In this document: positions 1 through 64,000 of the stretch, piece after piece
Position numbering within the stretch: position 1 is the first letter of the stretch
Layout: every line of letters begins with the position of its first letter
Assembly: GCA_903867985.1 (NCBI GenBank)
Contig: CAIPTO010000029.1
Coordinates: forward strand, 65-64,064
DNA length: 64,000 nt
DNA from: an uncultured Elusimicrobia bacterium
Lineage (GTDB): Bacteria; Elusimicrobiota; Elusimicrobia; Elusimicrobiales; UBA9959
Direction: 5' to 3'
The notes under the pieces: generated by a model
What the model was told of the DNA's origin: nothing
Seen by the model: only the letters and a program-made list of their open reading frames with translations
Databases searched by the model: none
Made by a program: the position numbers and the translations under genes

Positions 1-102
1 CTTGCTTGCAACAAGAATCATAAAACATTGATTGGAAAAAGTGTAATTCCTATATATAAAAAACCCTTCGACATACTTGCCGAAGGGTCTTCTAGTCTAA
101 AT

Positions 103-131
103 TGGCTCCCCGGGGTAAGATTCGAACCAGC
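103..131 (-). other. tRNA 3'-end-like fragment (T-loop, acceptor 3' strand and CCA) with no 5' half
   Basis: The minus strand reads GCTGGTTCGAATCTTACCCCGGGGAGCCA. It resembles the 3' end of tRNA-Gln at 1687-1708, but there is no matching acceptor 5' strand within 100 nt. Confidence 0.4.
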
Positions 132-227
132 TCTTAAAACTTAGGAAGGAAGAATCATCTCTTTTGAGGGATAATGTTTTTTTAGGCTGTGAACCAGATT
201 TTGTTTTCAGGGGACTTTGTCTGACAC

Positions 228-256
228 TTGACTTAACGGCTGTTTAATGGCATAAT
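228..256 (+). promoter_or_regulatory. Putative sigma70-type promoter of fic (TTGACT-N17-CATAAT)
   Basis: TTGACT lies at 228-233 and CATAAT at 251-256, separated by a 17-nt spacer. This would give a nearly leaderless mRNA (ATG at 268), consistent with the absent SD. Confidence 0.35.
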
Positions 257-267
257 AATGGCATAGG

Positions 268-1371
268 ATGGCCATCAATATGCCGATAAAATTTAAACCA
301 AGATACCAGATAACCAATAAAATCGCTTCGGCATTAATAAAGCTGGAAGGTCTAAAGGAGCGTATTAAATACCTGCCGATGACGCCTTCCGTCCTCGCCC
401 ACCTCAGGGAGACTGCAAAACTGTTTTCAACGCATTACTCGACTAAAATTGAAGGTAACAGACTATCGGAAAAAGATGTGGAAGGCGTCCTGACCCAACA
501 CCGACACGTTCCAGGCAGGGAACGGGATGAGAATGAAGTTAAGGGATATTATAAGGCTTTAGAAGAAGTAGAGCGGCTGGCAACGGAAAAGATCGTAATA
601 ACGGAAAAACAAATCCAGACTATTCATGCCAATGTGATGCGTGCAGGCAGAAGCGCTACGGTTCCAACGCCGTATCGCGATGGTCAGAATGTAATAAAAG
701 ACAGTACTACCGGCAGAATCGTCTATATGCCGCCTGAGGCCAAGGACGTCCCGGCGTTAATGACGGCTTTGGTAAGTTGGCTCACCACTATGGATGGCGA
801 GATCCCCGCCCCTATTCGCGCTGCTATCGCTCATTATCAATTCGCCACAATTCATCCATACTACGATGGCAACGGCAGAACGGCCCGCCTTTTGACTACA
901 CTGATCCTTCATGTCGGCGGTTACGATCTAAAAGGCATTTATTCGCTGGAAGAGTACTATGCGCGGAATTTACAGGCGTACTATGATGCTCTTACCGTTG
1001 GTCCTTCGCATAATTACTATATGGGACGGGAGAAGGCGGATATTACAGGTTGGCTCGAATACTTTATTAAAGGAATGGTAGATGCTTTTGAGAAAGTTCA
1101 GGTCCAGGCCAAAGCGGCGGGAGACAACGCCGAGTATGACGCATCACCAATGTTGCGTCAGTTGGGCCCGCGTCAGAGGAAAGCATTGACACTTTTCGTG
1201 CGCCAGGAATTGATCGCCAGCATAGATATCGCCAAGCTTTTCAATTTCGCGCCCCGGACCGCCCGGGCGCTTCTCGGCCAGTGGGTAAAAAATGGTTTCC
1301 TTGTTGTCGCCGATCCCTCCAAGAAAGCGCGAAAATACAAACTGGCGAAAAAGTTTTCAAGTTTGTTTTAG
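268..1371 (+). CDS. fic: Fic family protein (class II, intramolecular inhibitory helix)
   Basis: The Fic motif HPYYDGNGRTARLL matches HxFx[DE]GNGRxxR. The N-terminal STKIEGN matches the [ST]xxxE[GN] inhibitory motif. The C-terminus looks like a wHTH domain. Confidence 0.85.
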   Translation: MAINMPIKFKPRYQITNKIASALIKLEGLKERIKYLPMTPSVLAHLRETAKLFSTHYSTKIEGNRLSEKDVEGVLTQHRHVPGRERDENEVKGYYKALEEVERLATEKIVITEKQIQTIHANVMRAGRSATVPTPYRDGQNVIKDSTTGRIVYMPPEAKDVPALMTALVSWLTTMDGEIPAPIRAAIAHYQFATIHPYYDGNGRTARLLTTLILHVGGYDLKGIYSLEEYYARNLQAYYDALTVGPSHNYYMGREKADITGWLEYFIKGMVDAFEKVQVQAKAAGDNAEYDASPMLRQLGPRQRKALTLFVRQELIASIDIAKLFNFAPRTARALLGQWVKNGFLVVADPSKKARKYKLAKKFSSLF

Positions 1372-1650
1372 ATCCCAAAATATAAGAACTTGCGGTTAAC
1401 CTTAACCGCCGTCAGTCTGAGCCATTAAAAAGTAAATGGTAAGGGACGCTGATGACTAAATGACTATTTACTAACAACTTGCTTTACAGTCAGCAAATGA
1501 ACTTCTGAAAGAGGCCCTTGCGGGCCTGGACTAGGATGTGCGCTACGCGCAGCTTCGTTCCTGCAACGCGAGATGTAAAGTCGCTCCCGAACCTTGCAAA
1601 ACCCTCCGGGTTTCGCGAGGTCCGACTGCGGAGTCCCGGAGTTTGCCAAT

Positions 1651-1674
1651 AAAAAACCCCCGGGTGGGGGTTTT
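1651..1674. terminator. Bidirectional intrinsic terminator
   Basis: The sequence AAAAAA-CCCCCGGGTGGGGG-TTTT lies directly 3' of tRNA-Gln on the minus strand and downstream of fic on the plus strand. Confidence 0.7.
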
Positions 1675-1686
1675 AAAATTAGCAAA

Positions 1687-1757
1687 CTCCGGGACTAGGA
1701 TTCGAACCTAGACAAAGAGATTCAGAGTCTCTCGTGCTACCGTTACACTATCCCGGA
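1687..1757 (-). tRNA. tRNA-Gln (anticodon CTG)
   Basis: A manual cloverleaf fits: acceptor TCCGGGA/TCCCGGA, anticodon stem AGAGA/TCTCT, loop CTCTGAA, T arm CTAGG-TTCGAAT-CCTAG. CCA is not encoded. Confidence 0.9.
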
Positions 1758-1798
1758 ATAAATATTTTCTGCCGACTGCTTTTGCGGAATGTTTTACT

Positions 1799-1828
1799 AT
1801 TATATATTTTAAAGCGGCGTTTTGACAA
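1799..1828 (-). promoter_or_regulatory. Putative promoter for tRNA-Gln (TTGTCA-N18-TATAAT)
   Basis: On the minus strand, TTGTCA (1828-1823) and TATAAT (1804-1799) lie about 45 nt upstream of the tRNA 5' end. Confidence 0.4.
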
Positions 1829-1887
1829 AGGAAAGGGATAAATATGCGTTCATCAGGGTCGCAGAGTCCGGGGATATGGGCGCGTTT

Positions 1888-2607
1888 TTATCTAGTGGAT
1901 CCGACCGGAGCCCGCAGAAGATAACCGCGCAGGGTGTTCATGTCGGCCTGGAAGGCCGCGCTTTTCAGGTATAGGGGGTAAATCGTGTCAGCCAGTTTTT
2001 TGCCGGCCTCTATATCCGTGGGATGGTGAACGCCGCCGATGACGCGGTATAATGCCACCTCGTCCGCGCGCGTCATGAACTCCGACATGTGCTCCGGAGC
2101 CAGGTCAGACAGTATAAGCGCGTATATTCTGGAAATAGTGGCGTGTCCGCTCGGATAGGCCAGACCGCCTATTCTTCCCAGGCAGGGTTCCAGGCTGCTG
2201 TCGCGATTAAACGGGCGCGGCCGCTTGAATTTGTTTTTGACGATTCGCGCTATATCGTCGGTTTCAGTTTTTACGCGCTTGAGTACTGCGGCGGCCGCAA
2301 CCGGCAACGGTTCGGGAAAAGGGTTTATTTTATCGAATAATACGGAATAATCGGCGTTGGCCTCGGCATTAGCTCTGGCGCATTGCGCGTCAGTTCTCTT
2401 TTCCTGCCATTCATGCAGCGTAGCCAGATCCGCTATATCTATTTCGGAACCGGCAGCCGGGGGCGGGGGGAGTTCAAGTAATTGCTGCTGTTGGCCGGTG
2501 AGATAATAATGTGAGCGTTTTATTTCCCATTTTTGGGCGGAGTACGAGGTCTGGACGCATAAGGAGCCGGCCAATGCCAATGCGAGTAGATATCGTTTTT
2601 TCCACAT
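1888..2607 (-). CDS. PAP2-family (class A) acid phosphatase, secreted
   Basis: Motifs KRPRPF, PSGH and GGVHHPTD are present. I moved the start to MWKKRYLLALALAG (signal peptide) because the longer ORF overlaps tRNA-Pro. Confidence 0.8.
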   Translation of the reverse strand: MWKKRYLLALALAGSLCVQTSYSAQKWEIKRSHYYLTGQQQQLLELPPPPAAGSEIDIADLATLHEWQEKRTDAQCARANAEANADYSVLFDKINPFPEPLPVAAAAVLKRVKTETDDIARIVKNKFKRPRPFNRDSSLEPCLGRIGGLAYPSGHATISRIYALILSDLAPEHMSEFMTRADEVALYRVIGGVHHPTDIEAGKKLADTIYPLYLKSAAFQADMNTLRGYLLRAPVGSTR

Positions 2608-2641
2608 AAGGCGGTTCCGGATGAAAATTGTAGTCTTGATA

Positions 2642-2713
2642 TCGGGGCACCAGGGATCGAACCTGGAATTCATGCTCCCAAAGCACGCGTGAGAACCATT
2701 TCACTATGCCCCG
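2642..2713 (-). tRNA. tRNA-Pro (anticodon TGG)
   Basis: A manual cloverleaf fits: acceptor CGGGGCA/TGCCCCG, anticodon stem CGTGC/GCATG, loop TTTGGGA, T arm CCAGG-TTCGATC-CCTGG. Confidence 0.9.
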
Positions 2714-2841
2714 TCTGTCGCGCCCCTTACTTTGATGGCAAGAGGTTTTTCTACTTAAATGATATTCTACTAAAATAGAACGCCTGGCTGGCTGTGTTTT
2801 AAACGATTTAAACGGACGCTTGTTTCAGGCATGTGCCGGTT

Positions 2842-3519
2842 TTAGACTATTTTACCGTCCCGAATCTCCACGATCCTGTCGGCGGCTTTGGCCAGGTCCA
2901 GGTTGTGCGTGACCATTATCACTGTTATCCCTCCCGAGGCCAGGGAGCGCAGGATCTCCTTTATTTCGTCGGCGCGTTTTGAATCAAGGTTCCCGGTAGG
3001 CTCGTCGGCCAGAAGGATCTTGGGGGAGTTTATCAGCGCGCGGGCTATTGCCACCCGCTGCATCTCTCCGCCTGAAAGTTCGGCGGGAAAATGGCCAGCG
3101 CGGTTCTCGATCCCCAGTTGTTTAAGGACTTCCTTCGGCGTTTTGCACACTTCGCAGTTCCGGTAAAATGCCGAAGGCAGCATTATATTCTCAAGCACCG
3201 TAAGCGTGGGAATAAGATAGAACTTCTGGAAAATATAGCCGAAGTTCCTGCGCCGTATCCCGGTCAATTTCTTTTCCGAGAGCTCATTTTTACCGCCGAA
3301 TATCTCCTCTCCTCCCACGGAGAGCGTGCCCTCGCTCGGGTTATCCAGGCAGCCGAGGATATTCAGCAGAGTGGTCTTTCCGGAGCCTGACGGGCCTATG
3401 ATAGCCGTCATTTGCCCCGGGGCCGCGTCAAAGTTTATTCCGTCGACGGCATGGACATCTTCCGAGCCGCGGTGATATATTTTTTTAAGTCCGTTCGCGG
3501 AAATAATGTTCTTCATCAC
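2842..3519 (-). CDS. ABC transporter ATP-binding protein (MacB/LolD/FtsE-like)
   Basis: Walker A GPSGSGKTT, signature LSGGEMQRVAIARAL and Walker B LLADEPTGNLD are present. There is a 4-nt overlap with the upstream permease gene. Confidence 0.9.
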   Translation of the reverse strand: MMKNIISANGLKKIYHRGSEDVHAVDGINFDAAPGQMTAIIGPSGSGKTTLLNILGCLDNPSEGTLSVGGEEIFGGKNELSEKKLTGIRRRNFGYIFQKFYLIPTLTVLENIMLPSAFYRNCEVCKTPKEVLKQLGIENRAGHFPAELSGGEMQRVAIARALINSPKILLADEPTGNLDSKRADEIKEILRSLASGGITVIMVTHNLDLAKAADRIVEIRDGKIV

Positions 3520-4703
3520 TCCCCCTCGCTGCGAATGGCTTCAAGCGGGCGCACGTGCGCGGCCCGCCAGGCCGGGTATATTCCGCTGAGCAGTCCGCCG
3601 ACCACTATCAGCCCGAAGGCCCCGGCGGCAATATTAAAGTCCAGGGCTATCATATCGCCATTGGGGGTGTAAGGCAGGAAATGCCTTACAGCCGCCTCCG
3701 CCGCCCGCGCGGTAGCAAGTGAAAGCGCTATGCCGGCCATTCCTCCTATCGAGCAGAGGATGGCCGTTTCAGCCCATATCATCCTGAAAATATCCATCGG
3801 CATGGCGCCCATGCTTTTTAGTATGCCTATCTCGCCGTAGCGCTCCATTACAGACATAAGGATAGTATTTACAACGCCGGCCATCGCTATTATTACGGCG
3901 ATAAAAGCTATAGCGAAGACTATCACCTTCGCGCTGGTCACCAGGCTCATGATTGTGCTTTTTACCTGCGCCATTGAAACCACCTGCACGTCGGGCAGAT
4001 CATAAAGACGGTTCTCGAAAGCGTCCATATCCGCGCCTTTTTTTACTTTGATGCCGAGGCCTGTCAGCTTGCCCTGCTTTGAGAATATCTTCTGCACAGC
4101 GCTTATAGGGAGGAATATGGTGCCGTCGTCCTGGGTGCCGGAGCGTTTCAATACGCCCACCACTTTAATTTCGGTATTCAGGCCTGGGATAAGCAATTTA
4201 TCGCCTATCTCTCTCTGTTCAAGTTCTGCCGCTTCATAGCCCATGACCGCCTCATAGGCGTTATTATCAGTGAACCAGCCGCCCTGTTTAAACTCAAGAT
4301 AGCCTTTCATTTTGGGGTAAGTCTGAGCGTCCACGCCCAGGTAGGCCGCGATGGCGCCGTTCTCGCCCTTGTTCGGGTCAAAGACGCCCTGCATAAGCAT
4401 GCGCGTTACTCCTTCAACTTCCGGGTTGGAGGTAACGGTTTTTACCACGTCTTCCAGCATGTAGCGTAGGCCCGTGCCGCCTTTGAGCATCAGCGTGGCC
4501 GCCTCGTAGGGACAGCCCTTTGCCGTCAGCAGGACCTGGAAGCCCATATTGTCTATGTCGCGGTTCAGGCCGTTCTCATAGCCCCGGTTAAAGCCGAGCA
4601 GGGTTGCCAGCACCCAGGCCGAAAGCGCGATGCCGGCGGCGGTGAGGGCCGTGCGGGTCTTTTTGCGCAGCAGATTCTTGTAAGCCACTGAGTATATGTT
4701 CAT
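3516..4703 (-). CDS. ABC transporter permease, FtsX/MacB-type
   Basis: It has an N-terminal TM helix, a large periplasmic domain and a C-terminal 3-TM FtsX-like block. It is translationally coupled on both sides. Confidence 0.8.
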   Translation of the reverse strand: MNIYSVAYKNLLRKKTRTALTAAGIALSAWVLATLLGFNRGYENGLNRDIDNMGFQVLLTAKGCPYEAATLMLKGGTGLRYMLEDVVKTVTSNPEVEGVTRMLMQGVFDPNKGENGAIAAYLGVDAQTYPKMKGYLEFKQGGWFTDNNAYEAVMGYEAAELEQREIGDKLLIPGLNTEIKVVGVLKRSGTQDDGTIFLPISAVQKIFSKQGKLTGLGIKVKKGADMDAFENRLYDLPDVQVVSMAQVKSTIMSLVTSAKVIVFAIAFIAVIIAMAGVVNTILMSVMERYGEIGILKSMGAMPMDIFRMIWAETAILCSIGGMAGIALSLATARAAEAAVRHFLPYTPNGDMIALDFNIAAGAFGLIVVGGLLSGIYPAWRAAHVRPLEAIRSEGE

Positions 4704-5320
4704 TTTACCGCCTTTGAGAACAAAAATTCATCCATGAGTATAAGATTCTTTTTCACTGATCTAAGAACGTTGCGAAAATCATTTTCCGCGGCCATTGAGG
4801 GGCTTTTCAACCTGGAGATGGGGCTTGTATCGGGGGCTTTGCCTGTCACCGGATCGTAATCCGTAAAATCTTTCAATGATAGCCCGGTAAATTGCGCGCC
4901 GAACTCTTTTGAACGCAGTTCGCGGGCCGCCCTTGAGGTCAGTTTTTGTATGTAGAACGCCTTAATTTTCGCGTCCGTTCCTATGGAAAGAAAAACCTGG
5001 ATGCCTCCGTAATCGCCTTTCTGATTCACGCCGTGTATATAGCCGATCTTTTCTTTTCCTTTATAGATCTCGTACAGTGTGTAAGGGACGTCTATGGTCT
5101 CGTAAAGGCCCTTGAATTTATCGCCTAGCCTGTTTTCGATGCGGGAGAGCAACTTTTCTCCGCCCGCCGTCTTGACCGAGAGATACTGGGTTTTATAGCC
5201 GGTGGAGGAGGGGAAAAGGCGCGCAACATCCCGGTCCGGGTCGTTCAGGTCGCAGCCGACGGCTCCAAAAGCCGGACCGGAAAACAAAGTGCATAGAAAT
5301 AAAAGGATAAGTTTTTTCAT
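4700..5320 (-). CDS. Putative lipoprotein, possibly FMN-binding-domain-like
   Basis: A signal peptide is followed by Cys (FGAVGC). GDYGGIQVFLSIGTDAKIKAFYI resembles the FMN_bind core, but this is a weak call made from memory. Confidence 0.45.
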   Translation of the reverse strand: MKKLILLFLCTLFSGPAFGAVGCDLNDPDRDVARLFPSSTGYKTQYLSVKTAGGEKLLSRIENRLGDKFKGLYETIDVPYTLYEIYKGKEKIGYIHGVNQKGDYGGIQVFLSIGTDAKIKAFYIQKLTSRAARELRSKEFGAQFTGLSLKDFTDYDPVTGKAPDTSPISRLKSPSMAAENDFRNVLRSVKKNLILMDEFLFSKAVK

Positions 5321-6285
5321 ATTTTTATGTAATAGTACATCTGCGTGATCAGTCGCTTGTCGGCGCCCAGGTCCGCGTATTCAAACATTGTTCTGAAGGA
5401 CAGGTCCGAGGTCGCCGCGTAAGATAATCCCGAAGCGAGGAAATAATCCCGGACCCCGCCCGTTTTTGCGGCCACCGTCTGAAATTCAAGTTTCAGGCGG
5501 TTCTCCTCCATCAGGTTTACGCTTAATCGGCCTAGAGCGGCATAAATATTTTCGCCGTCCTTCTGCCCCAGCCGCATATCACCGCGGAGTTCGAATCTAT
5601 CCCAGAGATAAACGAGGTCAGTGCCGGTGACATTGTAGGTGCGGGGGTGCCGGTCCTCGATATGATAGCCCATTACGGCCGGGATCTTTCCGCCGGAGTA
5701 ATACAGGCCGGCGTTATAATTATCCCTGGCCGGCACACCGGCGGAAATCCGAACAGAGGCCAGGTAGTTGCCATTCAGTAAAAGAGGCATACCGCTGCCA
5801 GTGGTAAAGGAAAAAGCGGCGTCGCCCCAGGCGAAATCCCTTGAAGCGCCCGCGCCCCAGTCGCGGTCAAAGCCAGCGCCGTACATCTGCAGCGTTTGCA
5901 TAAGCGCCGCGTGCGTGTCGAAATATGATTCAAGCCCCATCGCTATTCTGTTATGCCCCGCCCAAAAATAGCCGAATGGGGCCCTTGCGCGGAAGTAGCC
6001 GTTATAAAGCTGGGGCTGTAAATGCGATCGGGCGTCCGGGTCCCAGGCCATCCGGCTTTCTACTGCCAGGGTTCCCCAGTCGCCCGAGTCGGACGAAAAT
6101 TTCCGTATGTAGTCCACCCCTGCCGAGGTTTTTTGCATCACATCGTCCCGGCCGGCTGAATGATATATCCGATCACACGCGCGGGAAGAGTAACCGGCCA
6201 CTCCCTGGCCTTCCAGATATAAAAGGCTCGACTCCGCCATCGCGGCGGCGGGGAGAAGCGCTAAGATGGCCAGAGTCTTAAACAT
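5317..6285 (-). CDS. Putative outer-membrane beta-barrel protein
   Basis: Signal peptide MFKTLAILALLPAAAMA is followed by alternating aromatic/Gly-rich beta-strand-like sequence. The ATG at 6285 overlaps the upstream stop (ATGTTTAA). Confidence 0.5.
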   Translation of the reverse strand: MFKTLAILALLPAAAMAESSLLYLEGQGVAGYSSRACDRIYHSAGRDDVMQKTSAGVDYIRKFSSDSGDWGTLAVESRMAWDPDARSHLQPQLYNGYFRARAPFGYFWAGHNRIAMGLESYFDTHAALMQTLQMYGAGFDRDWGAGASRDFAWGDAAFSFTTGSGMPLLLNGNYLASVRISAGVPARDNYNAGLYYSGGKIPAVMGYHIEDRHPRTYNVTGTDLVYLWDRFELRGDMRLGQKDGENIYAALGRLSVNLMEENRLKLEFQTVAAKTGGVRDYFLASGLSYAATSDLSFRTMFEYADLGADKRLITQMYYYIKI

Positions 6286-6739
6286 CAATATCAACTTTAC
6301 CCGCGAAAATTTCCCTTCCGCCGTCTTTTATCCTGATTATCAGTTCCCACTCTCCGGTCATAACCACATTCACCGGCAGCAGGTAATCGCCTCTCCTGTT
6401 AAGTTGAAACTTGACCGGCCCCGAATCGTGGGCGCGCATGGACGGCATGCCGAACTCGCCGGTTATTTCATAAGATGATTTCTGTTTCTTGTCGCCGGAA
6501 TAAGTCTGCAGCTTAACGATGGTCGTGCCTAACTGCGGCGTTTTATTGAATTTCCAGGTGAACCAGCAGCCGCCGGGAAGCGCGTTCTTTTTCCCTTCCG
6601 GTGCGAGCGCGACCGGTTTAAGGGCTGCCGCGGCTTTGGCGGGCTTGATTTGCGCTTTAACCGCCGGTTTATCTCCGCCCCATGTGACAGCCGGCATAGC
6701 CAGCGCTACAGCCAGAATAAACACGTTTATTTTTTTCAT
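6278..6739 (-). CDS. Secreted YtkA/FixH-like domain protein
   Basis: It has a signal peptide. The C-terminal Ig-like segment carries a Met/His patch (GMPSMRAH) that resembles YtkA-like domains. This is a low-specificity call. Confidence 0.4.
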   Translation of the reverse strand: MKKINVFILAVALAMPAVTWGGDKPAVKAQIKPAKAAAALKPVALAPEGKKNALPGGCWFTWKFNKTPQLGTTIVKLQTYSGDKKQKSSYEITGEFGMPSMRAHDSGPVKFQLNRRGDYLLPVNVVMTGEWELIIRIKDGGREIFAGKVDIDV

Positions 6740-6769
6740 GATCCCCTCTCTCAGAGTTGCTTCACCGAG

Positions 6770-6797
6770 ATTATATCAAACAATGGTGAGTTGTCAA
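6770..6797 (-). promoter_or_regulatory. Consensus promoter of the five-gene envelope operon (TTGACA-N16-TATAAT)
   Basis: On the minus strand, TTGACA (6797-6792) and TATAAT (6775-6770) precede an SD (GAGGGGA) and the ATG at 6739. Confidence 0.6.
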
Positions 6798-6815
6798 ATT
6801 ACGGCCGGCAGCCGG

Positions 6816-7838
6816 TTATTGATCGAACCACTTTGCGGCCTCCTGTTTGATGTCGGGGGGGAGGAAAGAAGCTTTGAGGGCACATTTGTTCGTGTAGGCA
6901 AGGTCGGCCATCGAGAGGCCTATTTTATCAACGGCCAGGCCGTATTCCTTGTTAAGGTCGGTGTCCAGTATCTCAGGGTCGTCGGCGCCTATTGAGACGC
7001 TCAGGTCCGCCGCGATGAATTTTTTCAGCGGATGGTCCTCCAGCCTTTCCACGGCGCGGGTGAGATAGTTGCTGTAAGGGTTGGACTCTATGGTGATGCC
7101 GTTCTCTTTTATCAATTCAAGGGTTTTGCCTGAAGGATCTTCTATGGCCTTAACCCCGTGGCCTATGCGCCGCGGGTTAAGAAATTTTATGACATCAAGG
7201 ACCTGGCTGAATTTACCGTCCTCGCCCGAATGCACGGTTAGTGGGATCCCTGCCTCATGGAGTTTTTTAACCGCTCCGGCGTAAAGGGAGGCCGGATAGT
7301 TTATTTCGTCGTCGGCGAAATCGAAACCGGCGATAATGCTTTTGTTCTGCACCGCGAAATCTATCGTTTTAAGCACCGAATCCATGCCATAAGATCTTGA
7401 GGCTATGATTATTACGCCGGTGAAAATTGGATATTTCTTCTGAAAAGACCTGGTTGTGGCAAGTATGACCTCCAAAGTCTTCTGCCAATCCAGATCTTTG
7501 CCTTTCAGCATGAAATCGGGGCTGTACCTGAGTTCTAAAAGCCGGATGTTCTCTTTTTTGTGCGCGTCCTCCAGAGCCTGGCGCGTTATTTCCTCAACCG
7601 CTCCGTAAGATACAAATACAGATTGCGCTATTTCGAACATCCCAAGGACTTCCGCCAGAGACCCCATGGGGCCGCTGAGCTTGGCTATTTTAGACAGTTC
7701 ATCCTCATAAAAAGTGGGGAGCTTGATGTTATGTCTTAGAGCGGTCCTTATTATGGTGGGGATGCGCACGCAGCCCTCAAGATGCCGGTGCAGTTCCACC
7801 TTTGGCATTGATTTGATGGCGATATCCTGCTCTATCAT
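6816..7838 (-). CDS. add: Adenosine deaminase family protein
   Basis: VELHRHLEGC matches the HxHLxG metal motif. HSGEDG and GHG motifs are present, and the length is typical. Confidence 0.85.
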   Translation of the reverse strand: MIEQDIAIKSMPKVELHRHLEGCVRIPTIIRTALRHNIKLPTFYEDELSKIAKLSGPMGSLAEVLGMFEIAQSVFVSYGAVEEITRQALEDAHKKENIRLLELRYSPDFMLKGKDLDWQKTLEVILATTRSFQKKYPIFTGVIIIASRSYGMDSVLKTIDFAVQNKSIIAGFDFADDEINYPASLYAGAVKKLHEAGIPLTVHSGEDGKFSQVLDVIKFLNPRRIGHGVKAIEDPSGKTLELIKENGITIESNPYSNYLTRAVERLEDHPLKKFIAADLSVSIGADDPEILDTDLNKEYGLAVDKIGLSMADLAYTNKCALKASFLPPDIKQEAAKWFDQ

Positions 7839-8254
7839 TTGTTCAACACCCCTGAATCTATCAGATAAAAAATGGCTAGGCCTATAATTGTCAGCCAGAT
7901 AATCCAGGCGGAAGAAGATGGGTGTATTGCTCCGGATTCCGGGAGGTCTGGGCCGGTTTCAGGTTCGTTTTCGGGTTCAGCGGATGGGGTGTCCGCATCC
8001 GCCGGTATTACCGCGCGTGGTTTAGGCGGCGGGGAGACTTTGACAAGGAATTTTAACAGCGCGACCAGGCTGGGCGAGGCCTGGAATTGAAGATTCCCGC
8101 GCTCAGTTGTTGTTGAGGCTTCGGGCGTTTCCTTGCCGGTTGCAGTGATGTCAGATTTTGTTTTTATTCTGTCGCGAAAAGTTTCCAGCGCGTCTTCAAC
8201 GGTATGATCTTGCTTGCCGGGTGTAATTGGTTTTTTAGTTTCTTCGTGTTTCAT
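7835..8254 (-). CDS. Hypothetical C-terminally membrane-anchored Pro/Glu-rich protein
   Basis: The ORF has a C-terminal TM helix (WIIWLTIIGLAIFYLI) and overlaps add by ATGA. The start is uncertain: ATG at 8254, or the longer form starting at 8362. Confidence 0.4.
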   Translation of the reverse strand: MKHEETKKPITPGKQDHTVEDALETFRDRIKTKSDITATGKETPEASTTTERGNLQFQASPSLVALLKFLVKVSPPPKPRAVIPADADTPSAEPENEPETGPDLPESGAIHPSSSAWIIWLTIIGLAIFYLIDSGVLNK

Positions 8255-8309
8255 GAATGAAGCCTCAACACATAGTTTATCTATAAAACCCGCCGCCTGT
8301 AAACCCAAA

Positions 8310-8338
8310 TTGATAACCGCGCTTTGGTGTGCTATAAT
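8310..8338 (+). promoter_or_regulatory. Putative promoter (TTGATA-N17-TATAAT)
   Basis: TTGATA lies at 8310-8315 and TATAAT at 8333-8338, upstream of the secreted-protein gene. Confidence 0.5.
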
Positions 8339-8426
8339 TTTGTCTGGACAGAGGGGCAACATTTTATATCAAGTGCCGTAACAAATGCTTGTGCTCCAAA
8401 GAGCAAGAGCCGCAGATTCAAGGCGT

Positions 8427-9173
8427 ATGGAAAAAGAGAATAATTCAACCTGTCAGATGCGAATAACCAAGCGGAAAGCTGTTTTTCTTCTGGCGGTTGG
8501 TTTGGTTTGTTTGTCTCCCGGATTTTTAAATTGTGAGACATTGACCATGACCACATATTATCCCGCGCCTTACGGCGGCTACGCCAGCCTTTTGACCACC
8601 GGCCTGACTTTGCTTGCCAGGGACGGCGGCAATGTCGGCATAGGCTCCACAAGTCCGCAGGCGAAACTGGATATTCAATCCACGACCAGCGGGTTTTTAC
8701 CGCCCAGGATGAGTAACGCGCAAAGGGATGCCATGGGCTTTCCGCCCAGAGGTTCCGTAATATACAATCTTACTTATGACCAAATTGAATACTGGGATGG
8801 CAACAGCTGGATAAGTATGAATGGTTCTAAATTTGTGGGCGCGACAACAGCCGTATACGCCGGCGGTGCCGTGGGTGGTTATGCCGGGGGGGACGCCAAG
8901 TGTAAGAGCCAATACACAGGCAGCAGAATGTGTTTCGTTTCCGATTTTATAAACGACAAGCCCACCGCTTCCGGTTGGTATTCCGCGTTTGCTTATTCAG
9001 CTTCCGCGGGCGGGGCCGGCGGGGAAATTGTCAACGACTGTAGAGGCTGGACTCCAAGCTCCGTTGTTCATGGAATGTATGGAATGTTCTGGGATCAATC
9101 CGGGAGTACCTACTGCTTAGGTCCATGTACGCTGCCATGTGGCACTGCGGCAGCTATCCTTTGCTGCAAATAA
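8427..9173 (+). CDS. Secreted protein with a tail-fibre-like N-terminal motif and a Cys-rich C-terminal domain
   Basis: Signal peptide MRITKRKAVFLLAVGLVCL is present. The motif GNVGIGSTSPQAKLDI...RMSNAQRDAM...GSVIYN is followed by a C-terminus with about 9 Cys. The start is either 8427 or 8457. Confidence 0.5.
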   Translation: MEKENNSTCQMRITKRKAVFLLAVGLVCLSPGFLNCETLTMTTYYPAPYGGYASLLTTGLTLLARDGGNVGIGSTSPQAKLDIQSTTSGFLPPRMSNAQRDAMGFPPRGSVIYNLTYDQIEYWDGNSWISMNGSKFVGATTAVYAGGAVGGYAGGDAKCKSQYTGSRMCFVSDFINDKPTASGWYSAFAYSASAGGAGGEIVNDCRGWTPSSVVHGMYGMFWDQSGSTYCLGPCTLPCGTAAAILCCK

Positions 9174-9294
9174 ATACAAAGTCGCTTTGTAATGGCAAAT
9201 TCTTCCAGGAGAGAACCTGAAATATCGCTCTTAAGCTTACAACAAATATGACCTGCCGCCCGCCCTCGGCCTATGTTAGCGCGGAGAACTTTTA

Positions 9295-11256
9295 ATGCCC
9301 GATCTCAAAGTTAGCGTGCTGGTTGTTACTACCGAGAAGGCTCTTCTTGACGAGATGACTCCGTCCATGTCGGGCCGGGGCTTTGAGCTCTTCTGCGTGC
9401 CGTCGCTGAACTACGCTGCCGCCCAGCTTGTCGCTGGAGATTACTCCGCCCTGGTTATGGATTTCGGCCGGATTCCCGCGACCGAGCGTGAAGCCTTGCT
9501 GGCTTTGAGCAAACAGCATCCCAAGGTCCGCTTTTTTACGCTGGAGACAATAACCAGTAACGCTCCGACCTCTCCCTCACCCCTGCGCCGCATAGTTTGG
9601 CCTCTGCCCGCGGGTTTCGCGGACCAGATCCGGGCAACTGACCGTCCGGTCGCCATCCTGGCTGATCAGACTTTATTTATGACCGGAGCCGTGCAGAGCG
9701 CCTTCCACGCTGCTGGGGTCCAGTCTGTGTTCCTGGAATCCACTCAGGGTTTGGCCGAATTCATCTACAAGCAGAACGAAGCCCGCGTCCGCGCCGCTTC
9801 CCAGCCCAAGCAACCCAAAAGCTTATGGTCACGGCTGGGCGTCGGGGGGGAGGCCGTGCCCGAGACTATGCTGTCCCTGAGCAAGGTGGTTGTTGCTATG
9901 TTCACAGGGACTCTTGAGGATGCGGACGCCATGGACTCCAATATTCGAACCGCTGTCCCGGAAGCCGTTTGCTACACCATATCGGGAGTGGATACGTCGC
10001 GCTACGCGATTCAGGCGTTAAACAGCGGTCACATCGCGGCTCTTCCGAGGGAACAGGCCGGGCGCATAGCGGGAATCATAATAGACTGCAGGGAAGGCGG
10101 AGCCGCCCGTTCCGGAGAGAAGGAAAAAGAACGTATTATTCTCCTGGATAATTTTAAGCCCACGCTGGCTTCCCTTGGCATGGCTCTGATGGGTGCGGGT
10201 TACGATGTTACGACCTCCATGGAAGGAGAGGAAGCTTTGAGGCTCTGCGAAAAGGGGGCTTTCCATCTCGCGGTCATCGGCACCGCGATCACCTTCGCGC
10301 AGCATTCAGGGGCTGAACTCGCCCAGAAACTTCGCGAACGGGACCCTGACCTGCGCATTATCTTTATGGTGGACCGCTATCCCCTTCAGGCCGCGCTTCA
10401 GGGGGTCAGCCAGGTCGTGGAACTGGGACTCGACGACGCGCTCTTGAAACCCGTTGAGGCCTCGCGCCTGGTATTCTCGGTGGAGAGGGCTCTGGAGCGG
10501 CGCTTCCTGCTTCTGGAGAACGCGCGCCTCTTGCAGGAGGTTCAGGATTTCAACCGGAAACTGGCACAGGTCAACGGTTTCCAGACGAAGTTTTTCGCCA
10601 TGGTCGCTCACGATGTCAAGAATCCTCTGACCGCTATCCTGGGCTACGCCGAGGCCTTAAGCTTCAAGCTCACAAGCCTGCCCTCCGAGCTCAAATACGC
10701 CTCCAATATTCATTCCGCCGCTAAGACTCTCAATCTCCTGATCTCAGATCTGGTGGACCTGGCGGCGATAGAATCCGGCAAGCTGCGCGTAGAGATCGGG
10801 ACTCTGGACCTGCTTTCCGTGGTTGGTGAAGTGCGCTCCCGCATCGAGATCGTGGCCCAGCAGCGCAAGATCAATTTTTCCGTGGAACTTCCGCCGTCGC
10901 TTCCCCTGCTGGCCGGCGACCATGTCCGAATCGGCCAGGTAATACAGAATCTCTGCACCAACGCCATCCAGTACACTAAGCCGGGGGGGCAGGTGACCAT
11001 AAGGGTGGAGTCAGCCCCGGACAGGGTTATCGTCAGCGTCATGGATACGGGCATTGGTATATCCAAGGAAGACCTGCCACGCATATGGGAGCGCTTCTTT
11101 CAGACCGCGGAGGCCCAGAAGATGCGCAAGGCGGGTTTCGGTCTGGGTCTTAAGATAGCGCGTGAGATAGTACAGATGCACGGCGGCGAGATGGGCATAG
11201 AATCCCAGCTCGGAGTCGGTTCGCGGTTCTTCTTCCACATCCCGCTAAAAAAATAA
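9295..11256 (+). CDS. Hybrid sensor histidine kinase with N-terminal receiver-like domains
   Basis: The H-box is FFAMVAHDVKNPL and the HATPase motifs are DTGIGI and GFGLGLKIAREIV. The N-terminal roughly 400 aa consist of CheY-like repeats. Confidence 0.85.
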   Translation: MPDLKVSVLVVTTEKALLDEMTPSMSGRGFELFCVPSLNYAAAQLVAGDYSALVMDFGRIPATEREALLALSKQHPKVRFFTLETITSNAPTSPSPLRRIVWPLPAGFADQIRATDRPVAILADQTLFMTGAVQSAFHAAGVQSVFLESTQGLAEFIYKQNEARVRAASQPKQPKSLWSRLGVGGEAVPETMLSLSKVVVAMFTGTLEDADAMDSNIRTAVPEAVCYTISGVDTSRYAIQALNSGHIAALPREQAGRIAGIIIDCREGGAARSGEKEKERIILLDNFKPTLASLGMALMGAGYDVTTSMEGEEALRLCEKGAFHLAVIGTAITFAQHSGAELAQKLRERDPDLRIIFMVDRYPLQAALQGVSQVVELGLDDALLKPVEASRLVFSVERALERRFLLLENARLLQEVQDFNRKLAQVNGFQTKFFAMVAHDVKNPLTAILGYAEALSFKLTSLPSELKYASNIHSAAKTLNLLISDLVDLAAIESGKLRVEIGTLDLLSVVGEVRSRIEIVAQQRKINFSVELPPSLPLLAGDHVRIGQVIQNLCTNAIQYTKPGGQVTIRVESAPDRVIVSVMDTGIGISKEDLPRIWERFFQTAEAQKMRKAGFGLGLKIAREIVQMHGGEMGIESQLGVGSRFFFHIPLKK

Positions 11257-11317
11257 ATCCTGTTTTGCCTGCCTTTATAAGTGTCTCGTAAATTGCTATT
11301 TTATCTTTACATAAACC

Positions 11318-12484
11318 ATGAACAGACCATTACCTAAAGTGAAGCTTGCCTACGCCCCCGCCGGGCCTAACGCCTTCAGGAGGATGATAGGCTCCGTAGA
11401 GGGCGCTTCCGCCGGCGAGATCGTCGCCGTTTATAATAAGAACGGTCAGCCCTACGGCGTGGGACTTTATAATCCCCGCAGCCAGATCGCGCTGCGCATC
11501 TTTACCAGGGAAAACCCCGACACTTTCGACCTCACGACTTTTATAAAAAGACAGGTGGGCCGCGCCGTGGAGTTCCGGCACAAAGTTCTAAAGCTGGATA
11601 AAACCACCAACGCCTGCCGCCTTGTCCATGACTACGGCGACGGTCTGCCCGGGTTGGTCGTGGATATGTACGGCGACAATATCGTGCTTGAATTCTATTC
11701 TTTCGCCATGTACCGGCTGGCTTCTTTTCTTGAGGCCGCTTTCCGGGAGCATTTTCCAAAAGCTGTTTTCCACCACCGCGCCAGCTCTTACACGGAAACG
11801 ATGGAGGGGTTTACGCTCAAACCTCAAACCGGTCCGGGCAAAAAAGTCCGCGTTACCGAGAACGGCGTGATGTTCGAGGTGGATCTGGCCGGCGGCCATA
11901 AGACGGGCTTTTTCTGCGACCAGCGCGATAACCGGCTTTACGCGTCCTCGCTGGCGGAAGGCCGCAGCGTTCTGGATATCTGCTCGTATACCGGCGGATT
12001 TGGCATCTACGCCATGAAACTGGGAGGAGCGAAGGACGTAACCTGCGTGGAACTGGATGCCGAGGCCGTGGAACTTTCAAAGCGCAACGCTAATATTAAC
12101 GGAGTCAGGATAGACGCCGTCTGCTCCGACGCTTTTCCCTACATGCGCCAGATGTTCCAGAACAGCAAGAAATATGACATGGTCATTCTGGACCCCTACA
12201 AACTCGTGGCTTCGCGGGAAGACCGTGAATACGGGATTTTTAAATACAGGGATTTCAACCGCCTTGCGCTCTCTCTGGTAGCTGAGGGGGGGATATTTGT
12301 GACCTGCTCATGCAGCGGCATGGTCTCGATGGACGAATTTTCCTTTATCGTGCGCGGCGCTGCCACCAACGCGGGGCGGCGGGCGCATATCTTCAGAAAG
12401 TCAGGCGCCGGCGCCGATCATCCTGTTTCTTCCGACTACCCCGAAGGTGAATATCTTAAAGCCGTCTGGGCCCGGGTGTATTAG
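11318..12484 (+). CDS. Class I SAM-dependent rRNA methyltransferase (RlmI/YwbD-like, PUA N-terminus)
   Basis: The architecture and motifs fit (LDICSYTGGFG SAM site, ILDPY), and the protein is about 390 aa. Confidence 0.7.
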   Translation: MNRPLPKVKLAYAPAGPNAFRRMIGSVEGASAGEIVAVYNKNGQPYGVGLYNPRSQIALRIFTRENPDTFDLTTFIKRQVGRAVEFRHKVLKLDKTTNACRLVHDYGDGLPGLVVDMYGDNIVLEFYSFAMYRLASFLEAAFREHFPKAVFHHRASSYTETMEGFTLKPQTGPGKKVRVTENGVMFEVDLAGGHKTGFFCDQRDNRLYASSLAEGRSVLDICSYTGGFGIYAMKLGGAKDVTCVELDAEAVELSKRNANINGVRIDAVCSDAFPYMRQMFQNSKKYDMVILDPYKLVASREDREYGIFKYRDFNRLALSLVAEGGIFVTCSCSGMVSMDEFSFIVRGAATNAGRRAHIFRKSGAGADHPVSSDYPEGEYLKAVWARVY

Positions 12485-12526
12485 GGCACGGCTCTCCAAG
12501 AAAACAATAAATGGATGGCGGGTAGC

Positions 12527-12655
12527 CAAGTCGCGGGGTCCTGCCAGCCATGGGACCCATCGGGCCTGCGACCGGCCCGGCGACTTCGCGCCGGTTCCTT
12601 CTCGACCCGATCCAACCCATGGCTGTCACCCCTTATTACCCCGCACAAATTTACA
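12527..12655 (+). repeat. Structured repeat, copy A (core 12545-12625)
   Basis: Copy A is near-identical to 13583-13760 apart from a 46-nt indel. The outer stem is CAGCCATGGG/CCCATGGCTG and the inner stems are ATCGGGCC/GACCCGAT and CCGGCG/CGCCGG. Confidence 0.8.
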
Positions 12656-12702
12656 ATCAGCTAAAGTTTCTTGGGATAGGCCGGATATTAGGGTGAAGAG
12701 TA

Positions 12703-13512
12703 TTAGGGTTTATAGTACTTCATCGCTTCTGGCATCCAGCCTTCAATATCCTTTATTCTGGTCTCGTGGCCGGGGTGGGTGGAAAGATATTTGGCAAGAG
12801 GAGAATCGGGGGATTTGGTGGCGGCTTCCATACGTTTCCAGAAATCCAGAGCGGCGTGCGGATCATAACCGGCTTTGGCCATAAGTATCAGGCCTATGTG
12901 ATCCGCCTCTGACTCGTGCGAGCGGCTGAAAGGGAGCATAACTCCCACGTTCATTCCCACACCGTAGGCTTTAGAGAAGGCGCCCTGCACTTCAGGCGTT
13001 TTGTTGGAAAGCGCCACGCTCAATATTTTGCTCCCGATCCCGGCGGCCATTCCCTGGCTCATTCTTTCGGAGCCATGCCGGGCCAGCGCGTGGGCTATTT
13101 CATGGCCCATAACTACGGCCAAACCGGCTTCGTCTTTGGCCACGGGGAGCAGCGCGGTGTAAACAGCCACTTTCCCTCCGGGAAGGCAGAAAGCGTTTAT
13201 TTGCTTTTCATCCTCTATCAGATTAAATTCCCATTTGAACTGGGGAGGCGCGTCCGATACTTTGGCCAGACGGGCACCCACCCTTCTGACCAGCGCGGTC
13301 TTTTCGGCGTCGGCGGACAGTTTTGAACTTTTAAGCACCGCCGCGTAAGATTCGTCGCCCATCTTTACCTCTTCCGATTCGGAGACCAGGAGCATATGCT
13401 TGCGCCCGGTGTATGGTACGCTGGAACAGCCCCACAGCATAAGCGCAGCCGCAAAGTAGAATATAATTTCGATTCTTGTTATCATAAGTTCATCCGGTTT
13501 TTTATTATACAT
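12703..13512 (-). CDS. M48 family metallopeptidase lipoprotein (LoiP/YcaL-like)
   Basis: The zinc motif HEIAHALARH is present, with a lipobox-like LWGC. An alternative start lies at 13485. Confidence 0.85.
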   Translation of the reverse strand: MYNKKPDELMITRIEIIFYFAAALMLWGCSSVPYTGRKHMLLVSESEEVKMGDESYAAVLKSSKLSADAEKTALVRRVGARLAKVSDAPPQFKWEFNLIEDEKQINAFCLPGGKVAVYTALLPVAKDEAGLAVVMGHEIAHALARHGSERMSQGMAAGIGSKILSVALSNKTPEVQGAFSKAYGVGMNVGVMLPFSRSHESEADHIGLILMAKAGYDPHAALDFWKRMEAATKSPDSPLAKYLSTHPGHETRIKDIEGWMPEAMKYYKP

Positions 13513-13582
13513 TTAGATGTTCCGCTAATCAATCCGCATGGGTGGGCGGTAACGGAAAGAATTCTGTGCAATTTCCCGGTGT

Positions 13583-13760
13583 AGGGTTCGCGGGTCCGGC
13601 CAGGCATGGGACCCATCGGGCCTGCGGCCGGCCCGGCGACTGACCTATGGGCGTGCCGCAACAGGGCCTATGGCCAACAGGCGGCCTTCGCGCCGGTTCC
13701 TTCTCGGCCCGATCTAACCCATGGCTGTCACCCGCTCCACTTACACCGCCAAGAATGTAT
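13583..13760 (+). repeat. Structured repeat, copy B (core 13601-13727, with a 46-nt insertion at 13641-13686)
   Basis: Copy B is a direct repeat of copy A. The insertion sits exactly in the apical loop of the CCGGCG/CGCCGG stem. Confidence 0.8.
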
Positions 13761-13967
13761 CCTTCCAAATCACATTGGCCGGGTCCTTTTCCTTTATTCG
13801 GAGCGGTGAAAATGCTAAAATATGTTATAGCACTATAGCATCGCCGAAGCAGTCCGCCCTGCCAGCTTCCTAGCGCATGTTTCCCGGATAGTATTTATCC
13901 CCAAGGCTGTAAAAAATATGCGGGCCAAAGTATATTGTCGCGGCATCATGTCGCGGAATGTTTCACT

Positions 13968-15785
13968 ATGATAACCATCAAGAATATATATAAGTCATTT
14001 TCTTCACAATCCCTGTTCGAGGGGGCGTCTCTACAGATAAACGAAGGGGAGCGTTTCGCGCTGGTCGGGCCCAACGGTTCCGGGAAGTCCACGCTTTTTA
14101 AGATGATGCTTCGCGAAGAAGAGGCGGACGACGGGGAAATACAGTTCAAGAAGAACGTCGTAGTGGGTTATTTGCCGCAGGAGAACGCCCCAACTACGGA
14201 ACGCACGGTAGTGGATGAAACTCTGGACGGCGCGGAGGACTTTGACGGTCGCAAGGGCGCCGAAGCCAAGGCTGTTCTGATGGGACTCGGTTTCAAAGTT
14301 TCCGATTTCGGCAGGCATGTTAACACGCTTTCCGGCGGATGGGCTATGCGCGTGGCAATGGCCAGGCTTCTGGTGAAAAAACCGGATCTGCTGCTCCTGG
14401 ACGAGCCTACAAATCATCTGGACCTTGACGCTCTATTGTGGCTGCAGGATTATCTGGCGGCTTACCAGGGAGCGGTTTTCGTCATTTCCCATGACCGTTC
14501 ATTTATCAATACCGTCTGCAACGCCATTATCTCCGTTCAGGATAAAACACTTCGCGCCTATTACGGGGATTACGAGCATTTTCTCAATCAGCGCCAGTCG
14601 GAGAAAGACAAGATACTCTCACAATGGAAGCAGCAGCAGGACGATATCGCCCAGATGAAGGACTTCATCTTCCGCAACAGGGCGCGCGTTTCAACCGCGT
14701 CCCGTGTGCAGAGCATGATCAAGCGGCTTGACAAGCTTGAGCTGGTGCAGGTACCGGAAGACACCAAAACGGTCAAGATACGCTTTCCGCAGCCCGGCCG
14801 GACCGGAACAAAAGTTCTGGAGCTGAAGGACATAAGCAAAATTTACAATGTCCCCGGCCACGAACCCATACGGGTATATGAAAATTTCAGTTTTGAGCTT
14901 TACCGCGGACAGAAAATGGCTTTTGTCGGTCATAACGGCGCCGGTAAATCAACGCTGCTGAAGATGCTGGCTGGCGTGATAGAGCCGGATTCCGGAGAGC
15001 GCATCCCCGGCCTGAACGTAAAGACCGGCTATTTTTCTCAGCATCGGGAAGGCATACTCGAGCCGCGGCACACCGTTCTGCAGGAAGCCATGGATAACGA
15101 CAGGATGAACCCCGAGCTTACAGTGAGGACCGTGCTCGGAACCTTCCTGTTCCCGGGCGATAATGTTTACAAAAAAACGGCTGTGCTCAGCGGCGGAGAA
15201 AAAAGCCGGCTGATGCTGGTGAAACTGCTGCTGGACCCGCCGAACGTTATATTGATGGACGAGCCCACCACGCACCTCGATATGCCCAGCGTGGACGCGC
15301 TTATCGGAGCGCTGAAAGAATTTGAGGGCACGCTTTGCTTTATCAGCCACGATTTATATTTCATAAACGCCCTGGCCGACTCCGTGGTGCACGTTGAAAA
15401 AGGAAAGACCACCGTTTATCCAGGCAACTACGATTATTTTCGTCACCGTCAGATGACTATGCAGGCGGAATTGGCGGCGGCCGCCCCTTCAGGCGAGAGG
15501 GCTAAGCCTTCGGAAGCACGCGCTGACACGGCGGCCTGGGAAGAGAAGAAGCGTCAGGAGGCGGAGGCCCGCAAGCGTTCACGCCGGGGCGATACGCTTA
15601 AAAAAGATATAGCCTATTCCCGGAAAACCATTGAGACGCTGGCCGCAAAGATGTCCTCGCCTGAAATTTATTCGGATTATCAGCAGGTTAAAGAACTGGG
15701 GGATAAGATACACGCCCTTGAAGCCAAGGTCGCCGCGGCCCTGGAAGAGCTGAAGACGCTGGCTGAAAGTTGCCATCAGCCATAA
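13968..15785 (+). CDS. ABC-F family ATPase (Uup/EttA-like)
   Basis: It has two ABC cassettes (GPNGSGKST, GHNGAGKST; LSGGW..., LSGGEKSRL), no TM domain and a charged C-terminal coiled coil. I chose the ATG at 13968 over the TTG at 13935. Confidence 0.9.
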   Translation: MITIKNIYKSFSSQSLFEGASLQINEGERFALVGPNGSGKSTLFKMMLREEEADDGEIQFKKNVVVGYLPQENAPTTERTVVDETLDGAEDFDGRKGAEAKAVLMGLGFKVSDFGRHVNTLSGGWAMRVAMARLLVKKPDLLLLDEPTNHLDLDALLWLQDYLAAYQGAVFVISHDRSFINTVCNAIISVQDKTLRAYYGDYEHFLNQRQSEKDKILSQWKQQQDDIAQMKDFIFRNRARVSTASRVQSMIKRLDKLELVQVPEDTKTVKIRFPQPGRTGTKVLELKDISKIYNVPGHEPIRVYENFSFELYRGQKMAFVGHNGAGKSTLLKMLAGVIEPDSGERIPGLNVKTGYFSQHREGILEPRHTVLQEAMDNDRMNPELTVRTVLGTFLFPGDNVYKKTAVLSGGEKSRLMLVKLLLDPPNVILMDEPTTHLDMPSVDALIGALKEFEGTLCFISHDLYFINALADSVVHVEKGKTTVYPGNYDYFRHRQMTMQAELAAAAPSGERAKPSEARADTAAWEEKKRQEAEARKRSRRGDTLKKDIAYSRKTIETLAAKMSSPEIYSDYQQVKELGDKIHALEAKVAAALEELKTLAESCHQP

Positions 15786-15872
15786 GCCTTAAGCCATATG
15801 CCATAGGGTATAAGGAAAATCCTTAAAAGCTTATGGCATAAAGCATACGGCTTATGGCAATAGCATATATGC
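15781..15872. repeat. Intergenic fold-back element, GGCATA/TATGCC word class
   Basis: The arms are built from 7-8 nt units (CATAAGCC TTAAGCC ATATGCC ... TTATGGC ATAAAGC ATACGGC TTATGGC). CATAAGCC pairs with GGCTTATG. Confidence 0.7.
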
Positions 15873-15898
15873 GGATTTATTAAGGAGAACCACTATAC

Positions 15899-17737
15899 AT
15901 GCAACAAGATAACGCAAAGCGCAGGCAGGACCTGCGGAACATCGCCATCATCGCCCACGTCGACCACGGCAAAACGACAATGCTGGACGCGATGCTCAAG
16001 CAGACAGGCGCTTTCAAGGACAAGAGCGGCGAGTCGCGCGAGTGTATAATGGATTCCAACGATTTGGAACGCGAGCGCGGCATCACCATCCTTTCAAAAA
16101 ACACCGCGGTCAAATATAAAGATACGGCTATCCACATAGTGGATACCCCCGGCCACGCCGACTTTGGCAGTGAAGTTGAGCGCGTGCTGCGCATGGTGGA
16201 CGGCGTCCTGCTTCTTGTGGACGCGCTGGACGGGCCAATGCCCCAGACCCGCTTCGTGCTCAAGAAAGCCCTGGCTCTTGGCATCAGACCCATCGTAGTA
16301 GTAAACAAGGTTGACCGTCCCAATTGCGATCCGCACGCAACGCTGGATAAGGTCTTTTCGCTTTTTATGGAACTGGGCGCCAGCGATTACCAGCTGGATT
16401 TCCCTACCGTTTATGCCGTTGGCCGGGACGGCTGGGCCTCCAAGGACTATAAGATCAAGACCAATGACCTCTCTTATCTCTTTGAGACCATTATAAAGTA
16501 TGTGCCCGGCCCGCTGGACAAGGATTCCGAGCCCCTGCGGATGCTGGTGACCATGCTGGACTACAGCTCTTACACCGGGCGCATAGGTATCGGACGGATC
16601 TTCCAGGGCACAGTTTCCACAGGGGCTATGATATCCCTTGCTTCGCCTATATCTAAGCCGGTCACACGCAAGGTCGTGCAGCTCATGGGGTTTAAGGGGC
16701 TTACGCGTGTGCCCGTGCAGACGGCGCGTTCGGGAGATATCGTGGCAATGGCCGGTCTCGAGGGAATAGAGGTCGGAGACACGGTTTCAAGCGCAGAGAA
16801 CCCGGGCGTTCTGCCGGGGCTTGAGATAGAACTGCCGACTCTTGCCATGGAATTTTACGCCAACGACGGGCCTTTTTCCGGCCGGGACGGAAAATTCGTG
16901 ACCATCACCCAGCTCCGCGAGAGGCTTTACCGCGAGCAGCAGATAAATGTGGGCCTTAAAGTGGAAGATATATCCGGTCAGGCCGGCTTTAAGGTTTCAG
17001 GCCGCGGTGAACTGCATCTTTCCATACTTATTGAAACCATGCGCCGGGAAGGTTATGAACTTTGCGTTTCCAAGATGGCTGTCATTACGCATCAGGAGAA
17101 TGGCGTAACCGTGGAGCCGGTGGAATACCTGGTCGCGGACGCCCCCACGGAGTTTCAGGGAGCCACGATGGAAGCGCTGGGCCGCAGAGGCGCCCAGATG
17201 AAAGACATGAAGGTTTGTGACGACGGGCGCGTACGCTTTGAATATGTCGTTTCTTCAAGAGCGCTTATCGGTTTTAAGTCGGAGTTTATGACATTGACCA
17301 AGGGTTCCGGTCTGATGCATCATAACTTTCACGGTTTCATGCCCGAGGGCGGGTTCCAGCCCCCGAAACGTAACGGGGTGTTCATCACCAAAGAGTCTGG
17401 CAAGACCGCCGGTTACGCGCTTAACGGACTTCAGGATCACGGCATAATGTTCGTGAGTCCAAATCAGGATGTCTACTCCGGCCAGGTTGTGGGTGAACAT
17501 TGCCGTTCCAACGATCTTGTGGTGAATCCCTGTAAGGAAAAGAAGCAGACTAATATGCGGTCTTCCACTTCTGATATGTCCATAACCCTTACGCCTCCGC
17601 TCAATATGAGCCTTGAGCAGGCTATTGAGTATGTGGAAGAGGATGAGTTCGTGGAAGTGACTCCTAAATCACTGCGCCTGCGCAAAAAAGTGCTGGATCA
17701 TTCATTACGCAAAAGAGGCGAGAAGGAATACGTCTAG
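15899..17737 (+). CDS. typA: Translational GTPase TypA/BipA
   Basis: G-domain motifs AHVDHGKTT, DTPGH and NKVD are present. The protein is 612 aa and has a strong SD (AAGGAG). Confidence 0.95.
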   Translation: MQQDNAKRRQDLRNIAIIAHVDHGKTTMLDAMLKQTGAFKDKSGESRECIMDSNDLERERGITILSKNTAVKYKDTAIHIVDTPGHADFGSEVERVLRMVDGVLLLVDALDGPMPQTRFVLKKALALGIRPIVVVNKVDRPNCDPHATLDKVFSLFMELGASDYQLDFPTVYAVGRDGWASKDYKIKTNDLSYLFETIIKYVPGPLDKDSEPLRMLVTMLDYSSYTGRIGIGRIFQGTVSTGAMISLASPISKPVTRKVVQLMGFKGLTRVPVQTARSGDIVAMAGLEGIEVGDTVSSAENPGVLPGLEIELPTLAMEFYANDGPFSGRDGKFVTITQLRERLYREQQINVGLKVEDISGQAGFKVSGRGELHLSILIETMRREGYELCVSKMAVITHQENGVTVEPVEYLVADAPTEFQGATMEALGRRGAQMKDMKVCDDGRVRFEYVVSSRALIGFKSEFMTLTKGSGLMHHNFHGFMPEGGFQPPKRNGVFITKESGKTAGYALNGLQDHGIMFVSPNQDVYSGQVVGEHCRSNDLVVNPCKEKKQTNMRSSTSDMSITLTPPLNMSLEQAIEYVEEDEFVEVTPKSLRLRKKVLDHSLRKRGEKEYV

Positions 17738-17808
17738 AATTTTATGCCGTTCAATGTTGAAATAAAAGCCCTTGCCGCTAAAACTCCGGTCTTGTATACT
17801 ATATTTAA

Positions 17809-17860
17809 GGTTATCCCCCATATTTGCTTAACACAATATATCGGGGGATAACCCCTTTTT
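17809..17860 (+). terminator. Intrinsic terminator downstream of typA
   Basis: A perfect 11-bp stem GGTTATCCCCC/GGGGGATAACC with a 23-nt loop is followed by CCTTTTT. Confidence 0.6.
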
Positions 17861-17941
17861 CGACTGGTTTGTCGGACCTTGAGGTGTGACTAAATTTCGG
17901 ATCTTATAAAATACACTCGTATTTTATGCCGCGGGGGAGAA

Positions 17942-18373
17942 ATGCAGCACAAAATTCTGATAGTCGATGACGAAGAGAGCGTCCGGTTTGTCATTAAGGA
18001 GGCTTTTTCACGCTCCTACCAGGTATTTACCGCGGCGGAAGGTATGGATGCCCTTGAAATAATACAAAGAGAGCACCCCGCGCTGGTTTTTCTGGATATC
18101 AAGATGCCGGGTCTGTCCGGCTTGGATGTTCTGCGGATGGTGAAGGATGCCGGCCTCAGTCCCATTATCTGGATGCTGACTGGCGAAGAGGATCTTGATG
18201 TTGCTCTCAAGACCCTAAGAATGGGCGCGTCAGGATATCTGACCAAACCGTTTGAGATACAGAGGATCCGGGATATAGTTGTGAATGCCATAACAGGCAG
18301 CGAGCAGAAGGCACATCACGATACACGGGAAGACAGGCCGTGGAGAGTGAAGAAAAAAAGTCCCAAGAAATAG
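17942..18373 (+). CDS. Stand-alone response regulator receiver (CheY-like)
   Basis: The DDE acidic pocket, LVFLDIKMPGLSG phospho-Asp context and YLTKPF are present. There is no output domain. Confidence 0.9.
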   Translation: MQHKILIVDDEESVRFVIKEAFSRSYQVFTAAEGMDALEIIQREHPALVFLDIKMPGLSGLDVLRMVKDAGLSPIIWMLTGEEDLDVALKTLRMGASGYLTKPFEIQRIRDIVVNAITGSEQKAHHDTREDRPWRVKKKSPKK

Positions 18374-18401
18374 CAGTAATATTTGCGTCTGCCGGAAAAA
18401 A

Positions 18402-18431
18402 TACCCGACCCTGACCGGCCGGGTACTTTTT
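18402..18431 (+). terminator. Intrinsic terminator
   Basis: The stem TACCCGACC/GGCCGGGTA is followed by CTTTTT. Confidence 0.55.
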
Positions 18432-18513
18432 ATTCCAATGCGGCGCGGTTTTCGGGATTAAAGCCGCATACTTTTTTATGAATTTACGCGGACGGCGGTA
18501 ACGCAGATTTCAC

Positions 18514-18542
18514 TTGAATCGGGGCCTTTTCATAGTTACAAT
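18514..18542 (+). promoter_or_regulatory. Putative promoter (TTGAAT-N17-TACAAT)
   Basis: TTGAAT lies at 18514-18519 and TACAAT at 18537-18542. An SD (AAGGGGGA) precedes the ATG at 18570. Confidence 0.5.
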
Positions 18543-18569
18543 AAGGTGTAGCGGTTGAAAGGGGGAAGC

Positions 18570-19937
18570 ATGCATAAAAATTTAAAAGGCGTGAAAACCG
18601 GCGTAGGCGGGGAGGTCCCGGCCGGACTCTATGGGATCGTGTGTAAGGCCAGTGGAATTGCTCTGTATGTTTATAAGCTGGAAGACCCGCGTGATAACGC
18701 AAGTCTCCGGCTGATAGTTGTTAACCCGGCCGGGGCGGCAATCGTGGGCTTGAAGGCGGCCGCAATGAAAGGACGCTTCATGCAGGACCTTTTCCCGGAC
18801 ATGGCCAGACGGGGACTGGTGGATAAGTGCGCCGATGTGGTCCGTAAAAGGCGCGGTTTCAGGACGGCCGAATTTTTTTATGAACGAAAAGGCTGGCCCG
18901 GAATCTGGTATTCCGTTAAAACCTTCCCCCTGCCCGGCGACTGTATGGGAGTCCTGTTAGAGGATATCATTCGCTTTAAGAAGAACGAGGCCCGTCTTTC
19001 TCTGGCTGCGCGCCACCTTGAGAGCATTATCAATACCATCGGTTCCCCTATTTTCATTAAAGACCGCAAGCACCGCTGGATAATTCTCAACGACGCCCTT
19101 TGCAACTTCATGGGACATCCTCGTTCCAGCCTTATCGGAAAAAGCGATTATGATTTTTTTCCGAAGAATGAGGCCGATGTTTTTTGGGAAAAGGACGAAC
19201 TCGTTTTTAAAACCCGTAAGAAAAATGTGAATGAGGAGTTATTGACCGACGCAACCGGGCAGGTCCACACTATATTGACGACCAAACGCGTTTTTAAGGA
19301 CGCGAATTCCAATGATATCCTGGTTGGCGTCATTCACGACGTCACCGAAATTAAAAAAGCCAACGCGAGCCTCAAGCTTTTCCGCACCCTTCTGGAACGC
19401 TCCAATGACGCGTTTTACATAGTCGATCCGAAGGACGGCTCTTTTCTTGATTTCACCCGTACGGCCTGCCGGCGGCTGGGCTACACGCGTAAAACCATGC
19501 TGTGTATGCGAGTTTCCGATATCGAGACGAAATTGAAGGATAAAAAAGAATGGGATGCTATTGTTAAAAAGGTGGCCGCGAAAGGCTCCATGCTTTTTAT
19601 TGGTGAACATAAGCGGCGTGACGGTTCCGTTTTCTCGGTCGAGGTCAACTTGACCTTCACCAAGGTGGGTGGGCGGGAATTCCTGCTTGCCGCGGCCAGG
19701 GACATTTCCGAACGGTTGAAACTTGAAGACGCGACACGCGAACTGAAAACTTTACAGGGTCTGGTGCCCATATGCGCCAGATGCAAGAATATCCGCAATG
19801 ACAAGGGATACTGGGAGCAGGTGGAAACTTATATAGAGAAGCGGTCCGACGCCAGATTCACGCACGGCATTTGTGAAAAATGCTCAAAGGAGCTGTACGG
19901 CAAGGAAGACTGGTTTAAGTCCTCCCGAAAGAAATAA
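18570..19937 (+). CDS. Multi-PAS sensor protein with a C-terminal Cys/His-rich module (no kinase domain)
   Basis: PAS-like repeats are followed by the C-terminal sequence LVPICARCKNIRNDKGYWEQVETYIEKRSDARFTHGICEKCSKELY. Confidence 0.75.
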   Translation: MHKNLKGVKTGVGGEVPAGLYGIVCKASGIALYVYKLEDPRDNASLRLIVVNPAGAAIVGLKAAAMKGRFMQDLFPDMARRGLVDKCADVVRKRRGFRTAEFFYERKGWPGIWYSVKTFPLPGDCMGVLLEDIIRFKKNEARLSLAARHLESIINTIGSPIFIKDRKHRWIILNDALCNFMGHPRSSLIGKSDYDFFPKNEADVFWEKDELVFKTRKKNVNEELLTDATGQVHTILTTKRVFKDANSNDILVGVIHDVTEIKKANASLKLFRTLLERSNDAFYIVDPKDGSFLDFTRTACRRLGYTRKTMLCMRVSDIETKLKDKKEWDAIVKKVAAKGSMLFIGEHKRRDGSVFSVEVNLTFTKVGGREFLLAAARDISERLKLEDATRELKTLQGLVPICARCKNIRNDKGYWEQVETYIEKRSDARFTHGICEKCSKELYGKEDWFKSSRKK

Positions 19938-19963
19938 CTTACTGCCGCCTTTTGCGGGGGGGA

Positions 19964-20008
19964 AACAGGCCGGGATACTTTCCATATCCGGCCTGTTCCA
20001 TTTTCTTT
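19964..20008 (+). terminator. Intrinsic terminator
   Basis: The stem AACAGGCCGG/CCGGCCTGTT is followed by a T-rich tract (CCATTTTCTTT). Confidence 0.65.
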
Positions 20009-20081
20009 GGCGGAGCACCTCATAGCTGTAGCTGTGATAAGGTAACTTTTAGCCCCATTACTTTATATACTGACTTCTATC

Positions 20082-21371
20082 ATGCGAAGAGGATGTGCAA
20101 GGCTTAGCGTTCAGGCATCGGTGAAAGACGGAGGATTCTGGGCCCTTATGACGGGCTTTGTGGAGCCGTATATCGTTCCTTTTGCCATGGCCCTCGGGGC
20201 GTCTATGCCCGCCATAGGTTTCCTGCGTTCCGTCCCCGCCCTTATTGGTTCCCTTTCCCAGATAGTCAATGAACGGTTTGTGGCGCGGCTGGGGAGCTGC
20301 CGCCGGGCGATACTGGCCGATGTTCTCGTTCAGGCCTTAGCCGCAGGCGCCGGAGCTGTCAGCGCGTTTCTTCCCTCGCCCTATGGGCTGTATTTTTTTA
20401 TCATGACCGTCACACTGTACACCCTCAGCGGCGCGATGTCCGGTCCGCCCTGGGCCGCATTGATGGGCGAGTATATCCCGGCGTCAAAGAGGGGGGAGTT
20501 CTTCGGCGTCCGTTCGCAGCTGGTCGGTTTTACCTTTTTCGCGGGAAGTTTTGCGGCCTCCGGTATTCTTAGCCTGTGCGGTGCCGGGAGTCTGAGCGGT
20601 TTTGTCATAATTTTCTCCATGGCGGCAGTCTTCCGTCTCATTTCTTTTTATTATGTCGGGAAGATGTATGAGCCCGGCACCAGTTTTCACATGCCCAAAA
20701 GCGTTACGCCGGACCTTCTTAAAATACTTGATTACCGCAACAACCGGGTTTCCGCCATGTTCATGTCGGCGTTCATGCTCCTGGCGGCCACTTACCTGAC
20801 GGCGCCATACTTCAGCGTTTATGTGCTTGCCGAGTTAAAATATGATTATTTCCGTTACACCTTAATAACTACGATAGGGCCGCTCATGACCTACCTTCTC
20901 ATGAAGCGCTGGGGCCGTATGGCCGATATTTTCGGCAGCGTGAAGATACTTAAAACGGCGTTTTTTCTTATCCCAACGGTCCCCATCCTCTGGACTTTTA
21001 ACAGTGGTTTCGTGTATCTTTCCCTTGTAGAAGTATATTCCGGCATCATCTGGGGCGCGTATCTGATTGGAATTAATAATTTTATATATGAGGCGGCAGA
21101 GCCAAGACTGCGGACCGGAATTAACGCCTATTTCTGTTTCGTAAGCGGTCTTGCCCAATTCGGCGGCGCGATGACCGGGGGTTGGCTTTATGACACCTTA
21201 CCGTCTTTAGGTGGCAGTTCATTTATCCCTTTGCTGCTCCTGTCAGGCGTCCTGAGATTTTTTTCTCTTGCGCCGCTGTTAAGGTTGGTGAAGGAAAGTT
21301 CCGGAGTCAGGCCGGCAAACGCCTGCGAACTTGCACTCTGCTTTTTAGGCTTTAGGTCGGTTAACAGGTAA
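20082..21371 (+). CDS. MFS-type transporter
   Basis: It has about 12 predicted TM helices and MFS-like loop motifs, with no other domain. The exact start is uncertain. Confidence 0.65.
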   Translation: MRRGCARLSVQASVKDGGFWALMTGFVEPYIVPFAMALGASMPAIGFLRSVPALIGSLSQIVNERFVARLGSCRRAILADVLVQALAAGAGAVSAFLPSPYGLYFFIMTVTLYTLSGAMSGPPWAALMGEYIPASKRGEFFGVRSQLVGFTFFAGSFAASGILSLCGAGSLSGFVIIFSMAAVFRLISFYYVGKMYEPGTSFHMPKSVTPDLLKILDYRNNRVSAMFMSAFMLLAATYLTAPYFSVYVLAELKYDYFRYTLITTIGPLMTYLLMKRWGRMADIFGSVKILKTAFFLIPTVPILWTFNSGFVYLSLVEVYSGIIWGAYLIGINNFIYEAAEPRLRTGINAYFCFVSGLAQFGGAMTGGWLYDTLPSLGGSSFIPLLLLSGVLRFFSLAPLLRLVKESSGVRPANACELALCFLGFRSVNR

Positions 21372-21449
21372 CAACTTAGCGCCATGTTCTGATCTGAGGA
21401 ACGCCGCTGCCGACGCTACCCGTAACGAACAAGGATATGCAAAAGACTC

Positions 21450-21478
21450 TTGACAAGATTATGCCGCCGCCGTATACT
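21450..21478 (+). promoter_or_regulatory. Consensus promoter (TTGACA-N17-TATACT)
   Basis: TTGACA lies at 21450-21455 and TATACT at 21473-21478. Confidence 0.6.
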
Positions 21479-21540
21479 CTATTTAAGTTCGTTTTATGGT
21501 GTGAGTGCGGAACGCCGAATGTCAATATGAGAGGACTCTT

Positions 21541-22530
21541 ATGAAAATCAGAACCGGTTTGGCGGCAATATTACTTATCATACCGGTGGCATGGTTCGTT
21601 TCCGGGCACAGATTCACCGTCAATAGAGCGCCGGATTTCAGGGACGCGCCGCGGGATATTTCCGCGCTGGAGACTCTCAGTTCTGACGAGTTCGCCAAAG
21701 TAGGCGCGGATTCCACCCCGGAGCTTCCGGCTCCGCAGGCGGTTGACGCGGGCGGCGATAAAGAGCAGGCCGATGAGTTTTTTAAATATCTGGACAGCAT
21801 GTACAAGAGTCCGGAATCCTCGCCCATAGATACCGGATATTCCAAATCTCTCGCGCCGGTCTCGGAATCCGCAGTCGGCGAGACGCTCTATTCGCTGAAG
21901 ATCGAAGAGATTCTGAATAGATATCTCTATTCCGATCTGAAATTTAAAACAGCTAACGGCGCGGTCATTCATTTAAGCGGCAATAAATCTTCGAACTGTC
22001 CCGGGGGAGCCGCGAAGTGCGATGATAAAGAGAAAATTTTCATCATCCTGACATCTGCCGGCGGCGAGTCCCGTTTTATAAGGGTAATGGATGTGGCTAA
22101 TTACGGGATTGTAATGCACGGGTCAAAGACCGTGGATATCAACGGGGAACAATTCACGATCAAGGTCTACGTAAACCCCGGCTCACCTGAAAACAGCCGG
22201 ATAGAGATAAAAAGCGGCAATAATAAGGTTCTGGAGTCTACCCTGATGAATCTCAGCGAGATAGTTGCAAGTAAAGGCGCGGATGTTAAACTGAGCAGGG
22301 CGTATAAACTTGTGTACGGCAATGAGGTGCTGGCGCAGGGCAAGTCTGACGCCAAATTCACTGATAAACGACGGGTTATCCTGATGCCATTCCCGGTGGA
22401 AATGGGGGCCAAGTCTTATCTGCTTGAGTCCTCTGATATAACGCCTTCCGGAGTGACTTACCCCGAATTAGACCGCACTGTCGGTTTTAAACTTGTGAAC
22501 GGGGTCCTGAATATTTTCAGGCTTAAATAA
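21541..22530 (+). CDS. Hypothetical membrane-anchored or secreted protein
   Basis: An SD (GAGAGGA) precedes the ATG at 21541, followed by an N-terminal TM or signal segment. I recognise no motif. Confidence 0.5.
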   Translation: MKIRTGLAAILLIIPVAWFVSGHRFTVNRAPDFRDAPRDISALETLSSDEFAKVGADSTPELPAPQAVDAGGDKEQADEFFKYLDSMYKSPESSPIDTGYSKSLAPVSESAVGETLYSLKIEEILNRYLYSDLKFKTANGAVIHLSGNKSSNCPGGAAKCDDKEKIFIILTSAGGESRFIRVMDVANYGIVMHGSKTVDINGEQFTIKVYVNPGSPENSRIEIKSGNNKVLESTLMNLSEIVASKGADVKLSRAYKLVYGNEVLAQGKSDAKFTDKRRVILMPFPVEMGAKSYLLESSDITPSGVTYPELDRTVGFKLVNGVLNIFRLK

Positions 22531-22539
22531 TTCTATAAC

Positions 22540-22572
22540 AAAAAGCCGTCCGCATCATGCGGACGGCTTTTT
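22540..22572. terminator. Bidirectional intrinsic terminator between convergent genes
   Basis: The sequence is AAAAA-GCCGTCCGC-ATCAT-GCGGACGGC-TTTTT. Confidence 0.8.
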
Positions 22573-22590
22573 GTTATCTTGAAGCGGGAA

Positions 22591-23535
22591 TCAGATTTTT
22601 ACCGTTTTGCCCCTAAGCATGTGCGCGACAAGTATAGCCTTCTGTACGTGCATGCGGTTTTCGGCCTCGTCGAAAATTATCGAATGAGGCCCGTCTATTA
22701 TCTCTCCCGACACTTCCTCGCCGCGGTGCGCGGGCAGGCAGTGCATGAAGACATAATCCTTGTCGGCGTGCTTCATCAGGTCGCCGTTTATCTGGAATCC
22801 TTTGAAATCGCGAAGCTTCTTTTCTTTCTCCGCGTCCTGGCCCATGCTGACCCAGACATCCGTATATATTACATCCGCGCCCTTCACGGCTTCAACGGGG
22901 TCGTTGGTCAGAAGCATCTGAGTGCCTTCTTTCTTTGCGAGCTCCACGCCGAATTTTAATATATCTTTGTCCGGCTCGTAGCCGCGGGGAACCGCCATCC
23001 GGAGATTCATGCCGGTGAGCGGGGCCCCTTCGATCCAGGAGTGGAGGACGTTGTTGCCGTCTCCGACCCAGGCCACGGTCAGGCCTTTTACGCTTTTTTT
23101 GTGCTCCATGATGGTGTAGATGTCGGCCATGATCTGGCAGGGATGATGGGAGTCGGTAAGCCCGTTTATCACGGGGATTGTGGCGTGCTTTGCCAGCTCT
23201 TCCACTTCGCTATGCGCGTAGGTTCTGATCATGACGGCGTCGAGCATGCGGGAGAGGACTTTTGCGGTATCGGCTATGGTTTCGCCGCGCTTGAGCTGGA
23301 GGTCGTTGGCGCTGAGGAACAGCGGATATCCGCCCAACTGGTACATGCCGACTTCAAAAGACACGCGGGTCCTGGTTGAGGATTTCTGGAATATCATCCC
23401 CAGCGTTTTGCCTTCAAGCGGTTTGGCGGGATCGCCCTTTTTCTGGCGGGCCTTTATCTTCCCGGTCAGATCAAAAATCTCTTTAATCTCATCTTTGGTG
23501 TAATCCGCGACTCTTAAAAAATCTTTTTTGGTCAT
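22591..23535 (-). CDS. argF: Ornithine carbamoyltransferase
   Basis: Motifs STRTRVSFE, HPCQ, DVWVSMG and HCLPAHRGEEV are present. Confidence 0.9.
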   Translation of the reverse strand: MTKKDFLRVADYTKDEIKEIFDLTGKIKARQKKGDPAKPLEGKTLGMIFQKSSTRTRVSFEVGMYQLGGYPLFLSANDLQLKRGETIADTAKVLSRMLDAVMIRTYAHSEVEELAKHATIPVINGLTDSHHPCQIMADIYTIMEHKKSVKGLTVAWVGDGNNVLHSWIEGAPLTGMNLRMAVPRGYEPDKDILKFGVELAKKEGTQMLLTNDPVEAVKGADVIYTDVWVSMGQDAEKEKKLRDFKGFQINGDLMKHADKDYVFMHCLPAHRGEEVSGEIIDGPHSIIFDEAENRMHVQKAILVAHMLRGKTVKI

Positions 23536-23637
23536 TAACGTCCACCTCCCGGGTAATTTAACAATCCGCTCTATATAAAAATTATATAATAAATTTGTCG
23601 CGCCGGACTAACCTTACCATTCGCATAAGGAGCGGGT

Positions 23638-24174
23638 ATGAGGAACAAGGCTATTTCTGTTTTTATCCTGTTTTTTTTGGGCGCCTGCGGCCCTTACAAA
23701 CATGCGGTCCAGCCCCCCGCCGGATCTGAAGGTGAGTTCATTCTGTCCTCAGCTGATTTCAGGGATAATAATCTTATGCCGCGCGCTTTTGCGTGCGACG
23801 GGATAAATATTTCTCCGGCCCTGAAGTGGAACGGCGTCCCTTCAGGGGTGAAGAGCTTTATACTGACCATGCGATCCCCTGACTCGGCAAGCGGCGATTT
23901 CCTTCACTGGGCGGTGGTTGATATCCCGGCTGCGGTAAGAGGGGTTGAAAGAAATGCCAAATTCCCGCCCAATTCCAGGGAACTTAAGAATGATTTTACG
24001 ACTTCAGGCTACTCCGGCCCCTGCCCGCCTTCAGGGTCGTCTTACCGCTATGTTTTTACTCTGTACGCCGTAGATGCCGTAAGGTTTAACGACTCCCCGG
24101 CTCCGCTTGATGATTTTCTTAAGGGCCATACTCTGGCTAAAGCAGTGCTCACCGGCATTTACAAGAAGAGATGA
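23638..24174 (+). CDS. YbhB/YbcL (PEBP) family lipoprotein
   Basis: The lipobox is LGAC, and [23 protein letters not shown] is the PEBP signature. Confidence 0.85.
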
Positions 24175-24797
24175 ACTCCATGCGTATAATTGAAGACATC
24201 CGGACGGTATTCAGTGAGGATCCCGCGGCGCGCAGCTTCCTGGAAGTGCTCACCTGTTATCCAGGCCTTCATGCGGTATGGCTGCATCGCGTTTCGCACC
24301 GTCTCTGGACGCTGGGCCTGCGGTTGCCGGCGCGGCTTCTCTCGCAGATCGGTCGTGCCCTGACCGGCATTGAGATACACCCCGGCGCTACGATCGGCAG
24401 ACGCTTTTTTATAGATCACGGCATGGGTGTCGTTATCGGCGAGACTACTGAGATAGGGGACGATGTGCTGATGTATCAGGGCGTAGTAATGGGCGGCACC
24501 TCTCTGGAGAAAAAGAAAAGGCATCCGACCGTCGGTAACAAGGTCGTGATAGGAGCGGGGGCCATAGTTTTAGGAGCCATCGTCATCGGAGATCACGCCC
24601 GTATCGGCGCCGGCTCAGTAGTGCTGAAAGATGTGCCCCGCGACACCACTGTTTTCGGTATTCCCGCCAAGGCAAGGGACGGCGGCATCGGGGAAGCGGC
24701 TCAACTGGACCATAATAAACTTTTTGACGTCTGTGGTGAGGAGATAAAAGTTTTGCGCGCCGAAGTTGACGAGCTGAAGAAAAAGTTGGCAGACTAG
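24171..24797 (+). CDS. cysE: Serine O-acetyltransferase
   Basis: Hexapeptide repeats and [27 protein letters not shown] are present. It overlaps the upstream gene by ATGA. Confidence 0.9.
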
Positions 24798-24930
24798 CAG
24801 TCTGGAGGCACAGCCAACCAGCAACTTGGATGTAAAGCAATCCAGCAGTTTAGATACCAGGTAACTGGCAATTTAATTAACGCCAGGCCACTAAATTGCT
24901 TTACATCCAAACTGCTTTGCCTCTGAACCG
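24798..24930. repeat. Intergenic fold-back element, GGATGTAAAGCA word class
   Basis: TTGGATGTAAAGCAAT (24826-24841) pairs with ATTGCTTTACATCCAA (24895-24910). The element shares the boundary words GCAGTCTGGA and CTGCTTTGCCTCT with 32815-32945. Confidence 0.75.
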
Positions 24931-24961
24931 ACGCGCCTCCAAATTTATAAACTTCCAACAT

Positions 24962-25894
24962 ATGAAATATGCTGAAAATATAACAAATCTTATCGGCAAC
25001 ACGCCTCTGGTCAGGATAAATCGCGTGGCGGGTGCCGGCCCTGGCATGGTTCTGGCTAAACTTGAATACTTTAACCCGATGTCCAGCGTTAAAGACCGCA
25101 TAGCCATGGCGATGCTTGATGCGGCGAGCCGTAGCGGGTTAATAAAGGAAAAAAGCCTTATAATTGAGCCCACAAGCGGCAATACCGGCATAGGCCTGGC
25201 TTTTATCTGCGCGGTGCGCGGCTACAGGCTTATGCTGACCATGCCGGAGACTATGAGCGTTGAAAGGCGCAAAATACTGAAGGCCCTTGGCGCGGAAATC
25301 GTTCTTACTCCCGGAGCCGGGGGGATGAAGGGGGCGATAGCAAAAGCTGATGAGCTTCTGGCCGCCAATCCCGGCGCTTTTATGCCCCAGCAGTTTGAAA
25401 ATCCGGCCAATCCGGAGATACACAGGAAGACCACCGCGGAAGAGATTTGGAAGGACACTGACGGTGCGATAGATTATTTTGTGGCCGGGGTAGGTACCGG
25501 CGGGACTATTACCGGAGTTTCGGAAGTCCTGAAAAAGCGCCGGCCCGGAGTCAGAGTAGTCGCGGTGGAACCATTTACTTCTTCTGTCCTCTCAGGGGAA
25601 CCGGCAGGGCCGCATAAAATACAGGGCATAGGCGCAGGGTTCGTGCCGGCCGTGTTCAACAGAGAGAATATAGACGAAATTATCAGGGTTCGTGACGATG
25701 AGGCCGGGCGTATGGCTAGGCGTCTGATGGCCGAGGAAGGGATATGCGCCGGGATCTCAGGCGGGGCCGCCATGCATGCCGCGGTTCTGGTGGCCGCCAG
25801 GCCGGAAGCCGCAGGTAAGGTTATTGTAGTCCTGCTGCCGGACAGCGGCGAGCGCTATCTGAGCACCTGGCTGTATGATACACCAGAGGACTAG
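24962..25894 (+). CDS. cysK: Cysteine synthase A (O-acetylserine sulfhydrylase)
   Basis: The PLP Lys context NPMSSVKDR is present, with [10 protein letters not shown] and GTGGTITG motifs. I moved the start to the ATG at 24962, outside the repeat. Confidence 0.9.
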
Positions 25895-25962
25895 AGGACT
25901 GGAGGACTGGGGACCGCCCTACATGCTAATCCTCTAATCTTCTAATCTTCCAATCCTCTAAT
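25885..25962. repeat. Intergenic element, AGAGGACT / CYTCYAAT octamer class
   Basis: The left arm is (AGAGGACT)x3 and the right arm is CCTCTAAT CTTCTAAT CTTCCAAT CCTCTAAT. The cysK stop TAG (25892-25894) lies inside the left arm. Confidence 0.75.
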
Positions 25963-25978
25963 GATTTAATTTAGCACT

Positions 25979-27082
25979 ATGAAAAATACAAAAATTATGG
26001 GCCTGATGTCCGGGACTTCTGCCGACGGGCTTTCGATAGCCTTGTGTTCTGTCGGGACGGACGGCGGAGCCTTGAAGGTTCTGGCCTGTAAAACTTACTC
26101 TTACGGCGATGGTCTGCAGGGGCGTATACTTGCGGCCAAGAATATGCGCGCCGCGGAACTTTCCGGACTTGATTTCGAACTGGGCCGACTCTGGGCCGGG
26201 ATGATCAGGCGTTTTTGCCTGGAGCATAAAATCAAATATAAAAATATTGCCGTTATTGGTTCGCACGGCCAGACTGTATATCATCGGCCCGGCCTAAAAG
26301 GCAATACTTTGCAGATCGGCGAGCCGGCGTTCATCGCCGAAGAGACCCGGAGGCCCGTGGTTTCTGATTTTAGACCGGCAGATATCGCGGCCGGGGGAGA
26401 AGGCGCCCCGCTCATTCCTTTCATGGACGAGTATTTATTCGGGGGGGGCAACCCCGTTGCCCTGCAGAATATAGGCGGAGTGGGCAATATCGCGTTTGTG
26501 GGGAAGGGCGTAAAAACTTCAGGCTTTGACACCGGTCCCGGCAACTCCCTGATGGATACTGCCATGGTTGAGGCTACCGGCGGAAAAATGGCTTATGATA
26601 AAGATGGGCTTCTGGCCGCGGCCGGTAAAGCCGGTCGCGCCAAGATTGAAAAATTTCTTAAACTGCCGTTCTTCGCGCTCAGGCCTCCTAAGTCTCTGGA
26701 CCGGGACGCTTTTTCAGGGATGTTCCTCAAAAAACACTTTGGCCGTATACATTCCGATAATCTGAAGGACACTCTGGCGACCCTTAACCTGTTTACCGCC
26801 GCGTCCGTCGCCCTGGCTTTCAAAAAATATGCTCCGGCCGGAACCGGGAAAATCATAGTAAGCGGAGGGGGAGCGCTGAACCCTGTACTTATGCGCAATA
26901 TTGCCCTGGAGCTGCCGGGAGTGAAAGTTGAAAGCGTCGCCGCCTGCGGTATTAACCCGCTGGCGAAAGAGCCGGCCTGTTTCGCGCTTATGGCCTGGAT
27001 GGCGCTTAACGGGCGGATAAATCATTGCCCTTCAGCCACCGGCGCCCGCGGCCCCCGCGTGCTGGGGAAACTTATATTGTAA
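25979..27082 (+). CDS. anmK: Anhydro-N-acetylmuramic acid kinase
   Basis: The N-terminal GLMSGTSADGLS motif is present, and the length and architecture are typical. Confidence 0.85.
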   Translation: MKNTKIMGLMSGTSADGLSIALCSVGTDGGALKVLACKTYSYGDGLQGRILAAKNMRAAELSGLDFELGRLWAGMIRRFCLEHKIKYKNIAVIGSHGQTVYHRPGLKGNTLQIGEPAFIAEETRRPVVSDFRPADIAAGGEGAPLIPFMDEYLFGGGNPVALQNIGGVGNIAFVGKGVKTSGFDTGPGNSLMDTAMVEATGGKMAYDKDGLLAAAGKAGRAKIEKFLKLPFFALRPPKSLDRDAFSGMFLKKHFGRIHSDNLKDTLATLNLFTAASVALAFKKYAPAGTGKIIVSGGGALNPVLMRNIALELPGVKVESVAACGINPLAKEPACFALMAWMALNGRINHCPSATGARGPRVLGKLIL

Positions 27083-27089
27083 AATATAT

Positions 27090-28139
27090 ATGATGAAGGA
27101 AAATAAAGCCGTTTTTTCCGGAGAACTTAAGAATATCCTTAAAGGCGTTTCCCGGACACTTTATCTCAGTATAAAAATCCTGCCTGAGCCGTTGAAAACC
27201 TCTATGGCGATGGGGTACCTTGTCGCCCGAACCATGGATACAGTGACTGACTGTCCCGCTCTGGACGCCGGGGGCAAGCGTGAGATGTTAGCCCTGTTCA
27301 GAGGCCTGGAGAACAAGAATAACGCCTGGGCGCTGGGCGGCCGGATAAAGCAGGCGGCGCAGAGCATTTCCAATCAGAAAGAAAAAAAGCTGCTTTTTAA
27401 ATTCGAAAAGATAGCCGCTCTTTACGCCGCCTTTTCCGAGTCGGAACTGGCCCCGCTTAAGGCGCTGGTGGACGGCGTGGCGAAGGGGATGGAGATGGAC
27501 CTTGACGCTTTTGGCCGCGGCGGAGTGGTCGCGCTACAAACCGAAGACGACCTCAAGAAATACTGTGTCCTTATCGGCGGGGAACCCGGAATTTTCTGGT
27601 CCCGGCTCTATCGTGAAACCATCCGCCGCAATAATATAAATTTCGGCAAGTTCCCTTCGGAGAGAGACGCCGGGCTTATCGGCTCTGCCCTGCAGATAAC
27701 TAATATTTTGAAGGATATGTCCGCCGATTTGCGCATCGGCCGCTGCTATCTGCCCCAGCCGGATCTTGCCAGCGTGGATCTTAAGCCCGGAGACCTGCTG
27801 GACCCCGCGAAAATGGACCGTTTGCGCCCGGTTGTTTATAAATGGATATGCTGGGCCGTAGATCAACTTGATTTGAGCGAAGAATTTCTGGCTTCTATCC
27901 CTAAGACTGAATTGGCGCTGCGTGCCGCTTTTATCTGGCCGATTTACTGGGCTATGGATACCCTTCAGGAAATAGCGAAAGCGAACCTTCTTGATCCGTT
28001 ATGCTGTCCGAAGATAAAAAGAAGCAGGATCTACTCCACCATAGCGCGCACCCCCCAGTTGATCCTTAGCAACACAGCTTTTGCCAGGGGCTACCGCTTC
28101 AGGCGGGAGACCCTGATAGTGGCGATATCCGGCAGATAG
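27090..28139 (+). CDS. Squalene synthase-like (trans-isoprenyl diphosphate synthase, head-to-head) protein
   Basis: YLVARTMDTVTD resembles the YLxLRxLDTxED motif, and NILKDMSADLRIGRCYLP is the second Asp-rich-like motif. Confidence 0.6.
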   Translation: MMKENKAVFSGELKNILKGVSRTLYLSIKILPEPLKTSMAMGYLVARTMDTVTDCPALDAGGKREMLALFRGLENKNNAWALGGRIKQAAQSISNQKEKKLLFKFEKIAALYAAFSESELAPLKALVDGVAKGMEMDLDAFGRGGVVALQTEDDLKKYCVLIGGEPGIFWSRLYRETIRRNNINFGKFPSERDAGLIGSALQITNILKDMSADLRIGRCYLPQPDLASVDLKPGDLLDPAKMDRLRPVVYKWICWAVDQLDLSEEFLASIPKTELALRAAFIWPIYWAMDTLQEIAKANLLDPLCCPKIKRSRIYSTIARTPQLILSNTAFARGYRFRRETLIVAISGR

Positions 28140-28140
28140 T

Positions 28141-28644
28141 ATGAAAAGAGAAAACATAAAACTCGCGGCCGCAGTTGTCTCAGCCGTATTTGTTTTTTGC
28201 TCCTGCGCTGTCCACAAAAGCGAACTGCTTATTGAAGAGGAGCGTCGCGCCGGGCTGGAAATGCAATCTATTCAGGATATGATCTCTTCCCGGGCCATTC
28301 CGCCCGTGGAATTTGAGCTCGGTTCCGCGACGCTGCTTAGAAGTTCTTTCGATCTCCTTGATCGCGTCGCTCAAATTCTTCTGCGTCATCCCAAACTTAA
28401 GTTTATTGTAGAGGGGCATACGGATGATACCGGCGGCGACGAGTGGAATGAAAGGCTTTCTCTTGAGAGGGCGGGCTCAGTAAAACAGTATTTAGCCGCC
28501 AAGGGTATCTACCCTGATTTTATCAAGGTATACGGGTTCGGGCACACCCGCCGCATTACGGAGGACACCTCTGAGAGGGGCAGGGCTTTGAACCGCAGGG
28601 TGGAATTCTTTCTCACGACCAGAGATTGGGAAACAATTTTCTGA
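28141..28644 (+). CDS. OmpA-family peptidoglycan-binding protein
   Basis: GHTDDTGGDEWNERLSLERAGSVKQYL and NRRVEF are OmpA C-like motifs. Confidence 0.85.
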   Translation: MKRENIKLAAAVVSAVFVFCSCAVHKSELLIEEERRAGLEMQSIQDMISSRAIPPVEFELGSATLLRSSFDLLDRVAQILLRHPKLKFIVEGHTDDTGGDEWNERLSLERAGSVKQYLAAKGIYPDFIKVYGFGHTRRITEDTSERGRALNRRVEFFLTTRDWETIF

Positions 28645-28656
28645 CATTTTTAAATT

Positions 28657-28693
28657 AAAAAAACCGCGCTTATATAAAAAGCGCGGTTTTTTT
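28657..28693. terminator. Bidirectional intrinsic terminator
   Basis: The sequence is AAAAAAA-CCGCGCT-TATATAAAA-AGCGCGG-TTTTTTT, lying between convergent genes. Confidence 0.8.
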
Positions 28694-28740
28694 ATGTCAT
28701 TTTTATGTTCAGCCTGAAAATTGCAGCTGCAAGTAACTGA

Positions 28741-30102
28741 TCAGCCGGCCTTGGTCTGATACTTGTAGGCGAATTTGGAGCGTTTGTGGGGGGGCGTTAT
28801 CTGGTGCTCCGACCACTCAAAGTTCTTGCCGGCTATCCTTATCTGGTCCCCGGGCAGCACTCCAGCCTTCTTCAGGGCCTTGTCCAGGCCGATAAGCTTA
28901 AAGATCCGCCTGAGGCGGTTGATAGAGTCGGGCTGGTTGAAGTTGGTCATGGCTATTATGGTTGTCAGAGTGTCGCTATTAGCCTCCATCAGGCCGTCCT
29001 CAGCCATGCTTATCGTGAAACCTTCTTTTACCGGCTTGTGCAGGGCTGTTGCGTCCAGGTCCAGTTCCGGTTTATATACCACCGGTTCCTTTATTTTGGG
29101 CAGGAGGGCTATTATGTAGTCCAACAGGCCTGTAACCCCGAGCCCGGTGGCCGCGGAGATAAGGAACACGGGGTGTTTTTTATATTTTTTTGCGAGAGCC
29201 GCGTGAACTTTCTTCGCCTCGGGAAGATCGGCTTTGCTGACCGCTATGATGCGCTGTTTCTTTGCCAGTTCGGGATGATAAGTCTTTAGCTCTTTTGCGA
29301 TTACCGCCACCGAGTCTACTGGCTTGAATTTGCCGAATCCCGCCGGGTCCACCAGGTGTATCAGCATCTTGGTTCTGAGAACATGCTTTAAAAACAGATC
29401 TCCCAGGCCCTTACCCTCGTGCGCGCCCTCAATCAGGCCGGGTATGTCGGCCGCGGCAAAACTCTTGCCCTTGTGGGATACTATGCCCAGATGGGGGCTG
29501 AGCGTGGTGAAGGGGTAAGCCGCGATCTTTGGCTTTGCGGCGGAGATGGTGGAGAGAAGGGTGGATTTGCCGGCGTTGGGAAAGCCCACCAGACCCACAT
29601 CCGCCAGAACGCTCAATTCCAGATCGGCGGTGAATTCCTGGCCCGGCTCACCATTTTCAGAGATTTTTGGAGCGGTATTGAACTTAGTCTTAAAAGAGGT
29701 GTTTCCGCGCCCTCCGCGTCCTCCGCGGGCGGCGAGGAATCTGTCCCCGTGGGATTTCAGGTCCGCTACCACGCGGCCTTCAAATTTTACGAGGGTGCCG
29801 CACGGCACATACATCAATATATCCGCGCCCTTAAGGCCGCTCATGTTCTTGCTCTGGCCCGGCCCGCCTTCAGTGGCTCTGATATGTGGGTGGTTGGCAA
29901 TTTCATGCAGCGTGGTGATATTGGTGGAAGCCTCGAAATATATATCGCCGCCCTTGCCGCCGTTCCCGCCGTTGGGGCCGCCGTAGGGCACGAATTTCTC
30001 TCTGCGGAAGGAGGCGCAGCCGTCTCCGCCTTTCCCCGCCCGCAAATAGACCCTGGCGGTATCGACGAAATCAGTGCGTTCGGAATGTCCTTGTTTTTGC
30101 AT
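28741..30102 (-). CDS. obg: GTPase Obg/CgtA with a C-terminal OCT-like extension
   Basis: The Gly-rich Obg fold (GGDGCASFRREKFVPYGGPNGGNGGKGGDIY) is followed by the G-domain motifs GFPNAGKST and DIPGLIEGA. Confidence 0.95.
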   Translation of the reverse strand: MQKQGHSERTDFVDTARVYLRAGKGGDGCASFRREKFVPYGGPNGGNGGKGGDIYFEASTNITTLHEIANHPHIRATEGGPGQSKNMSGLKGADILMYVPCGTLVKFEGRVVADLKSHGDRFLAARGGRGGRGNTSFKTKFNTAPKISENGEPGQEFTADLELSVLADVGLVGFPNAGKSTLLSTISAAKPKIAAYPFTTLSPHLGIVSHKGKSFAAADIPGLIEGAHEGKGLGDLFLKHVLRTKMLIHLVDPAGFGKFKPVDSVAVIAKELKTYHPELAKKQRIIAVSKADLPEAKKVHAALAKKYKKHPVFLISAATGLGVTGLLDYIIALLPKIKEPVVYKPELDLDATALHKPVKEGFTISMAEDGLMEANSDTLTTIIAMTNFNQPDSINRLRRIFKLIGLDKALKKAGVLPGDQIRIAGKNFEWSEHQITPPHKRSKFAYKYQTKAG

Positions 30103-30124
30103 AGGTGAATTTCTTTCTTGTAAT

Positions 30125-30157
30125 AAAAAACCTCCTAATTTAATTTAGGAGGTTTTT
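30125..30157 (-). terminator. Hairpin with U-tract between rpmA and obg (terminator or attenuator)
   Basis: The stem AACCTCCTAA/TTAGGAGGTT is flanked by A and T runs. Confidence 0.6.
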
Positions 30158-30172
30158 AAATAGCGGCGGGGT

Positions 30173-30436
30173 TTATTTTGCGACCTGAGGATAAACGCTT
30201 ATCTGCTTCTTGTTGCGCTTTGCCCACTCGAATTTAACCACGCCCGTCACTTTGGAAAAAAGTGTGTCATCGGAACCGATCCCCACATTGAGGCCGGGCA
30301 GAAATTTAGTGCCCCGCTGTCTTACCAGCACTTCGCCGGCTTTGACATTCTGGCTGCCGTAGCGCTTGACGCCGAGGCGTTGACCGTGACTGTCTCTTCC
30401 GTTAGTTGATGAACCTTGGGATTTTGTTCCTGCCAT
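30173..30436 (-). CDS. rpmA: 50S ribosomal protein L27
   Basis: The sequence [20 protein letters not shown]...RQRGTKF is typical of L27. Confidence 0.95.
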
Positions 30437-30560
30437 AATTAAAAACCTCGTTGTTGCGTTGTGCGCGCCTGATCATTCAGATTGTTTAGTTATAGGCCGG
30501 TAGTATCTGCGACTTACCTTACAGCCTGGTCACCTGCAACCTGTTAATTCCGGCGATTGT

Positions 30561-30872
30561 TCAGGATAGCTGAATTTCTTTTACCTGAAGTTCAGTCAGT
30601 TCCTGACGATGGCCCGAGCTTTTCTCATAGGCCTTTTTGGGACGTTTTCTGAAAACGATAATTTTGTCGCCTCTGAGGTGTCTTACGACCTTGGCCGTTA
30701 CTTTAGCCGAGGGAGACTTGCCGGTGGTCGCGCCCTTTTCTTCCTGTGACGCGGTCCACAAAGCCTTGAAAGTCACTTCCTCGCCAGCTTTAGCCGTGAG
30801 CCTTTCTACCTGCAAAATTTCGCCGGGGATTACCCAATACTGCTTACCGCCTGTTTCGATTATTGCGTACAT
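30561..30872 (-). CDS. rplU: 50S ribosomal protein L21
   Basis: The N-terminus MYAIIETGGKQYWV is typical of L21. Confidence 0.95.
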   Translation of the reverse strand: MYAIIETGGKQYWVIPGEILQVERLTAKAGEEVTFKALWTASQEEKGATTGKSPSAKVTAKVVRHLRGDKIIVFRKRPKKAYEKSSGHRQELTELQVKEIQLS

Positions 30873-30959
30873 AGTATGTATATGTTAGCAAAACAAACAT
30901 TTTTTTGCAATCAAAATCAACGTTGAAATCGGAGCCCAAAAAAAGGATAATTGAACTTA

Positions 30960-31685
30960 ATGAGCAACTTTCCAAGGATTCCGGTGCTGGTCTACCATAA
31001 GATAGCCGGTCCCTCCGAATATGACGCCAATCCAAACACCTGTGTCACACCCGCCAATTTTGAGAGGCAGATGGATCTTATGGCCCTGATGGGGTACAAA
31101 ACCGCGGATCCCGCGGAATACTTTAAGGCCAGGCTGGGCCTGGCGTCCAGACTCCCTAAAAAGCCGTTTCTTATAACTTTTGACGACGCCTTTGAAAGCG
31201 TGTTGACCCGGGCGCTGCCGGTTTTGGAAAAGAAGGGCTTTTCCGCCGCGCTCTTTATGGTTTCGTCCGGCTTTGGCCGCAGCGCTTTCTGGGACGAAGA
31301 AACCGATGATTCACCCAACAGACTGCTTGAACCGTCCGGGCTTAAAAAGCTCAGGGACGCGGGTTGGGTGATAGGTTCCCACGGCGTTTCCCACCGTAAT
31401 TTTACAGATCTGGACTGCACCTCGCTGAAGGACGAAGCTTCCCTTTCAAAAAAAGAGCTGGAGGAGGCGCTGGGGTCAGAAGTCTCATGGTTCGCTTATC
31501 CTTACGGGGCTTATAGTCCGGAGGCTAAACGCGCCCTGGCCGAGGCCGGTTATACGATGGGTTTTGCCACTGAGGAGGGGGACGGCGGCCTCTTTTCCGT
31601 CCCGCGCCGCATTATCAGCGGGAAAAGCGGGCTTTTAAATTTCGCCTTACGCCTGCGTCAGGCGGGGAAGATATCTATCCGATGA
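30960..31685 (+). CDS. Polysaccharide deacetylase (NodB homology) family protein
   Basis: The TFDDAFES motif is present, with conserved His (GSHGVSH). I preferred the ATG at 30960 over the TTG at 30951. Confidence 0.8.
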   Translation: MSNFPRIPVLVYHKIAGPSEYDANPNTCVTPANFERQMDLMALMGYKTADPAEYFKARLGLASRLPKKPFLITFDDAFESVLTRALPVLEKKGFSAALFMVSSGFGRSAFWDEETDDSPNRLLEPSGLKKLRDAGWVIGSHGVSHRNFTDLDCTSLKDEASLSKKELEEALGSEVSWFAYPYGAYSPEAKRALAEAGYTMGFATEEGDGGLFSVPRRIISGKSGLLNFALRLRQAGKISIR

Positions 31686-32839
31686 ACCTCGCACTGATCC
31701 TGCACGCGCTTTCAGTTAACAATGGCGTATCGCGGGTTGTCTTGTCGCATGCCCGGGAATTTTCCGCGGCGGGGCATGAGACCCATATTTATGCTTCCCG
31801 CCTGCTCCTGTCGGAAGAGGATAAAAAAAATATTCCTCATAACGTTTTTCTGCACAGGTTCCCCTGCCTGCGCGGATCCAACAGGATCTGGGCAACGCCT
31901 TTTGGGGCGCTTCTGCCGTTTCTTAATAGCAGTCATGATCTGGTTATCAGCCATCTGCTGACCGTCTGGCAGGATGTTATCGTAATGCATAACGATCCGC
32001 AGCCGGTGGAGGTGGAAAAGATGTCGCTCGTGCCGTTCACTATAGATCGGCCGCGACTGCGCACAAAAAACAGGTTCATACGGACTTTTATAGAGGGGAA
32101 GCGTTTTGCTCCGGAGCGCTATAAAAGCGTGGTGGCTTTTTCAGGGCGTTCCGCCGCAGAGATAGCCAGGGTATACGGTGTCCCCCATGAGCGGATAAGG
32201 AGGATACGGCACGGGGTTGACTCCTCGCGGTTTTCGCCGGCCTGGCGCATGGCCCGCCGCGCATCCGCGCGCTCGTCGCTGTCCCTGTCCTCCGACGAGC
32301 TTGCTTTTGTTTACATCGGCGATTCCTGGAAAGGGCTTGAATTCGCCATTAAGGGTATTGCCGCCGCCTGTTGCGGTAAAAAAAGCGTTCTCATAGCGTC
32401 CGGGCCTTTTCACGGAGAGCAATTCTCCGCCCTGGCAGGCGAACTGGGGTTAAAGCTGATCTGCAAAAATGATTGGTCCGATATACGCGATCTTTACAGC
32501 GCTGGAGACGTCTTTATAAATCCGACGCCCATGGACACTTTCGGTCTGGCGGCGCTTGAAGCGATGGCGATGGGGCTTGCAATAATTACCACCAAATATG
32601 CGGGGGTAAGCGAATTTTTTAAAGACGGAGAGAACGCTTTCATACTTGAATGTCCCTGGGATACGCAGGCGATCGCGGACATGGCCGATCGCCTTTGGGA
32701 TCCGGCTTTCAGGGATAGTGTCTCCTGCAGGGGCGCCGAACTGGCCGCCGGACTTTCCTGGGAGAAGCCGGCCCGTGACCACCTTGCGCTCTATCGGGAA
32801 ATAATAGAGGCAAGGCAGTCTGGATGTAAAGCAATTTAG
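31682..32839 (+). CDS. Glycosyltransferase family 4 (GT-B)
   Basis: The C-terminal GT1/GT4 motif is FGLAALEAMAMGLAIITT. It overlaps the upstream gene by ATGA, and its last 8 codons lie inside the repeat element. Confidence 0.8.
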   Translation: MNLALILHALSVNNGVSRVVLSHAREFSAAGHETHIYASRLLLSEEDKKNIPHNVFLHRFPCLRGSNRIWATPFGALLPFLNSSHDLVISHLLTVWQDVIVMHNDPQPVEVEKMSLVPFTIDRPRLRTKNRFIRTFIEGKRFAPERYKSVVAFSGRSAAEIARVYGVPHERIRRIRHGVDSSRFSPAWRMARRASARSSLSLSSDELAFVYIGDSWKGLEFAIKGIAAACCGKKSVLIASGPFHGEQFSALAGELGLKLICKNDWSDIRDLYSAGDVFINPTPMDTFGLAALEAMAMGLAIITTKYAGVSEFFKDGENAFILECPWDTQAIADMADRLWDPAFRDSVSCRGAELAAGLSWEKPARDHLALYREIIEARQSGCKAI

Positions 32840-32945
32840 CTGCGAGAAGCAAAGCCTATAGATGTAAAGCGGTCTAGCTAAATTGCCGGCCTGCTTTGCC
32901 TCTCGGTTGCTAGATCGCTTTGCATCTAAGTTGCTGAACTGCTGC
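32815..32945. repeat. Intergenic fold-back element, GGATGTAAAGCA word class
   Basis: TAGATGTAAAGCGGTCTAGC pairs with GCTAGATCGCTTTGCATCTA, and GAGAAGCAAAGC pairs with GCTTTGCCTCTC. It is the same family as 24798-24930. Confidence 0.75.
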
Positions 32946-33065
32946 TACTCTACCGATGCCCGAAAGGCCTAGTAAATCCAGGGCCGTTAGCCACTTACAG
33001 CCCGGCTGTTTTTAAGCGATACTATAAAAGCAGCCGGGGATAAAGTAATTGGAGAAATTATTATT

Positions 33066-33590
33066 ATGAAACGACACCTCAAGATAGCGGCCTTTTGTTT
33101 TACTCCGTTTTTTGTTTTTCCATTTTGCGCGTTCTCGGCCGGAGATCCCGGTCTCTTGACTGTGAACCCCGCCGGTCAAAGGGACGGATCGATGCCCGGA
33201 GAAAAGTTTCGGGACGCGTCCGCCATATCATCCCCTGTGGAGAAAGACGGCATCAAAAATACAGCTGCGGTTTCTGAACTCAAAACGGCGAAAAGTAAAG
33301 TTGATGGCAGGGGCTATACCGAATTCGACGATTTTAATAATGTCAGCGATCCGCTTTACCGGGAAGGCGCTAAAGTCTTTCTAAAAAAGGCCATTGATGA
33401 AGACCTGACCACTAAGACCGGAACTCCGGAACTCATGCGGGATGCGCCGGCCGATATTCCTTCCGCCACTGTACTACCTGTCCGGACAAAGGAGGAAGAT
33501 GAAAACAAAGCCCAGATACTTCCCCCGAAAAAAAACCGGTTGATAAAACTGATCCCGGCCGACCCTGTTAAAAGCAAGTCAACGTTGTAA
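33066..33590 (+). CDS. Hypothetical secreted protein
   Basis: It has a signal peptide and a low-complexity charged sequence. I recognise no motif. Confidence 0.45.
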   Translation: MKRHLKIAAFCFTPFFVFPFCAFSAGDPGLLTVNPAGQRDGSMPGEKFRDASAISSPVEKDGIKNTAAVSELKTAKSKVDGRGYTEFDDFNNVSDPLYREGAKVFLKKAIDEDLTTKTGTPELMRDAPADIPSATVLPVRTKEEDENKAQILPPKKNRLIKLIPADPVKSKSTL

Positions 33591-33723
33591 AGAATGCCGC
33601 TTGCAGAACAACTGCTGCTCTGCTGTTTTACGGCATTCATAGCGCAAAGTGCCGGGACTTTTGTATTTGCATGCCGGTTCCGGAAGTAATAAAATAGAGT
33701 CGTTAAGTAACCTTGGAGGTGAT

Positions 33724-34410
33724 ATGCTCAGAGACACATCCGACCTTTTCGTTAACACCGTTTTACAGGTATGGGCTAAGTTCGTCGCCCATATTCCGGC
33801 CCTCATAGCCGCCCTGATATTTATCGTCTGCGGCTTGTTTCTCGCCAGGGCGCTCAGTTCCCTCCTGGAACAGTTCCTTCGGAAAATAAAACTTGATTCA
33901 TACACCAGCCAGGTCGGGATCAATGAAATCATGGTGCGCTGCGGTTTCGGCCGTTCGCCTTCCGCTATCCTGGGCTTCATCGTTTACTGGTCGCTAATCA
34001 TGGTGTTTTTTGTCACAGCGGCTAATATCCTTGACCTTAGTGTAATCTCCAATATTTTTGAGCGCTTTATTTTATATTTTATTCCCAAGATAGTGGCAGC
34101 CATCTTTATCGCTTTCGGCGGCCTTATGTTCGCGAAGTTTATGGCTGATGTGGTGACCAATTCCGCCACGGCTAATAATCTTCGGGGCGGGCGATCTCTT
34201 TCAAAAATCGTGAACTTTGTCATCTTGGTATTTACCGCCATAGCCGCCGTGGAACAGCTGGGAATAGAGATGAAGATCATACGCTCCAGTCTGAATATTT
34301 TATTTGCCTCACTGGGCCTGGCCTTCGCTATCGCGGTCGGCTTGGGCGCCAAGGATATCGCCCATGGCATCATTAAAGGCATGTTCACCGAGAATAAGGA
34401 CGAGAAGTAG
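33724..34410 (+). CDS. Membrane protein with conserved TM-helix repeats (MscS-associated type)
   Basis: A strong SD (GGAGGTGA) precedes the ATG at 33724. The protein has repeated TM hairpins. The family assignment is from memory and tentative. Confidence 0.5.
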   Translation: MLRDTSDLFVNTVLQVWAKFVAHIPALIAALIFIVCGLFLARALSSLLEQFLRKIKLDSYTSQVGINEIMVRCGFGRSPSAILGFIVYWSLIMVFFVTAANILDLSVISNIFERFILYFIPKIVAAIFIAFGGLMFAKFMADVVTNSATANNLRGGRSLSKIVNFVILVFTAIAAVEQLGIEMKIIRSSLNILFASLGLAFAIAVGLGAKDIAHGIIKGMFTENKDEK

Positions 34411-34446
34411 AAGAAGTTTGGTGAATTAGCGAGTTTTATAACAAAC

Positions 34447-34478
34447 AAAAAGGCCCGGAATTTATTCCGGGCCTTTTT
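34447..34478. terminator. Bidirectional intrinsic terminator
   Basis: The sequence is AAAAA-GGCCCGGAA-TTTA-TTCCGGGCC-TTTTT. Confidence 0.8.
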
Positions 34479-34505
34479 AATTGTTTGCTATCTGATACTC
34501 ACGCG

Positions 34506-36215
<1,710 letters not shown>

Positions 36216-36256
36216 ATATTTCTCCTTCCCTATTTCATTTAGTTCGGTTAAATTTA

Positions 36257-38020
36257 CTAAAAATCCGTCTTTGCCGTGGTCTTTAAGAGCGCCGAAAGGG
36301 CCATGTATTCCGCCATCTCGGCCTGCTTAAGCGAGCCCATGCGGCTCTTAAGCTCTTTCCTCTTGCGCTCCAGTGAAAGTCTGCGTATTGTTTCCGCGGC
36401 CTTGGCCGCGTTCTGGGGCGTGTTCATGTCCGGTCCCAGTTCTTCGACCGAGAGTTTCATGATAAGCGGGGCATATTCCGGGAAGAGTTCAATTAACCTG
36501 GAAATAGTTTTAGAAAGGTCAGAACCCTCCATGTCCCTGATGGCCGAAAATAGGCTTTTTGAAATAGGGCTCTGGAAGTCGGTCGCCGTCAGTTCTTTGG
36601 CTTGGGATATCAGTGAGGCGTCCTTTATCAGCAAATGGATAAATCCCTGCTCTATGGCCGGCACTTCCGGAAGTTTTGGGGTTTCAACTTCCCGATTTTT
36701 GCTGTCAGCGGGTCCGCTCACGGCGTAGACGGATTTTTTCTTAAGCTGTCGCAGAATAGATTCCTGGGTGACATCGAAACGGGTCGCCAGTGTTTTTACC
36801 CATTCGCTTTTTAGTATTTCATCGGTTTGCTTTACCACGGTGTCCAGGAGAGCCTCTATTATTTTGGCTTTATCCTGTGACGCCATGGCCCCCGTGCGGT
36901 TTCTCAATAGCGCTGAAATACGGAATTCCAGAGGGTCGGCGGCCTGCACTAGTTTGGCGTCAAAGGCTTCCCGGCCGTATTCGTTCAGGTATTCGTCCGG
37001 ATCCAGGCTTTCACCCAGGTCCGCAACTTTTACGTACATGCCGGCGTCCATAAATATATCCGAAGCTCTCACGGATGCTCTGATGCCGGCGTCGTCCGCG
37101 TCGAACATCAGGATGGTGTCCTTTGAATATCGTTTTATAAAAGCGGCGTGATCGGTTGACAGGGCCGTGCCAAGCGGCGCCACGGCGAATGTGACGCCGT
37201 GCTGGTGGGCGGCTATTACGTCCATATAGCCTTCCATGATCAGCATTCGCCCCTCTTTGCGGATTTGGGGCAGAGCTTCATAAATGCCGTAAAGGGTTCG
37301 CCGTTTTGAGAAAAGAGGGGTTTCGGGGGAATTGAGGTATTTGGGCTGCTGTCCGTCTTCCAGTGCCCGGCCCCCGAAAGCCGTTATATCTCCGGCTGCG
37401 TTGCGTATGGGGAACATCACACGGTTTCTGAAATAGTCCGAGACCAGTCCGTTTGCGCGCAGGGCGCCGAGCCCCGCCGTTACCATAAGTTCTTTTGAAA
37501 ATCCTTGCCGCGCAAGTTCAGAGGTAAGGGACTGTTCATCGGGCGGGGCGAAGCCGAGGCCGAAACACTCCACGGTCGCCTTGTTTATCTTCCTGCCTCC
37601 CAGATACAAGCGCACCTTTTCCCCATTGGAGGAAAACAGCAGTTTTTTGTAGAATTCGGCGGCTGCGGACATTATTTTTTTCAGGTCCAGGCGCTCGCGT
37701 TCCTTGGCGCTCAACTGATGATATTCTGTCTCTGTCCATTGTATGCCGGCTTTCTGGGCAAGTTTTTTCAGGGCCTCAACGAAAGTCAGGCCCTCTATCT
37801 TCATTACGAAAGTGAACATGTCTCCGCCCTCACTGCAGCCGAAGCAGTAGAAGAACTGCTTGTCCTGGCTGACATTAAAAGAGGGGGTTTTCTCGTTGTG
37901 AAAGGGGCAGACGGCCTTATAATTGCGGCCGGCTTTCCGGAGTTCTGGTATATAATCCCGCACAACATCCACAATGTCGAGTTTTTCCCTTATGGAATCT
38001 GAGATGCCGTGAGAATTCAT
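36257..38020 (-). CDS. dnaG: DNA primase
   Basis: The zinc ribbon [11 protein letters not shown]...CFGC is followed by a TOPRIM region (EGYMDVI, DADDAG). Confidence 0.95.
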
Positions 38021-38079
38021 TATATATTGGCTGACTGTTTCGCGCTATCCTGGGCCGTTAAGTTTAAGCAAGGACGAGT

Positions 38080-38116
38080 AAAATGTCCCCGCGCCGCCTT
38101 GCGGAGCGCGGGGACA
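38080..38116 (-). terminator. Hairpin between rpsU and dnaG (attenuator-like)
   Basis: The 11-bp stem TGTCCCCGCGC/GCGCGGGGACA is followed by a short U run on the minus strand. Its position is analogous to the internal terminator of the E. coli rpsU-dnaG-rpoD operon. Confidence 0.5.
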
Positions 38117-38132
38117 AGGCAAGACCCCTGGG

Positions 38133-38327
38133 TTAGTAAGAAGGTCTTCTGTTCTTACGCAGCTTGCGTCGCATTTCCTCTGATTTCAGTTTTCTTTTCA
38201 GGCTGGGGGAAAGGTAATGCTCCCGGCGTTTAATCTCTTTCAGAATGCCTATTTTTTCGCATTCATGCTTAAAGCGCCTGAGGGCCTCCTCTATGTTTTC
38301 TTCATCTCTGAGTTTAATGAACACCAC
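38133..38327 (-). CDS. rpsU: 30S ribosomal protein S21
   Basis: IKLRDEENIEEALRRFKHECEKIGILKEIKRREHY is typical of S21. I chose the GTG start at 38327 because it follows the SD AAGGTGGTGA. Confidence 0.85.
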   Translation of the reverse strand: MVFIKLRDEENIEEALRRFKHECEKIGILKEIKRREHYLSPSLKRKLKSEEMRRKLRKNRRPSY

Positions 38328-38346
38328 AAATATCACCACCTTCTTT

Positions 38347-38437
38347 AGAGGGCTGGAGGATTGGAAGACTAGAGGACTGGTTAACAAGGACGAACCTTAT
38401 GTCGTCAGTCCTAAACATGTTGGTCTTACTTTCCTCT
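38347..38437. repeat. Intergenic element, GGAGGAYTGG word class
   Basis: The left arm is CTGGAGGA TTGGAAGA CTAGAGGA CTGG. The right arm CAGTCCT...GGTCTT...TTCCTCT is partly complementary. The words match those at 25885-25962. Confidence 0.6.
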
Positions 38438-38473
38438 TTTAAAATCTGGTCACACTGCCTGCATCAGCTGTTT

Positions 38474-38824
38474 TCATCCTGGAGGCCAGTTCATCTTGCG
38501 GCCTGCTAGCAGATGGTAGTGAAGATGGTCTACCGTCTGGCCGGCTTTGCGGCCGTTATTGGCTACGAGTCTGAAACTTTCGGCTACGCCCAGCTTCTCC
38601 GCTATTTCTTTGGCTGCGTACTGGAGTTTGCCCAGAAGTTGCACGTCTTCCGGTGTTGCTTCAGAGAGCCGGAGGATATGCTTCTTGGGGATGATTATAA
38701 TATGAGTGGGGGCCTGCGGATTTAAGTCCTGAAAGGCCGCCAAGTCATCCGTCTCATGCACGAATCTTGCGTTGATCTCGTGCTCCGCAATTTTGCAAAA
38801 AATGCATTCCGCCATCATTATCAC
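38474..38824 (-). CDS. HIT family (histidine triad) protein
   Basis: The HLHYHLL triad is present. The start is ambiguous (GTG 38824, ATG 38818 or ATG 38815). Confidence 0.85.
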   Translation of the reverse strand: MIMMAECIFCKIAEHEINARFVHETDDLAAFQDLNPQAPTHIIIIPKKHILRLSEATPEDVQLLGKLQYAAKEIAEKLGVAESFRLVANNGRKAGQTVDHLHYHLLAGRKMNWPPG

Positions 38825-38962
38825 TATATTTTATTAGTTTTGGAGGTATATAGCAAGCCAGCTCGAAGTTAGTGGCTGGCGGCGGGTGAAAGGTGATCAA
38901 CCGCGTATCAAAGTCACTGGCCTGAATCCTGCAGTTCAAGGCGCGTCTCATTAACTTTCAGG

Positions 38963-39550
38963 CTAGAACTCCGACAGGGGAAGTACGGATTCCTTAAACT
39001 TTCGGGGATTGAACTCCGATGGCAGCTTGGATTTAGAGCTTTTCCTTATCCTTACGGCCGCTACGCCCGCTTTGCGGGCCTGGATAATGTCCGCGTCCGA
39101 AGCGGCGAAATACAGAATGAAGGGTTTTTTTTCCAGGAATTCGTATTTCTGATTCTCATTCTCGGCGAAAAAGAAAATGTCGGCCAGCGGTTTCCATCTT
39201 TGGACCAGAGAGTCGGCGCCGGCCGGATCTCTCTGGCAGAGAATGTCAACTTTAAAGCCGAAGACCCTGAAAAACCAGGCGGCCATCCATGGCGCGGGTT
39301 TGGTGCGTTCAAGCTTGTAGGCGCGGTTAACTGCGTTCCAGTAATCCTTTGACCCAGGCTCTACTTTCTCGTCCAGAGCGCTCTGGAAGGCGGGCGTGGA
39401 AAAAACCAGGCCGTCGTCATATTCAAAGCCAACGCGAAGTCCCATAAGAGTGAAGACGCTGAAGAAAACCGCCCATGTCGCGGCCAGAAAAGAGAATATT
39501 TTTAGGCGCAAAAGCCACTTTTTTAGAAAACCATCCAGAGCCTGCAGCAT
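38963..39550 (-). CDS. Class B acid phosphatase (AphA)-like HAD protein with divergent catalytic motifs
   Basis: VGFEYDDGLVFSTPAF aligns with AphA VGFDIDDTVLFSSPGF. YFAASDADIIQARKAGVAAVRI aligns with [21 protein letters not shown]. The C-terminus LSEF aligns with NSEY. Confidence 0.6.
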   Translation of the reverse strand: MLQALDGFLKKWLLRLKIFSFLAATWAVFFSVFTLMGLRVGFEYDDGLVFSTPAFQSALDEKVEPGSKDYWNAVNRAYKLERTKPAPWMAAWFFRVFGFKVDILCQRDPAGADSLVQRWKPLADIFFFAENENQKYEFLEKKPFILYFAASDADIIQARKAGVAAVRIRKSSKSKLPSEFNPRKFKESVLPLSEF

Positions 39551-41124
39551 TATTGGGTCCTCGTTATCCTGATGAGATCAGGCTTCGGCGTCACCGTCTG
39601 ACGGGAAAAACACCAGCCAAGCACTTCCCTCAGGAACCGTTTAGAATTAGCGAACTCGGTCGCGCTGGCAAGCAGGGAATAATCCTTGTCGGTCACTATG
39701 GAGTCCGGGACCGCTATCCTGTAGATATGGTCCGGCTTTACCGGCGAGCCTTCAATCATCATCAATTCCACTGCCGGCCCGCGCATCCGGATTTCCATGC
39801 CGGAGACGCTGATATCGTCGGAGGCCGGTCCCTCCATCACCCTTTGCAGGTCGGAACCCCTGATCTTGACGAAAACCACACTGGTATCGAATGGGAGCAC
39901 CCTGTAGAGATCCCCGGTTGTCACGGGACCTTTTAAAATGTCTCCTCCCAGCACGGAATTGTTGATGATCGCGGCGTTTGATCTGGCCCAGCGTTTAACG
40001 CAATCGGCCGTGAAATTTCCCAGAGGGGAATCGACTACGCCGCTGTTAAGTTTTGCTGCGGAGAGTGATGCGGGGGAATTCTCCGACTTCCGGATGTCTG
40101 AGGCGGCCGTTCCCACGCGCTTTGAAAAAAGTTTTTGGATGAGGGCGCGCTGCCTGTTGACGGTTTCAAGAGTGGCCGCGTCCTCACCGTATTTATCCCT
40201 TTCAAGACGGATGTTTCTGGCCCCGACGCCCATGAGTCGGCCCGTGCCCGGCTCGAAAGAAAGCTCTATCCTGGCGGCGGACATGAGTTTTTGAGGTGCG
40301 GATACTATCCAGGTCCTGTTTACGCGCATCGGTTTTTTAATGCCGGGGTCGTCAGTTATAACCAAGTCCAACCGGGGAAGTTTCTCCAGGAAGGAGACGT
40401 AAAAATCCTTGGCGGCCTGCTTTTTGGGGTTAACGCTCAGGAGCAGTATTGTGACGCGCGCCCCGGCGTCTTTCAGAGATTTTACAGAACGCTCTATCTC
40501 ATAGCTTGCTTTTTCCAATTTGTAGTTGGACAGGTATCGCTGGGTATTGGCTTTGGCTGGTTCCATGATGGTAATAGCCAGGAAACCTATCCGTGTCCCG
40601 CCGGCAGAAACTATCTGCTGGCTTTTTATGAAAGGCGGCTTTTTGTTGTTTCGCAGGTAAAGATTTGAGGCCAGAACCGTAAACGATGAGACCCTGACCA
40701 ACTTTTCAAGGTCGGCCGGAGAAAGTACAAGGTCTTCCGGTCCCAAAGCGGAAACCGCGTAGGGGACGGTGTTCATGCAGGCGGCTACCGCTCCGCCCTT
40801 GGTCAAATATCCCTCAGGAGTATCGCTGAACCAGTTGCCCAGATCCACCGCTAGCTTTGGATTTTTTTCCCGGTCGTAAACTTTTCGAAAGACCGCGTAG
40901 CCTCCTGTTTTGCCTTTTTCGCTTCCGGAATCGGCCCCGGGCCTGGCCCAAAGCCAGCCCCCGGAGCGGGCGGTGGCGTATATGATTATTTTGTCTGTTT
41001 TAGTACAGGCTGAAAGTGAAAACAGCAGCAGGGCGGCGAGTGCCGGGCGGATTATCCCGCCGGACAAATACCCGCGTCGTCCGGACGATTTGGTGCGGAG
41101 TGTGTGTCGGATGATGTGTTTCAT
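39550..41124 (-). CDS. UshA-family 5'-nucleotidase paralogue lacking all metallophosphoesterase motifs (likely pseudoenzyme lipoprotein)
   Basis: The lipobox is LSAC. It aligns with the neighbouring gene, but DVHG becomes ARSG, SGDTFQG becomes LGNWFSD, GNHEYD becomes GPEDLV and GGHNH becomes ITDDP. The C-terminal LGNFTADCV is retained. Confidence 0.7.
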   Translation of the reverse strand: MKHIIRHTLRTKSSGRRGYLSGGIIRPALAALLLFSLSACTKTDKIIIYATARSGGWLWARPGADSGSEKGKTGGYAVFRKVYDREKNPKLAVDLGNWFSDTPEGYLTKGGAVAACMNTVPYAVSALGPEDLVLSPADLEKLVRVSSFTVLASNLYLRNNKKPPFIKSQQIVSAGGTRIGFLAITIMEPAKANTQRYLSNYKLEKASYEIERSVKSLKDAGARVTILLLSVNPKKQAAKDFYVSFLEKLPRLDLVITDDPGIKKPMRVNRTWIVSAPQKLMSAARIELSFEPGTGRLMGVGARNIRLERDKYGEDAATLETVNRQRALIQKLFSKRVGTAASDIRKSENSPASLSAAKLNSGVVDSPLGNFTADCVKRWARSNAAIINNSVLGGDILKGPVTTGDLYRVLPFDTSVVFVKIRGSDLQRVMEGPASDDISVSGMEIRMRGPAVELMMIEGSPVKPDHIYRIAVPDSIVTDKDYSLLASATEFANSKRFLREVLGWCFSRQTVTPKPDLIRITRTQ

Positions 41125-41160
41125 CTTTGAATAAGGTGTATCTCTGGCAGTCCCAGGCGC

Positions 41161-42726
41161 TTAGTTCTCCAGTTTTATAAATCTGGGGCCTGCCGGCAAC
41201 TTAAGCGGGGAGGTCTCTTTTATATCTTTTATCAGGAAATCTCTGACCGGGAGAGCCGTATCCGTGATATCCCTGCCTTCACTGAAAGTTCTTCCGCCGG
41301 ACCCTCCGCTGGTGAGATAATTATTCGTAACCACTGTGAATTCCGATTCCGGCGTTATAACCTTGCCGTATCTCTCCAGAATAAGATCCGTAATTTCACC
41401 TTCCGGGGATAGCCTGAATTTTGCCGTCAGACCGGACATCTGCATTTTGGCTTTGCCGCCGCCGAGATTGTATTTTATCAGTTTCTGAAGCTGCGCCCCG
41501 GTCATTTTCAGCGTTACGAGAGTGTTCTCAAAAGGCATAACCTGGTAGATGTCGCGCATTTTCAGGACGCCTTTCTTCATATCGGAGCGTATGCCTGCGG
41601 TGTTCTGGAAAGCTATCTCGGTGCCGGCCTGGCGTCGCATGGCGTCGGTCATCCAGTTGCCTATGGGGGAATTGAGGCCGTTAGCGTCAAAGCCCAGGTC
41701 GGCTTCGCTGCTTCCCAGCGGCATATCCATTTCCTTATTCACCGACACGCTGAACTTTTTTATGGTTTCAGTGACTTTCTGGTCTTCGCCGGTAGTGTCC
41801 GTCCAAAGCGGGATAAGCTCATCCTTGGCGCCTTTGAACTTTCCCGTGGCGTCATCGAATTCCAGATCTATCCTGCTGACATCGGTGAGCCCGAAGTAGC
41901 TTTCGGCGATCAGGACCCCGCTTTGGTCGTCGTGATAGCCTTTCAGGAGTCCGACATGATTGTGTCCGCCTATTACCACGTTGGCCCCTTTGGCCGCCCT
42001 GGCTATCGCCAGGGTTCCGTAGGAGGAGGTCTCAGCATCGGTGAATGTCCAGGTTGAAATATCAGTTTTTGGACCGACGCCTGCGCCGAATCCGAGATGG
42101 GCCAGAATTATTATGGCGTCCGGATTTAATTTTTTTACTTCCTCCGTCCACTTGGCGGCCTCCATATTTTCGTCCCTGAACTCAAGGTGCTTTACATAAA
42201 GCGGAAAAGTGGAGGTGCTCGTATGCCTGCCGGCGAGGCCGATTACGGCTATCTTTTTGCCGGCTTTTTCAATAATGGCGTAGGGCTTAAGGTAGGATGG
42301 CTCCTTGCCGGTTTCTTTTACATAAACATTAGCTCCCAGCCATGGGAAAGAAGACCCTGACAACATGAGCTTTAAGTTGTCTTCGTTGTAATCGTACTCA
42401 TGGTTCCCTACTGTCGCAGCCGAGTAGCCCAGCTGGTTCATCAGCGTGACGGAGGCAACGCCTCTGGTGAGGCTGCCTTCAGGAGTGCCCTGGAAGGTGT
42501 CGCCGGAATCAAGCAGTATATAGGGATTTTTTCCACGGTTGACGAGTGAGGAAAGAGCGGCGAAGCCTCCTATGGTGCGGGTGGAATTCTCTTTATCCCA
42601 TCTGGCGGGCCGCGCGGAGTACCATCCGTGAACATCGCTGGTGTGGTATACGGAGATGGTCAGGGCTGAAAGGTCGGGTCTGGGTGTAAGGGCTAAGAAT
42701 GCCAGGAAAAACAATACTTTTTTCAT
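41161..42726 (-). CDS. Bifunctional metallophosphatase/5'-nucleotidase (UshA family), secreted
   Basis: All motifs are intact: HTSDVHG, DSGDTFQG, GNHEYD, LAHLG and GGHNH. The C-terminal nucleotidase domain carries IGNWMTDAM. Confidence 0.85.
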   Translation of the reverse strand: MKKVLFFLAFLALTPRPDLSALTISVYHTSDVHGWYSARPARWDKENSTRTIGGFAALSSLVNRGKNPYILLDSGDTFQGTPEGSLTRGVASVTLMNQLGYSAATVGNHEYDYNEDNLKLMLSGSSFPWLGANVYVKETGKEPSYLKPYAIIEKAGKKIAVIGLAGRHTSTSTFPLYVKHLEFRDENMEAAKWTEEVKKLNPDAIIILAHLGFGAGVGPKTDISTWTFTDAETSSYGTLAIARAAKGANVVIGGHNHVGLLKGYHDDQSGVLIAESYFGLTDVSRIDLEFDDATGKFKGAKDELIPLWTDTTGEDQKVTETIKKFSVSVNKEMDMPLGSSEADLGFDANGLNSPIGNWMTDAMRRQAGTEIAFQNTAGIRSDMKKGVLKMRDIYQVMPFENTLVTLKMTGAQLQKLIKYNLGGGKAKMQMSGLTAKFRLSPEGEITDLILERYGKVITPESEFTVVTNNYLTSGGSGGRTFSEGRDITDTALPVRDFLIKDIKETSPLKLPAGPRFIKLEN

Positions 42727-42784
42727 TATATCACCTTATGTAAATTAGGAATCAGACTACATCCTACTAAATTTCAGGGCGCCA

Positions 42785-42823
42785 AATAAAAACGCGGGAA
42801 GGTTTTGCCTTCCCGCGTTCTTT
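42785..42823 (-). terminator. Intrinsic terminator after rpsI
   Basis: The stem AACGCGGGAAGG/CCTTCCCGCGTT is followed by a U-tract on the minus strand. Confidence 0.75.
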
Positions 42824-42839
42824 GCGCTCGAAGCGTAGA

Positions 42840-43235
42840 TTAACGCTTTGAGAACTGGAATCTCTTTCTGGCTTTCGGCTGGCCGGGTTTCTTTCTTTCC
42901 ACCATTCTGGGGTCCCTGGTCAGGAAACCGGCTTTCTTCATAGATGAATGGAAGCTGTCTCCGAGGCTGGCTATAGCGCGGGCCACGCCGTGACGTATGG
43001 CGCCGGCCTGGCTGGCGAGTCCGCCGCCGTTGACTTTGGCTATGCAGTCAAATTTCTGGTCTTTGGCAAGATCAAAGGGAGAAGTAATAACATACCTCAG
43101 GCGGGGATTGTTGCCGAAGTAAACTTCCGGGGTTTTTGTATTGACGGTTACTTTGCCTTCTCCGCCCTGGACCAATTTTACTTGGGCCACGGAAGTCTTA
43201 CGTCTGCCTGTCGCCGTTATAATGTTTTTATCCAT
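42840..43235 (-). CDS. rpsI: 30S ribosomal protein S9
   Basis: GGGLASQAGAIRHGVARA is present, and the C-terminal KARKRFQFSKR is typical of S9. Confidence 0.95.
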   Translation of the reverse strand: MDKNIITATGRRKTSVAQVKLVQGGEGKVTVNTKTPEVYFGNNPRLRYVITSPFDLAKDQKFDCIAKVNGGGLASQAGAIRHGVARAIASLGDSFHSSMKKAGFLTRDPRMVERKKPGQPKARKRFQFSKR

Positions 43236-43240
43236 AAAAA

Positions 43241-43690
43241 TTATCCTTTTATGACTGACGCTTTTCTGTCGTTTTTAGTTCCGTACTGGTCCTGTTCTCC
43301 CACGAACATCTTGAGCCTCTTCATGCGGCCGTGGCGCAGTTTGTTCGAGTCGAGCATACGTTTGACGGCGAGCTCAAGAACCTTGGTGGGGTCCTTTTCC
43401 ATCTGTCTTTTGTAGGGAATGGTTTTCGCGCCGGCGGCGTAGCCGGAGTGGCGGAAGTAGAACTTATCCTCTTCCTTGTTGCCGGTAACTTTTACTTTGG
43501 CCACATTTGTGACCACGACGAAGTCTCCGCCGTCCATGGTAGGGGTATAGGTCCGTTTATGTTTGCCGATGAGCAGGATGGCGATTTTTGAGGCGAGCCT
43601 GCCGAGGATCTGTTCTGTGGCATCGAAATAATGCCATTTCCTGGTTGTGTCCACTTCTTTGGCACTGGGTAAAGTTGTTTTTTGTATCAT
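43241..43690 (-). CDS. rplM: 50S ribosomal protein L13
   Basis: RKWHYFDATEQILGRLAS is the L13 N-terminal signature. I chose the ATG at 43690. Confidence 0.95.
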   Translation of the reverse strand: MIQKTTLPSAKEVDTTRKWHYFDATEQILGRLASKIAILLIGKHKRTYTPTMDGGDFVVVTNVAKVKVTGNKEEDKFYFRHSGYAAGAKTIPYKRQMEKDPTKVLELAVKRMLDSNKLRHGRMKRLKMFVGEQDQYGTKNDRKASVIKG

Positions 43691-43730
43691 AGTACACAAT
43701 TGTAACAATTTTTCCGCCTGATGTAAACTT

Positions 43731-45716
43731 TTATTCGCCGTTCCAGATTTTTCCCTGATTGCAGAAGCGTTTTTTCGCTATCCCGCCTGAGCCGAAAAAA
43801 TCCGTGCTCCTGGTCAGTTCGGAGATCCCTGGGTCGCCGGCCCGGTAGCGTTCGATATATGTGGACAGCGTAGATGCCTCGGAGGAGCAGGTGGGGGGAG
43901 GGAAGTAACACAGGAAATATTTAACGCTCCGCTGCATCTTCAGAAGTCTTATGTCGCAAGGCGCTGAGCGGAGAACGTCGTCGGGGCAATCGGTCGCCTT
44001 CATAAGCCACATGTATTCCGACTCCGATATCTCTCTGAAGCCGGCGCTCATCAGCTTCTCGGCCTCGGCTGTGAGCTTCTCCTCTTCCGGGGTCGCAACG
44101 GCCTCATAATGCATAAGCCAGGTCTTTTCGCCTGTGAGCGCCAGCCAGTAGGCCTGCATTCCTTCCACTGTCAGGCGTCCGCCCGGGTCATAAACAGGGA
44201 GTCCCTTAAGGTCGCGCAGGGTGAATATATCACGCAGCGTTATGCCTTTTTTTTCAAAAAAAATGATGGCGTCGCGGGTCAGGTAGCTTTGGTAACTCTT
44301 AAAGCCGGTCAGTGTCAGAATGAGTCTGACGCCGTACTTTTCCTGCTTCTCTAATATAAGGCCGTTGGTGTAAACGGTCTTGGCGCGCAGATAATCCACG
44401 GCCCCGTTGCGCTCGGCGCGGTGTATGGCGCTGAGCAGCTTGAGATCCTCAGGAGAAGCGGCGGTTTTTTTATCATCAGCCTCTCCGCGATCCCGCAGTT
44501 CGTCCAGCAGTTGGCTATTGGAAAGGAGATTGAAATTTATCTTATCCAGGCGTTCCCGCGCTTTAGCGTTGCCTGGTTCGGCTTTCAGCATCCGGGCGTA
44601 GAGGTCAGCGGCTGTCTTCAGGTCGGCCTTGGCCTCGCAGGCCTCTGCCAGTCCTAATATGGCGTTGAGATCGTTCTTGTTAATCTCCAGGGCTCTGGTG
44701 TAATGCTGGACGGCTTTGGGTATATCGTTCAGCTTAAAATAGGTCTGGGCGGTCTTCAGATGGCAGAAGGCCGTCATTGGATCATTCACTCCGAGTAACG
44801 CGGCAGCGCTCTGGTATTCTTCAATTGCCACGGTGTATTTTCCGAGACGCAGCAGATATGCCGCCCGATCTATTTTTATCTGCGGATTCCGCGGCGCCAG
44901 CGCCGAACATTCCGCCAGCTTGTTTTCAATTTTTATTATGTCGCCGCTCTTTTTAAGGTTTTCGGCGTCTTTCTTGCAGGCTTCAAAGAGTTTTTTCGGC
45001 GCGGCGGGTTCTGACGGCTTGGCGGGGGTTTTAATTGGCGCCGGTTTTTTGGCCGGCCTGGCAGCCAGTTTTTCTATTTTTCCTATAGTCAGTTCGTAGT
45101 AAATATGCGCGTCAAGATCCTTTGCGGTTTCTATCAGGCTAAGTGACTTGCGGTAGTTTTTAAGGGCGGCCTCGTCATCCTTGAGGCGTTCGTGTTCGGC
45201 GGCCAGGTAATAATATGCTTTATAGTTGTCCGGAGAAAGCTCCGCTCCCTGAGTCAGCGTGGCAACGGCCCTTGCCCCATCGCCGCCGGCGGAGTATGTC
45301 AGGCCGAGTTCCCGGTAGACAGGCCAGGAAGTGGGATCCAGCGCTCTGGCTTTTTTGCAGTTGGAAAGGGCTTGCGGAAGCTGTCCGGCGCCTCTGAATA
45401 ATTTGCAGAAGCCCAGGTAATAAATATATTCGTCGGATTTCTTGGCGGAGGCTTTGGTCGTTATTTGTTGGAGGGCCGCAGCGTGTGTTGAAGGTCCGTC
45501 AGGCAATATTTCCAGAGCGTAAGCGTACAGGTCCTTGTCAAAGAGGTTCTTGTCCAGGGCTGTAAGGCAGACCTCAAGCGCTTTGGCAGTGGAGCCCTGC
45601 TGGTAATATCCGGCGGCTTCCTGCAGCGCCGGCGTGTCACCTGCGGCGCCCCATCCGTGATTTATCAAAGGCGGGGCAAGCATCAGGACGCACGCGATCA
45701 AAGTCTTTCGGCGCAT
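43731..45716 (-). CDS. Secreted TPR-repeat protein
   Basis: A signal peptide is followed by multiple TPR-like repeats. Its start overlaps the dcd stop (TAATG). Confidence 0.65.
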   Translation of the reverse strand: MRRKTLIACVLMLAPPLINHGWGAAGDTPALQEAAGYYQQGSTAKALEVCLTALDKNLFDKDLYAYALEILPDGPSTHAAALQQITTKASAKKSDEYIYYLGFCKLFRGAGQLPQALSNCKKARALDPTSWPVYRELGLTYSAGGDGARAVATLTQGAELSPDNYKAYYYLAAEHERLKDDEAALKNYRKSLSLIETAKDLDAHIYYELTIGKIEKLAARPAKKPAPIKTPAKPSEPAAPKKLFEACKKDAENLKKSGDIIKIENKLAECSALAPRNPQIKIDRAAYLLRLGKYTVAIEEYQSAAALLGVNDPMTAFCHLKTAQTYFKLNDIPKAVQHYTRALEINKNDLNAILGLAEACEAKADLKTAADLYARMLKAEPGNAKARERLDKINFNLLSNSQLLDELRDRGEADDKKTAASPEDLKLLSAIHRAERNGAVDYLRAKTVYTNGLILEKQEKYGVRLILTLTGFKSYQSYLTRDAIIFFEKKGITLRDIFTLRDLKGLPVYDPGGRLTVEGMQAYWLALTGEKTWLMHYEAVATPEEEKLTAEAEKLMSAGFREISESEYMWLMKATDCPDDVLRSAPCDIRLLKMQRSVKYFLCYFPPPTCSSEASTLSTYIERYRAGDPGISELTRSTDFFGSGGIAKKRFCNQGKIWNGE

Positions 45717-46276
45717 TATTTTTTGTATATCCTCGGCAGGGTAACGCCTCGCTGGGACTGGTATTTCCCTTTTCTGTCTTTGTAAGAGATTTCGCAGACC
45801 TGGTCGGATTCCAGAAAGATCAGCTGTGCGATGCCCTCGTTTGAATATATCTTGGCCGGCAGGGGGGTGGTGTTGGAGATCTCAAGGGTAAGATGTCCTT
45901 CCCATTCCGGTTCCAGGGGAGTGATGTTCACCACTATCCCGCAGCGGGCGTAAGTGCTCTTGCCGATGCATAGCCCGATCACGTCGCGGGGAATCTTGAA
46001 ATATTCTACCGAGCGGGCCAGTGCGAAAGAGTGCGCGGGTACTATGCAATAGGGCGCGTTGAGATTTACGAAGGATTTTGGGCTGAAATTCTTAGGATCC
46101 ACCAGGCAGTTGTGAACATCGGTGAAAACCTTATATTCGTTGGATACGCGTATGTCGTAGCCATATGAGGAGAGGCCGTAGGAGACCTTGTTTTTGGCGT
46201 TAAGTTTCTCAACGAAAGGTGAGATCATTTTTTCTTTAAGACACATCTTCCGTATCCATGAGTCCGATTTCAGCAT
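45716..46276 (-). CDS. dcd: dCTP deaminase
   Basis: The N-terminus [10 protein letters not shown] and the motifs SSYGYDIRV and [19 protein letters not shown] are present. Confidence 0.9.
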
Positions 46277-46449
46277 ATTGTTAATCTCCCGGCAAAAGGA
46301 GTGCTGCTCCTTTTGCTGTTATCATCAGCGCGGCAGAACGGCAGCAAGACAGTACGGCAGTTCTGTCCGCAAATTGCCAGGGAATTACAGATTCTCCTAT
46401 GGGCTTCCGTGTCTTGTGACTTGGCGACTCTGCCGCGTTCGTGACGCAT

Positions 46450-47280
46450 CTAACAGTCGCGCCAGGCTCTGTATACCGCCCTGAGTTTTTCAAATAAATT
46501 CATGCGTATTCGGGGGCCTGCAGTCCTGAATCCCCTGGATTCTATCTTGTCCAACAGATCAGAATAGAGCTGGCCCATGATGAACGCGCTGAAAATACTG
46601 CTTTTGTCCGCGCCTTCGGTAAATTCTTTCGCTTTGGCGTAAAAATCGCGCGCCCGTGAAGCTTCAAACCTCATTAATTCTATAAAATTATCCGGGTAAA
46701 TGGAATTTCGGAAGGCGGCCGGGTTGCAGTCGAATTTCTTCAGATCTTCCAGCGGTATGTATATCCGGCCTGCGCGGGCGTCCTCGAAAACATCCCGTAT
46801 AATGTTGGTGAGCTGTACCGCGTAGCCGAGGTTCTCCGCGTATGCGTTGGAATTGGCGCCGCGCCAGCCGAATATCTCCAGGGCTGAAAGGCCTACCGCG
46901 GAGGCAACGCGGTACATGTATGATTTTAGCTCGTCAAATGAAGCGTATTCCGTTTTCCGCGTGTCCATCTCCACCCCGTCCAGTACCAGAAGGAAGTTCT
47001 CCTTGCGCATGGCGAAAGCGCCGGCTGCCCATACCAGCTCTTCTTCAAGCCGTCCCCGGGGCCCGGCTCCGGAGAATAGTGCCTCAAGTCTGTCCCGCCA
47101 GGCGGACAGGGCCGCTTGTTTTTTGGGGGACGGAACGGAGTCATCGTCGGCAATATCGTCCACCGTTCTGGCGTAGCCGTAAAAAGCGGAAAGCGCCCGG
47201 CGCTGTCGCGGTTTCAGAAATATAAAAGCGGGCCTGAAACTAGAGTCCGCTTCGCAGGGTCGCTCCGGGCTACTAGGCAT
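46450..47280 (-). CDS. Phytoene/squalene synthase family protein (CrtB/HpnD-like)
   Basis: The two Asp-rich motifs are FYGYARTVDDIADD and NIIRDVFEDARAGRIYIP. Confidence 0.8.
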   Translation of the reverse strand: MPSSPERPCEADSSFRPAFIFLKPRQRRALSAFYGYARTVDDIADDDSVPSPKKQAALSAWRDRLEALFSGAGPRGRLEEELVWAAGAFAMRKENFLLVLDGVEMDTRKTEYASFDELKSYMYRVASAVGLSALEIFGWRGANSNAYAENLGYAVQLTNIIRDVFEDARAGRIYIPLEDLKKFDCNPAAFRNSIYPDNFIELMRFEASRARDFYAKAKEFTEGADKSSIFSAFIMGQLYSDLLDKIESRGFRTAGPRIRMNLFEKLRAVYRAWRDC

Positions 47281-47284
47281 AATG

Positions 47285-47325
47285 GAAGGGTATAGGGGTC
47301 AGGGGACAGGGTATAGAAACAGGGA
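47285..47325 (+). repeat. G-rich heptad array (orphan arm) with a G-quadruplex motif
   Basis: The units are GAAGGGT ATAGGGG TCAGGGG ACAGGGT ATAGAAA CAGGGA. The G4 motif is GGG-TATA-GGGG-TCA-GGGG-ACA-GGG. Confidence 0.7.
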
Positions 47326-47356
47326 GTTCTCCGAGCGTGATTCTCTTCCCACGCTT

Positions 47357-48733
47357 TTAATTTATTTTCTCCAGGTAGGCTATGAACTTGGACCAGTTGG
47401 AGGCTTTTTCAAAAGCCAGCCTGGAGTAGGTCGGGTAATATTCTATTAGATTGCCGGGCTTGCCCGGGAGATGTATAGCCATGCCATGAGTGTTGGCGTA
47501 ATTTTTGCCCGTGCGGTCACGGCCCAGGTAAACATTTTTTAATACAAGTTCCCCTGCGATATATTCGTTGAGGTCCTTTCCGGCGGCTTTGAGCTCTGCG
47601 GCTCCGGGCCTCGCGGTGTCCAGGTTGGCGTTGACCAGATCCACGAAATGGGAGAGGTCGGCGTAAAAAGAGATCTGTTTGTCGGGATCGGTAATCTCGT
47701 CCCCGACCTCGAACCGTAACACTTCGGTCTTGGCTTTCCTGTAGGCTGCGGCATCATCAACCTGAATGGCGAGTCTGGCCCAATTCCCGGCCTTTTGGGC
47801 GAAAACCGCCAGTTTATCCGCCCTGACGGCTGAAAGCTGCGTGCCGTATTTGGTTTTTTCCAGCATGTCGGAATATTCCGGTCGGGAATACATCTCCTTA
47901 AATGTGTCTACAAGGTGCACGCCGGCTTGCGCGGCGGACACTTCGGGGTTGGCGAGCATCAGGGTGAAAAAGTCCTCAAAATTGAAACTCGGCAGCTGGA
48001 CTACTTCCTCGGCGCCGACTATGATATCGGCCCCGTCTTTCAGTTCATAGGCTACTTCGGCCATCTGCATGAAACAGGCCATAGAAGCGTAAAGGTCGAC
48101 CCGCCCGGCCTCCTTGAAGATCTTGCCCATATCCGTGGTTTTAATATAGTTTCCGCTGACAAAATCATGCGAGATAGACTTATTTTCTTCCAACAGATTC
48201 TCGCCGGGTTTTTTGGGGTCTATCCAGCCCCAGCCGTGGTCCCAGATGAAGAGCATATAATGTTTAGCCGGATAATTTGCCTTGGCCCATTTCACGAAAG
48301 AGACCGCTTCCTTATAGTCTCCCATGTCGGGGTTCCCCAAGTCCATTAATACGGGGGAGGTGATGTGCTCTTTGTCAGTGTCCCTGATTATAAGGTAGCG
48401 GCGAACGCCCGCCCAGTCTCCGTCGGCGGCAGTGTCGTTTTCCAGTCCCTTTGAGCGGCCCAGTTCCGCCACGATGTTGACTTTTTCTCCGGATCCCACG
48501 GTTTCAAAACGGTTTATATCGTTCAGTGCGAACGGCTCTATGTTGCTTTTGCCGTTCATGAATACCATAATTGTCCAGTCTTTGGATTCTTTTTGAGAGG
48601 TATTTTTAGGTCTGGCGGGAATGGTCTGGATAGTATCTTTAAAATCGCCGGCAGTGACTGACGTAAGTCTGAAATCGGCGTGCAGGAGTTGCGGGCAGAA
48701 CAACGCGGCGGCGATCAGTGCTGTTTTTTTCAT
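47357..48733 (-). CDS. Clostripain-like (peptidase C11) family protein, secreted
   Basis: A signal peptide is present. The His-Gly site is in LFIWDHGWGW and the catalytic Cys context is LYASMACFMQ. Confidence 0.7.
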   Translation of the reverse strand: MKKTALIAAALFCPQLLHADFRLTSVTAGDFKDTIQTIPARPKNTSQKESKDWTIMVFMNGKSNIEPFALNDINRFETVGSGEKVNIVAELGRSKGLENDTAADGDWAGVRRYLIIRDTDKEHITSPVLMDLGNPDMGDYKEAVSFVKWAKANYPAKHYMLFIWDHGWGWIDPKKPGENLLEENKSISHDFVSGNYIKTTDMGKIFKEAGRVDLYASMACFMQMAEVAYELKDGADIIVGAEEVVQLPSFNFEDFFTLMLANPEVSAAQAGVHLVDTFKEMYSRPEYSDMLEKTKYGTQLSAVRADKLAVFAQKAGNWARLAIQVDDAAAYRKAKTEVLRFEVGDEITDPDKQISFYADLSHFVDLVNANLDTARPGAAELKAAGKDLNEYIAGELVLKNVYLGRDRTGKNYANTHGMAIHLPGKPGNLIEYYPTYSRLAFEKASNWSKFIAYLEKIN

Positions 48734-48831
48734 AATACGCTCTATTAAGCGAAGCCCTGCCTGACAATTTAAAGTCCGCGTTCTGCGCCTGTCTAAAGTT
48801 TATAAAGAATTATTATAAAAATCAACCCCGA

Positions 48832-51105
48832 CTATTTTATACCGCCGGTTGCACGGCGCTTTTCCGCCAGCAGAATATCGAAATATTCGCTGAGGCTTTC
48901 CCGGTTGGACACGGTCTTGTAGACTTTCCCGATGGGAAAGACGAAGGTTTTCCAGGGGAGCTGCATGGACCAAAGTCCGTCGTTGCCTTCCGTATTGTAC
49001 CAAGATGCTTTGAATTCCTTTATCAGTATTTCGGCCAGGATATGCCCGTAGCAGCGCAGGAGTTTCCAGCCGTCGGCGGTAGGGGGGATGCCGGGTTTAA
49101 ATTTTCCGTTAATGGCGGTTTCCAGTTTCACCACCCCCGGCCAGGCAATCTCAATATCGGCTGTTTCCTCGAGGGATGAGGTCAATACTATTATTCGTTG
49201 GTGTTCGGTCTGCGCGTCTATCAGGCGTTCGGGATGGCTGGAAATTCTGCTTTGGACCGCCGACGCGCCCTGCGGCATTTCGGTCTTTCCGTTCGTAAGT
49301 TCATCCTCTAAATATTGCACATATTTAGTCAGCCAGCCAGGTTCCGGAATATTCCCCTTCCATAATAATTTCCAGGCGCGTTGTATGGGGTATGTTACCA
49401 GGTGTTTGGGGGTGTCGAATACGACCGGCCAGCCCCAGTGGTCGAAATCCGTCAGTTTTATCAGTCTTCCTTTGTATCTTTCCTGCAGAAAAAAGCATAA
49501 AAAAGCCGAACAATCTTTTACTATCTCTATGGCTTGCTGGGGATTTTGTCTTTCAATTATGAAAGTCAGCCGCAGTTTCCTTTCCACTTCGGTCAGGCCG
49601 TCCGCGTTAAAATGTATTTTTTTATTAAACTCATCCTCAAGTGCGGAGGCCAGTTTGAACGCCCTTCCCATAAAATCATCCTTCCTGGTCGCCTCTTCCG
49701 TGGGCATCGGTATGGAGCTGGCTGTATCCATGAGTGATTCCATTTCCGCCGCTTGAAAGCGCTGCGCAGGCTGTTCAGCTGGCGCCGGCTGCGCCGGAGC
49801 GGCTTCGTGGCCCTGTGCCTTGCGTGTGCTGATTTTTGAAGCGGGTTCAAGTGAAGCCGTGGGCGTAGCTTCATGGGGCTGAGGTCCGTCCCCGGTCTGG
49901 TTCGGCCGGGGCGCGAGAGTTTCCTTGTGCTGCCGCGAGGCTTCCAGCAGTTCCGCTGCCGTCTTCCGTGGCAGCTCCGCCGCCAGGCGCCCGGCCGAGG
50001 TCTGGTCGGTGAGAGCGACATCGTTTATCAGGGCCGCGGCCTCCTGGAATTTTCCAGTTTTAATGAGCGCGAAACCAAAGTTAATTTTTGATTGAATGGA
50101 TGGCCAAAGGGCCGCGGCTTTGCGGTAGCAGGTTTCGGCCTCTGCAAAATTTCCGTTACGGGAATGCAGGTTCCCGATGTGAAAGAAAATCTTGGGTATC
50201 AGGGGTGACGGGGTTGTGAGCGCTGCCGAGAAAGCGGCCAGACTGTCATTGATCTCGGCCGCGCCGCGCCCCAGATCCGCTTTTTTCATAAGCGCGGCTC
50301 CGGTGCCGAAAAGGGCCGCCGTTTTTTCAAAAGAATTGCTTGCGAGCGTCCGGAAGGCGTTCAGGGCTTCATCCGTTTTGCCTTCTTCAAGTGATAGCCA
50401 CGCTAACTCCACACGTTTTTTATCTTCAAAGGGCGTGCCGCGCGGTATTTTATCAAGCCACTGCCGGGCTTTTACGGGTTCGCCGTTATGACGCAGGATC
50501 CGCGCCCGATAGTAAAAGAACTCAGGCGTTTGAAAAGTCTTTGCGTAATTGTAGGCGTCTTGCAGGAGTCCCAGGTTGATAAGTGTTTCCGCGTAAAGCC
50601 CGCTGGGCTGCGACGGATCTTCGGCCATAAGCGCGTAAAGCATATAATTCGCGCGGTGCAGATTTCCCAGACTGGCTTCGGTTTTTAACGCCGCTTCAAG
50701 CTGCGCCCCGGCCGGCAGAGGTTTGGAGGTTTGCAGAAAGCCGATCGCCATGGATAGTTGTTTTTTATCCAGGCGTATTTCCGCGCCCGAGGCCGCGGAC
50801 CGGGCGTGAGGAGGATTGAAGGCGGCGATATCCGCCCCGGGAGCATTGAAGAGAGTTTGCAGAAAAGGGAGCGGTGGTTTTGATACGCAGGGCGGGCCTA
50901 TCAGCCAAGGGTCCGTGAAAACAGGCATGATAGAAAGATCCTTGTCGGTATAAACGGGGATAGCGTGGAATGTCAGGGGGGGCGCCTGCACGGGCGTTAC
51001 GGGGGCCGCGAGCTCGGCGAAGCTCCTGAAATTGCCTATTATTTCATTCAGGGACGGGGACCTGGACAGCCGAAAGGTGGTAAAGTTGGAAAGATTGTCC
51101 GCCAT
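48832..51105 (-). CDS. Large hypothetical protein with TPR repeats, a Pro/Ala/Gln-rich linker and an unknown C-terminal domain
   Basis: The ORF is 757 aa. TPR-like repeats occupy the N-terminal half, and there is no signal peptide. I do not recognise the C-terminal 270 aa. Confidence 0.55.
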   Translation of the reverse strand: MADNLSNFTTFRLSRSPSLNEIIGNFRSFAELAAPVTPVQAPPLTFHAIPVYTDKDLSIMPVFTDPWLIGPPCVSKPPLPFLQTLFNAPGADIAAFNPPHARSAASGAEIRLDKKQLSMAIGFLQTSKPLPAGAQLEAALKTEASLGNLHRANYMLYALMAEDPSQPSGLYAETLINLGLLQDAYNYAKTFQTPEFFYYRARILRHNGEPVKARQWLDKIPRGTPFEDKKRVELAWLSLEEGKTDEALNAFRTLASNSFEKTAALFGTGAALMKKADLGRGAAEINDSLAAFSAALTTPSPLIPKIFFHIGNLHSRNGNFAEAETCYRKAAALWPSIQSKINFGFALIKTGKFQEAAALINDVALTDQTSAGRLAAELPRKTAAELLEASRQHKETLAPRPNQTGDGPQPHEATPTASLEPASKISTRKAQGHEAAPAQPAPAEQPAQRFQAAEMESLMDTASSIPMPTEEATRKDDFMGRAFKLASALEDEFNKKIHFNADGLTEVERKLRLTFIIERQNPQQAIEIVKDCSAFLCFFLQERYKGRLIKLTDFDHWGWPVVFDTPKHLVTYPIQRAWKLLWKGNIPEPGWLTKYVQYLEDELTNGKTEMPQGASAVQSRISSHPERLIDAQTEHQRIIVLTSSLEETADIEIAWPGVVKLETAINGKFKPGIPPTADGWKLLRCYGHILAEILIKEFKASWYNTEGNDGLWSMQLPWKTFVFPIGKVYKTVSNRESLSEYFDILLAEKRRATGGIK

Positions 51106-51175
51106 AATGAGTTCATATTATTGTATATTTTTAAGTCGTCACATTGTCAATAGCGGTTGAAACGAGGCAGATTTT

Positions 51176-51778
51176 ATGATCCAGACTGTGGTGCTTGCCA
51201 CCCGCAATAAGCATAAGTTGGGGGAAATACTGGACCTTATTCCCGGGCTTAATCTTATAATGAAGACGCTTGAAGATTTTCCCGGCGCTCCGGACGTGAT
51301 AGAGGACGGGGAAACTCTTGAAGCGAACGCGGTCAAGAAAGCGAAAAGTGCCGCTCTTTTCTGTGGCCTTTGGGCGCTCGCTGACGACACTGGGCTTTAT
51401 GTTGACGCGCTGGGGGGTGCCCCCGGTGTTTATTCTGCCAGGTATGCCGGCTCCGGATGCTCTTATACCGATAATAACCGTAAACTTCTTGGCGAACTTG
51501 CCGGTCTTGGACCGGAAAAGAGGACGGCTCGCTTCTGCTGCGTTATGGCGCTGTCTTCTCCTGGCGGTTCTGTGATAGCGGTCGAGGGCCGGCTTGAAGG
51601 CGTAATAGCGTCTGCCGCTTCTGGCACCGGCGGCTTCGGTTATGATCCGTTGTTTATCGTGGCGGGACTCGGCAAAACTTTGGCGGATATTACTGCTGAG
51701 GAGAAGAACGCTCTAAGCCATCGTGCCGACGCTATCAGGAAAATAACTCCCTGGCTGACAAGGCTTTCCGATAGCTAG
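51176..51778 (+). CDS. rdgB: Non-canonical purine NTP pyrophosphatase (RdgB/HAM1)
   Basis: Motifs ATRNKHKLGE, ADDTGL and GFGYDPLF are present. Confidence 0.9.
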   Translation: MIQTVVLATRNKHKLGEILDLIPGLNLIMKTLEDFPGAPDVIEDGETLEANAVKKAKSAALFCGLWALADDTGLYVDALGGAPGVYSARYAGSGCSYTDNNRKLLGELAGLGPEKRTARFCCVMALSSPGGSVIAVEGRLEGVIASAASGTGGFGYDPLFIVAGLGKTLADITAEEKNALSHRADAIRKITPWLTRLSDS

Positions 51779-51851
51779 TTGCGAGATACTACACTAGAAG
51801 CCCGTTGATCACGGATGTTTTGGGGTTGGTGACGCTCTGCGTCGCAGGCCC

Positions 51852-51880
51852 TTGACAAGTCAAGCAGTGTCTGCTATACT
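51852..51880 (+). promoter_or_regulatory. Consensus promoter (TTGACA-N17-TATACT)
   Basis: TTGACA lies at 51852-51857 and TATACT at 51875-51880. No CDS follows within about 250 nt. Confidence 0.6.
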
Positions 51881-51886
51881 TGGTGT

Positions 51887-52031
51887 AGCGAGCAACGATT
51901 CATGAGGGAGGCAAGTGAGCTCCTGGTGTGTTACGGGTGGCAGCCTGTAAGGTGTGACGCTCGCGCAGCGTACTGAGGGAACACGAAAAGGCGGTGTAGT
52001 GATAGCGATCTTTTCGTGTTTCCTTGTTTTT
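51887..52031 (+). ncRNA. Candidate small RNA (class unknown)
   Basis: It is bounded by the consensus promoter and an intrinsic terminator (14-bp stem 51977-51990/52010-52023 plus TTGTTTTT). An internal stem GCGAGC/GCTCGC is present. Confidence 0.5.
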
Positions 52032-52129
52032 ATTTATTCAGACCTGTTATAACCCAGTAGCTCCCGCGGTCTCCGTGCCTTATCGGCCTCGGGCTTTTTT
52101 CGCGGCGCCAATTAAATTATAATCTCCTT

Positions 52130-53770
52130 ATGAATAAAGCGGCACGATTGTCCGCGCTTCTGGCTTTTGGGCTTTTCTGGGCCTATGGCACTTTGGCCGC
52201 TTCTTCCGGCGCGCAGGGCCCCGCCACTGTCTGGGACCGCATAATGCAGGAGCAGAGCCTGATGAATTTGCGTAAGGGTTATCTGCTGATGGAAGCCGAG
52301 AAATATCCTGAAGCCGCCAACGAATTCCTTAAAGCCATCGCCAGGACTCCTTCGGAGCCTTATGCGCGCATTCTTTACGGGTCCAGTCTCTACTGGCTGG
52401 GCGATCCGGACAAGGCCATGGCGGAGTTCGCTGCAGCCGAGAAGCTGGACCCCGGCAATGCGGTCGCCTTTCAACTAATGGGCATAGTCCACGCCTGGAA
52501 AGGAGAATTCCAGCAGGCGCTCGCGAAATTCCTCAGGGCCAGGGATTTGGCCCGGGATCGGGCGGATGTCAGGATGAACATCGGATCCATATATCATTCC
52601 CTCGGAGATATGGATAAGGCTTTAGAGTATTTCAGAGAGGCGGTCAGGCTTGAGCCCGCCAATCCGCTCTACCTGTATCAGCTTGGCCTGCTCTACTCCA
52701 GACTGGGCCGCGTTTTCGAAGCCAAAGCCGCTTTCAGGAGCGCGTTGTCTTCGTTCCGGAATTACGAGGACGCTATGCTGGAACTGGCCGTTATGGAAGA
52801 GAAGGACGGCAACGATAAGGAGGCCGAGCGGTTATACCATAAGGCTCTGGATATAAAGCCTGGCGATAATGTCGCGCGCTTTCGTCTGGGCTGCCTGCTT
52901 TACAGGACGGGCGACGTGAAGCGCCTTGACGCTCTCTTGGAGGACGCCTTCCTCCTGACCCCGTCCAACGCGAAAGGCGGTATCTCCATCAGCCTTGCTT
53001 ACGCGGGCGACCCCGACCCGCAACCTGGCGGGGGGAAGCCAGGCTCTCTTGAGGACGCCGTGTCCAAGATCCCGGCCGATGAGGATGTTAATATAAAGGC
53101 TGAGTTTATCTCTATCCCGGAAACGCGCCTTGTGTTGCAGTCAGAAGGGAAACCGAAAACGCTCAAGGCTGGTCTGGAGCAGAATTTTAGGCGCCCGCAG
53201 GTAACTGTGTTCCGGCGCGAGTATTCCCTTCCTGCCTCCGATTTTAGGAATCGCAAAGCACGGGCCGCCCAGATCGCGGCTGAAATGGATAAAGCGATAA
53301 AGGCCGCGGCCCGGGAAGGACAGGACACGCGTATGTCCATAAATATCGAGACCAAGAAGGCCTCGCTGAGCGCCGCCGGCGGAGATCCAGGCGTTGTTTA
53401 TAAGCCGCGCGATGTCGGCAACGATATGGGTCTTTGGGTTATGGGGGCCAACTGGCTTGAGAATGTTGCGGATGCGCTTGAGGATATGCGGGAAGCTCCC
53501 GGCGGCGCCGCGCCGGATTTCAGACTGAGCATGCTGCGGGGGCTTGGCAGCCTTATCATGGGCGAACCGGACGCCGCGCTCGCGGATATGGATGGAGTGC
53601 AGGCCGGAGCGGCCGGGGATCTGGGGCGCTGTGCGGCCTGGGTGGAAAAGGGTTCACAGGAGAACGCCCTGGCGGCATGTTCGGACGCGCTCAGGAAAGA
53701 ACCGAAAAATAAGATCGCGTTAGCTAATAAAAAATGGCTGACACGGGGTCCGGAGAAGATCAAAAATTGA
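52130..53770 (+). CDS. Secreted TPR-repeat protein
   Basis: A signal peptide is followed by several TPR motifs (for example LGDMDKALEYFREAVRLEPAN). Confidence 0.65.
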   Translation: MNKAARLSALLAFGLFWAYGTLAASSGAQGPATVWDRIMQEQSLMNLRKGYLLMEAEKYPEAANEFLKAIARTPSEPYARILYGSSLYWLGDPDKAMAEFAAAEKLDPGNAVAFQLMGIVHAWKGEFQQALAKFLRARDLARDRADVRMNIGSIYHSLGDMDKALEYFREAVRLEPANPLYLYQLGLLYSRLGRVFEAKAAFRSALSSFRNYEDAMLELAVMEEKDGNDKEAERLYHKALDIKPGDNVARFRLGCLLYRTGDVKRLDALLEDAFLLTPSNAKGGISISLAYAGDPDPQPGGGKPGSLEDAVSKIPADEDVNIKAEFISIPETRLVLQSEGKPKTLKAGLEQNFRRPQVTVFRREYSLPASDFRNRKARAAQIAAEMDKAIKAAAREGQDTRMSINIETKKASLSAAGGDPGVVYKPRDVGNDMGLWVMGANWLENVADALEDMREAPGGAAPDFRLSMLRGLGSLIMGEPDAALADMDGVQAGAAGDLGRCAAWVEKGSQENALAACSDALRKEPKNKIALANKKWLTRGPEKIKN

Positions 53771-53807
53771 AGATTCAAAACTGGATTTGCGCATCGAGGA
53801 ACAATAA

Positions 53808-55241
53808 ATGAATGAGACATCGGATTTCAATTTCAGCGAAATAAAAAAAGCGTATTTTATAGGTATAGGCGGCATAGGCATGAGCGGAATTGCCCGTCTG
53901 CTGCTTAAAACCGGCGTGAAGGTAAGCGGGTCGGACCTGAAAGAATCGGAGATTACCAGGATACTGAAGGCTGAAGGCGCGCGGGTATTTATCGGGCACA
54001 GGATTTCCAATATCCTTGCCCCGCACTTTGGTTCGGGGCGTACGAGACAAAATGCAGGGGGCGATCCCGATGTGGTTGTGATAAGTTCCGCAATCAAAGC
54101 CGGAAATCCAGAACTTGCGGCTGCAGTGAAAAAAGGGATGAGGATCGTACCCCGGGCCCAGATGCTGGCCAAACTTGCCTCGTCCAAAAAAACCGTTACC
54201 GTCAGCGGTTCACACGGCAAGACCAGCACAACATCCATGCTCGCCTCGGCACTTGAAGGCGCGGGGGTGGACGCCACGGTCGTAGTCGGGGGATTGTTCA
54301 AAAATATAGGCTCGAATATTAAAATAGGCGCGGGTGAATATCTGGTGGCTGAGGCGGATGAGTCCGACGGATCTTTCCTTTATTTTAATCCGCTGGTTAC
54401 CTGTGTTACCAATATAGATTCCGATCACCTGGATTTTTACAAGGACATGACTAACCTTAAAACGGCATTTTTGGCGCATATTGCCAAGGTTCCTTTCTAT
54501 GGCGCGGCCGTTGTCTGCGCCGATGATCCAGGCGTGGCGTCCATTCTGGGCGCGGTTGAAACCACGCTTATAACTTACGGCTGCAGATCGGGCTCTGACT
54601 GGGTCGCTAAAAATCTGAAGTCCGGCCCGGCGGGGTTGGTTTATGACGCTTATTTCAGGGGTAAGAGGATGGGCCGGGTAGCGCTCAGGTCAGGCGGACG
54701 CCATAACGCCCTCAATTCTTTGGCCGCGCTGGCCGCCGGGCGCTACCTCGGTTTTGATTTTGCCGGACTTGTTAAGGGGCTTGCGAACTTTAAGGGCGTA
54801 AAGCGCCGTATGGAAAATATCGGTGAATATGCCGGGGTGACATTTTTGGATGATTACGGACATCATCCCACCGAAATAAAAGCAACTCTCGGGACCGTCC
54901 CGGAGATGTACAAGGGCCGGGGCAGGCTCATAGTCTTGTTCCAGCCTCACCGCTATTCCAGGACCGGAATTCTCCGGCGCGAATTCCCCGCCGCCTTCGA
55001 TCAGGCAGACCTTACTTATGTTATGGATATCTATGCCGCCGGAGAAAAGCCGCTGCCCGGAGTAACCTCGGAACTTATACTGGCCGGCCTGAAGGAACGC
55101 GGCCTTAAAGCGGAAAAATTCCCCGGCGCGATGGAGATAGCTAAGAACCTGCGGGCGGGAGATGTCCTGATTACTGTCGGGGCCGGCGATGTTTGGAAGT
55201 TCGGCGAAGAGATAAAACTGAAGTTGCAAACAATATGTTAG
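53808..55241 (+). CDS. murC: UDP-N-acetylmuramate--L-alanine ligase
   Basis: FIGIGGIGMSGIARLL, the GSHGKTSTTSM P-loop and the Mur ligase C-terminal domain are present. Confidence 0.95.
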   Translation: MNETSDFNFSEIKKAYFIGIGGIGMSGIARLLLKTGVKVSGSDLKESEITRILKAEGARVFIGHRISNILAPHFGSGRTRQNAGGDPDVVVISSAIKAGNPELAAAVKKGMRIVPRAQMLAKLASSKKTVTVSGSHGKTSTTSMLASALEGAGVDATVVVGGLFKNIGSNIKIGAGEYLVAEADESDGSFLYFNPLVTCVTNIDSDHLDFYKDMTNLKTAFLAHIAKVPFYGAAVVCADDPGVASILGAVETTLITYGCRSGSDWVAKNLKSGPAGLVYDAYFRGKRMGRVALRSGGRHNALNSLAALAAGRYLGFDFAGLVKGLANFKGVKRRMENIGEYAGVTFLDDYGHHPTEIKATLGTVPEMYKGRGRLIVLFQPHRYSRTGILRREFPAAFDQADLTYVMDIYAAGEKPLPGVTSELILAGLKERGLKAEKFPGAMEIAKNLRAGDVLITVGAGDVWKFGEEIKLKLQTIC

Positions 55242-55324
55242 GGTAGAGGGGATAGGGTTGAGGGTAAAGTTATAAGGAGCTCCTTACCCTGAACCCTAAA
55301 CCCTAAACCCTGAACCCTTACCCT
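55240..55324 (+). repeat. Intergenic heptad fold-back element, GGGT/ACCC class, with a G4 motif
   Basis: The left arm is GGGTAGA GGGGATA GGGTTGA GGGTAAA, the apex palindrome is TAAGGAGCTCCTTA, and the right arm is CCCTGAA CCCTAAA CCCTAAA CCCTGAA CCCTTA CCCT. It fills the entire murC-rsmA spacer. Confidence 0.8.
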
Positions 55325-56098
55325 ATGCCTAAATACAGTCAGGTTTTTTTGAAGGACGCCGGGTTGTGCGAAGATATCGCCACAGCTCTCGGACCGGAGG
55401 AGTTCGGTTTGGGCGTGGAGATCGGCCCGGGGCGTGGCGCCCTTACGGAATTTCTCTATCCGTTGTGGGGAAATAAGTTTTCAGCGGTGGAAATAGATCC
55501 ACTGATGACGGCCCGCATAAAGGAGAAATTCCCTGGCGTACGGATAATAAATTCTGATTTTCTGACCCTTGACCTGGAGACGGTTTTACCCGCAGGAACG
55601 GCGGCGTTCATCGGTAATCTGCCGTACGAATGCTCCACTGCCATACTTATGAAAGTGCTGGCTTTCAGCCGTGTGGGCGCCGCGGTGTTCATGTTCCAGA
55701 GAGAGGTGGCAAGGAAAATAACCGCGCTCACGGGAGATTCAGATTACGGTTACCTGTCAGTAGCCGTCCAGTCCCAGAGCGAGGCTGCGCTGCTGGTGGA
55801 TGTGCCGGCCGCCAGTTTCACCCCGGTCCCGAAGGTGGATTCTTCGGTGCTTGTCTTCAAGCCGCGGCCGACTTTCCTCACGGTCGAACGACGGCAATAT
55901 TTTCTCAATTTCGTGAAAAACGCTTTCTCGCACCGGCGCAAGACGTTGGCCAATTCTCTGTCACTTGGCCTGGGTGCGGATAAGGAAGAAGTTTATAACC
56001 GCATCAAGGCCGCCGGTTTCAACCCCGGCCTGCGGCCGCAGAACCTCTCGCTGGAGGATTACCTCAGCCTTTCAGCCGCTTTCGCGGGCGGAAAGTAA
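55325..56098 (+). CDS. rsmA: 16S rRNA (adenine1518/1519-N6)-dimethyltransferase
   Basis: SQVFLKD, the EIGPGRGALT SAM motif and GNLPY are present. Confidence 0.9.
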   Translation: MPKYSQVFLKDAGLCEDIATALGPEEFGLGVEIGPGRGALTEFLYPLWGNKFSAVEIDPLMTARIKEKFPGVRIINSDFLTLDLETVLPAGTAAFIGNLPYECSTAILMKVLAFSRVGAAVFMFQREVARKITALTGDSDYGYLSVAVQSQSEAALLVDVPAASFTPVPKVDSSVLVFKPRPTFLTVERRQYFLNFVKNAFSHRRKTLANSLSLGLGADKEEVYNRIKAAGFNPGLRPQNLSLEDYLSLSAAFAGGK

Positions 56099-56218
56099 TT
56101 CGTTATGATGCGCAGTGCGCGGATATCGAACTGCATATAATTGTAAAGTGGTATAATTGAGGAGATCTCAAAACTGAGATTATAAGGTAAGGTTAGGGAT
56201 CCCGCTAAATGGACAGCT

Positions 56219-57256
56219 ATGAACATACATGAGAAACGTTTACACGATCTGCAGTGCCTCCTGAAAAAAGAAAAACTTGACGCAATAGTCCTTTCCAGGC
56301 CGCTGGAACAGGTTTTTTTTACCGGATTTCGCATGGACGGAATGGTTATGCTTGTTTCCAGGAGTTCAGCCTGGGCTTTCATGCCTAAGATGCTCCTTGA
56401 CCAATTCAAGTCGAAGGTGTCTTTCTTCAGCGCAGCTGCCCCGGAAAGTCTGCTGGAGGCGGTGATCCTGAAAATGAGGGACGGAAAATTTAAGAAAACT
56501 ATTTTTGAGCCGGAAACCGAAACTTATTTGCGGGGCCGGTTTTGGCGGAAGAAAGGTCTTTCTGAATTTAGAGGCCTTACGGCAGGTCTGCGATTGGTTA
56601 AAGAGGGGGAGGAGATTTCCATATTGCGCCAATCCTGCCGGATTGCAGCCAAGGCTTTCGGAATAATAAAACCGAGGATAAAAACCGGCCGCACGGAGGT
56701 TTCCGTTTCCAGGGAACTTGAGGACATCATGCAGGCCATGGGCGCCAGGGGGCCCAGCTTCAGCCTGATAGTGGGATTCGGGCCGGATTCCGCGTTGCCC
56801 CATCACGACACATCCGCCAGGCCGCTCGGGGCAAACGAGGCGGTGCTGCTGGATTTCGGCTGCGTGTATAACGGCTACTGTTCCGATATCACCAGGACTT
56901 ATTTCCACGGCAAGCCGGACAAAGAATTTAAAAAAATATATTCAATCGTTGAGGCCGCCCAAAAGGCCGGCGTCAAGAAAGTCAGGGCCGGAGTTAAAGC
57001 TGCCGAAGTTGATAAGGCCTGCCGCGATTATATCTCGGATGCCGGGTTCGGCCAGTATTTTATCCACGGCACCGGACACGGCGTGGGCCTCGAGATCCAT
57101 GAGGCTCCGACTCTGAACACTAAATCCAGGGATACGCTCCGGGCGGGCATGGCTGTCACGGTGGAACCCGGCATTTATCTGCCCGGGAAGTTCGGAGTGC
57201 GCATAGAGGATTCAGTGCTGGTTAAAAAAGGCGGATGCGAAATTTTAACAAAGTAG
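56219..57256 (+). CDS. M24 family Xaa-Pro aminopeptidase/dipeptidase
   Basis: HGTGHGVGLEIHEAP and VEPGIY are present, together with the metal ligands of the pita-bread fold. Confidence 0.85.
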   Translation: MNIHEKRLHDLQCLLKKEKLDAIVLSRPLEQVFFTGFRMDGMVMLVSRSSAWAFMPKMLLDQFKSKVSFFSAAAPESLLEAVILKMRDGKFKKTIFEPETETYLRGRFWRKKGLSEFRGLTAGLRLVKEGEEISILRQSCRIAAKAFGIIKPRIKTGRTEVSVSRELEDIMQAMGARGPSFSLIVGFGPDSALPHHDTSARPLGANEAVLLDFGCVYNGYCSDITRTYFHGKPDKEFKKIYSIVEAAQKAGVKKVRAGVKAAEVDKACRDYISDAGFGQYFIHGTGHGVGLEIHEAPTLNTKSRDTLRAGMAVTVEPGIYLPGKFGVRIEDSVLVKKGGCEILTK

Positions 57257-57331
57257 GCATCAGGCTGCGGATCACAAGTTTCGGGCAATAGAAAGTTGCT
57301 GCCTGAAACCCTGCACCCGTAACCTGAAGCC
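57256..57331 (+). repeat. Intergenic heptad fold-back element
   Basis: The left arm is GGCATCAGGCTGCGG. The reverse complement of the right arm is GGCTTCAGGTTACGG. The right arm units are GCCTGAA ACCCTGC ACCCGTA ACCTGAA. Confidence 0.6.
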
Positions 57332-57352
57332 GACATCTTAGCAGGAGGAAAC

Positions 57353-57916
57353 ATGATTATATTAACGATAGTGCTTCTTGCGGTTGTTATGTGGGTGGTT
57401 TTAATATTCAACGGCCTGATTAAACTTCGTAACCAGGTGGCTAACGCTTTTAAGCAGATAGACGTGCAATTGAAGCGGCGTTATGACCTTATCCCCAATC
57501 TGGTAAATTCCGTAAAAGGCGAGATGAAATTCGAGCAGTCCACTCTGGAGAAAGTCATACAGGCCCGCGCAGCGGCGATGAACGCGGGAGCCGCCGGGAA
57601 TATGAACGAAATTCTGGCTAAGGAAGGTATGCTTACCCAGGCCCTGGGCAAGCTTATAGCCCTCACGGAGAACTATCCCAACCTTAAGGCCAATGAATCA
57701 GTCAAGCCCCTTATGGAAGAACTGACGCACACTGAGAACCAGATCGGTTTCGCCAGGCAGTTCTATAACGATATCGTTACCAAGTTCAATACTGAACAGC
57801 AGGTTTTCCCGAACAATATGTTCGCGGCTATGATGGGCTTTTCGTCCGCGGTTCTGTTTGAGCTTCCTCAGGATTCTGCGGACAGGGAAGTTCCGAAAGT
57901 GGACCTTGCGGTATAA
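57353..57916 (+). CDS. lemA: LemA family protein
   Basis: An N-terminal TM helix is followed by the LemA core (RYDLIPNLV...ENYPNLKA...ENQI..AR..YN). Confidence 0.9.
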   Translation: MIILTIVLLAVVMWVVLIFNGLIKLRNQVANAFKQIDVQLKRRYDLIPNLVNSVKGEMKFEQSTLEKVIQARAAAMNAGAAGNMNEILAKEGMLTQALGKLIALTENYPNLKANESVKPLMEELTHTENQIGFARQFYNDIVTKFNTEQQVFPNNMFAAMMGFSSAVLFELPQDSADREVPKVDLAV

Positions 57917-57921
57917 CAAAA

Positions 57922-58000
57922 AGGGCATAGGGTATGGGGTTTAGGGTATAGTTATAAAAACTTCACCCTAGACCTGCTGCCCTGACCTCTGAACCCTAAC
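57922..58000 (+). repeat. Intergenic heptad fold-back element, GGGT/ACCC class, with a G4 motif
   Basis: The left arm is AGGGCAT AGGGTAT GGGGTTT AGGGTAT, and the right arm is CACCCTA GACCTGC TGCCCTG ACCTCTG AACCCTA. It ends 2 nt before the next ATG. Confidence 0.75.
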
Positions 58001-58002
58001 TG

Positions 58003-59064
58003 ATGAACATCTACGAGCAGCAGGCCAGGAACAGGCGCATGACTTGGGGAATCATGTTCGTTTTTGTCGTTTTTTTTCTTGTAATCGGAATGGGTTTTGA
58101 TTTTTTCTACCTGAGGTTTAGTCCGCTAAAGGCGCCCGCTTACAAGTGGAATTCTTTAGGTTACTACGAAGCCTCCGTAGCCTCCCAGCCGGTGCCTTAC
58201 GGCACCATTTTTGCCCTGCTGATAGGCTTAGGGATGGTGGCCAACAGTATGGTGAACGGAGCCAAAATGGTGCTGCGTTCCACACAGGCTCGTCTTGCCG
58301 TGCCCACGGATGAAAAAGAACGCCAGTTCATTAATGTGGTCGCGGAAATGTCAACAGCTTCAGGGTTACAGCGGCCGCAGGCGTATATAGTTCCGGACGC
58401 CGACCTTAACGCTTTCGCAGCCGGGATAAATCCGGGAAACGCGGTGATCGCCGTTACCGAGGGACTTTTGAGTTCGCTCAACAGGGAGGAGCTGCAGGCA
58501 GTAGTGGCCCATGAGATGAGCCATATTAAAAATTACGACATGCGCCTTATGACGGTGTCGGCTGCTCTGATGGGCGCTATAGCTCTCTTAAGCGATCTGG
58601 CTGGCCGGACCATGCGCCCCCGCTATGGTTCTTCTCTGTCTGGTTCCTCCTCCGTGCCAGGATCTTCTTCCGGGGGGCGTAAAAGCGGAGGCGGGGTGCT
58701 CATGCTGGTCGTTTTCGTGCTCTGGCTGCTGCTGGTGGTTCTGGCGCCGCTTATCTCGCGCATGCTGGCCATGGCTATTTCCCGCGAACGGGAATATCTG
58801 GCCGATGCTTCCGGCGCCGAACTTACGCGCAATCCCCTGGCTCTGGTGTCCGCGCTCGAGAAGATCCGCGCTGCCGTAACGCCGACCTACTCAATTAATA
58901 ACGGCGTTGCGCATATGTGCATCACGGATCCGCGCGGCAGCCTGATAGAGGAAAAAATGGGCCTTGCGGCCGACCTGTTCGCCACGCATCCTCCCATGCA
59001 AAAAAGGATACTCGCTTTAAAAGTTATGGCTTATCAGAATGCCAGGGTGGAGGGTAGAGGGTAG
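58003..59064 (+). CDS. M48 family peptidase, HtpX-like, with a Ser/Gly-rich insert
   Basis: HEMSHIKNYD is the zinc motif. The protein has TM helices and is paired with lemA. Its last 7 codons lie inside the repeat. Confidence 0.85.
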   Translation: MNIYEQQARNRRMTWGIMFVFVVFFLVIGMGFDFFYLRFSPLKAPAYKWNSLGYYEASVASQPVPYGTIFALLIGLGMVANSMVNGAKMVLRSTQARLAVPTDEKERQFINVVAEMSTASGLQRPQAYIVPDADLNAFAAGINPGNAVIAVTEGLLSSLNREELQAVVAHEMSHIKNYDMRLMTVSAALMGAIALLSDLAGRTMRPRYGSSLSGSSSVPGSSSGGRKSGGGVLMLVVFVLWLLLVVLAPLISRMLAMAISREREYLADASGAELTRNPLALVSALEKIRAAVTPTYSINNGVAHMCITDPRGSLIEEKMGLAADLFATHPPMQKRILALKVMAYQNARVEGRG

Positions 59065-59125
59065 AGGTTTGAGGGTTGAGAAGTATTATCCAACCCTATA
59101 CCCTACACCCTAACCCCTATACCCT
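59044..59125 (+). repeat. Intergenic heptad fold-back element, GGGT/ACCC class
   Basis: The left arm is CCAGGGT GGAGGGT AGAGGGT AGAGGTT TGAGGGT, and the right arm is CAACCCT ATACCCT ACACCCT AACCCCT ATACCCT. Confidence 0.8.
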
Positions 59126-59142
59126 GATTTGAGGAGAACGAC

Positions 59143-59718
59143 ATGATAACATCTACGCAGTTCAAAGAAGGCACGATATTTACCAATGAGAACGGGCAGA
59201 TAGTGGAAGTGCTGACCTATCAGCACCATCGCAAGTCGCAGGCCCGGGCCGTGGTAAGAGTTAAACTCCAGAACCTTGAAACCGGCGCTATTATCGAAAC
59301 CACCTACCGCCCCGAAGATAAATTTAAGGATGTGATGGTGGAAAAACGGCCCAAGACCTACCTTTATAGCGACGGCACGCTCGCACATTTTATGGATAAC
59401 GTAAGTTTCGAACAGGCCGGTCTGCCCATGTCCAAGATAGGGCCCTTGATGCAGTTCCTTACGGAAAACATGGAGGTGGAGGGCCTTTACCTCAACGATA
59501 AATTCTTCAACATCGCGCTGCCTGCCAATATCGTTATGACCATAACCGAGACCGTTGACAGTGTGAAGGGCGACACGGTTTCCAACGTGATGAAGGACGC
59601 CAAGGTCAACACAGGACTGGCGATAAAGGTCCCGATGTTCATTAAAGAGGGGGACAAGGTCCGCGTGGATACCCGCACTTTTGAGTATCTTGAAAGAGTG
59701 ACAGAGCCTAAAAGATAG
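59143..59718 (+). CDS. efp: Elongation factor P
   Basis: The N-terminal KOW-like domain and the VKLQNLETG block are present, in a 191-aa protein with a strong SD (GAGGAG). Confidence 0.9.
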   Translation: MITSTQFKEGTIFTNENGQIVEVLTYQHHRKSQARAVVRVKLQNLETGAIIETTYRPEDKFKDVMVEKRPKTYLYSDGTLAHFMDNVSFEQAGLPMSKIGPLMQFLTENMEVEGLYLNDKFFNIALPANIVMTITETVDSVKGDTVSNVMKDAKVNTGLAIKVPMFIKEGDKVRVDTRTFEYLERVTEPKR

Positions 59719-59820
59719 TGACGAGTGTGTAGCGGGAGGGCAGGAATGTTTTCTTCTCTGCGTACGGCTTACTGCGTGCGCGGCGCACTTGTAGCTTATG
59801 GCAACAGACTTTGAGAAATT

Positions 59821-60507
59821 ATGATTAAAGCCGTTATTTTTGATATCGACAATACCCTGATGGATTTTATGCGCATGAAGCGCGCCTCGGTGGATGCGGC
59901 AGTGGATGCAATGCTTGATGCGGGCCTGCCCATGAAGAAGGAGAAGATGTACGAGTCGATCTTTGAGACCTACTGGAAAGAAGGCATCGAAGATCAGAAT
60001 ATATTTGACAAGGTCCTGGTTAAGGAATTCGGGGCGGTAGATTACAGGATCCTGGCGGCCGGAATCATTGGTTACAAGCGGGCTAAAGAAGGCCACATGA
60101 CGCTGTATCCGCGCGTAAAACTCACCCTCACCGAGCTTATGAAGAGCGGTATAAAAATGGGAGTGGTTTCCGACGCGCCGCGCCTGTCGGTCTGGCTGCG
60201 CATCGTTGCGCTGGGGTTGCATCATTATTTTGAGCATATAGTCACTTTTGAAGACACCGGGGAACGTAAGCCATCCCCGAAGCCGTTCAAGAAAATATTG
60301 GGCCTGCTGGCGGTTTCGCCGCAGGAGGCCGTTATGGTCGGAGATTGGGCGGAGCGGGACATCAAAGGCGCCAAGGCCCTTGGCATCCGCACAGCCTGGG
60401 CTAAGTACGGCAACGAGTTTGACACCAAGGTCTCCGGCGCGGATTATGAGCTGGACGATATATACGATATGGTCAGGATAATTCGGAAAATAAATGAAAA
60501 AAAATAA
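59821..60507 (+). CDS. HAD-superfamily hydrolase (subfamily IA-like)
   Basis: Motif I is IFDIDNTLMDF and motif IV is MVGDWAERDIKGAK. Confidence 0.8.
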   Translation: MIKAVIFDIDNTLMDFMRMKRASVDAAVDAMLDAGLPMKKEKMYESIFETYWKEGIEDQNIFDKVLVKEFGAVDYRILAAGIIGYKRAKEGHMTLYPRVKLTLTELMKSGIKMGVVSDAPRLSVWLRIVALGLHHYFEHIVTFEDTGERKPSPKPFKKILGLLAVSPQEAVMVGDWAERDIKGAKALGIRTAWAKYGNEFDTKVSGADYELDDIYDMVRIIRKINEKK

Positions 60508-61066
60508 ATTCCCGGCCTGTATTGCGGCGGTTCTTATCCTGTCTGCTCTAAACGCCGGTGCGCTTGAAATAACCGCCGCGGCCCCCGCGGCCACGGAAAA
60601 AGGGAAAGCCGCTGATTTTGTTTTTTCAGGGTCCGTCATAGTGAAAAATATCGCTTTTGAAAAAGGCGCGGTCGTCATGCCGGTTACCGAATACAAGGAC
60701 AGGGTTTATACGGACATAAGGCTGTTGTCTAAATCTCTTTACGAAAAGTTGGGGGCTTGTTTTTCCGAAAAAAAGTGCGACTATGCCGGTAAGGCCGCGA
60801 AGCCAAAGCTTTCAGTTTTGGAGGTTAAGCCTCTAAAATCCAAAGCCCGGGTGGCCAATGTGATATTGGCTTTTGACGGAGATCTGTCGGTCACTTTCGG
60901 CGTTATTAAGAAGGTTTCAGGCGAACTCTGGGCGGCTTATCCGGCTAATTTTGAGGTAAAGGATCCTCTTCTTAAGGATTTGATTGAAAATAAAGTCAAA
61001 GAGGCCTTCAATAGCGCGTTCCGGTCTGATAAACGAGCCGGCGGCGCCGCGGTCGTTAAGAAGTAA
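60494..61066 (+). CDS. Hypothetical secreted protein (possible tandem SpoVG-like fold)
   Basis: A signal peptide is present. Two segments weakly resemble the SpoVG core (VIVKNIAFEKGAVVMPV...YTDI). This call is very tentative. Confidence 0.4.
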   Translation: MKKNKFPACIAAVLILSALNAGALEITAAAPAATEKGKAADFVFSGSVIVKNIAFEKGAVVMPVTEYKDRVYTDIRLLSKSLYEKLGACFSEKKCDYAGKAAKPKLSVLEVKPLKSKARVANVILAFDGDLSVTFGVIKKVSGELWAAYPANFEVKDPLLKDLIENKVKEAFNSAFRSDKRAGGAAVVKK

Positions 61067-62689
61067 ATGAAAAACCACTTGTTTCCCCGGATATCTGTTT
61101 CAGCATTTTTTCTGATTATTCTCTGCGTTCCCGCAGCCTTCGCCTTGAGAACGGAATATCTGCCGGCTTCCGGCCCTGCCGCCGCTCCGGCCGCAGGTGA
61201 AGCGGGGCGCGGACGTGAGGTCGCCTCCGGGCGGGCTCTGGTGAAGTTTTCGCCTGAAATATCATCTTCCGCTAAACGCGAGCTTTTGAGCGCTGCCGGT
61301 TTTGAATTGGTCAGGGATTTTAAATCAATAGGATGGGCAGTGGTTAAATTGCCGCAGGGGAGCAGCGTGGCCGCGTCCTTGCCGGCGCTGAGGGCTCTTG
61401 CCGGAGTTCTGGCCGCGGAGCCGTCCGGCGTCTACCGTGCCGCGAAAGTGCCAATAGATACGTATCGGGCGGAACAATACGGGCTGGCCAGGATCGACGC
61501 TTTCAGAGCCTGGGATATTGAGACCGGGTTCTCCAATCTGGTAACCGTGGCTGTTCTTGATACAGGGATAGACGGTTCGCATCCGGATCTTCTGCCAAAA
61601 CTGTCCGGAACAAGCCAGTTCTTTGACCCGGATAACGAGGGTGCTCAGACGACGAATGATCCGCCCACGCCGGCGTGCTCCCACGCCACCAAAGTCGCGG
61701 GCATAGCGGCCGCCGTTTCAGATAATTCCTACGGTATCGCCGGCATGTCCTGGGGGGCGCGCCTGCTGTCGCTTAAAGTATTTAGCGACGCCGACTGCAT
61801 GCCCGACTGTTCTGACAGGGCCGGGGCCAGCTTCTGCAGTACCGATGACACCGCTATAATCAGTGCGATTGATTATGCCGCAGATCAGCAGGATTCCCCG
61901 GCAACAGGTAAAATAGTGCTGAATATGAGCCTTGGGCAGCATACATTTTGCAGCGCCTCTCTCCAATCTTCGGTTGATAATGCTGTCAGCCGGGGACTGG
62001 TGCTGATAGCTGCCGCCGGCAATAATTCCGGCAGCGTGGATTCTCCGGCCAACTGTCTGAATGTGATACCGGTCGGCGCTACGGATATAAACGACAACAT
62101 CGCCTACTTCTCGGGCAGGGGTGCGGAAATGCTGAGCCGTGGCGTTACCGCTCCCGGAGTAGGTATTTTTTCTACCTCTCCCGGTCCCGGCGTAGTTTCC
62201 GACTCCGGAACCTCGTTCTCTTCCCCGCTGGTTGCCGGTTTGGCAGCTTTAATAATCTCCACCCGGCCCGTGCTGTCTCCTTCCGAGGTTGGGGATATTA
62301 TCAGAAATTCCGCCGATGAACGCGGAGCGGCCGGGCCGGATCCGATTTACGGTTTCGGACGTATTAACGCTTATAAAGGGCTGCTTCTGGCCGTGAATAA
62401 TAGCTCTTCCACTTTTATCCCATCTGCGACGCAGGTCAGGGCCTACGCCTTCCCCAGCCCGTACAAACCGGGCGCAGGCCTGCTTTCCTTTGTTGTCCCG
62501 GATGCAATAGCCGGCACGAGCCTGGTGATAACCATCTATACTGCCGAGGGGGAGGAAATAAATAAAATTTCCACGCGGACCTGGGACGGACATACTGAGG
62601 CCGGCCGCGTAGCGGCCAGCGGCGTATATCTGTTCTTCATGAAGACTGAAAAGGGCACGGCAAAGGGGAAATTCGCCCTGCTGCGGTAA
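61067..62689 (+). CDS. S8 family (subtilisin-like) serine peptidase, secreted
   Basis: The catalytic triad contexts are VAVLDTGID, HATKVAGIAA and GTSFSSPLVAGLAAL. A C-terminal beta-sandwich-like tail follows. Confidence 0.85.
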   Translation: MKNHLFPRISVSAFFLIILCVPAAFALRTEYLPASGPAAAPAAGEAGRGREVASGRALVKFSPEISSSAKRELLSAAGFELVRDFKSIGWAVVKLPQGSSVAASLPALRALAGVLAAEPSGVYRAAKVPIDTYRAEQYGLARIDAFRAWDIETGFSNLVTVAVLDTGIDGSHPDLLPKLSGTSQFFDPDNEGAQTTNDPPTPACSHATKVAGIAAAVSDNSYGIAGMSWGARLLSLKVFSDADCMPDCSDRAGASFCSTDDTAIISAIDYAADQQDSPATGKIVLNMSLGQHTFCSASLQSSVDNAVSRGLVLIAAAGNNSGSVDSPANCLNVIPVGATDINDNIAYFSGRGAEMLSRGVTAPGVGIFSTSPGPGVVSDSGTSFSSPLVAGLAALIISTRPVLSPSEVGDIIRNSADERGAAGPDPIYGFGRINAYKGLLLAVNNSSSTFIPSATQVRAYAFPSPYKPGAGLLSFVVPDAIAGTSLVITIYTAEGEEINKISTRTWDGHTEAGRVAASGVYLFFMKTEKGTAKGKFALLR

Positions 62690-62696
62690 CAACAGG

Positions 62697-62728
62697 GTTT
62701 AGGGCCAGGTAGGGTATGGAGATGAGGA
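62697..62728 (+). repeat. G-rich heptad array (orphan arm)
   Basis: CAGGGTT TAGGGCC AGGTAGG GTATGGA GATGAGG lies between the S8 peptidase and DUF192 genes. Confidence 0.5.
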
Positions 62729-62737
62729 AATTTGCGC

Positions 62738-63076
62738 ATGATATTTTTTAATAGAACCCGAAACGCAGTCGCGGCTGTAAAGGTGATCAAGGCCGATACT
62801 TTTAGTTCCAGATTGTTCGGGCTTATCCCGCGTAAAACGCTGGAACCGGAAGAAGGCTTGTGGCTGGACCCTTGCGCCATGATCCATACCTGCTTTATGA
62901 GCTTCCCGATAGACGCCGTTTTTCTTGATGCCGGTCTTAAGGTCGTGAAAGTCGTCCCGTCACTAAAGCCCTGGAGATTTTCTCCCTGGGTTTACGGGGC
63001 TAAAAGCGTGCTGGAGCTGGCTCCGGGCAGCGCGTCCGCAGTTCTGTCTGAGGGTGATTTTATGGAAGTCAGGTAA
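62738..63076 (+). CDS. DUF192 (COG1430) family protein
   Basis: RLFGLIPRKTLEPEEGLWLDPCAMIHTCFMSFPIDAVFLD matches my recollection of the DUF192 core. I preferred the ATG at 62738. Confidence 0.7.
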   Translation: MIFFNRTRNAVAAVKVIKADTFSSRLFGLIPRKTLEPEEGLWLDPCAMIHTCFMSFPIDAVFLDAGLKVVKVVPSLKPWRFSPWVYGAKSVLELAPGSASAVLSEGDFMEVR

Positions 63077-63125
63077 TTTTTGATTTGTAATAGGTTCGTA
63101 ATAAAATTATAATTATAAGTTGATT

Positions 63126-64000
63126 ATGCTGCCAGCCAAGGGTTTACAGAGAAGAAAGAATATCAGAGAGATACTGATAGAGGGCGGTCTTGTCCCCGAA
63201 GACAGCATCAAAGCCGCGGAAGAACTCGCTGAAAAAGAGGATAAAACGCTTCAGCAGACGCTGACAGAGATGAAGCTTATCGACGAGGTTAAGCTTCTGA
63301 AAGTCATGGCTGACGAGTGGGGGTTTAAAGCCGTAGACCTCTCCAAGATGGAAGTGCCCAGAGAGACGGTTCAGAGCCTGCCGGAGTCTATCGCCATGCG
63401 CCAGGTCTGCGTGCCTTTCGCGCTCCAGGACAATGTGATGTTTCTGGCGATGTCCGACCCCCGCGATTTTCTGGTTGTGGAAGATATCGGGCTCAGGACA
63501 GGCCTTGAGGTTAAGGTTTTTCTGGCTTTGCCCCAGGGCATAAATAAAATTCTGGACAGTGTGTACGGCAAGGCCGACGCCGCCCAGGTCGATCAGCTTG
63601 TTGAATCCGTCACCCAGGCCGCGCCTAAAAAACCGGGTGAGGAAGAATCTTTTTCCCTGGCCGACGAGGCCGAGAAAAAGGACATCAGTGATGTGGACGC
63701 GAACGCCCCCGAAGTTGAGCGTCTCGTCAACGCCATAATATTGGGCGCTCTTAATATCAAGGCCTCCGATATTCACGTGGAACCTTTTGAAGATCCCAAC
63801 GGAAAGAATTCCAAGGTCATGATACGCTATCGGGTTGACGGTATGCTCCGGGCCGCCTCTTTTTCAGTGCCGTGGGCTTACCGGCAGGCCATCACCGCCA
63901 AGATAAAGATCATGACCAATTCCATGAATATCACTGAGCGGCGTATCCCCCAGAGCGGACGCATACAGATCATCGCCAAGGGCAACCCTATAGAATTCCG
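63126..64000 (+). CDS. Type II secretion / type IV pilus assembly ATPase (GspE/PilB), 5' partial, runs off the window
   Basis: By my own translation, the N-terminal GSPII_E-N domain (VCVPFALQDNVMFLAMSDPRD) is followed by ASDIHVEP, RYRVDGML and ITERRIPQSGRI. This ORF is absent from the track because no stop codon falls within the window. Confidence 0.85.
   Translation, partial: MLPAKGLQRRKNIREILIEGGLVPEDSIKAAEELAEKEDKTLQQTLTEMKLIDEVKLLKVMADEWGFKAVDLSKMEVPRETVQSLPESIAMRQVCVPFALQDNVMFLAMSDPRDFLVVEDIGLRTGLEVKVFLALPQGINKILDSVYGKADAAQVDQLVESVTQAAPKKPGEEESFSLADEAEKKDISDVDANAPEVERLVNAIILGALNIKASDIHVEPFEDPNGKNSKVMIRYRVDGMLRAASFSVPWAYRQAITAKIKIMTNSMNITERRIPQSGRIQIIAKGNPIEF

Follow-up and report, generated by a model that had tools for sequence, protein, structure and literature searches.

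Heptamer-repeat hairpins between co-directional genes of an Elusimicrobia genome, in which G-quadruplex motifs are most likely incidental

The window considered here, a 64,000-nt stretch of a contig from an uncultured Elusimicrobia bacterium, carries a co-directional cluster of housekeeping genes: murC, ksgA, an M24 peptidase gene, lemA, an M48 peptidase gene and efp (identities from Pfam). Three stop-to-start spacers of this cluster, those of murC/ksgA, lemA/M48 peptidase and M48 peptidase/efp, are occupied by imperfect hairpins of ~85 nt with a common layout, (AGGGTNN)4-6 - apex - (NNACCCT)4-6. At each of the three, a G-rich arm is followed by a C-rich arm, as a sequence-only reading of this DNA had described, the flanking genes are co-directional, and the G arm contains the upstream stop codon or is 0-6 nt away from it. 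The coordinates of these elements, and of related elements and lone arms elsewhere in the window, are collected in Table 1.

Table 1. Positions of the hairpin elements, their arms and lone arms in the 64,000-nt window
Feature	Location	Position	Strand	Description
Element 1, G arm	murC/ksgA	55240..55267	+	four AGGGT/AGGGG heptamer units; contains G-quadruplex (G4) motif 55241-55264
Element 1, apex	murC/ksgA	55272..55286	+	palindrome ATAAGGAG-CTCCTTA
Element 1, C arm	murC/ksgA	55286..55324	+	six ACCCT units, two of them perfect CCCTAAA
Element 2, G arm	lemA/M48 peptidase	57922..57951	+	four units; G4 motif 57923-57946
Element 2, C arm	lemA/M48 peptidase	57965..57997	+	five units, two decayed to CCT
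Element 3, G arm	M48 peptidase/efp	59044..59078	+	five units, one decayed to AGGTT; weaker G4 motif 59045-59075
Element 3, C arm	M48 peptidase/efp	59092..59125	+	five units; opposite-strand G4 motif 59101-59124
Lone arm, AGGGTNN family	between two minus-strand genes	47287..47316	-	no partner arm
Degenerate lone G arm	between subtilase gene and DUF192 gene (ATG at 62738)	62694..62718	+	AGGGTTT AGGGCC..AGGGTAT
Non-G4 element	between ABC-F gene and typA/bipA	15772..15867	+	(GCCATAA)5 - apex TAAGGAAAATCCTTA (15811-15825) - (TTATGGC)n
Octamer-arm element	between PLP-enzyme gene and anmK	25886..25962	+	(GAGGACTG)n then (CTAATCCT)n
Degenerate second octamer-family copy	upstream of rpsU	38348..38440	-	apex AAGGACGAACCTT (38386-38398)
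Spacer-filling imperfect hairpin	between M24 peptidase gene and lemA	57254..57334	+	loosely heptameric arms

In element 1, the first unit of the G arm begins within the murC stop codon (TAG, 55239-55241), and the C arm abuts the ksgA ATG (55325-55327) with no intervening Shine-Dalgarno sequence; the 5' half of the apex is Shine-Dalgarno-like and the 3' half anti-Shine-Dalgarno-like. The G arm of element 2 begins 6 nt past the lemA stop codon (57914-57916), and its C arm is followed by AACTG and then by the M48 peptidase gene (ATG at 58003), for which there is no Shine-Dalgarno sequence. In element 3, the stop codon of the M48 peptidase ORF (TAG, 59062-59064) falls within the G arm, and efp, with its ATG at 59143, has a Shine-Dalgarno sequence, GAGGAG (59131-59136), downstream of the C arm. 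The three G arms contain GGG-TAGA-GGGG-ATA-GGG-TTGA-GGG (55241-55264), GGG-CATA-GGG-TAT-GGGG-TTTA-GGG (57923-57946) and GGG-TGGA-GGG-TAGA-GGG-N11-GGG (59045-59075). The first motif and the weaker third are as originally described, as is the second, except that it ends at 57946 rather than 57947. The same reading had likened the C arm of element 1 to a plant-type telomere repeat. Two perfect CCCTAAA units (55294-55307), flanked by CCCTGAA, are indeed present, but the likeness is coincidental: this CCCTAAA/CCCTGAA arm is the complement of the AGGGTNN heptamer, and the real telomere-like arrays seen in the metagenome scan described below differ from it. A plant telomere repeat was thus rejected, since there are just two such units in a mixed arm between murC and ksgA and no long uniform array.

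The repeats themselves are not a chance feature of the sequence. Both arms contain period-7 arrays of 4.3-5.3 copies according to Tandem Repeats Finder, and the heptamer array AGGGTNNAGGGTNNAGGGT, with up to two mismatches allowed, has 15 matches where 0.12 are expected, a number reached in none of 100 shuffles. At least five AGGGTNN loci lie in the 64-kb window, further copies are found in L001, L004, L006, L016 and L033, and the apex of such elements is often ATAAGGAG-N-CTCCTTA. Lone arms occur as well. The arm at 47287-47316 is C-rich on the mRNA, abuts an ATG at 47280 and carries a G4 motif on the plus strand (47288-47311). Lone sense-strand G arms lie at 62694 and, in relatives, at L033 5134, L001 9025 and L006 410; in these a G4 would face no competitor. 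At the subtilase/DUF192 junction, L033 has a five-unit lone G arm followed by AAGGAG, and L001 has a full hairpin. Furthermore, the same stop/hairpin/start design is found with arms that have no G tracts, GCCATAA (15772) and GAGGACTG (25886 and 38348); the copies at 15772 and 38348, two of these three, have an AAGG...CCTT apex palindrome in common, and the one at 25886-25962 is rich in G-U pairs. The spacer-filling hairpin at 57254-57334 folds as RNA at -36.1 kcal/mol (z -5.25). All 12 hairpin elements or arms sit in co-directional gaps, but such gaps make up 29 of the 38 that are 55 nt or longer, and the bias (roughly p = 0.04) is only suggestive. Rfam 15 at its gathering score gives two tRNAs as the sole matches in the whole window, and at E <= 1 it gives no match in 51700-59300.

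It had been proposed that each G arm could either pair with its downstream C arm or form an intramolecular G4. The first of these is supported at all three loci, which are predicted to fold as stem-loops. With G4 energies included, ViennaRNA folds the full elements 1, 2 and 3 as RNA hairpins at -43.7, -35.5 and -42.8 kcal/mol (z-scores -5.1, -4.5 and -5.2), and a G4 is predicted only for the isolated G arms, at -8.4, -8.4 and -2.5 kcal/mol. Thus, in the native context, the G4 is not the favoured fold and the hairpin wins. The corresponding DNA folds are weaker (~-13 to -19 kcal/mol, z -2.4 to -3.7), a difference that favours a role at the level of RNA. The C arms of elements 1 and 2 carry extra units, and their minimum-energy folds therefore leave 12-13 nt immediately upstream of the ATG single-stranded; consequently, the start codon needs no unmasking. 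The sense strand gives the more stable fold in 10 of 17 elements, a small and inconsistent difference that amounts to a weak sense lean. In a 100-nt folding scan of the whole window, energy alone does not pick out the elements (the genome is 52% G+C). Covariation among five homologous lemA-M48 elements (a double change in 1 of 19 pairs; covariation term +1.68) carries no information, as the AGGGT/ACCCT cores do not vary and the register of the repeats is ambiguous.

Prediction of G4 by G4Hunter, which had been suggested as a check, was performed in 25-nt windows and yielded 1.80, 1.68 and 1.48 for the three G arms and -1.76 for the third C arm. A strict rule of four G3+ tracts with loops of 1-7 nt picks out 55241-55264 and 57923-57946 and leaves out 59045-59075, which is weaker because one of its loops is 11 nt. 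The number of G4 motifs is by itself not above chance, with 5 on both strands compared to 3.3 +/- 1.9 in Markov-1 simulations (regular expression G3+N1-7), and |G4Hunter| reaches at least 1.5 in 23 regions of the window. An arm of 28-40 nt built from AGGGT cores necessarily contains four G3 tracts; the G4 motifs are most likely a by-product of the tandem AGGGTNN heptamers, and the G4 potential incidental. That the G-rich arm is on the mRNA-sense strand is true, as had been pointed out, but it carries no information: it is automatic for a palindrome, since the reverse complement of a G-arm/loop/C-arm palindrome again starts with a G arm.

Comparison with relatives has revealed that the hairpin, rather than the quadruplex, is kept. 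With a minimum spacer length of 50 nt and a folding energy of -25 kcal/mol or lower as the definition, 17 of 26 loci have a spacer-filling hairpin at lemA-M48. Their sequences are unrelated, and a G4 motif on the sense strand occurs in just 3. Relative to the stop codon, the main stem of these 17 begins at -10 to +13 nt (at +28 in one); relative to the ATG, it finishes at -3 to +9 nt. Across the orthologous Elusimicrobia junctions (up to 26 loci), hairpins are common and the G4 motif is rare (3/26, 1/16 and 2/19), so that conservation of the G tracts, which a G4 role had been expected to show, is not seen at the level of the locus. The relatives' versions of the junctions are either tight or overlapping (TGATG, TAATG) or hold hairpins of unrelated sequence; the murC-ksgA spacing is -28 to +16 nt in 10 of 16 loci, TGATG overlaps included. 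In every lineage, the M48 peptidase gene is without a Shine-Dalgarno sequence, and efp always has one. Elements of the same kind are found at other loci in the relatives L001, L006, L014, L016 and L033. A metagenome scan for AGGGTNNAGGGTNNAGGGT returned 120 loci, mostly telomere-like (TTTAGGG)n and unrelated G-rich arrays, with only a handful of G-arm/C-arm hairpins among them (L082, L096, L121 and L178).

Taken together, these results suggest that the elements are most likely intercistronic RNA hairpins with incidental G4 motifs. In this model, the three loci belong to a family of REP- or STRR-like intergenic palindromes dispersed in an Elusimicrobia genome, and the whole explanation, including the role of the RNA hairpin, is given a joint probability of roughly 0.55. 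The elements would be transcribed within a polycistronic mRNA and would act, or be tolerated, as a long RNA hairpin in which 5-bp AGGGU:ACCCU helices alternate with 2x2 internal loops. At its base, the hairpin would keep the stop codon of the upstream gene next to the start codon of the downstream one and, given this juxtaposition, a downstream gene without a Shine-Dalgarno sequence could stay translationally coupled. However, about half of the genes in the window are without a good Shine-Dalgarno sequence; its lack at ksgA and at the M48 peptidase gene is therefore not special, and the case for translational coupling through the hairpin is weak. In addition, REP hairpins have a role in stabilising mRNA and, by analogy with REP elements, the hairpins could block 3'-to-5' exonucleases.

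A more elaborate version of this model, which taken as a whole has a low probability, would make of the elements a modular intercistronic device. Here, the hairpin would bridge a stop codon and a start codon lacking a Shine-Dalgarno sequence, restoring coupling at junctions that overlap in relatives, while re-initiation would be tuned by three-frame stops in the arms, by the apex as a mimic of Shine-Dalgarno and anti-Shine-Dalgarno sequences, and by heptamer arms that can shift register. If the G arm, always the 5' one, were to fold transiently into a G4 during transcription, closure of the hairpin could be slowed, and coupling might thereby be tied to the concentration of K+ or to the speed of transcription.

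The most serious competitor to the RNA-hairpin model, though a less likely one, is that the elements are functionless selfish or neutral DNA, either mobile palindromes (REP-, REPIN- or MITE-like) or palindromes made by slippage, that lie in permissive spacers. A self-folding, stop-rich insert between genes would persist since it does little harm, and sense-strand stop triplets are indeed about twice as frequent in the elements as in the background. At junctions that most relatives keep tight, whether an element is present depends on the lineage, several arm families are scattered over non-orthologous loci in several genomes, and the lone and degenerate arms are also in keeping with this idea. 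Furthermore, the closest relative, L033, whose EF-P is 99.5% identical, holds a different and unrelated element of 180 nt at M48-efp, with a 34-nt exact match to positions 24891-24924 of the window. However, no transposase or RAYT gene is present among the ORFs of the 64-kb window, which is a small sample, and neither target-site duplications nor defined element ends were seen. Across the elements, five independent assemblies of one and the same population do not differ, with no polymorphism in unit number, a result that does not speak for slippage, although for the same reason slippage cannot be judged from strain variation. A further argument against functionless DNA comes from the lemA-M48 junction, where 17 of 26 lineages have hairpins of differing sequence, as if a hairpin at that position were selected for.

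It is improbable that the elements instead serve as transcription terminators or attenuators, either as intrinsic terminators that do without a U tract or through the C-rich arm as a Rho loading site masked by the G arm. They are stable hairpins located directly past stop codons. Rho utilisation sites are C-rich and G-poor with YC dinucleotides, and the C arms, which are C-rich and G-poor with regularly spaced YC dinucleotides, resemble them. However, the elements have no U tract, and a terminator scan of 52000-64000 finds no site within them; promoter-like sites were also not found in the elements. The convergent gene ends of this genome use canonical terminators of a GC stem and a U tract, no element lies between convergent genes, and the elements instead abut the next start codon within a conserved cluster of co-directional genes. 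The intrinsic terminator class, defined by a GC stem followed by a U tract, was consequently rejected for them.

The idea of a regulatory RNA or DNA switch, in which a choice between G4 and hairpin that depends on K+ or is set co-transcriptionally would control the flanking genes, had been raised by the sequence-only reading and is very improbable. Related heptamer repeats have been shown by circular dichroism to form G4 in vitro (PMC4692102). The motifs here are canonical, with G4Hunter scores of about 1.7-1.9. In addition, all 11 paired AGGGTNN-type elements tabulated from the window and five relatives have the G arm first in the transcript, which makes a kinetic G4 conceivable, and G3 tracts are rarely broken within the family. 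By eye, 47 G tracts are intact and 3 broken, compared to 43 and 7 for C tracts; this slightly better preservation is what a G4 role predicts, but it is not significant and is predicted also by G-U tolerance or by a transcription-linked C-to-T bias. Against the switch, the hairpin is favoured over the G4 by ~30-35 kcal/mol, the same architecture is built from arms incapable of G4, orthologous junctions retain hairpins and not G tracts, and element 3 has a broken tract and an 11-nt loop. Furthermore, the C arm, read on the other strand, is just as much a G4 motif, as would be the case in any AGGGT/ACCCT palindrome, and RNA G4s are reportedly depleted and poorly tolerated in bacteria. Least probable of all is an array for protein binding, in which an RNA- or DNA-binding protein, such as a CsrA-like GGA binder, S1 or a dimeric protein that recognises the TAAGGA...TCCTTA palindrome in DNA, would attach to the AGGGU/ACCCU cores or to the AAGGA apex loop: the apex palindrome is common to elements with different arms in several genomes, the heptamers are regularly spaced, and TAACTGA heptamers upstream of starts have been proposed as regulator binding sites (PMC4679880), but no candidate protein emerged, elements 2 and 3 lack the apex or have a degenerate one, and the cores are sequestered in the stem.

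The RNA-hairpin model places these elements beside several known systems. G-rich heptamer repeats of Xanthomonas (GGGAATC) and Nostoc (GGGGA(C/T)T) were described by Rehm et al. in 2015 as occurring in convergent inverted pairs between aligned ORFs, and a competition between hairpin and G4 was explicitly raised (PMC4692102). Like those repeats, the present ones have 7-nt units with a G3-4 tract, typically about four of them, are intergenic, mostly between aligned ORFs and less than 50 bp from or overlapping a stop codon, and frequently form convergent, G4-capable pairs of a G arm and a C arm (PMC4692102). They differ in phylum and in their unit, which is AGGGT plus two variable bases (GGGTAGA, GGGTTTA) rather than GGGNATC or GGGGA(C/T)T. 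In addition, the Elusimicrobia hairpin spans the whole stop-to-start spacer and often has a conserved AAGGAG/CTCCTT apex, and its genome also holds siblings that are not G4-forming. The heptamer hairpins of the cyanobacterial STRR family, for example at hupS/hupL, have been proposed, in the portion of PMC2670836 that deals with them, to stabilise transcripts or couple translation. As described there, they share with the present elements the formation, from tandem 7-bp repeats, of an intercistronic hairpin between co-transcribed genes; their unit sequences and taxon are different, and their units are generally not G4-forming.

There may also be a likeness to REP, BIME and REPIN elements, which are genome-specific, dispersed imperfect palindromes of operon intergenic regions with hairpin transcripts and fast turnover (PMC3116915). 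However, REPs are single palindromes of ~20-40 nt with a conserved GTAG head and are mobilised by RAYT (PMC3116915), whereas the Elusimicrobia arms are tandem heptamers, copies share only core and apex, GTAG occurs only within GGGTAGA units, and the 64 kb examined hold no RAYT gene. Direct repeats of the heptamer TAACTGA are found in Beggiatoaceae, Cyanobacteria and Bacteroidetes, where a post-transcriptional role has been proposed (PMC4679880). They, too, are tandem heptamers a few nt upstream of starts, at genes that often have no ribosome-binding site, but, unlike the Elusimicrobia elements, they are direct repeats with a single inverted case and have neither hairpin nor G tracts (PMC4679880). 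Thus, hairpin elements built from heptamer repeats, known from Xanthomonas and cyanobacteria, are now seen in Elusimicrobia, with a caution that extends to other genomes: intergenic G4 matches in bacteria may be a trivial outcome of G-cored tandem repeats building hairpins, and for palindromic elements a coincidence of G-rich and sense strand is uninformative. One conserved gene cluster, whose stop and start codons overlap in some lineages and are separated by spacer-filling hairpins of unrelated sequence in others, provides an unusually clean comparative series, which could test two old ideas about such hairpins, stabilisation of operon mRNA and coupling of translation.

Elements 1, 2 and 3, the hairpins at the murC/ksgA, lemA/M48 and M48/efp junctions, share the layout (AGGGTNN)n, short apex, (NNACCCT)n, in which both the G-rich half (G arm) and the C-rich half (C arm) are tandem heptamers with a period of 7 and 4.3-5.3 copies (Tandem Repeats Finder). 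The sequence-only reading had singled out G-quadruplex (G4) motifs in the G arms, each followed downstream by a C-rich arm, and this description is borne out at all three loci. The four G3 tracts, though, are an automatic consequence of any arm with at least four AGGGT cores; read on the opposite strand, the C arm qualifies as a G4 motif just as well. The pattern AGGGTNNAGGGTNNAGGGT, with at most 2 mismatches, has 15 matches in the window versus 0.12 expected, whereas the number of G4 motifs on both strands (5) shows no excess over a Markov expectation of 3.3 +/- 1.9; consequently, the nonrandom object is the heptamer palindrome. Regions with a G4Hunter score of at least 1.5 number 23 in the window. 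The placement of the G arm on the sense strand is correct for all three loci but uninformative, since the reverse complement of such a palindrome also begins with a G arm, whichever strand is transcribed. The arm likened to a plant telomere has merely two CCCTAAA units within a mixed CCCTGAA/CCCTAAA arm. Stop triplets occur on the sense strand of the arms at 7.8 per 100 nt versus a background of 3.6; given the TAG, TGA and TAA in the arm spacers and the 7-nt period, all three reading frames are closed.

Positions of the hairpin elements and of other features in the window and in compared loci
Feature	Locus	Position	Remarks
Element 1	window	55240-55324	murC stop TAG (55239-55241) overlaps first heptamer; final ACCCT unit directly abuts ksgA ATG (55325)
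Apex of element 1	window	55272-55286	perfect palindrome ATAAGGAG-CTCCTTA
Element 2	window	57922-57997	starts 6 nt past lemA stop codon; ends 5 nt short of M48 gene ATG (58003)
Element 3	window	59044-59125	M48 ORF terminates within G arm (59062-59064); C arm, then Shine-Dalgarno sequence, then efp ATG
Canonical G4 motifs	window	55241-55264; 57923-57946	
Weaker G4 motif	window	59045-59075	
Heptamer element	window	15772-15867	(GCCATAA)5 - TAAGGAAAATCCTTA - (TTATGGC)n
Octamer element	window	25886-25962	(GAGGACTG)n/(CTAATCCT)n
Octamer element, degenerate second copy	window	38348-38440	apex AAGGACGAACCTT
Lone or decayed arm	window	47287-47316	C-rich on its mRNA
Lone or decayed arm	window	62694-62718	
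Array, no inverted partner	L015	89-242	about 20 units GACTCCC/GACTCTC, long and uniform
Array, no inverted partner	L006	410-454	(GGGATGA)7, just 5' of a gene start
CCAGCCATGGGACCCATCGGGCCTGCG repeat	window	12521-12640; 13592-13733	on both sides of second M48 peptidase gene (12703-13512, minus strand)
CCAGCCATGGGACCCATCGGGCCTGCG repeat	L006	8729-8826	ksgA-M24 spacer, 88% identity
GATGTAAAGC...CTAAATTGC family	window	24891-24924; 32805-32841	spacers form long hairpins at 24789-24880 and 32850-32935
GATGTAAAGC...CTAAATTGC family	L033	1376-1567	M48-efp
Palindrome GGGGACACCATGCCGCATGGTGTCCCC	L011	10580-10640	lemA-M48 junction; doubled
Palindrome GGGGACACCATGCCGCATGGTGTCCCC	L012	2005-2030	lemA-M48 junction
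Candidate small RNA	window	51852-52035	TTGACA 51852-51857, TATACT 51875-51880
Hairpin beside tRNA (1687-1757)	window	1611-1710	-53 to -60 kcal/mol
Substitution cluster	window	56239-56557	versus L201

RNA folding gives long, interrupted hairpins in which 5-bp AGGGU:ACCCU helices alternate with 2x2 internal loops. The energies are -43.7, -35.5 and -42.8 kcal/mol for elements 1, 2 and 3, and the z-scores relative to dinucleotide shuffles are -5.1, -4.5 and -5.2; the single-stranded DNA folds are far weaker (-13 to -19 kcal/mol). With the G4 energy terms of ViennaRNA enabled, the full elements remain hairpins, and a G4 is predicted solely in the isolated G arm (-8.4, -8.4 and -2.5 kcal/mol, respectively). 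Thus, a G4 would be possible only transiently, before the C arm has been transcribed, and the postulated switch between hairpin and G4 is left without support.

Comparison of orthologous junctions points the same way with regard to the G tracts, whose conservation had been proposed as a check: G4 motifs are present in only a few loci, and hairpins are common at lemA-M48. There, a hairpin spacer (length 50 nt or more, folding energy -25 kcal/mol or lower) is found in 17 of 26 loci, the others being short or else, as with TAATG in L006, overlapping, and a sense-strand G4 motif in 3 of the 26 (the window, L033 and L001). The murC-ksgA gaps are -28 to +16 nt in 10 of 16 loci, TGATG overlaps among them, and only the window has a sense-strand G4 motif. 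M48-efp is in a mixed state (19 loci), with such a motif in 2, plus the weaker one of the window. In sequence, the hairpins at lemA-M48 are of unrelated kinds: five loci have the AGGGTNN type, L014 has a different heptamer, and the rest have plain GC-rich hairpins. In all 17 lineages the main stem covers essentially the whole spacer, starting -10 to +13 nt from the stop codon (+28 in one) and ending -3 to +9 nt from the ATG. The M48 gene lacks a Shine-Dalgarno sequence in every lineage; efp has one in every lineage. In L033, EF-P is 99.5% identical, yet M48-efp holds a different, 180-nt hairpin element, which matches one window spacer exactly over 34 nt and another at 95% over 37 nt and is therefore a member of another dispersed family. 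By eye, 47 G3 tracts of AGGGTNN elements are intact and 3 broken, versus 43 and 7 for C3 tracts (six of these seven breaks being CCC to CCT). This difference is not significant, and it would also be expected if an RNA hairpin on the sense strand tolerates G-U pairs, or from a transcription-linked C-to-T bias.

The stop-codon/hairpin/start-codon design also occurs in the window at three sites with units other than AGGGTNN, and relatives have further arm types (for example, GTAAGTC-type in L014 and GCCATAA-type at a non-orthologous site in L001). G tracts are thus dispensable for this architecture. Within the window, L001 and L016, TAAGGAR-N-TCCTTA is confined to the apexes of such elements. Orthologues of the lone arm at 62694-62718 range from an unpaired G arm of five units plus AAGGAG (L033) to a complete hairpin (L001). 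Heptamer arrays without an inverted partner are seen in L015 and L006. Besides the third dispersed hairpin family, to which the L033 element belongs, a hairpin-forming, GC-rich repeat some 100 nt long (CCAGCCATGGGACCCATCGGGCCTGCG...) makes up another dispersed family, and the palindrome in L011 and L012 suggests that those genomes have a REP-like family of their own.

The window comes from a metagenome-assembled Elusimicrobia genome, and nearly every LemA relative in the genome collection comes from an Elusimicrobia MAG. Several public metagenome assemblies hold contigs identical or 99.2% identical to it. In five independent assemblies of one population, the elements are identical; consequently, the heptamer arrays are not visibly hypervariable. 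A contig from another sample, L201, is otherwise identical across 5.3 kb but has 42 substitutions clustered within a 320-nt stretch of the M24 peptidase gene, which looks like a recombination tract. By Pfam, the elements lie in a co-directional housekeeping block (TPR protein, MurC, KsgA/RsmA, M24 peptidase, LemA, HtpX-like M48 peptidase, EF-P, HAD hydrolase, a protein with no Pfam match, subtilase), in which murC through the HAD gene keep the same order across 25 related loci. Public gene calls (L201, L202, L204) start the M48 peptidase at 58039, 36 nt further 3' (341 rather than 353 aa); the N-terminus MNIYEQQ, conserved throughout the clade, supports the ATG directly 3' of the element 2 C arm. 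Upstream of the block, the 351-nt gap between the Ham1-family and TPR genes folds at -137.5 kcal/mol as a whole and contains a small-RNA candidate, about 150 nt long, with a near-consensus promoter (17-nt spacer) and a strong terminator (GGGAACACGAAAAG...CTTTTCGTGTTTCC then TTGTTTTTATTT); nothing in Rfam matches it, even at E <= 1. In the very stable hairpin beside the tRNA, a terminator-like GC stem, which has U and A tracts, is flanked by an inverted copy of the 3' portion of the tRNA; the structure could be an integration-site remnant or a bidirectional terminator.

Taken together, these results identify heptamer-armed palindromes that form a dispersed, rapidly evolving family and sit exactly between the stop codon of one gene and the start codon of the next in co-directional gene pairs. 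Terminators can be rejected, because elements 1-3 have no U tract and the terminator scan called no site in them; the promoter scan called none either. Convergent gene ends in the window have textbook terminators with U tracts. Rfam gave no match for the elements even at E <= 1. A strong rival is that the elements are purely selfish or neutral in origin, although the window, at 64 kb a small sample, yielded no transposase. In the model proposed here, the elements would be transcribed within the operon mRNA, and the RNA hairpin would be what matters. Insertion at a formerly overlapping junction would place the stop and start codons about 85 nt apart in sequence, but folding would bring them together at the hairpin base, so that re-initiation or coupling could survive. 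REP elements are hairpins that protect upstream mRNA from 3' exonucleases, and by analogy these hairpins could shield upstream mRNA as well. Weak points of this model are the weak energy asymmetry between sense and antisense, the final 12-13 nt 5' of the ATG, which are unpaired in the minimum-energy folds, and the lack of a good Shine-Dalgarno sequence in half of the window's genes. The most useful by-product is the series of lemA-M48 and murC-ksgA junctions compared across relatives.

No description of such elements in Elusimicrobia was found in the literature, of which coverage was incomplete. The elements are real but ordinary in kind, as new members of an already known class, the heptamer-repeat hairpins of intergenic regions, and the unsupported G4/hairpin switch is itself a known idea. 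G-rich heptamer repeats of Xanthomonas (GGGAATC) and Nostoc lie between aligned ORFs, at most 50 bp from or overlapping the stop codon, most often as four units and in about 40% of cases as convergent G/C inverted pairs; their G4 formation was demonstrated by circular dichroism, and competition between stem-loop and G4 was explicitly considered, with no function assigned (Rehm et al. 2015, PMC4692102). For the cyanobacterial STRR heptamer hairpins at hupS/hupL, transcript stabilisation or translation coupling has been proposed (PMC2670836). The Elusimicrobia elements share every architectural feature of this class, but differ in unit sequence and host phylum, in their conserved AAGGAG/CTCCTT apex, and in the co-occurrence of sibling families that are unable to form a G4.
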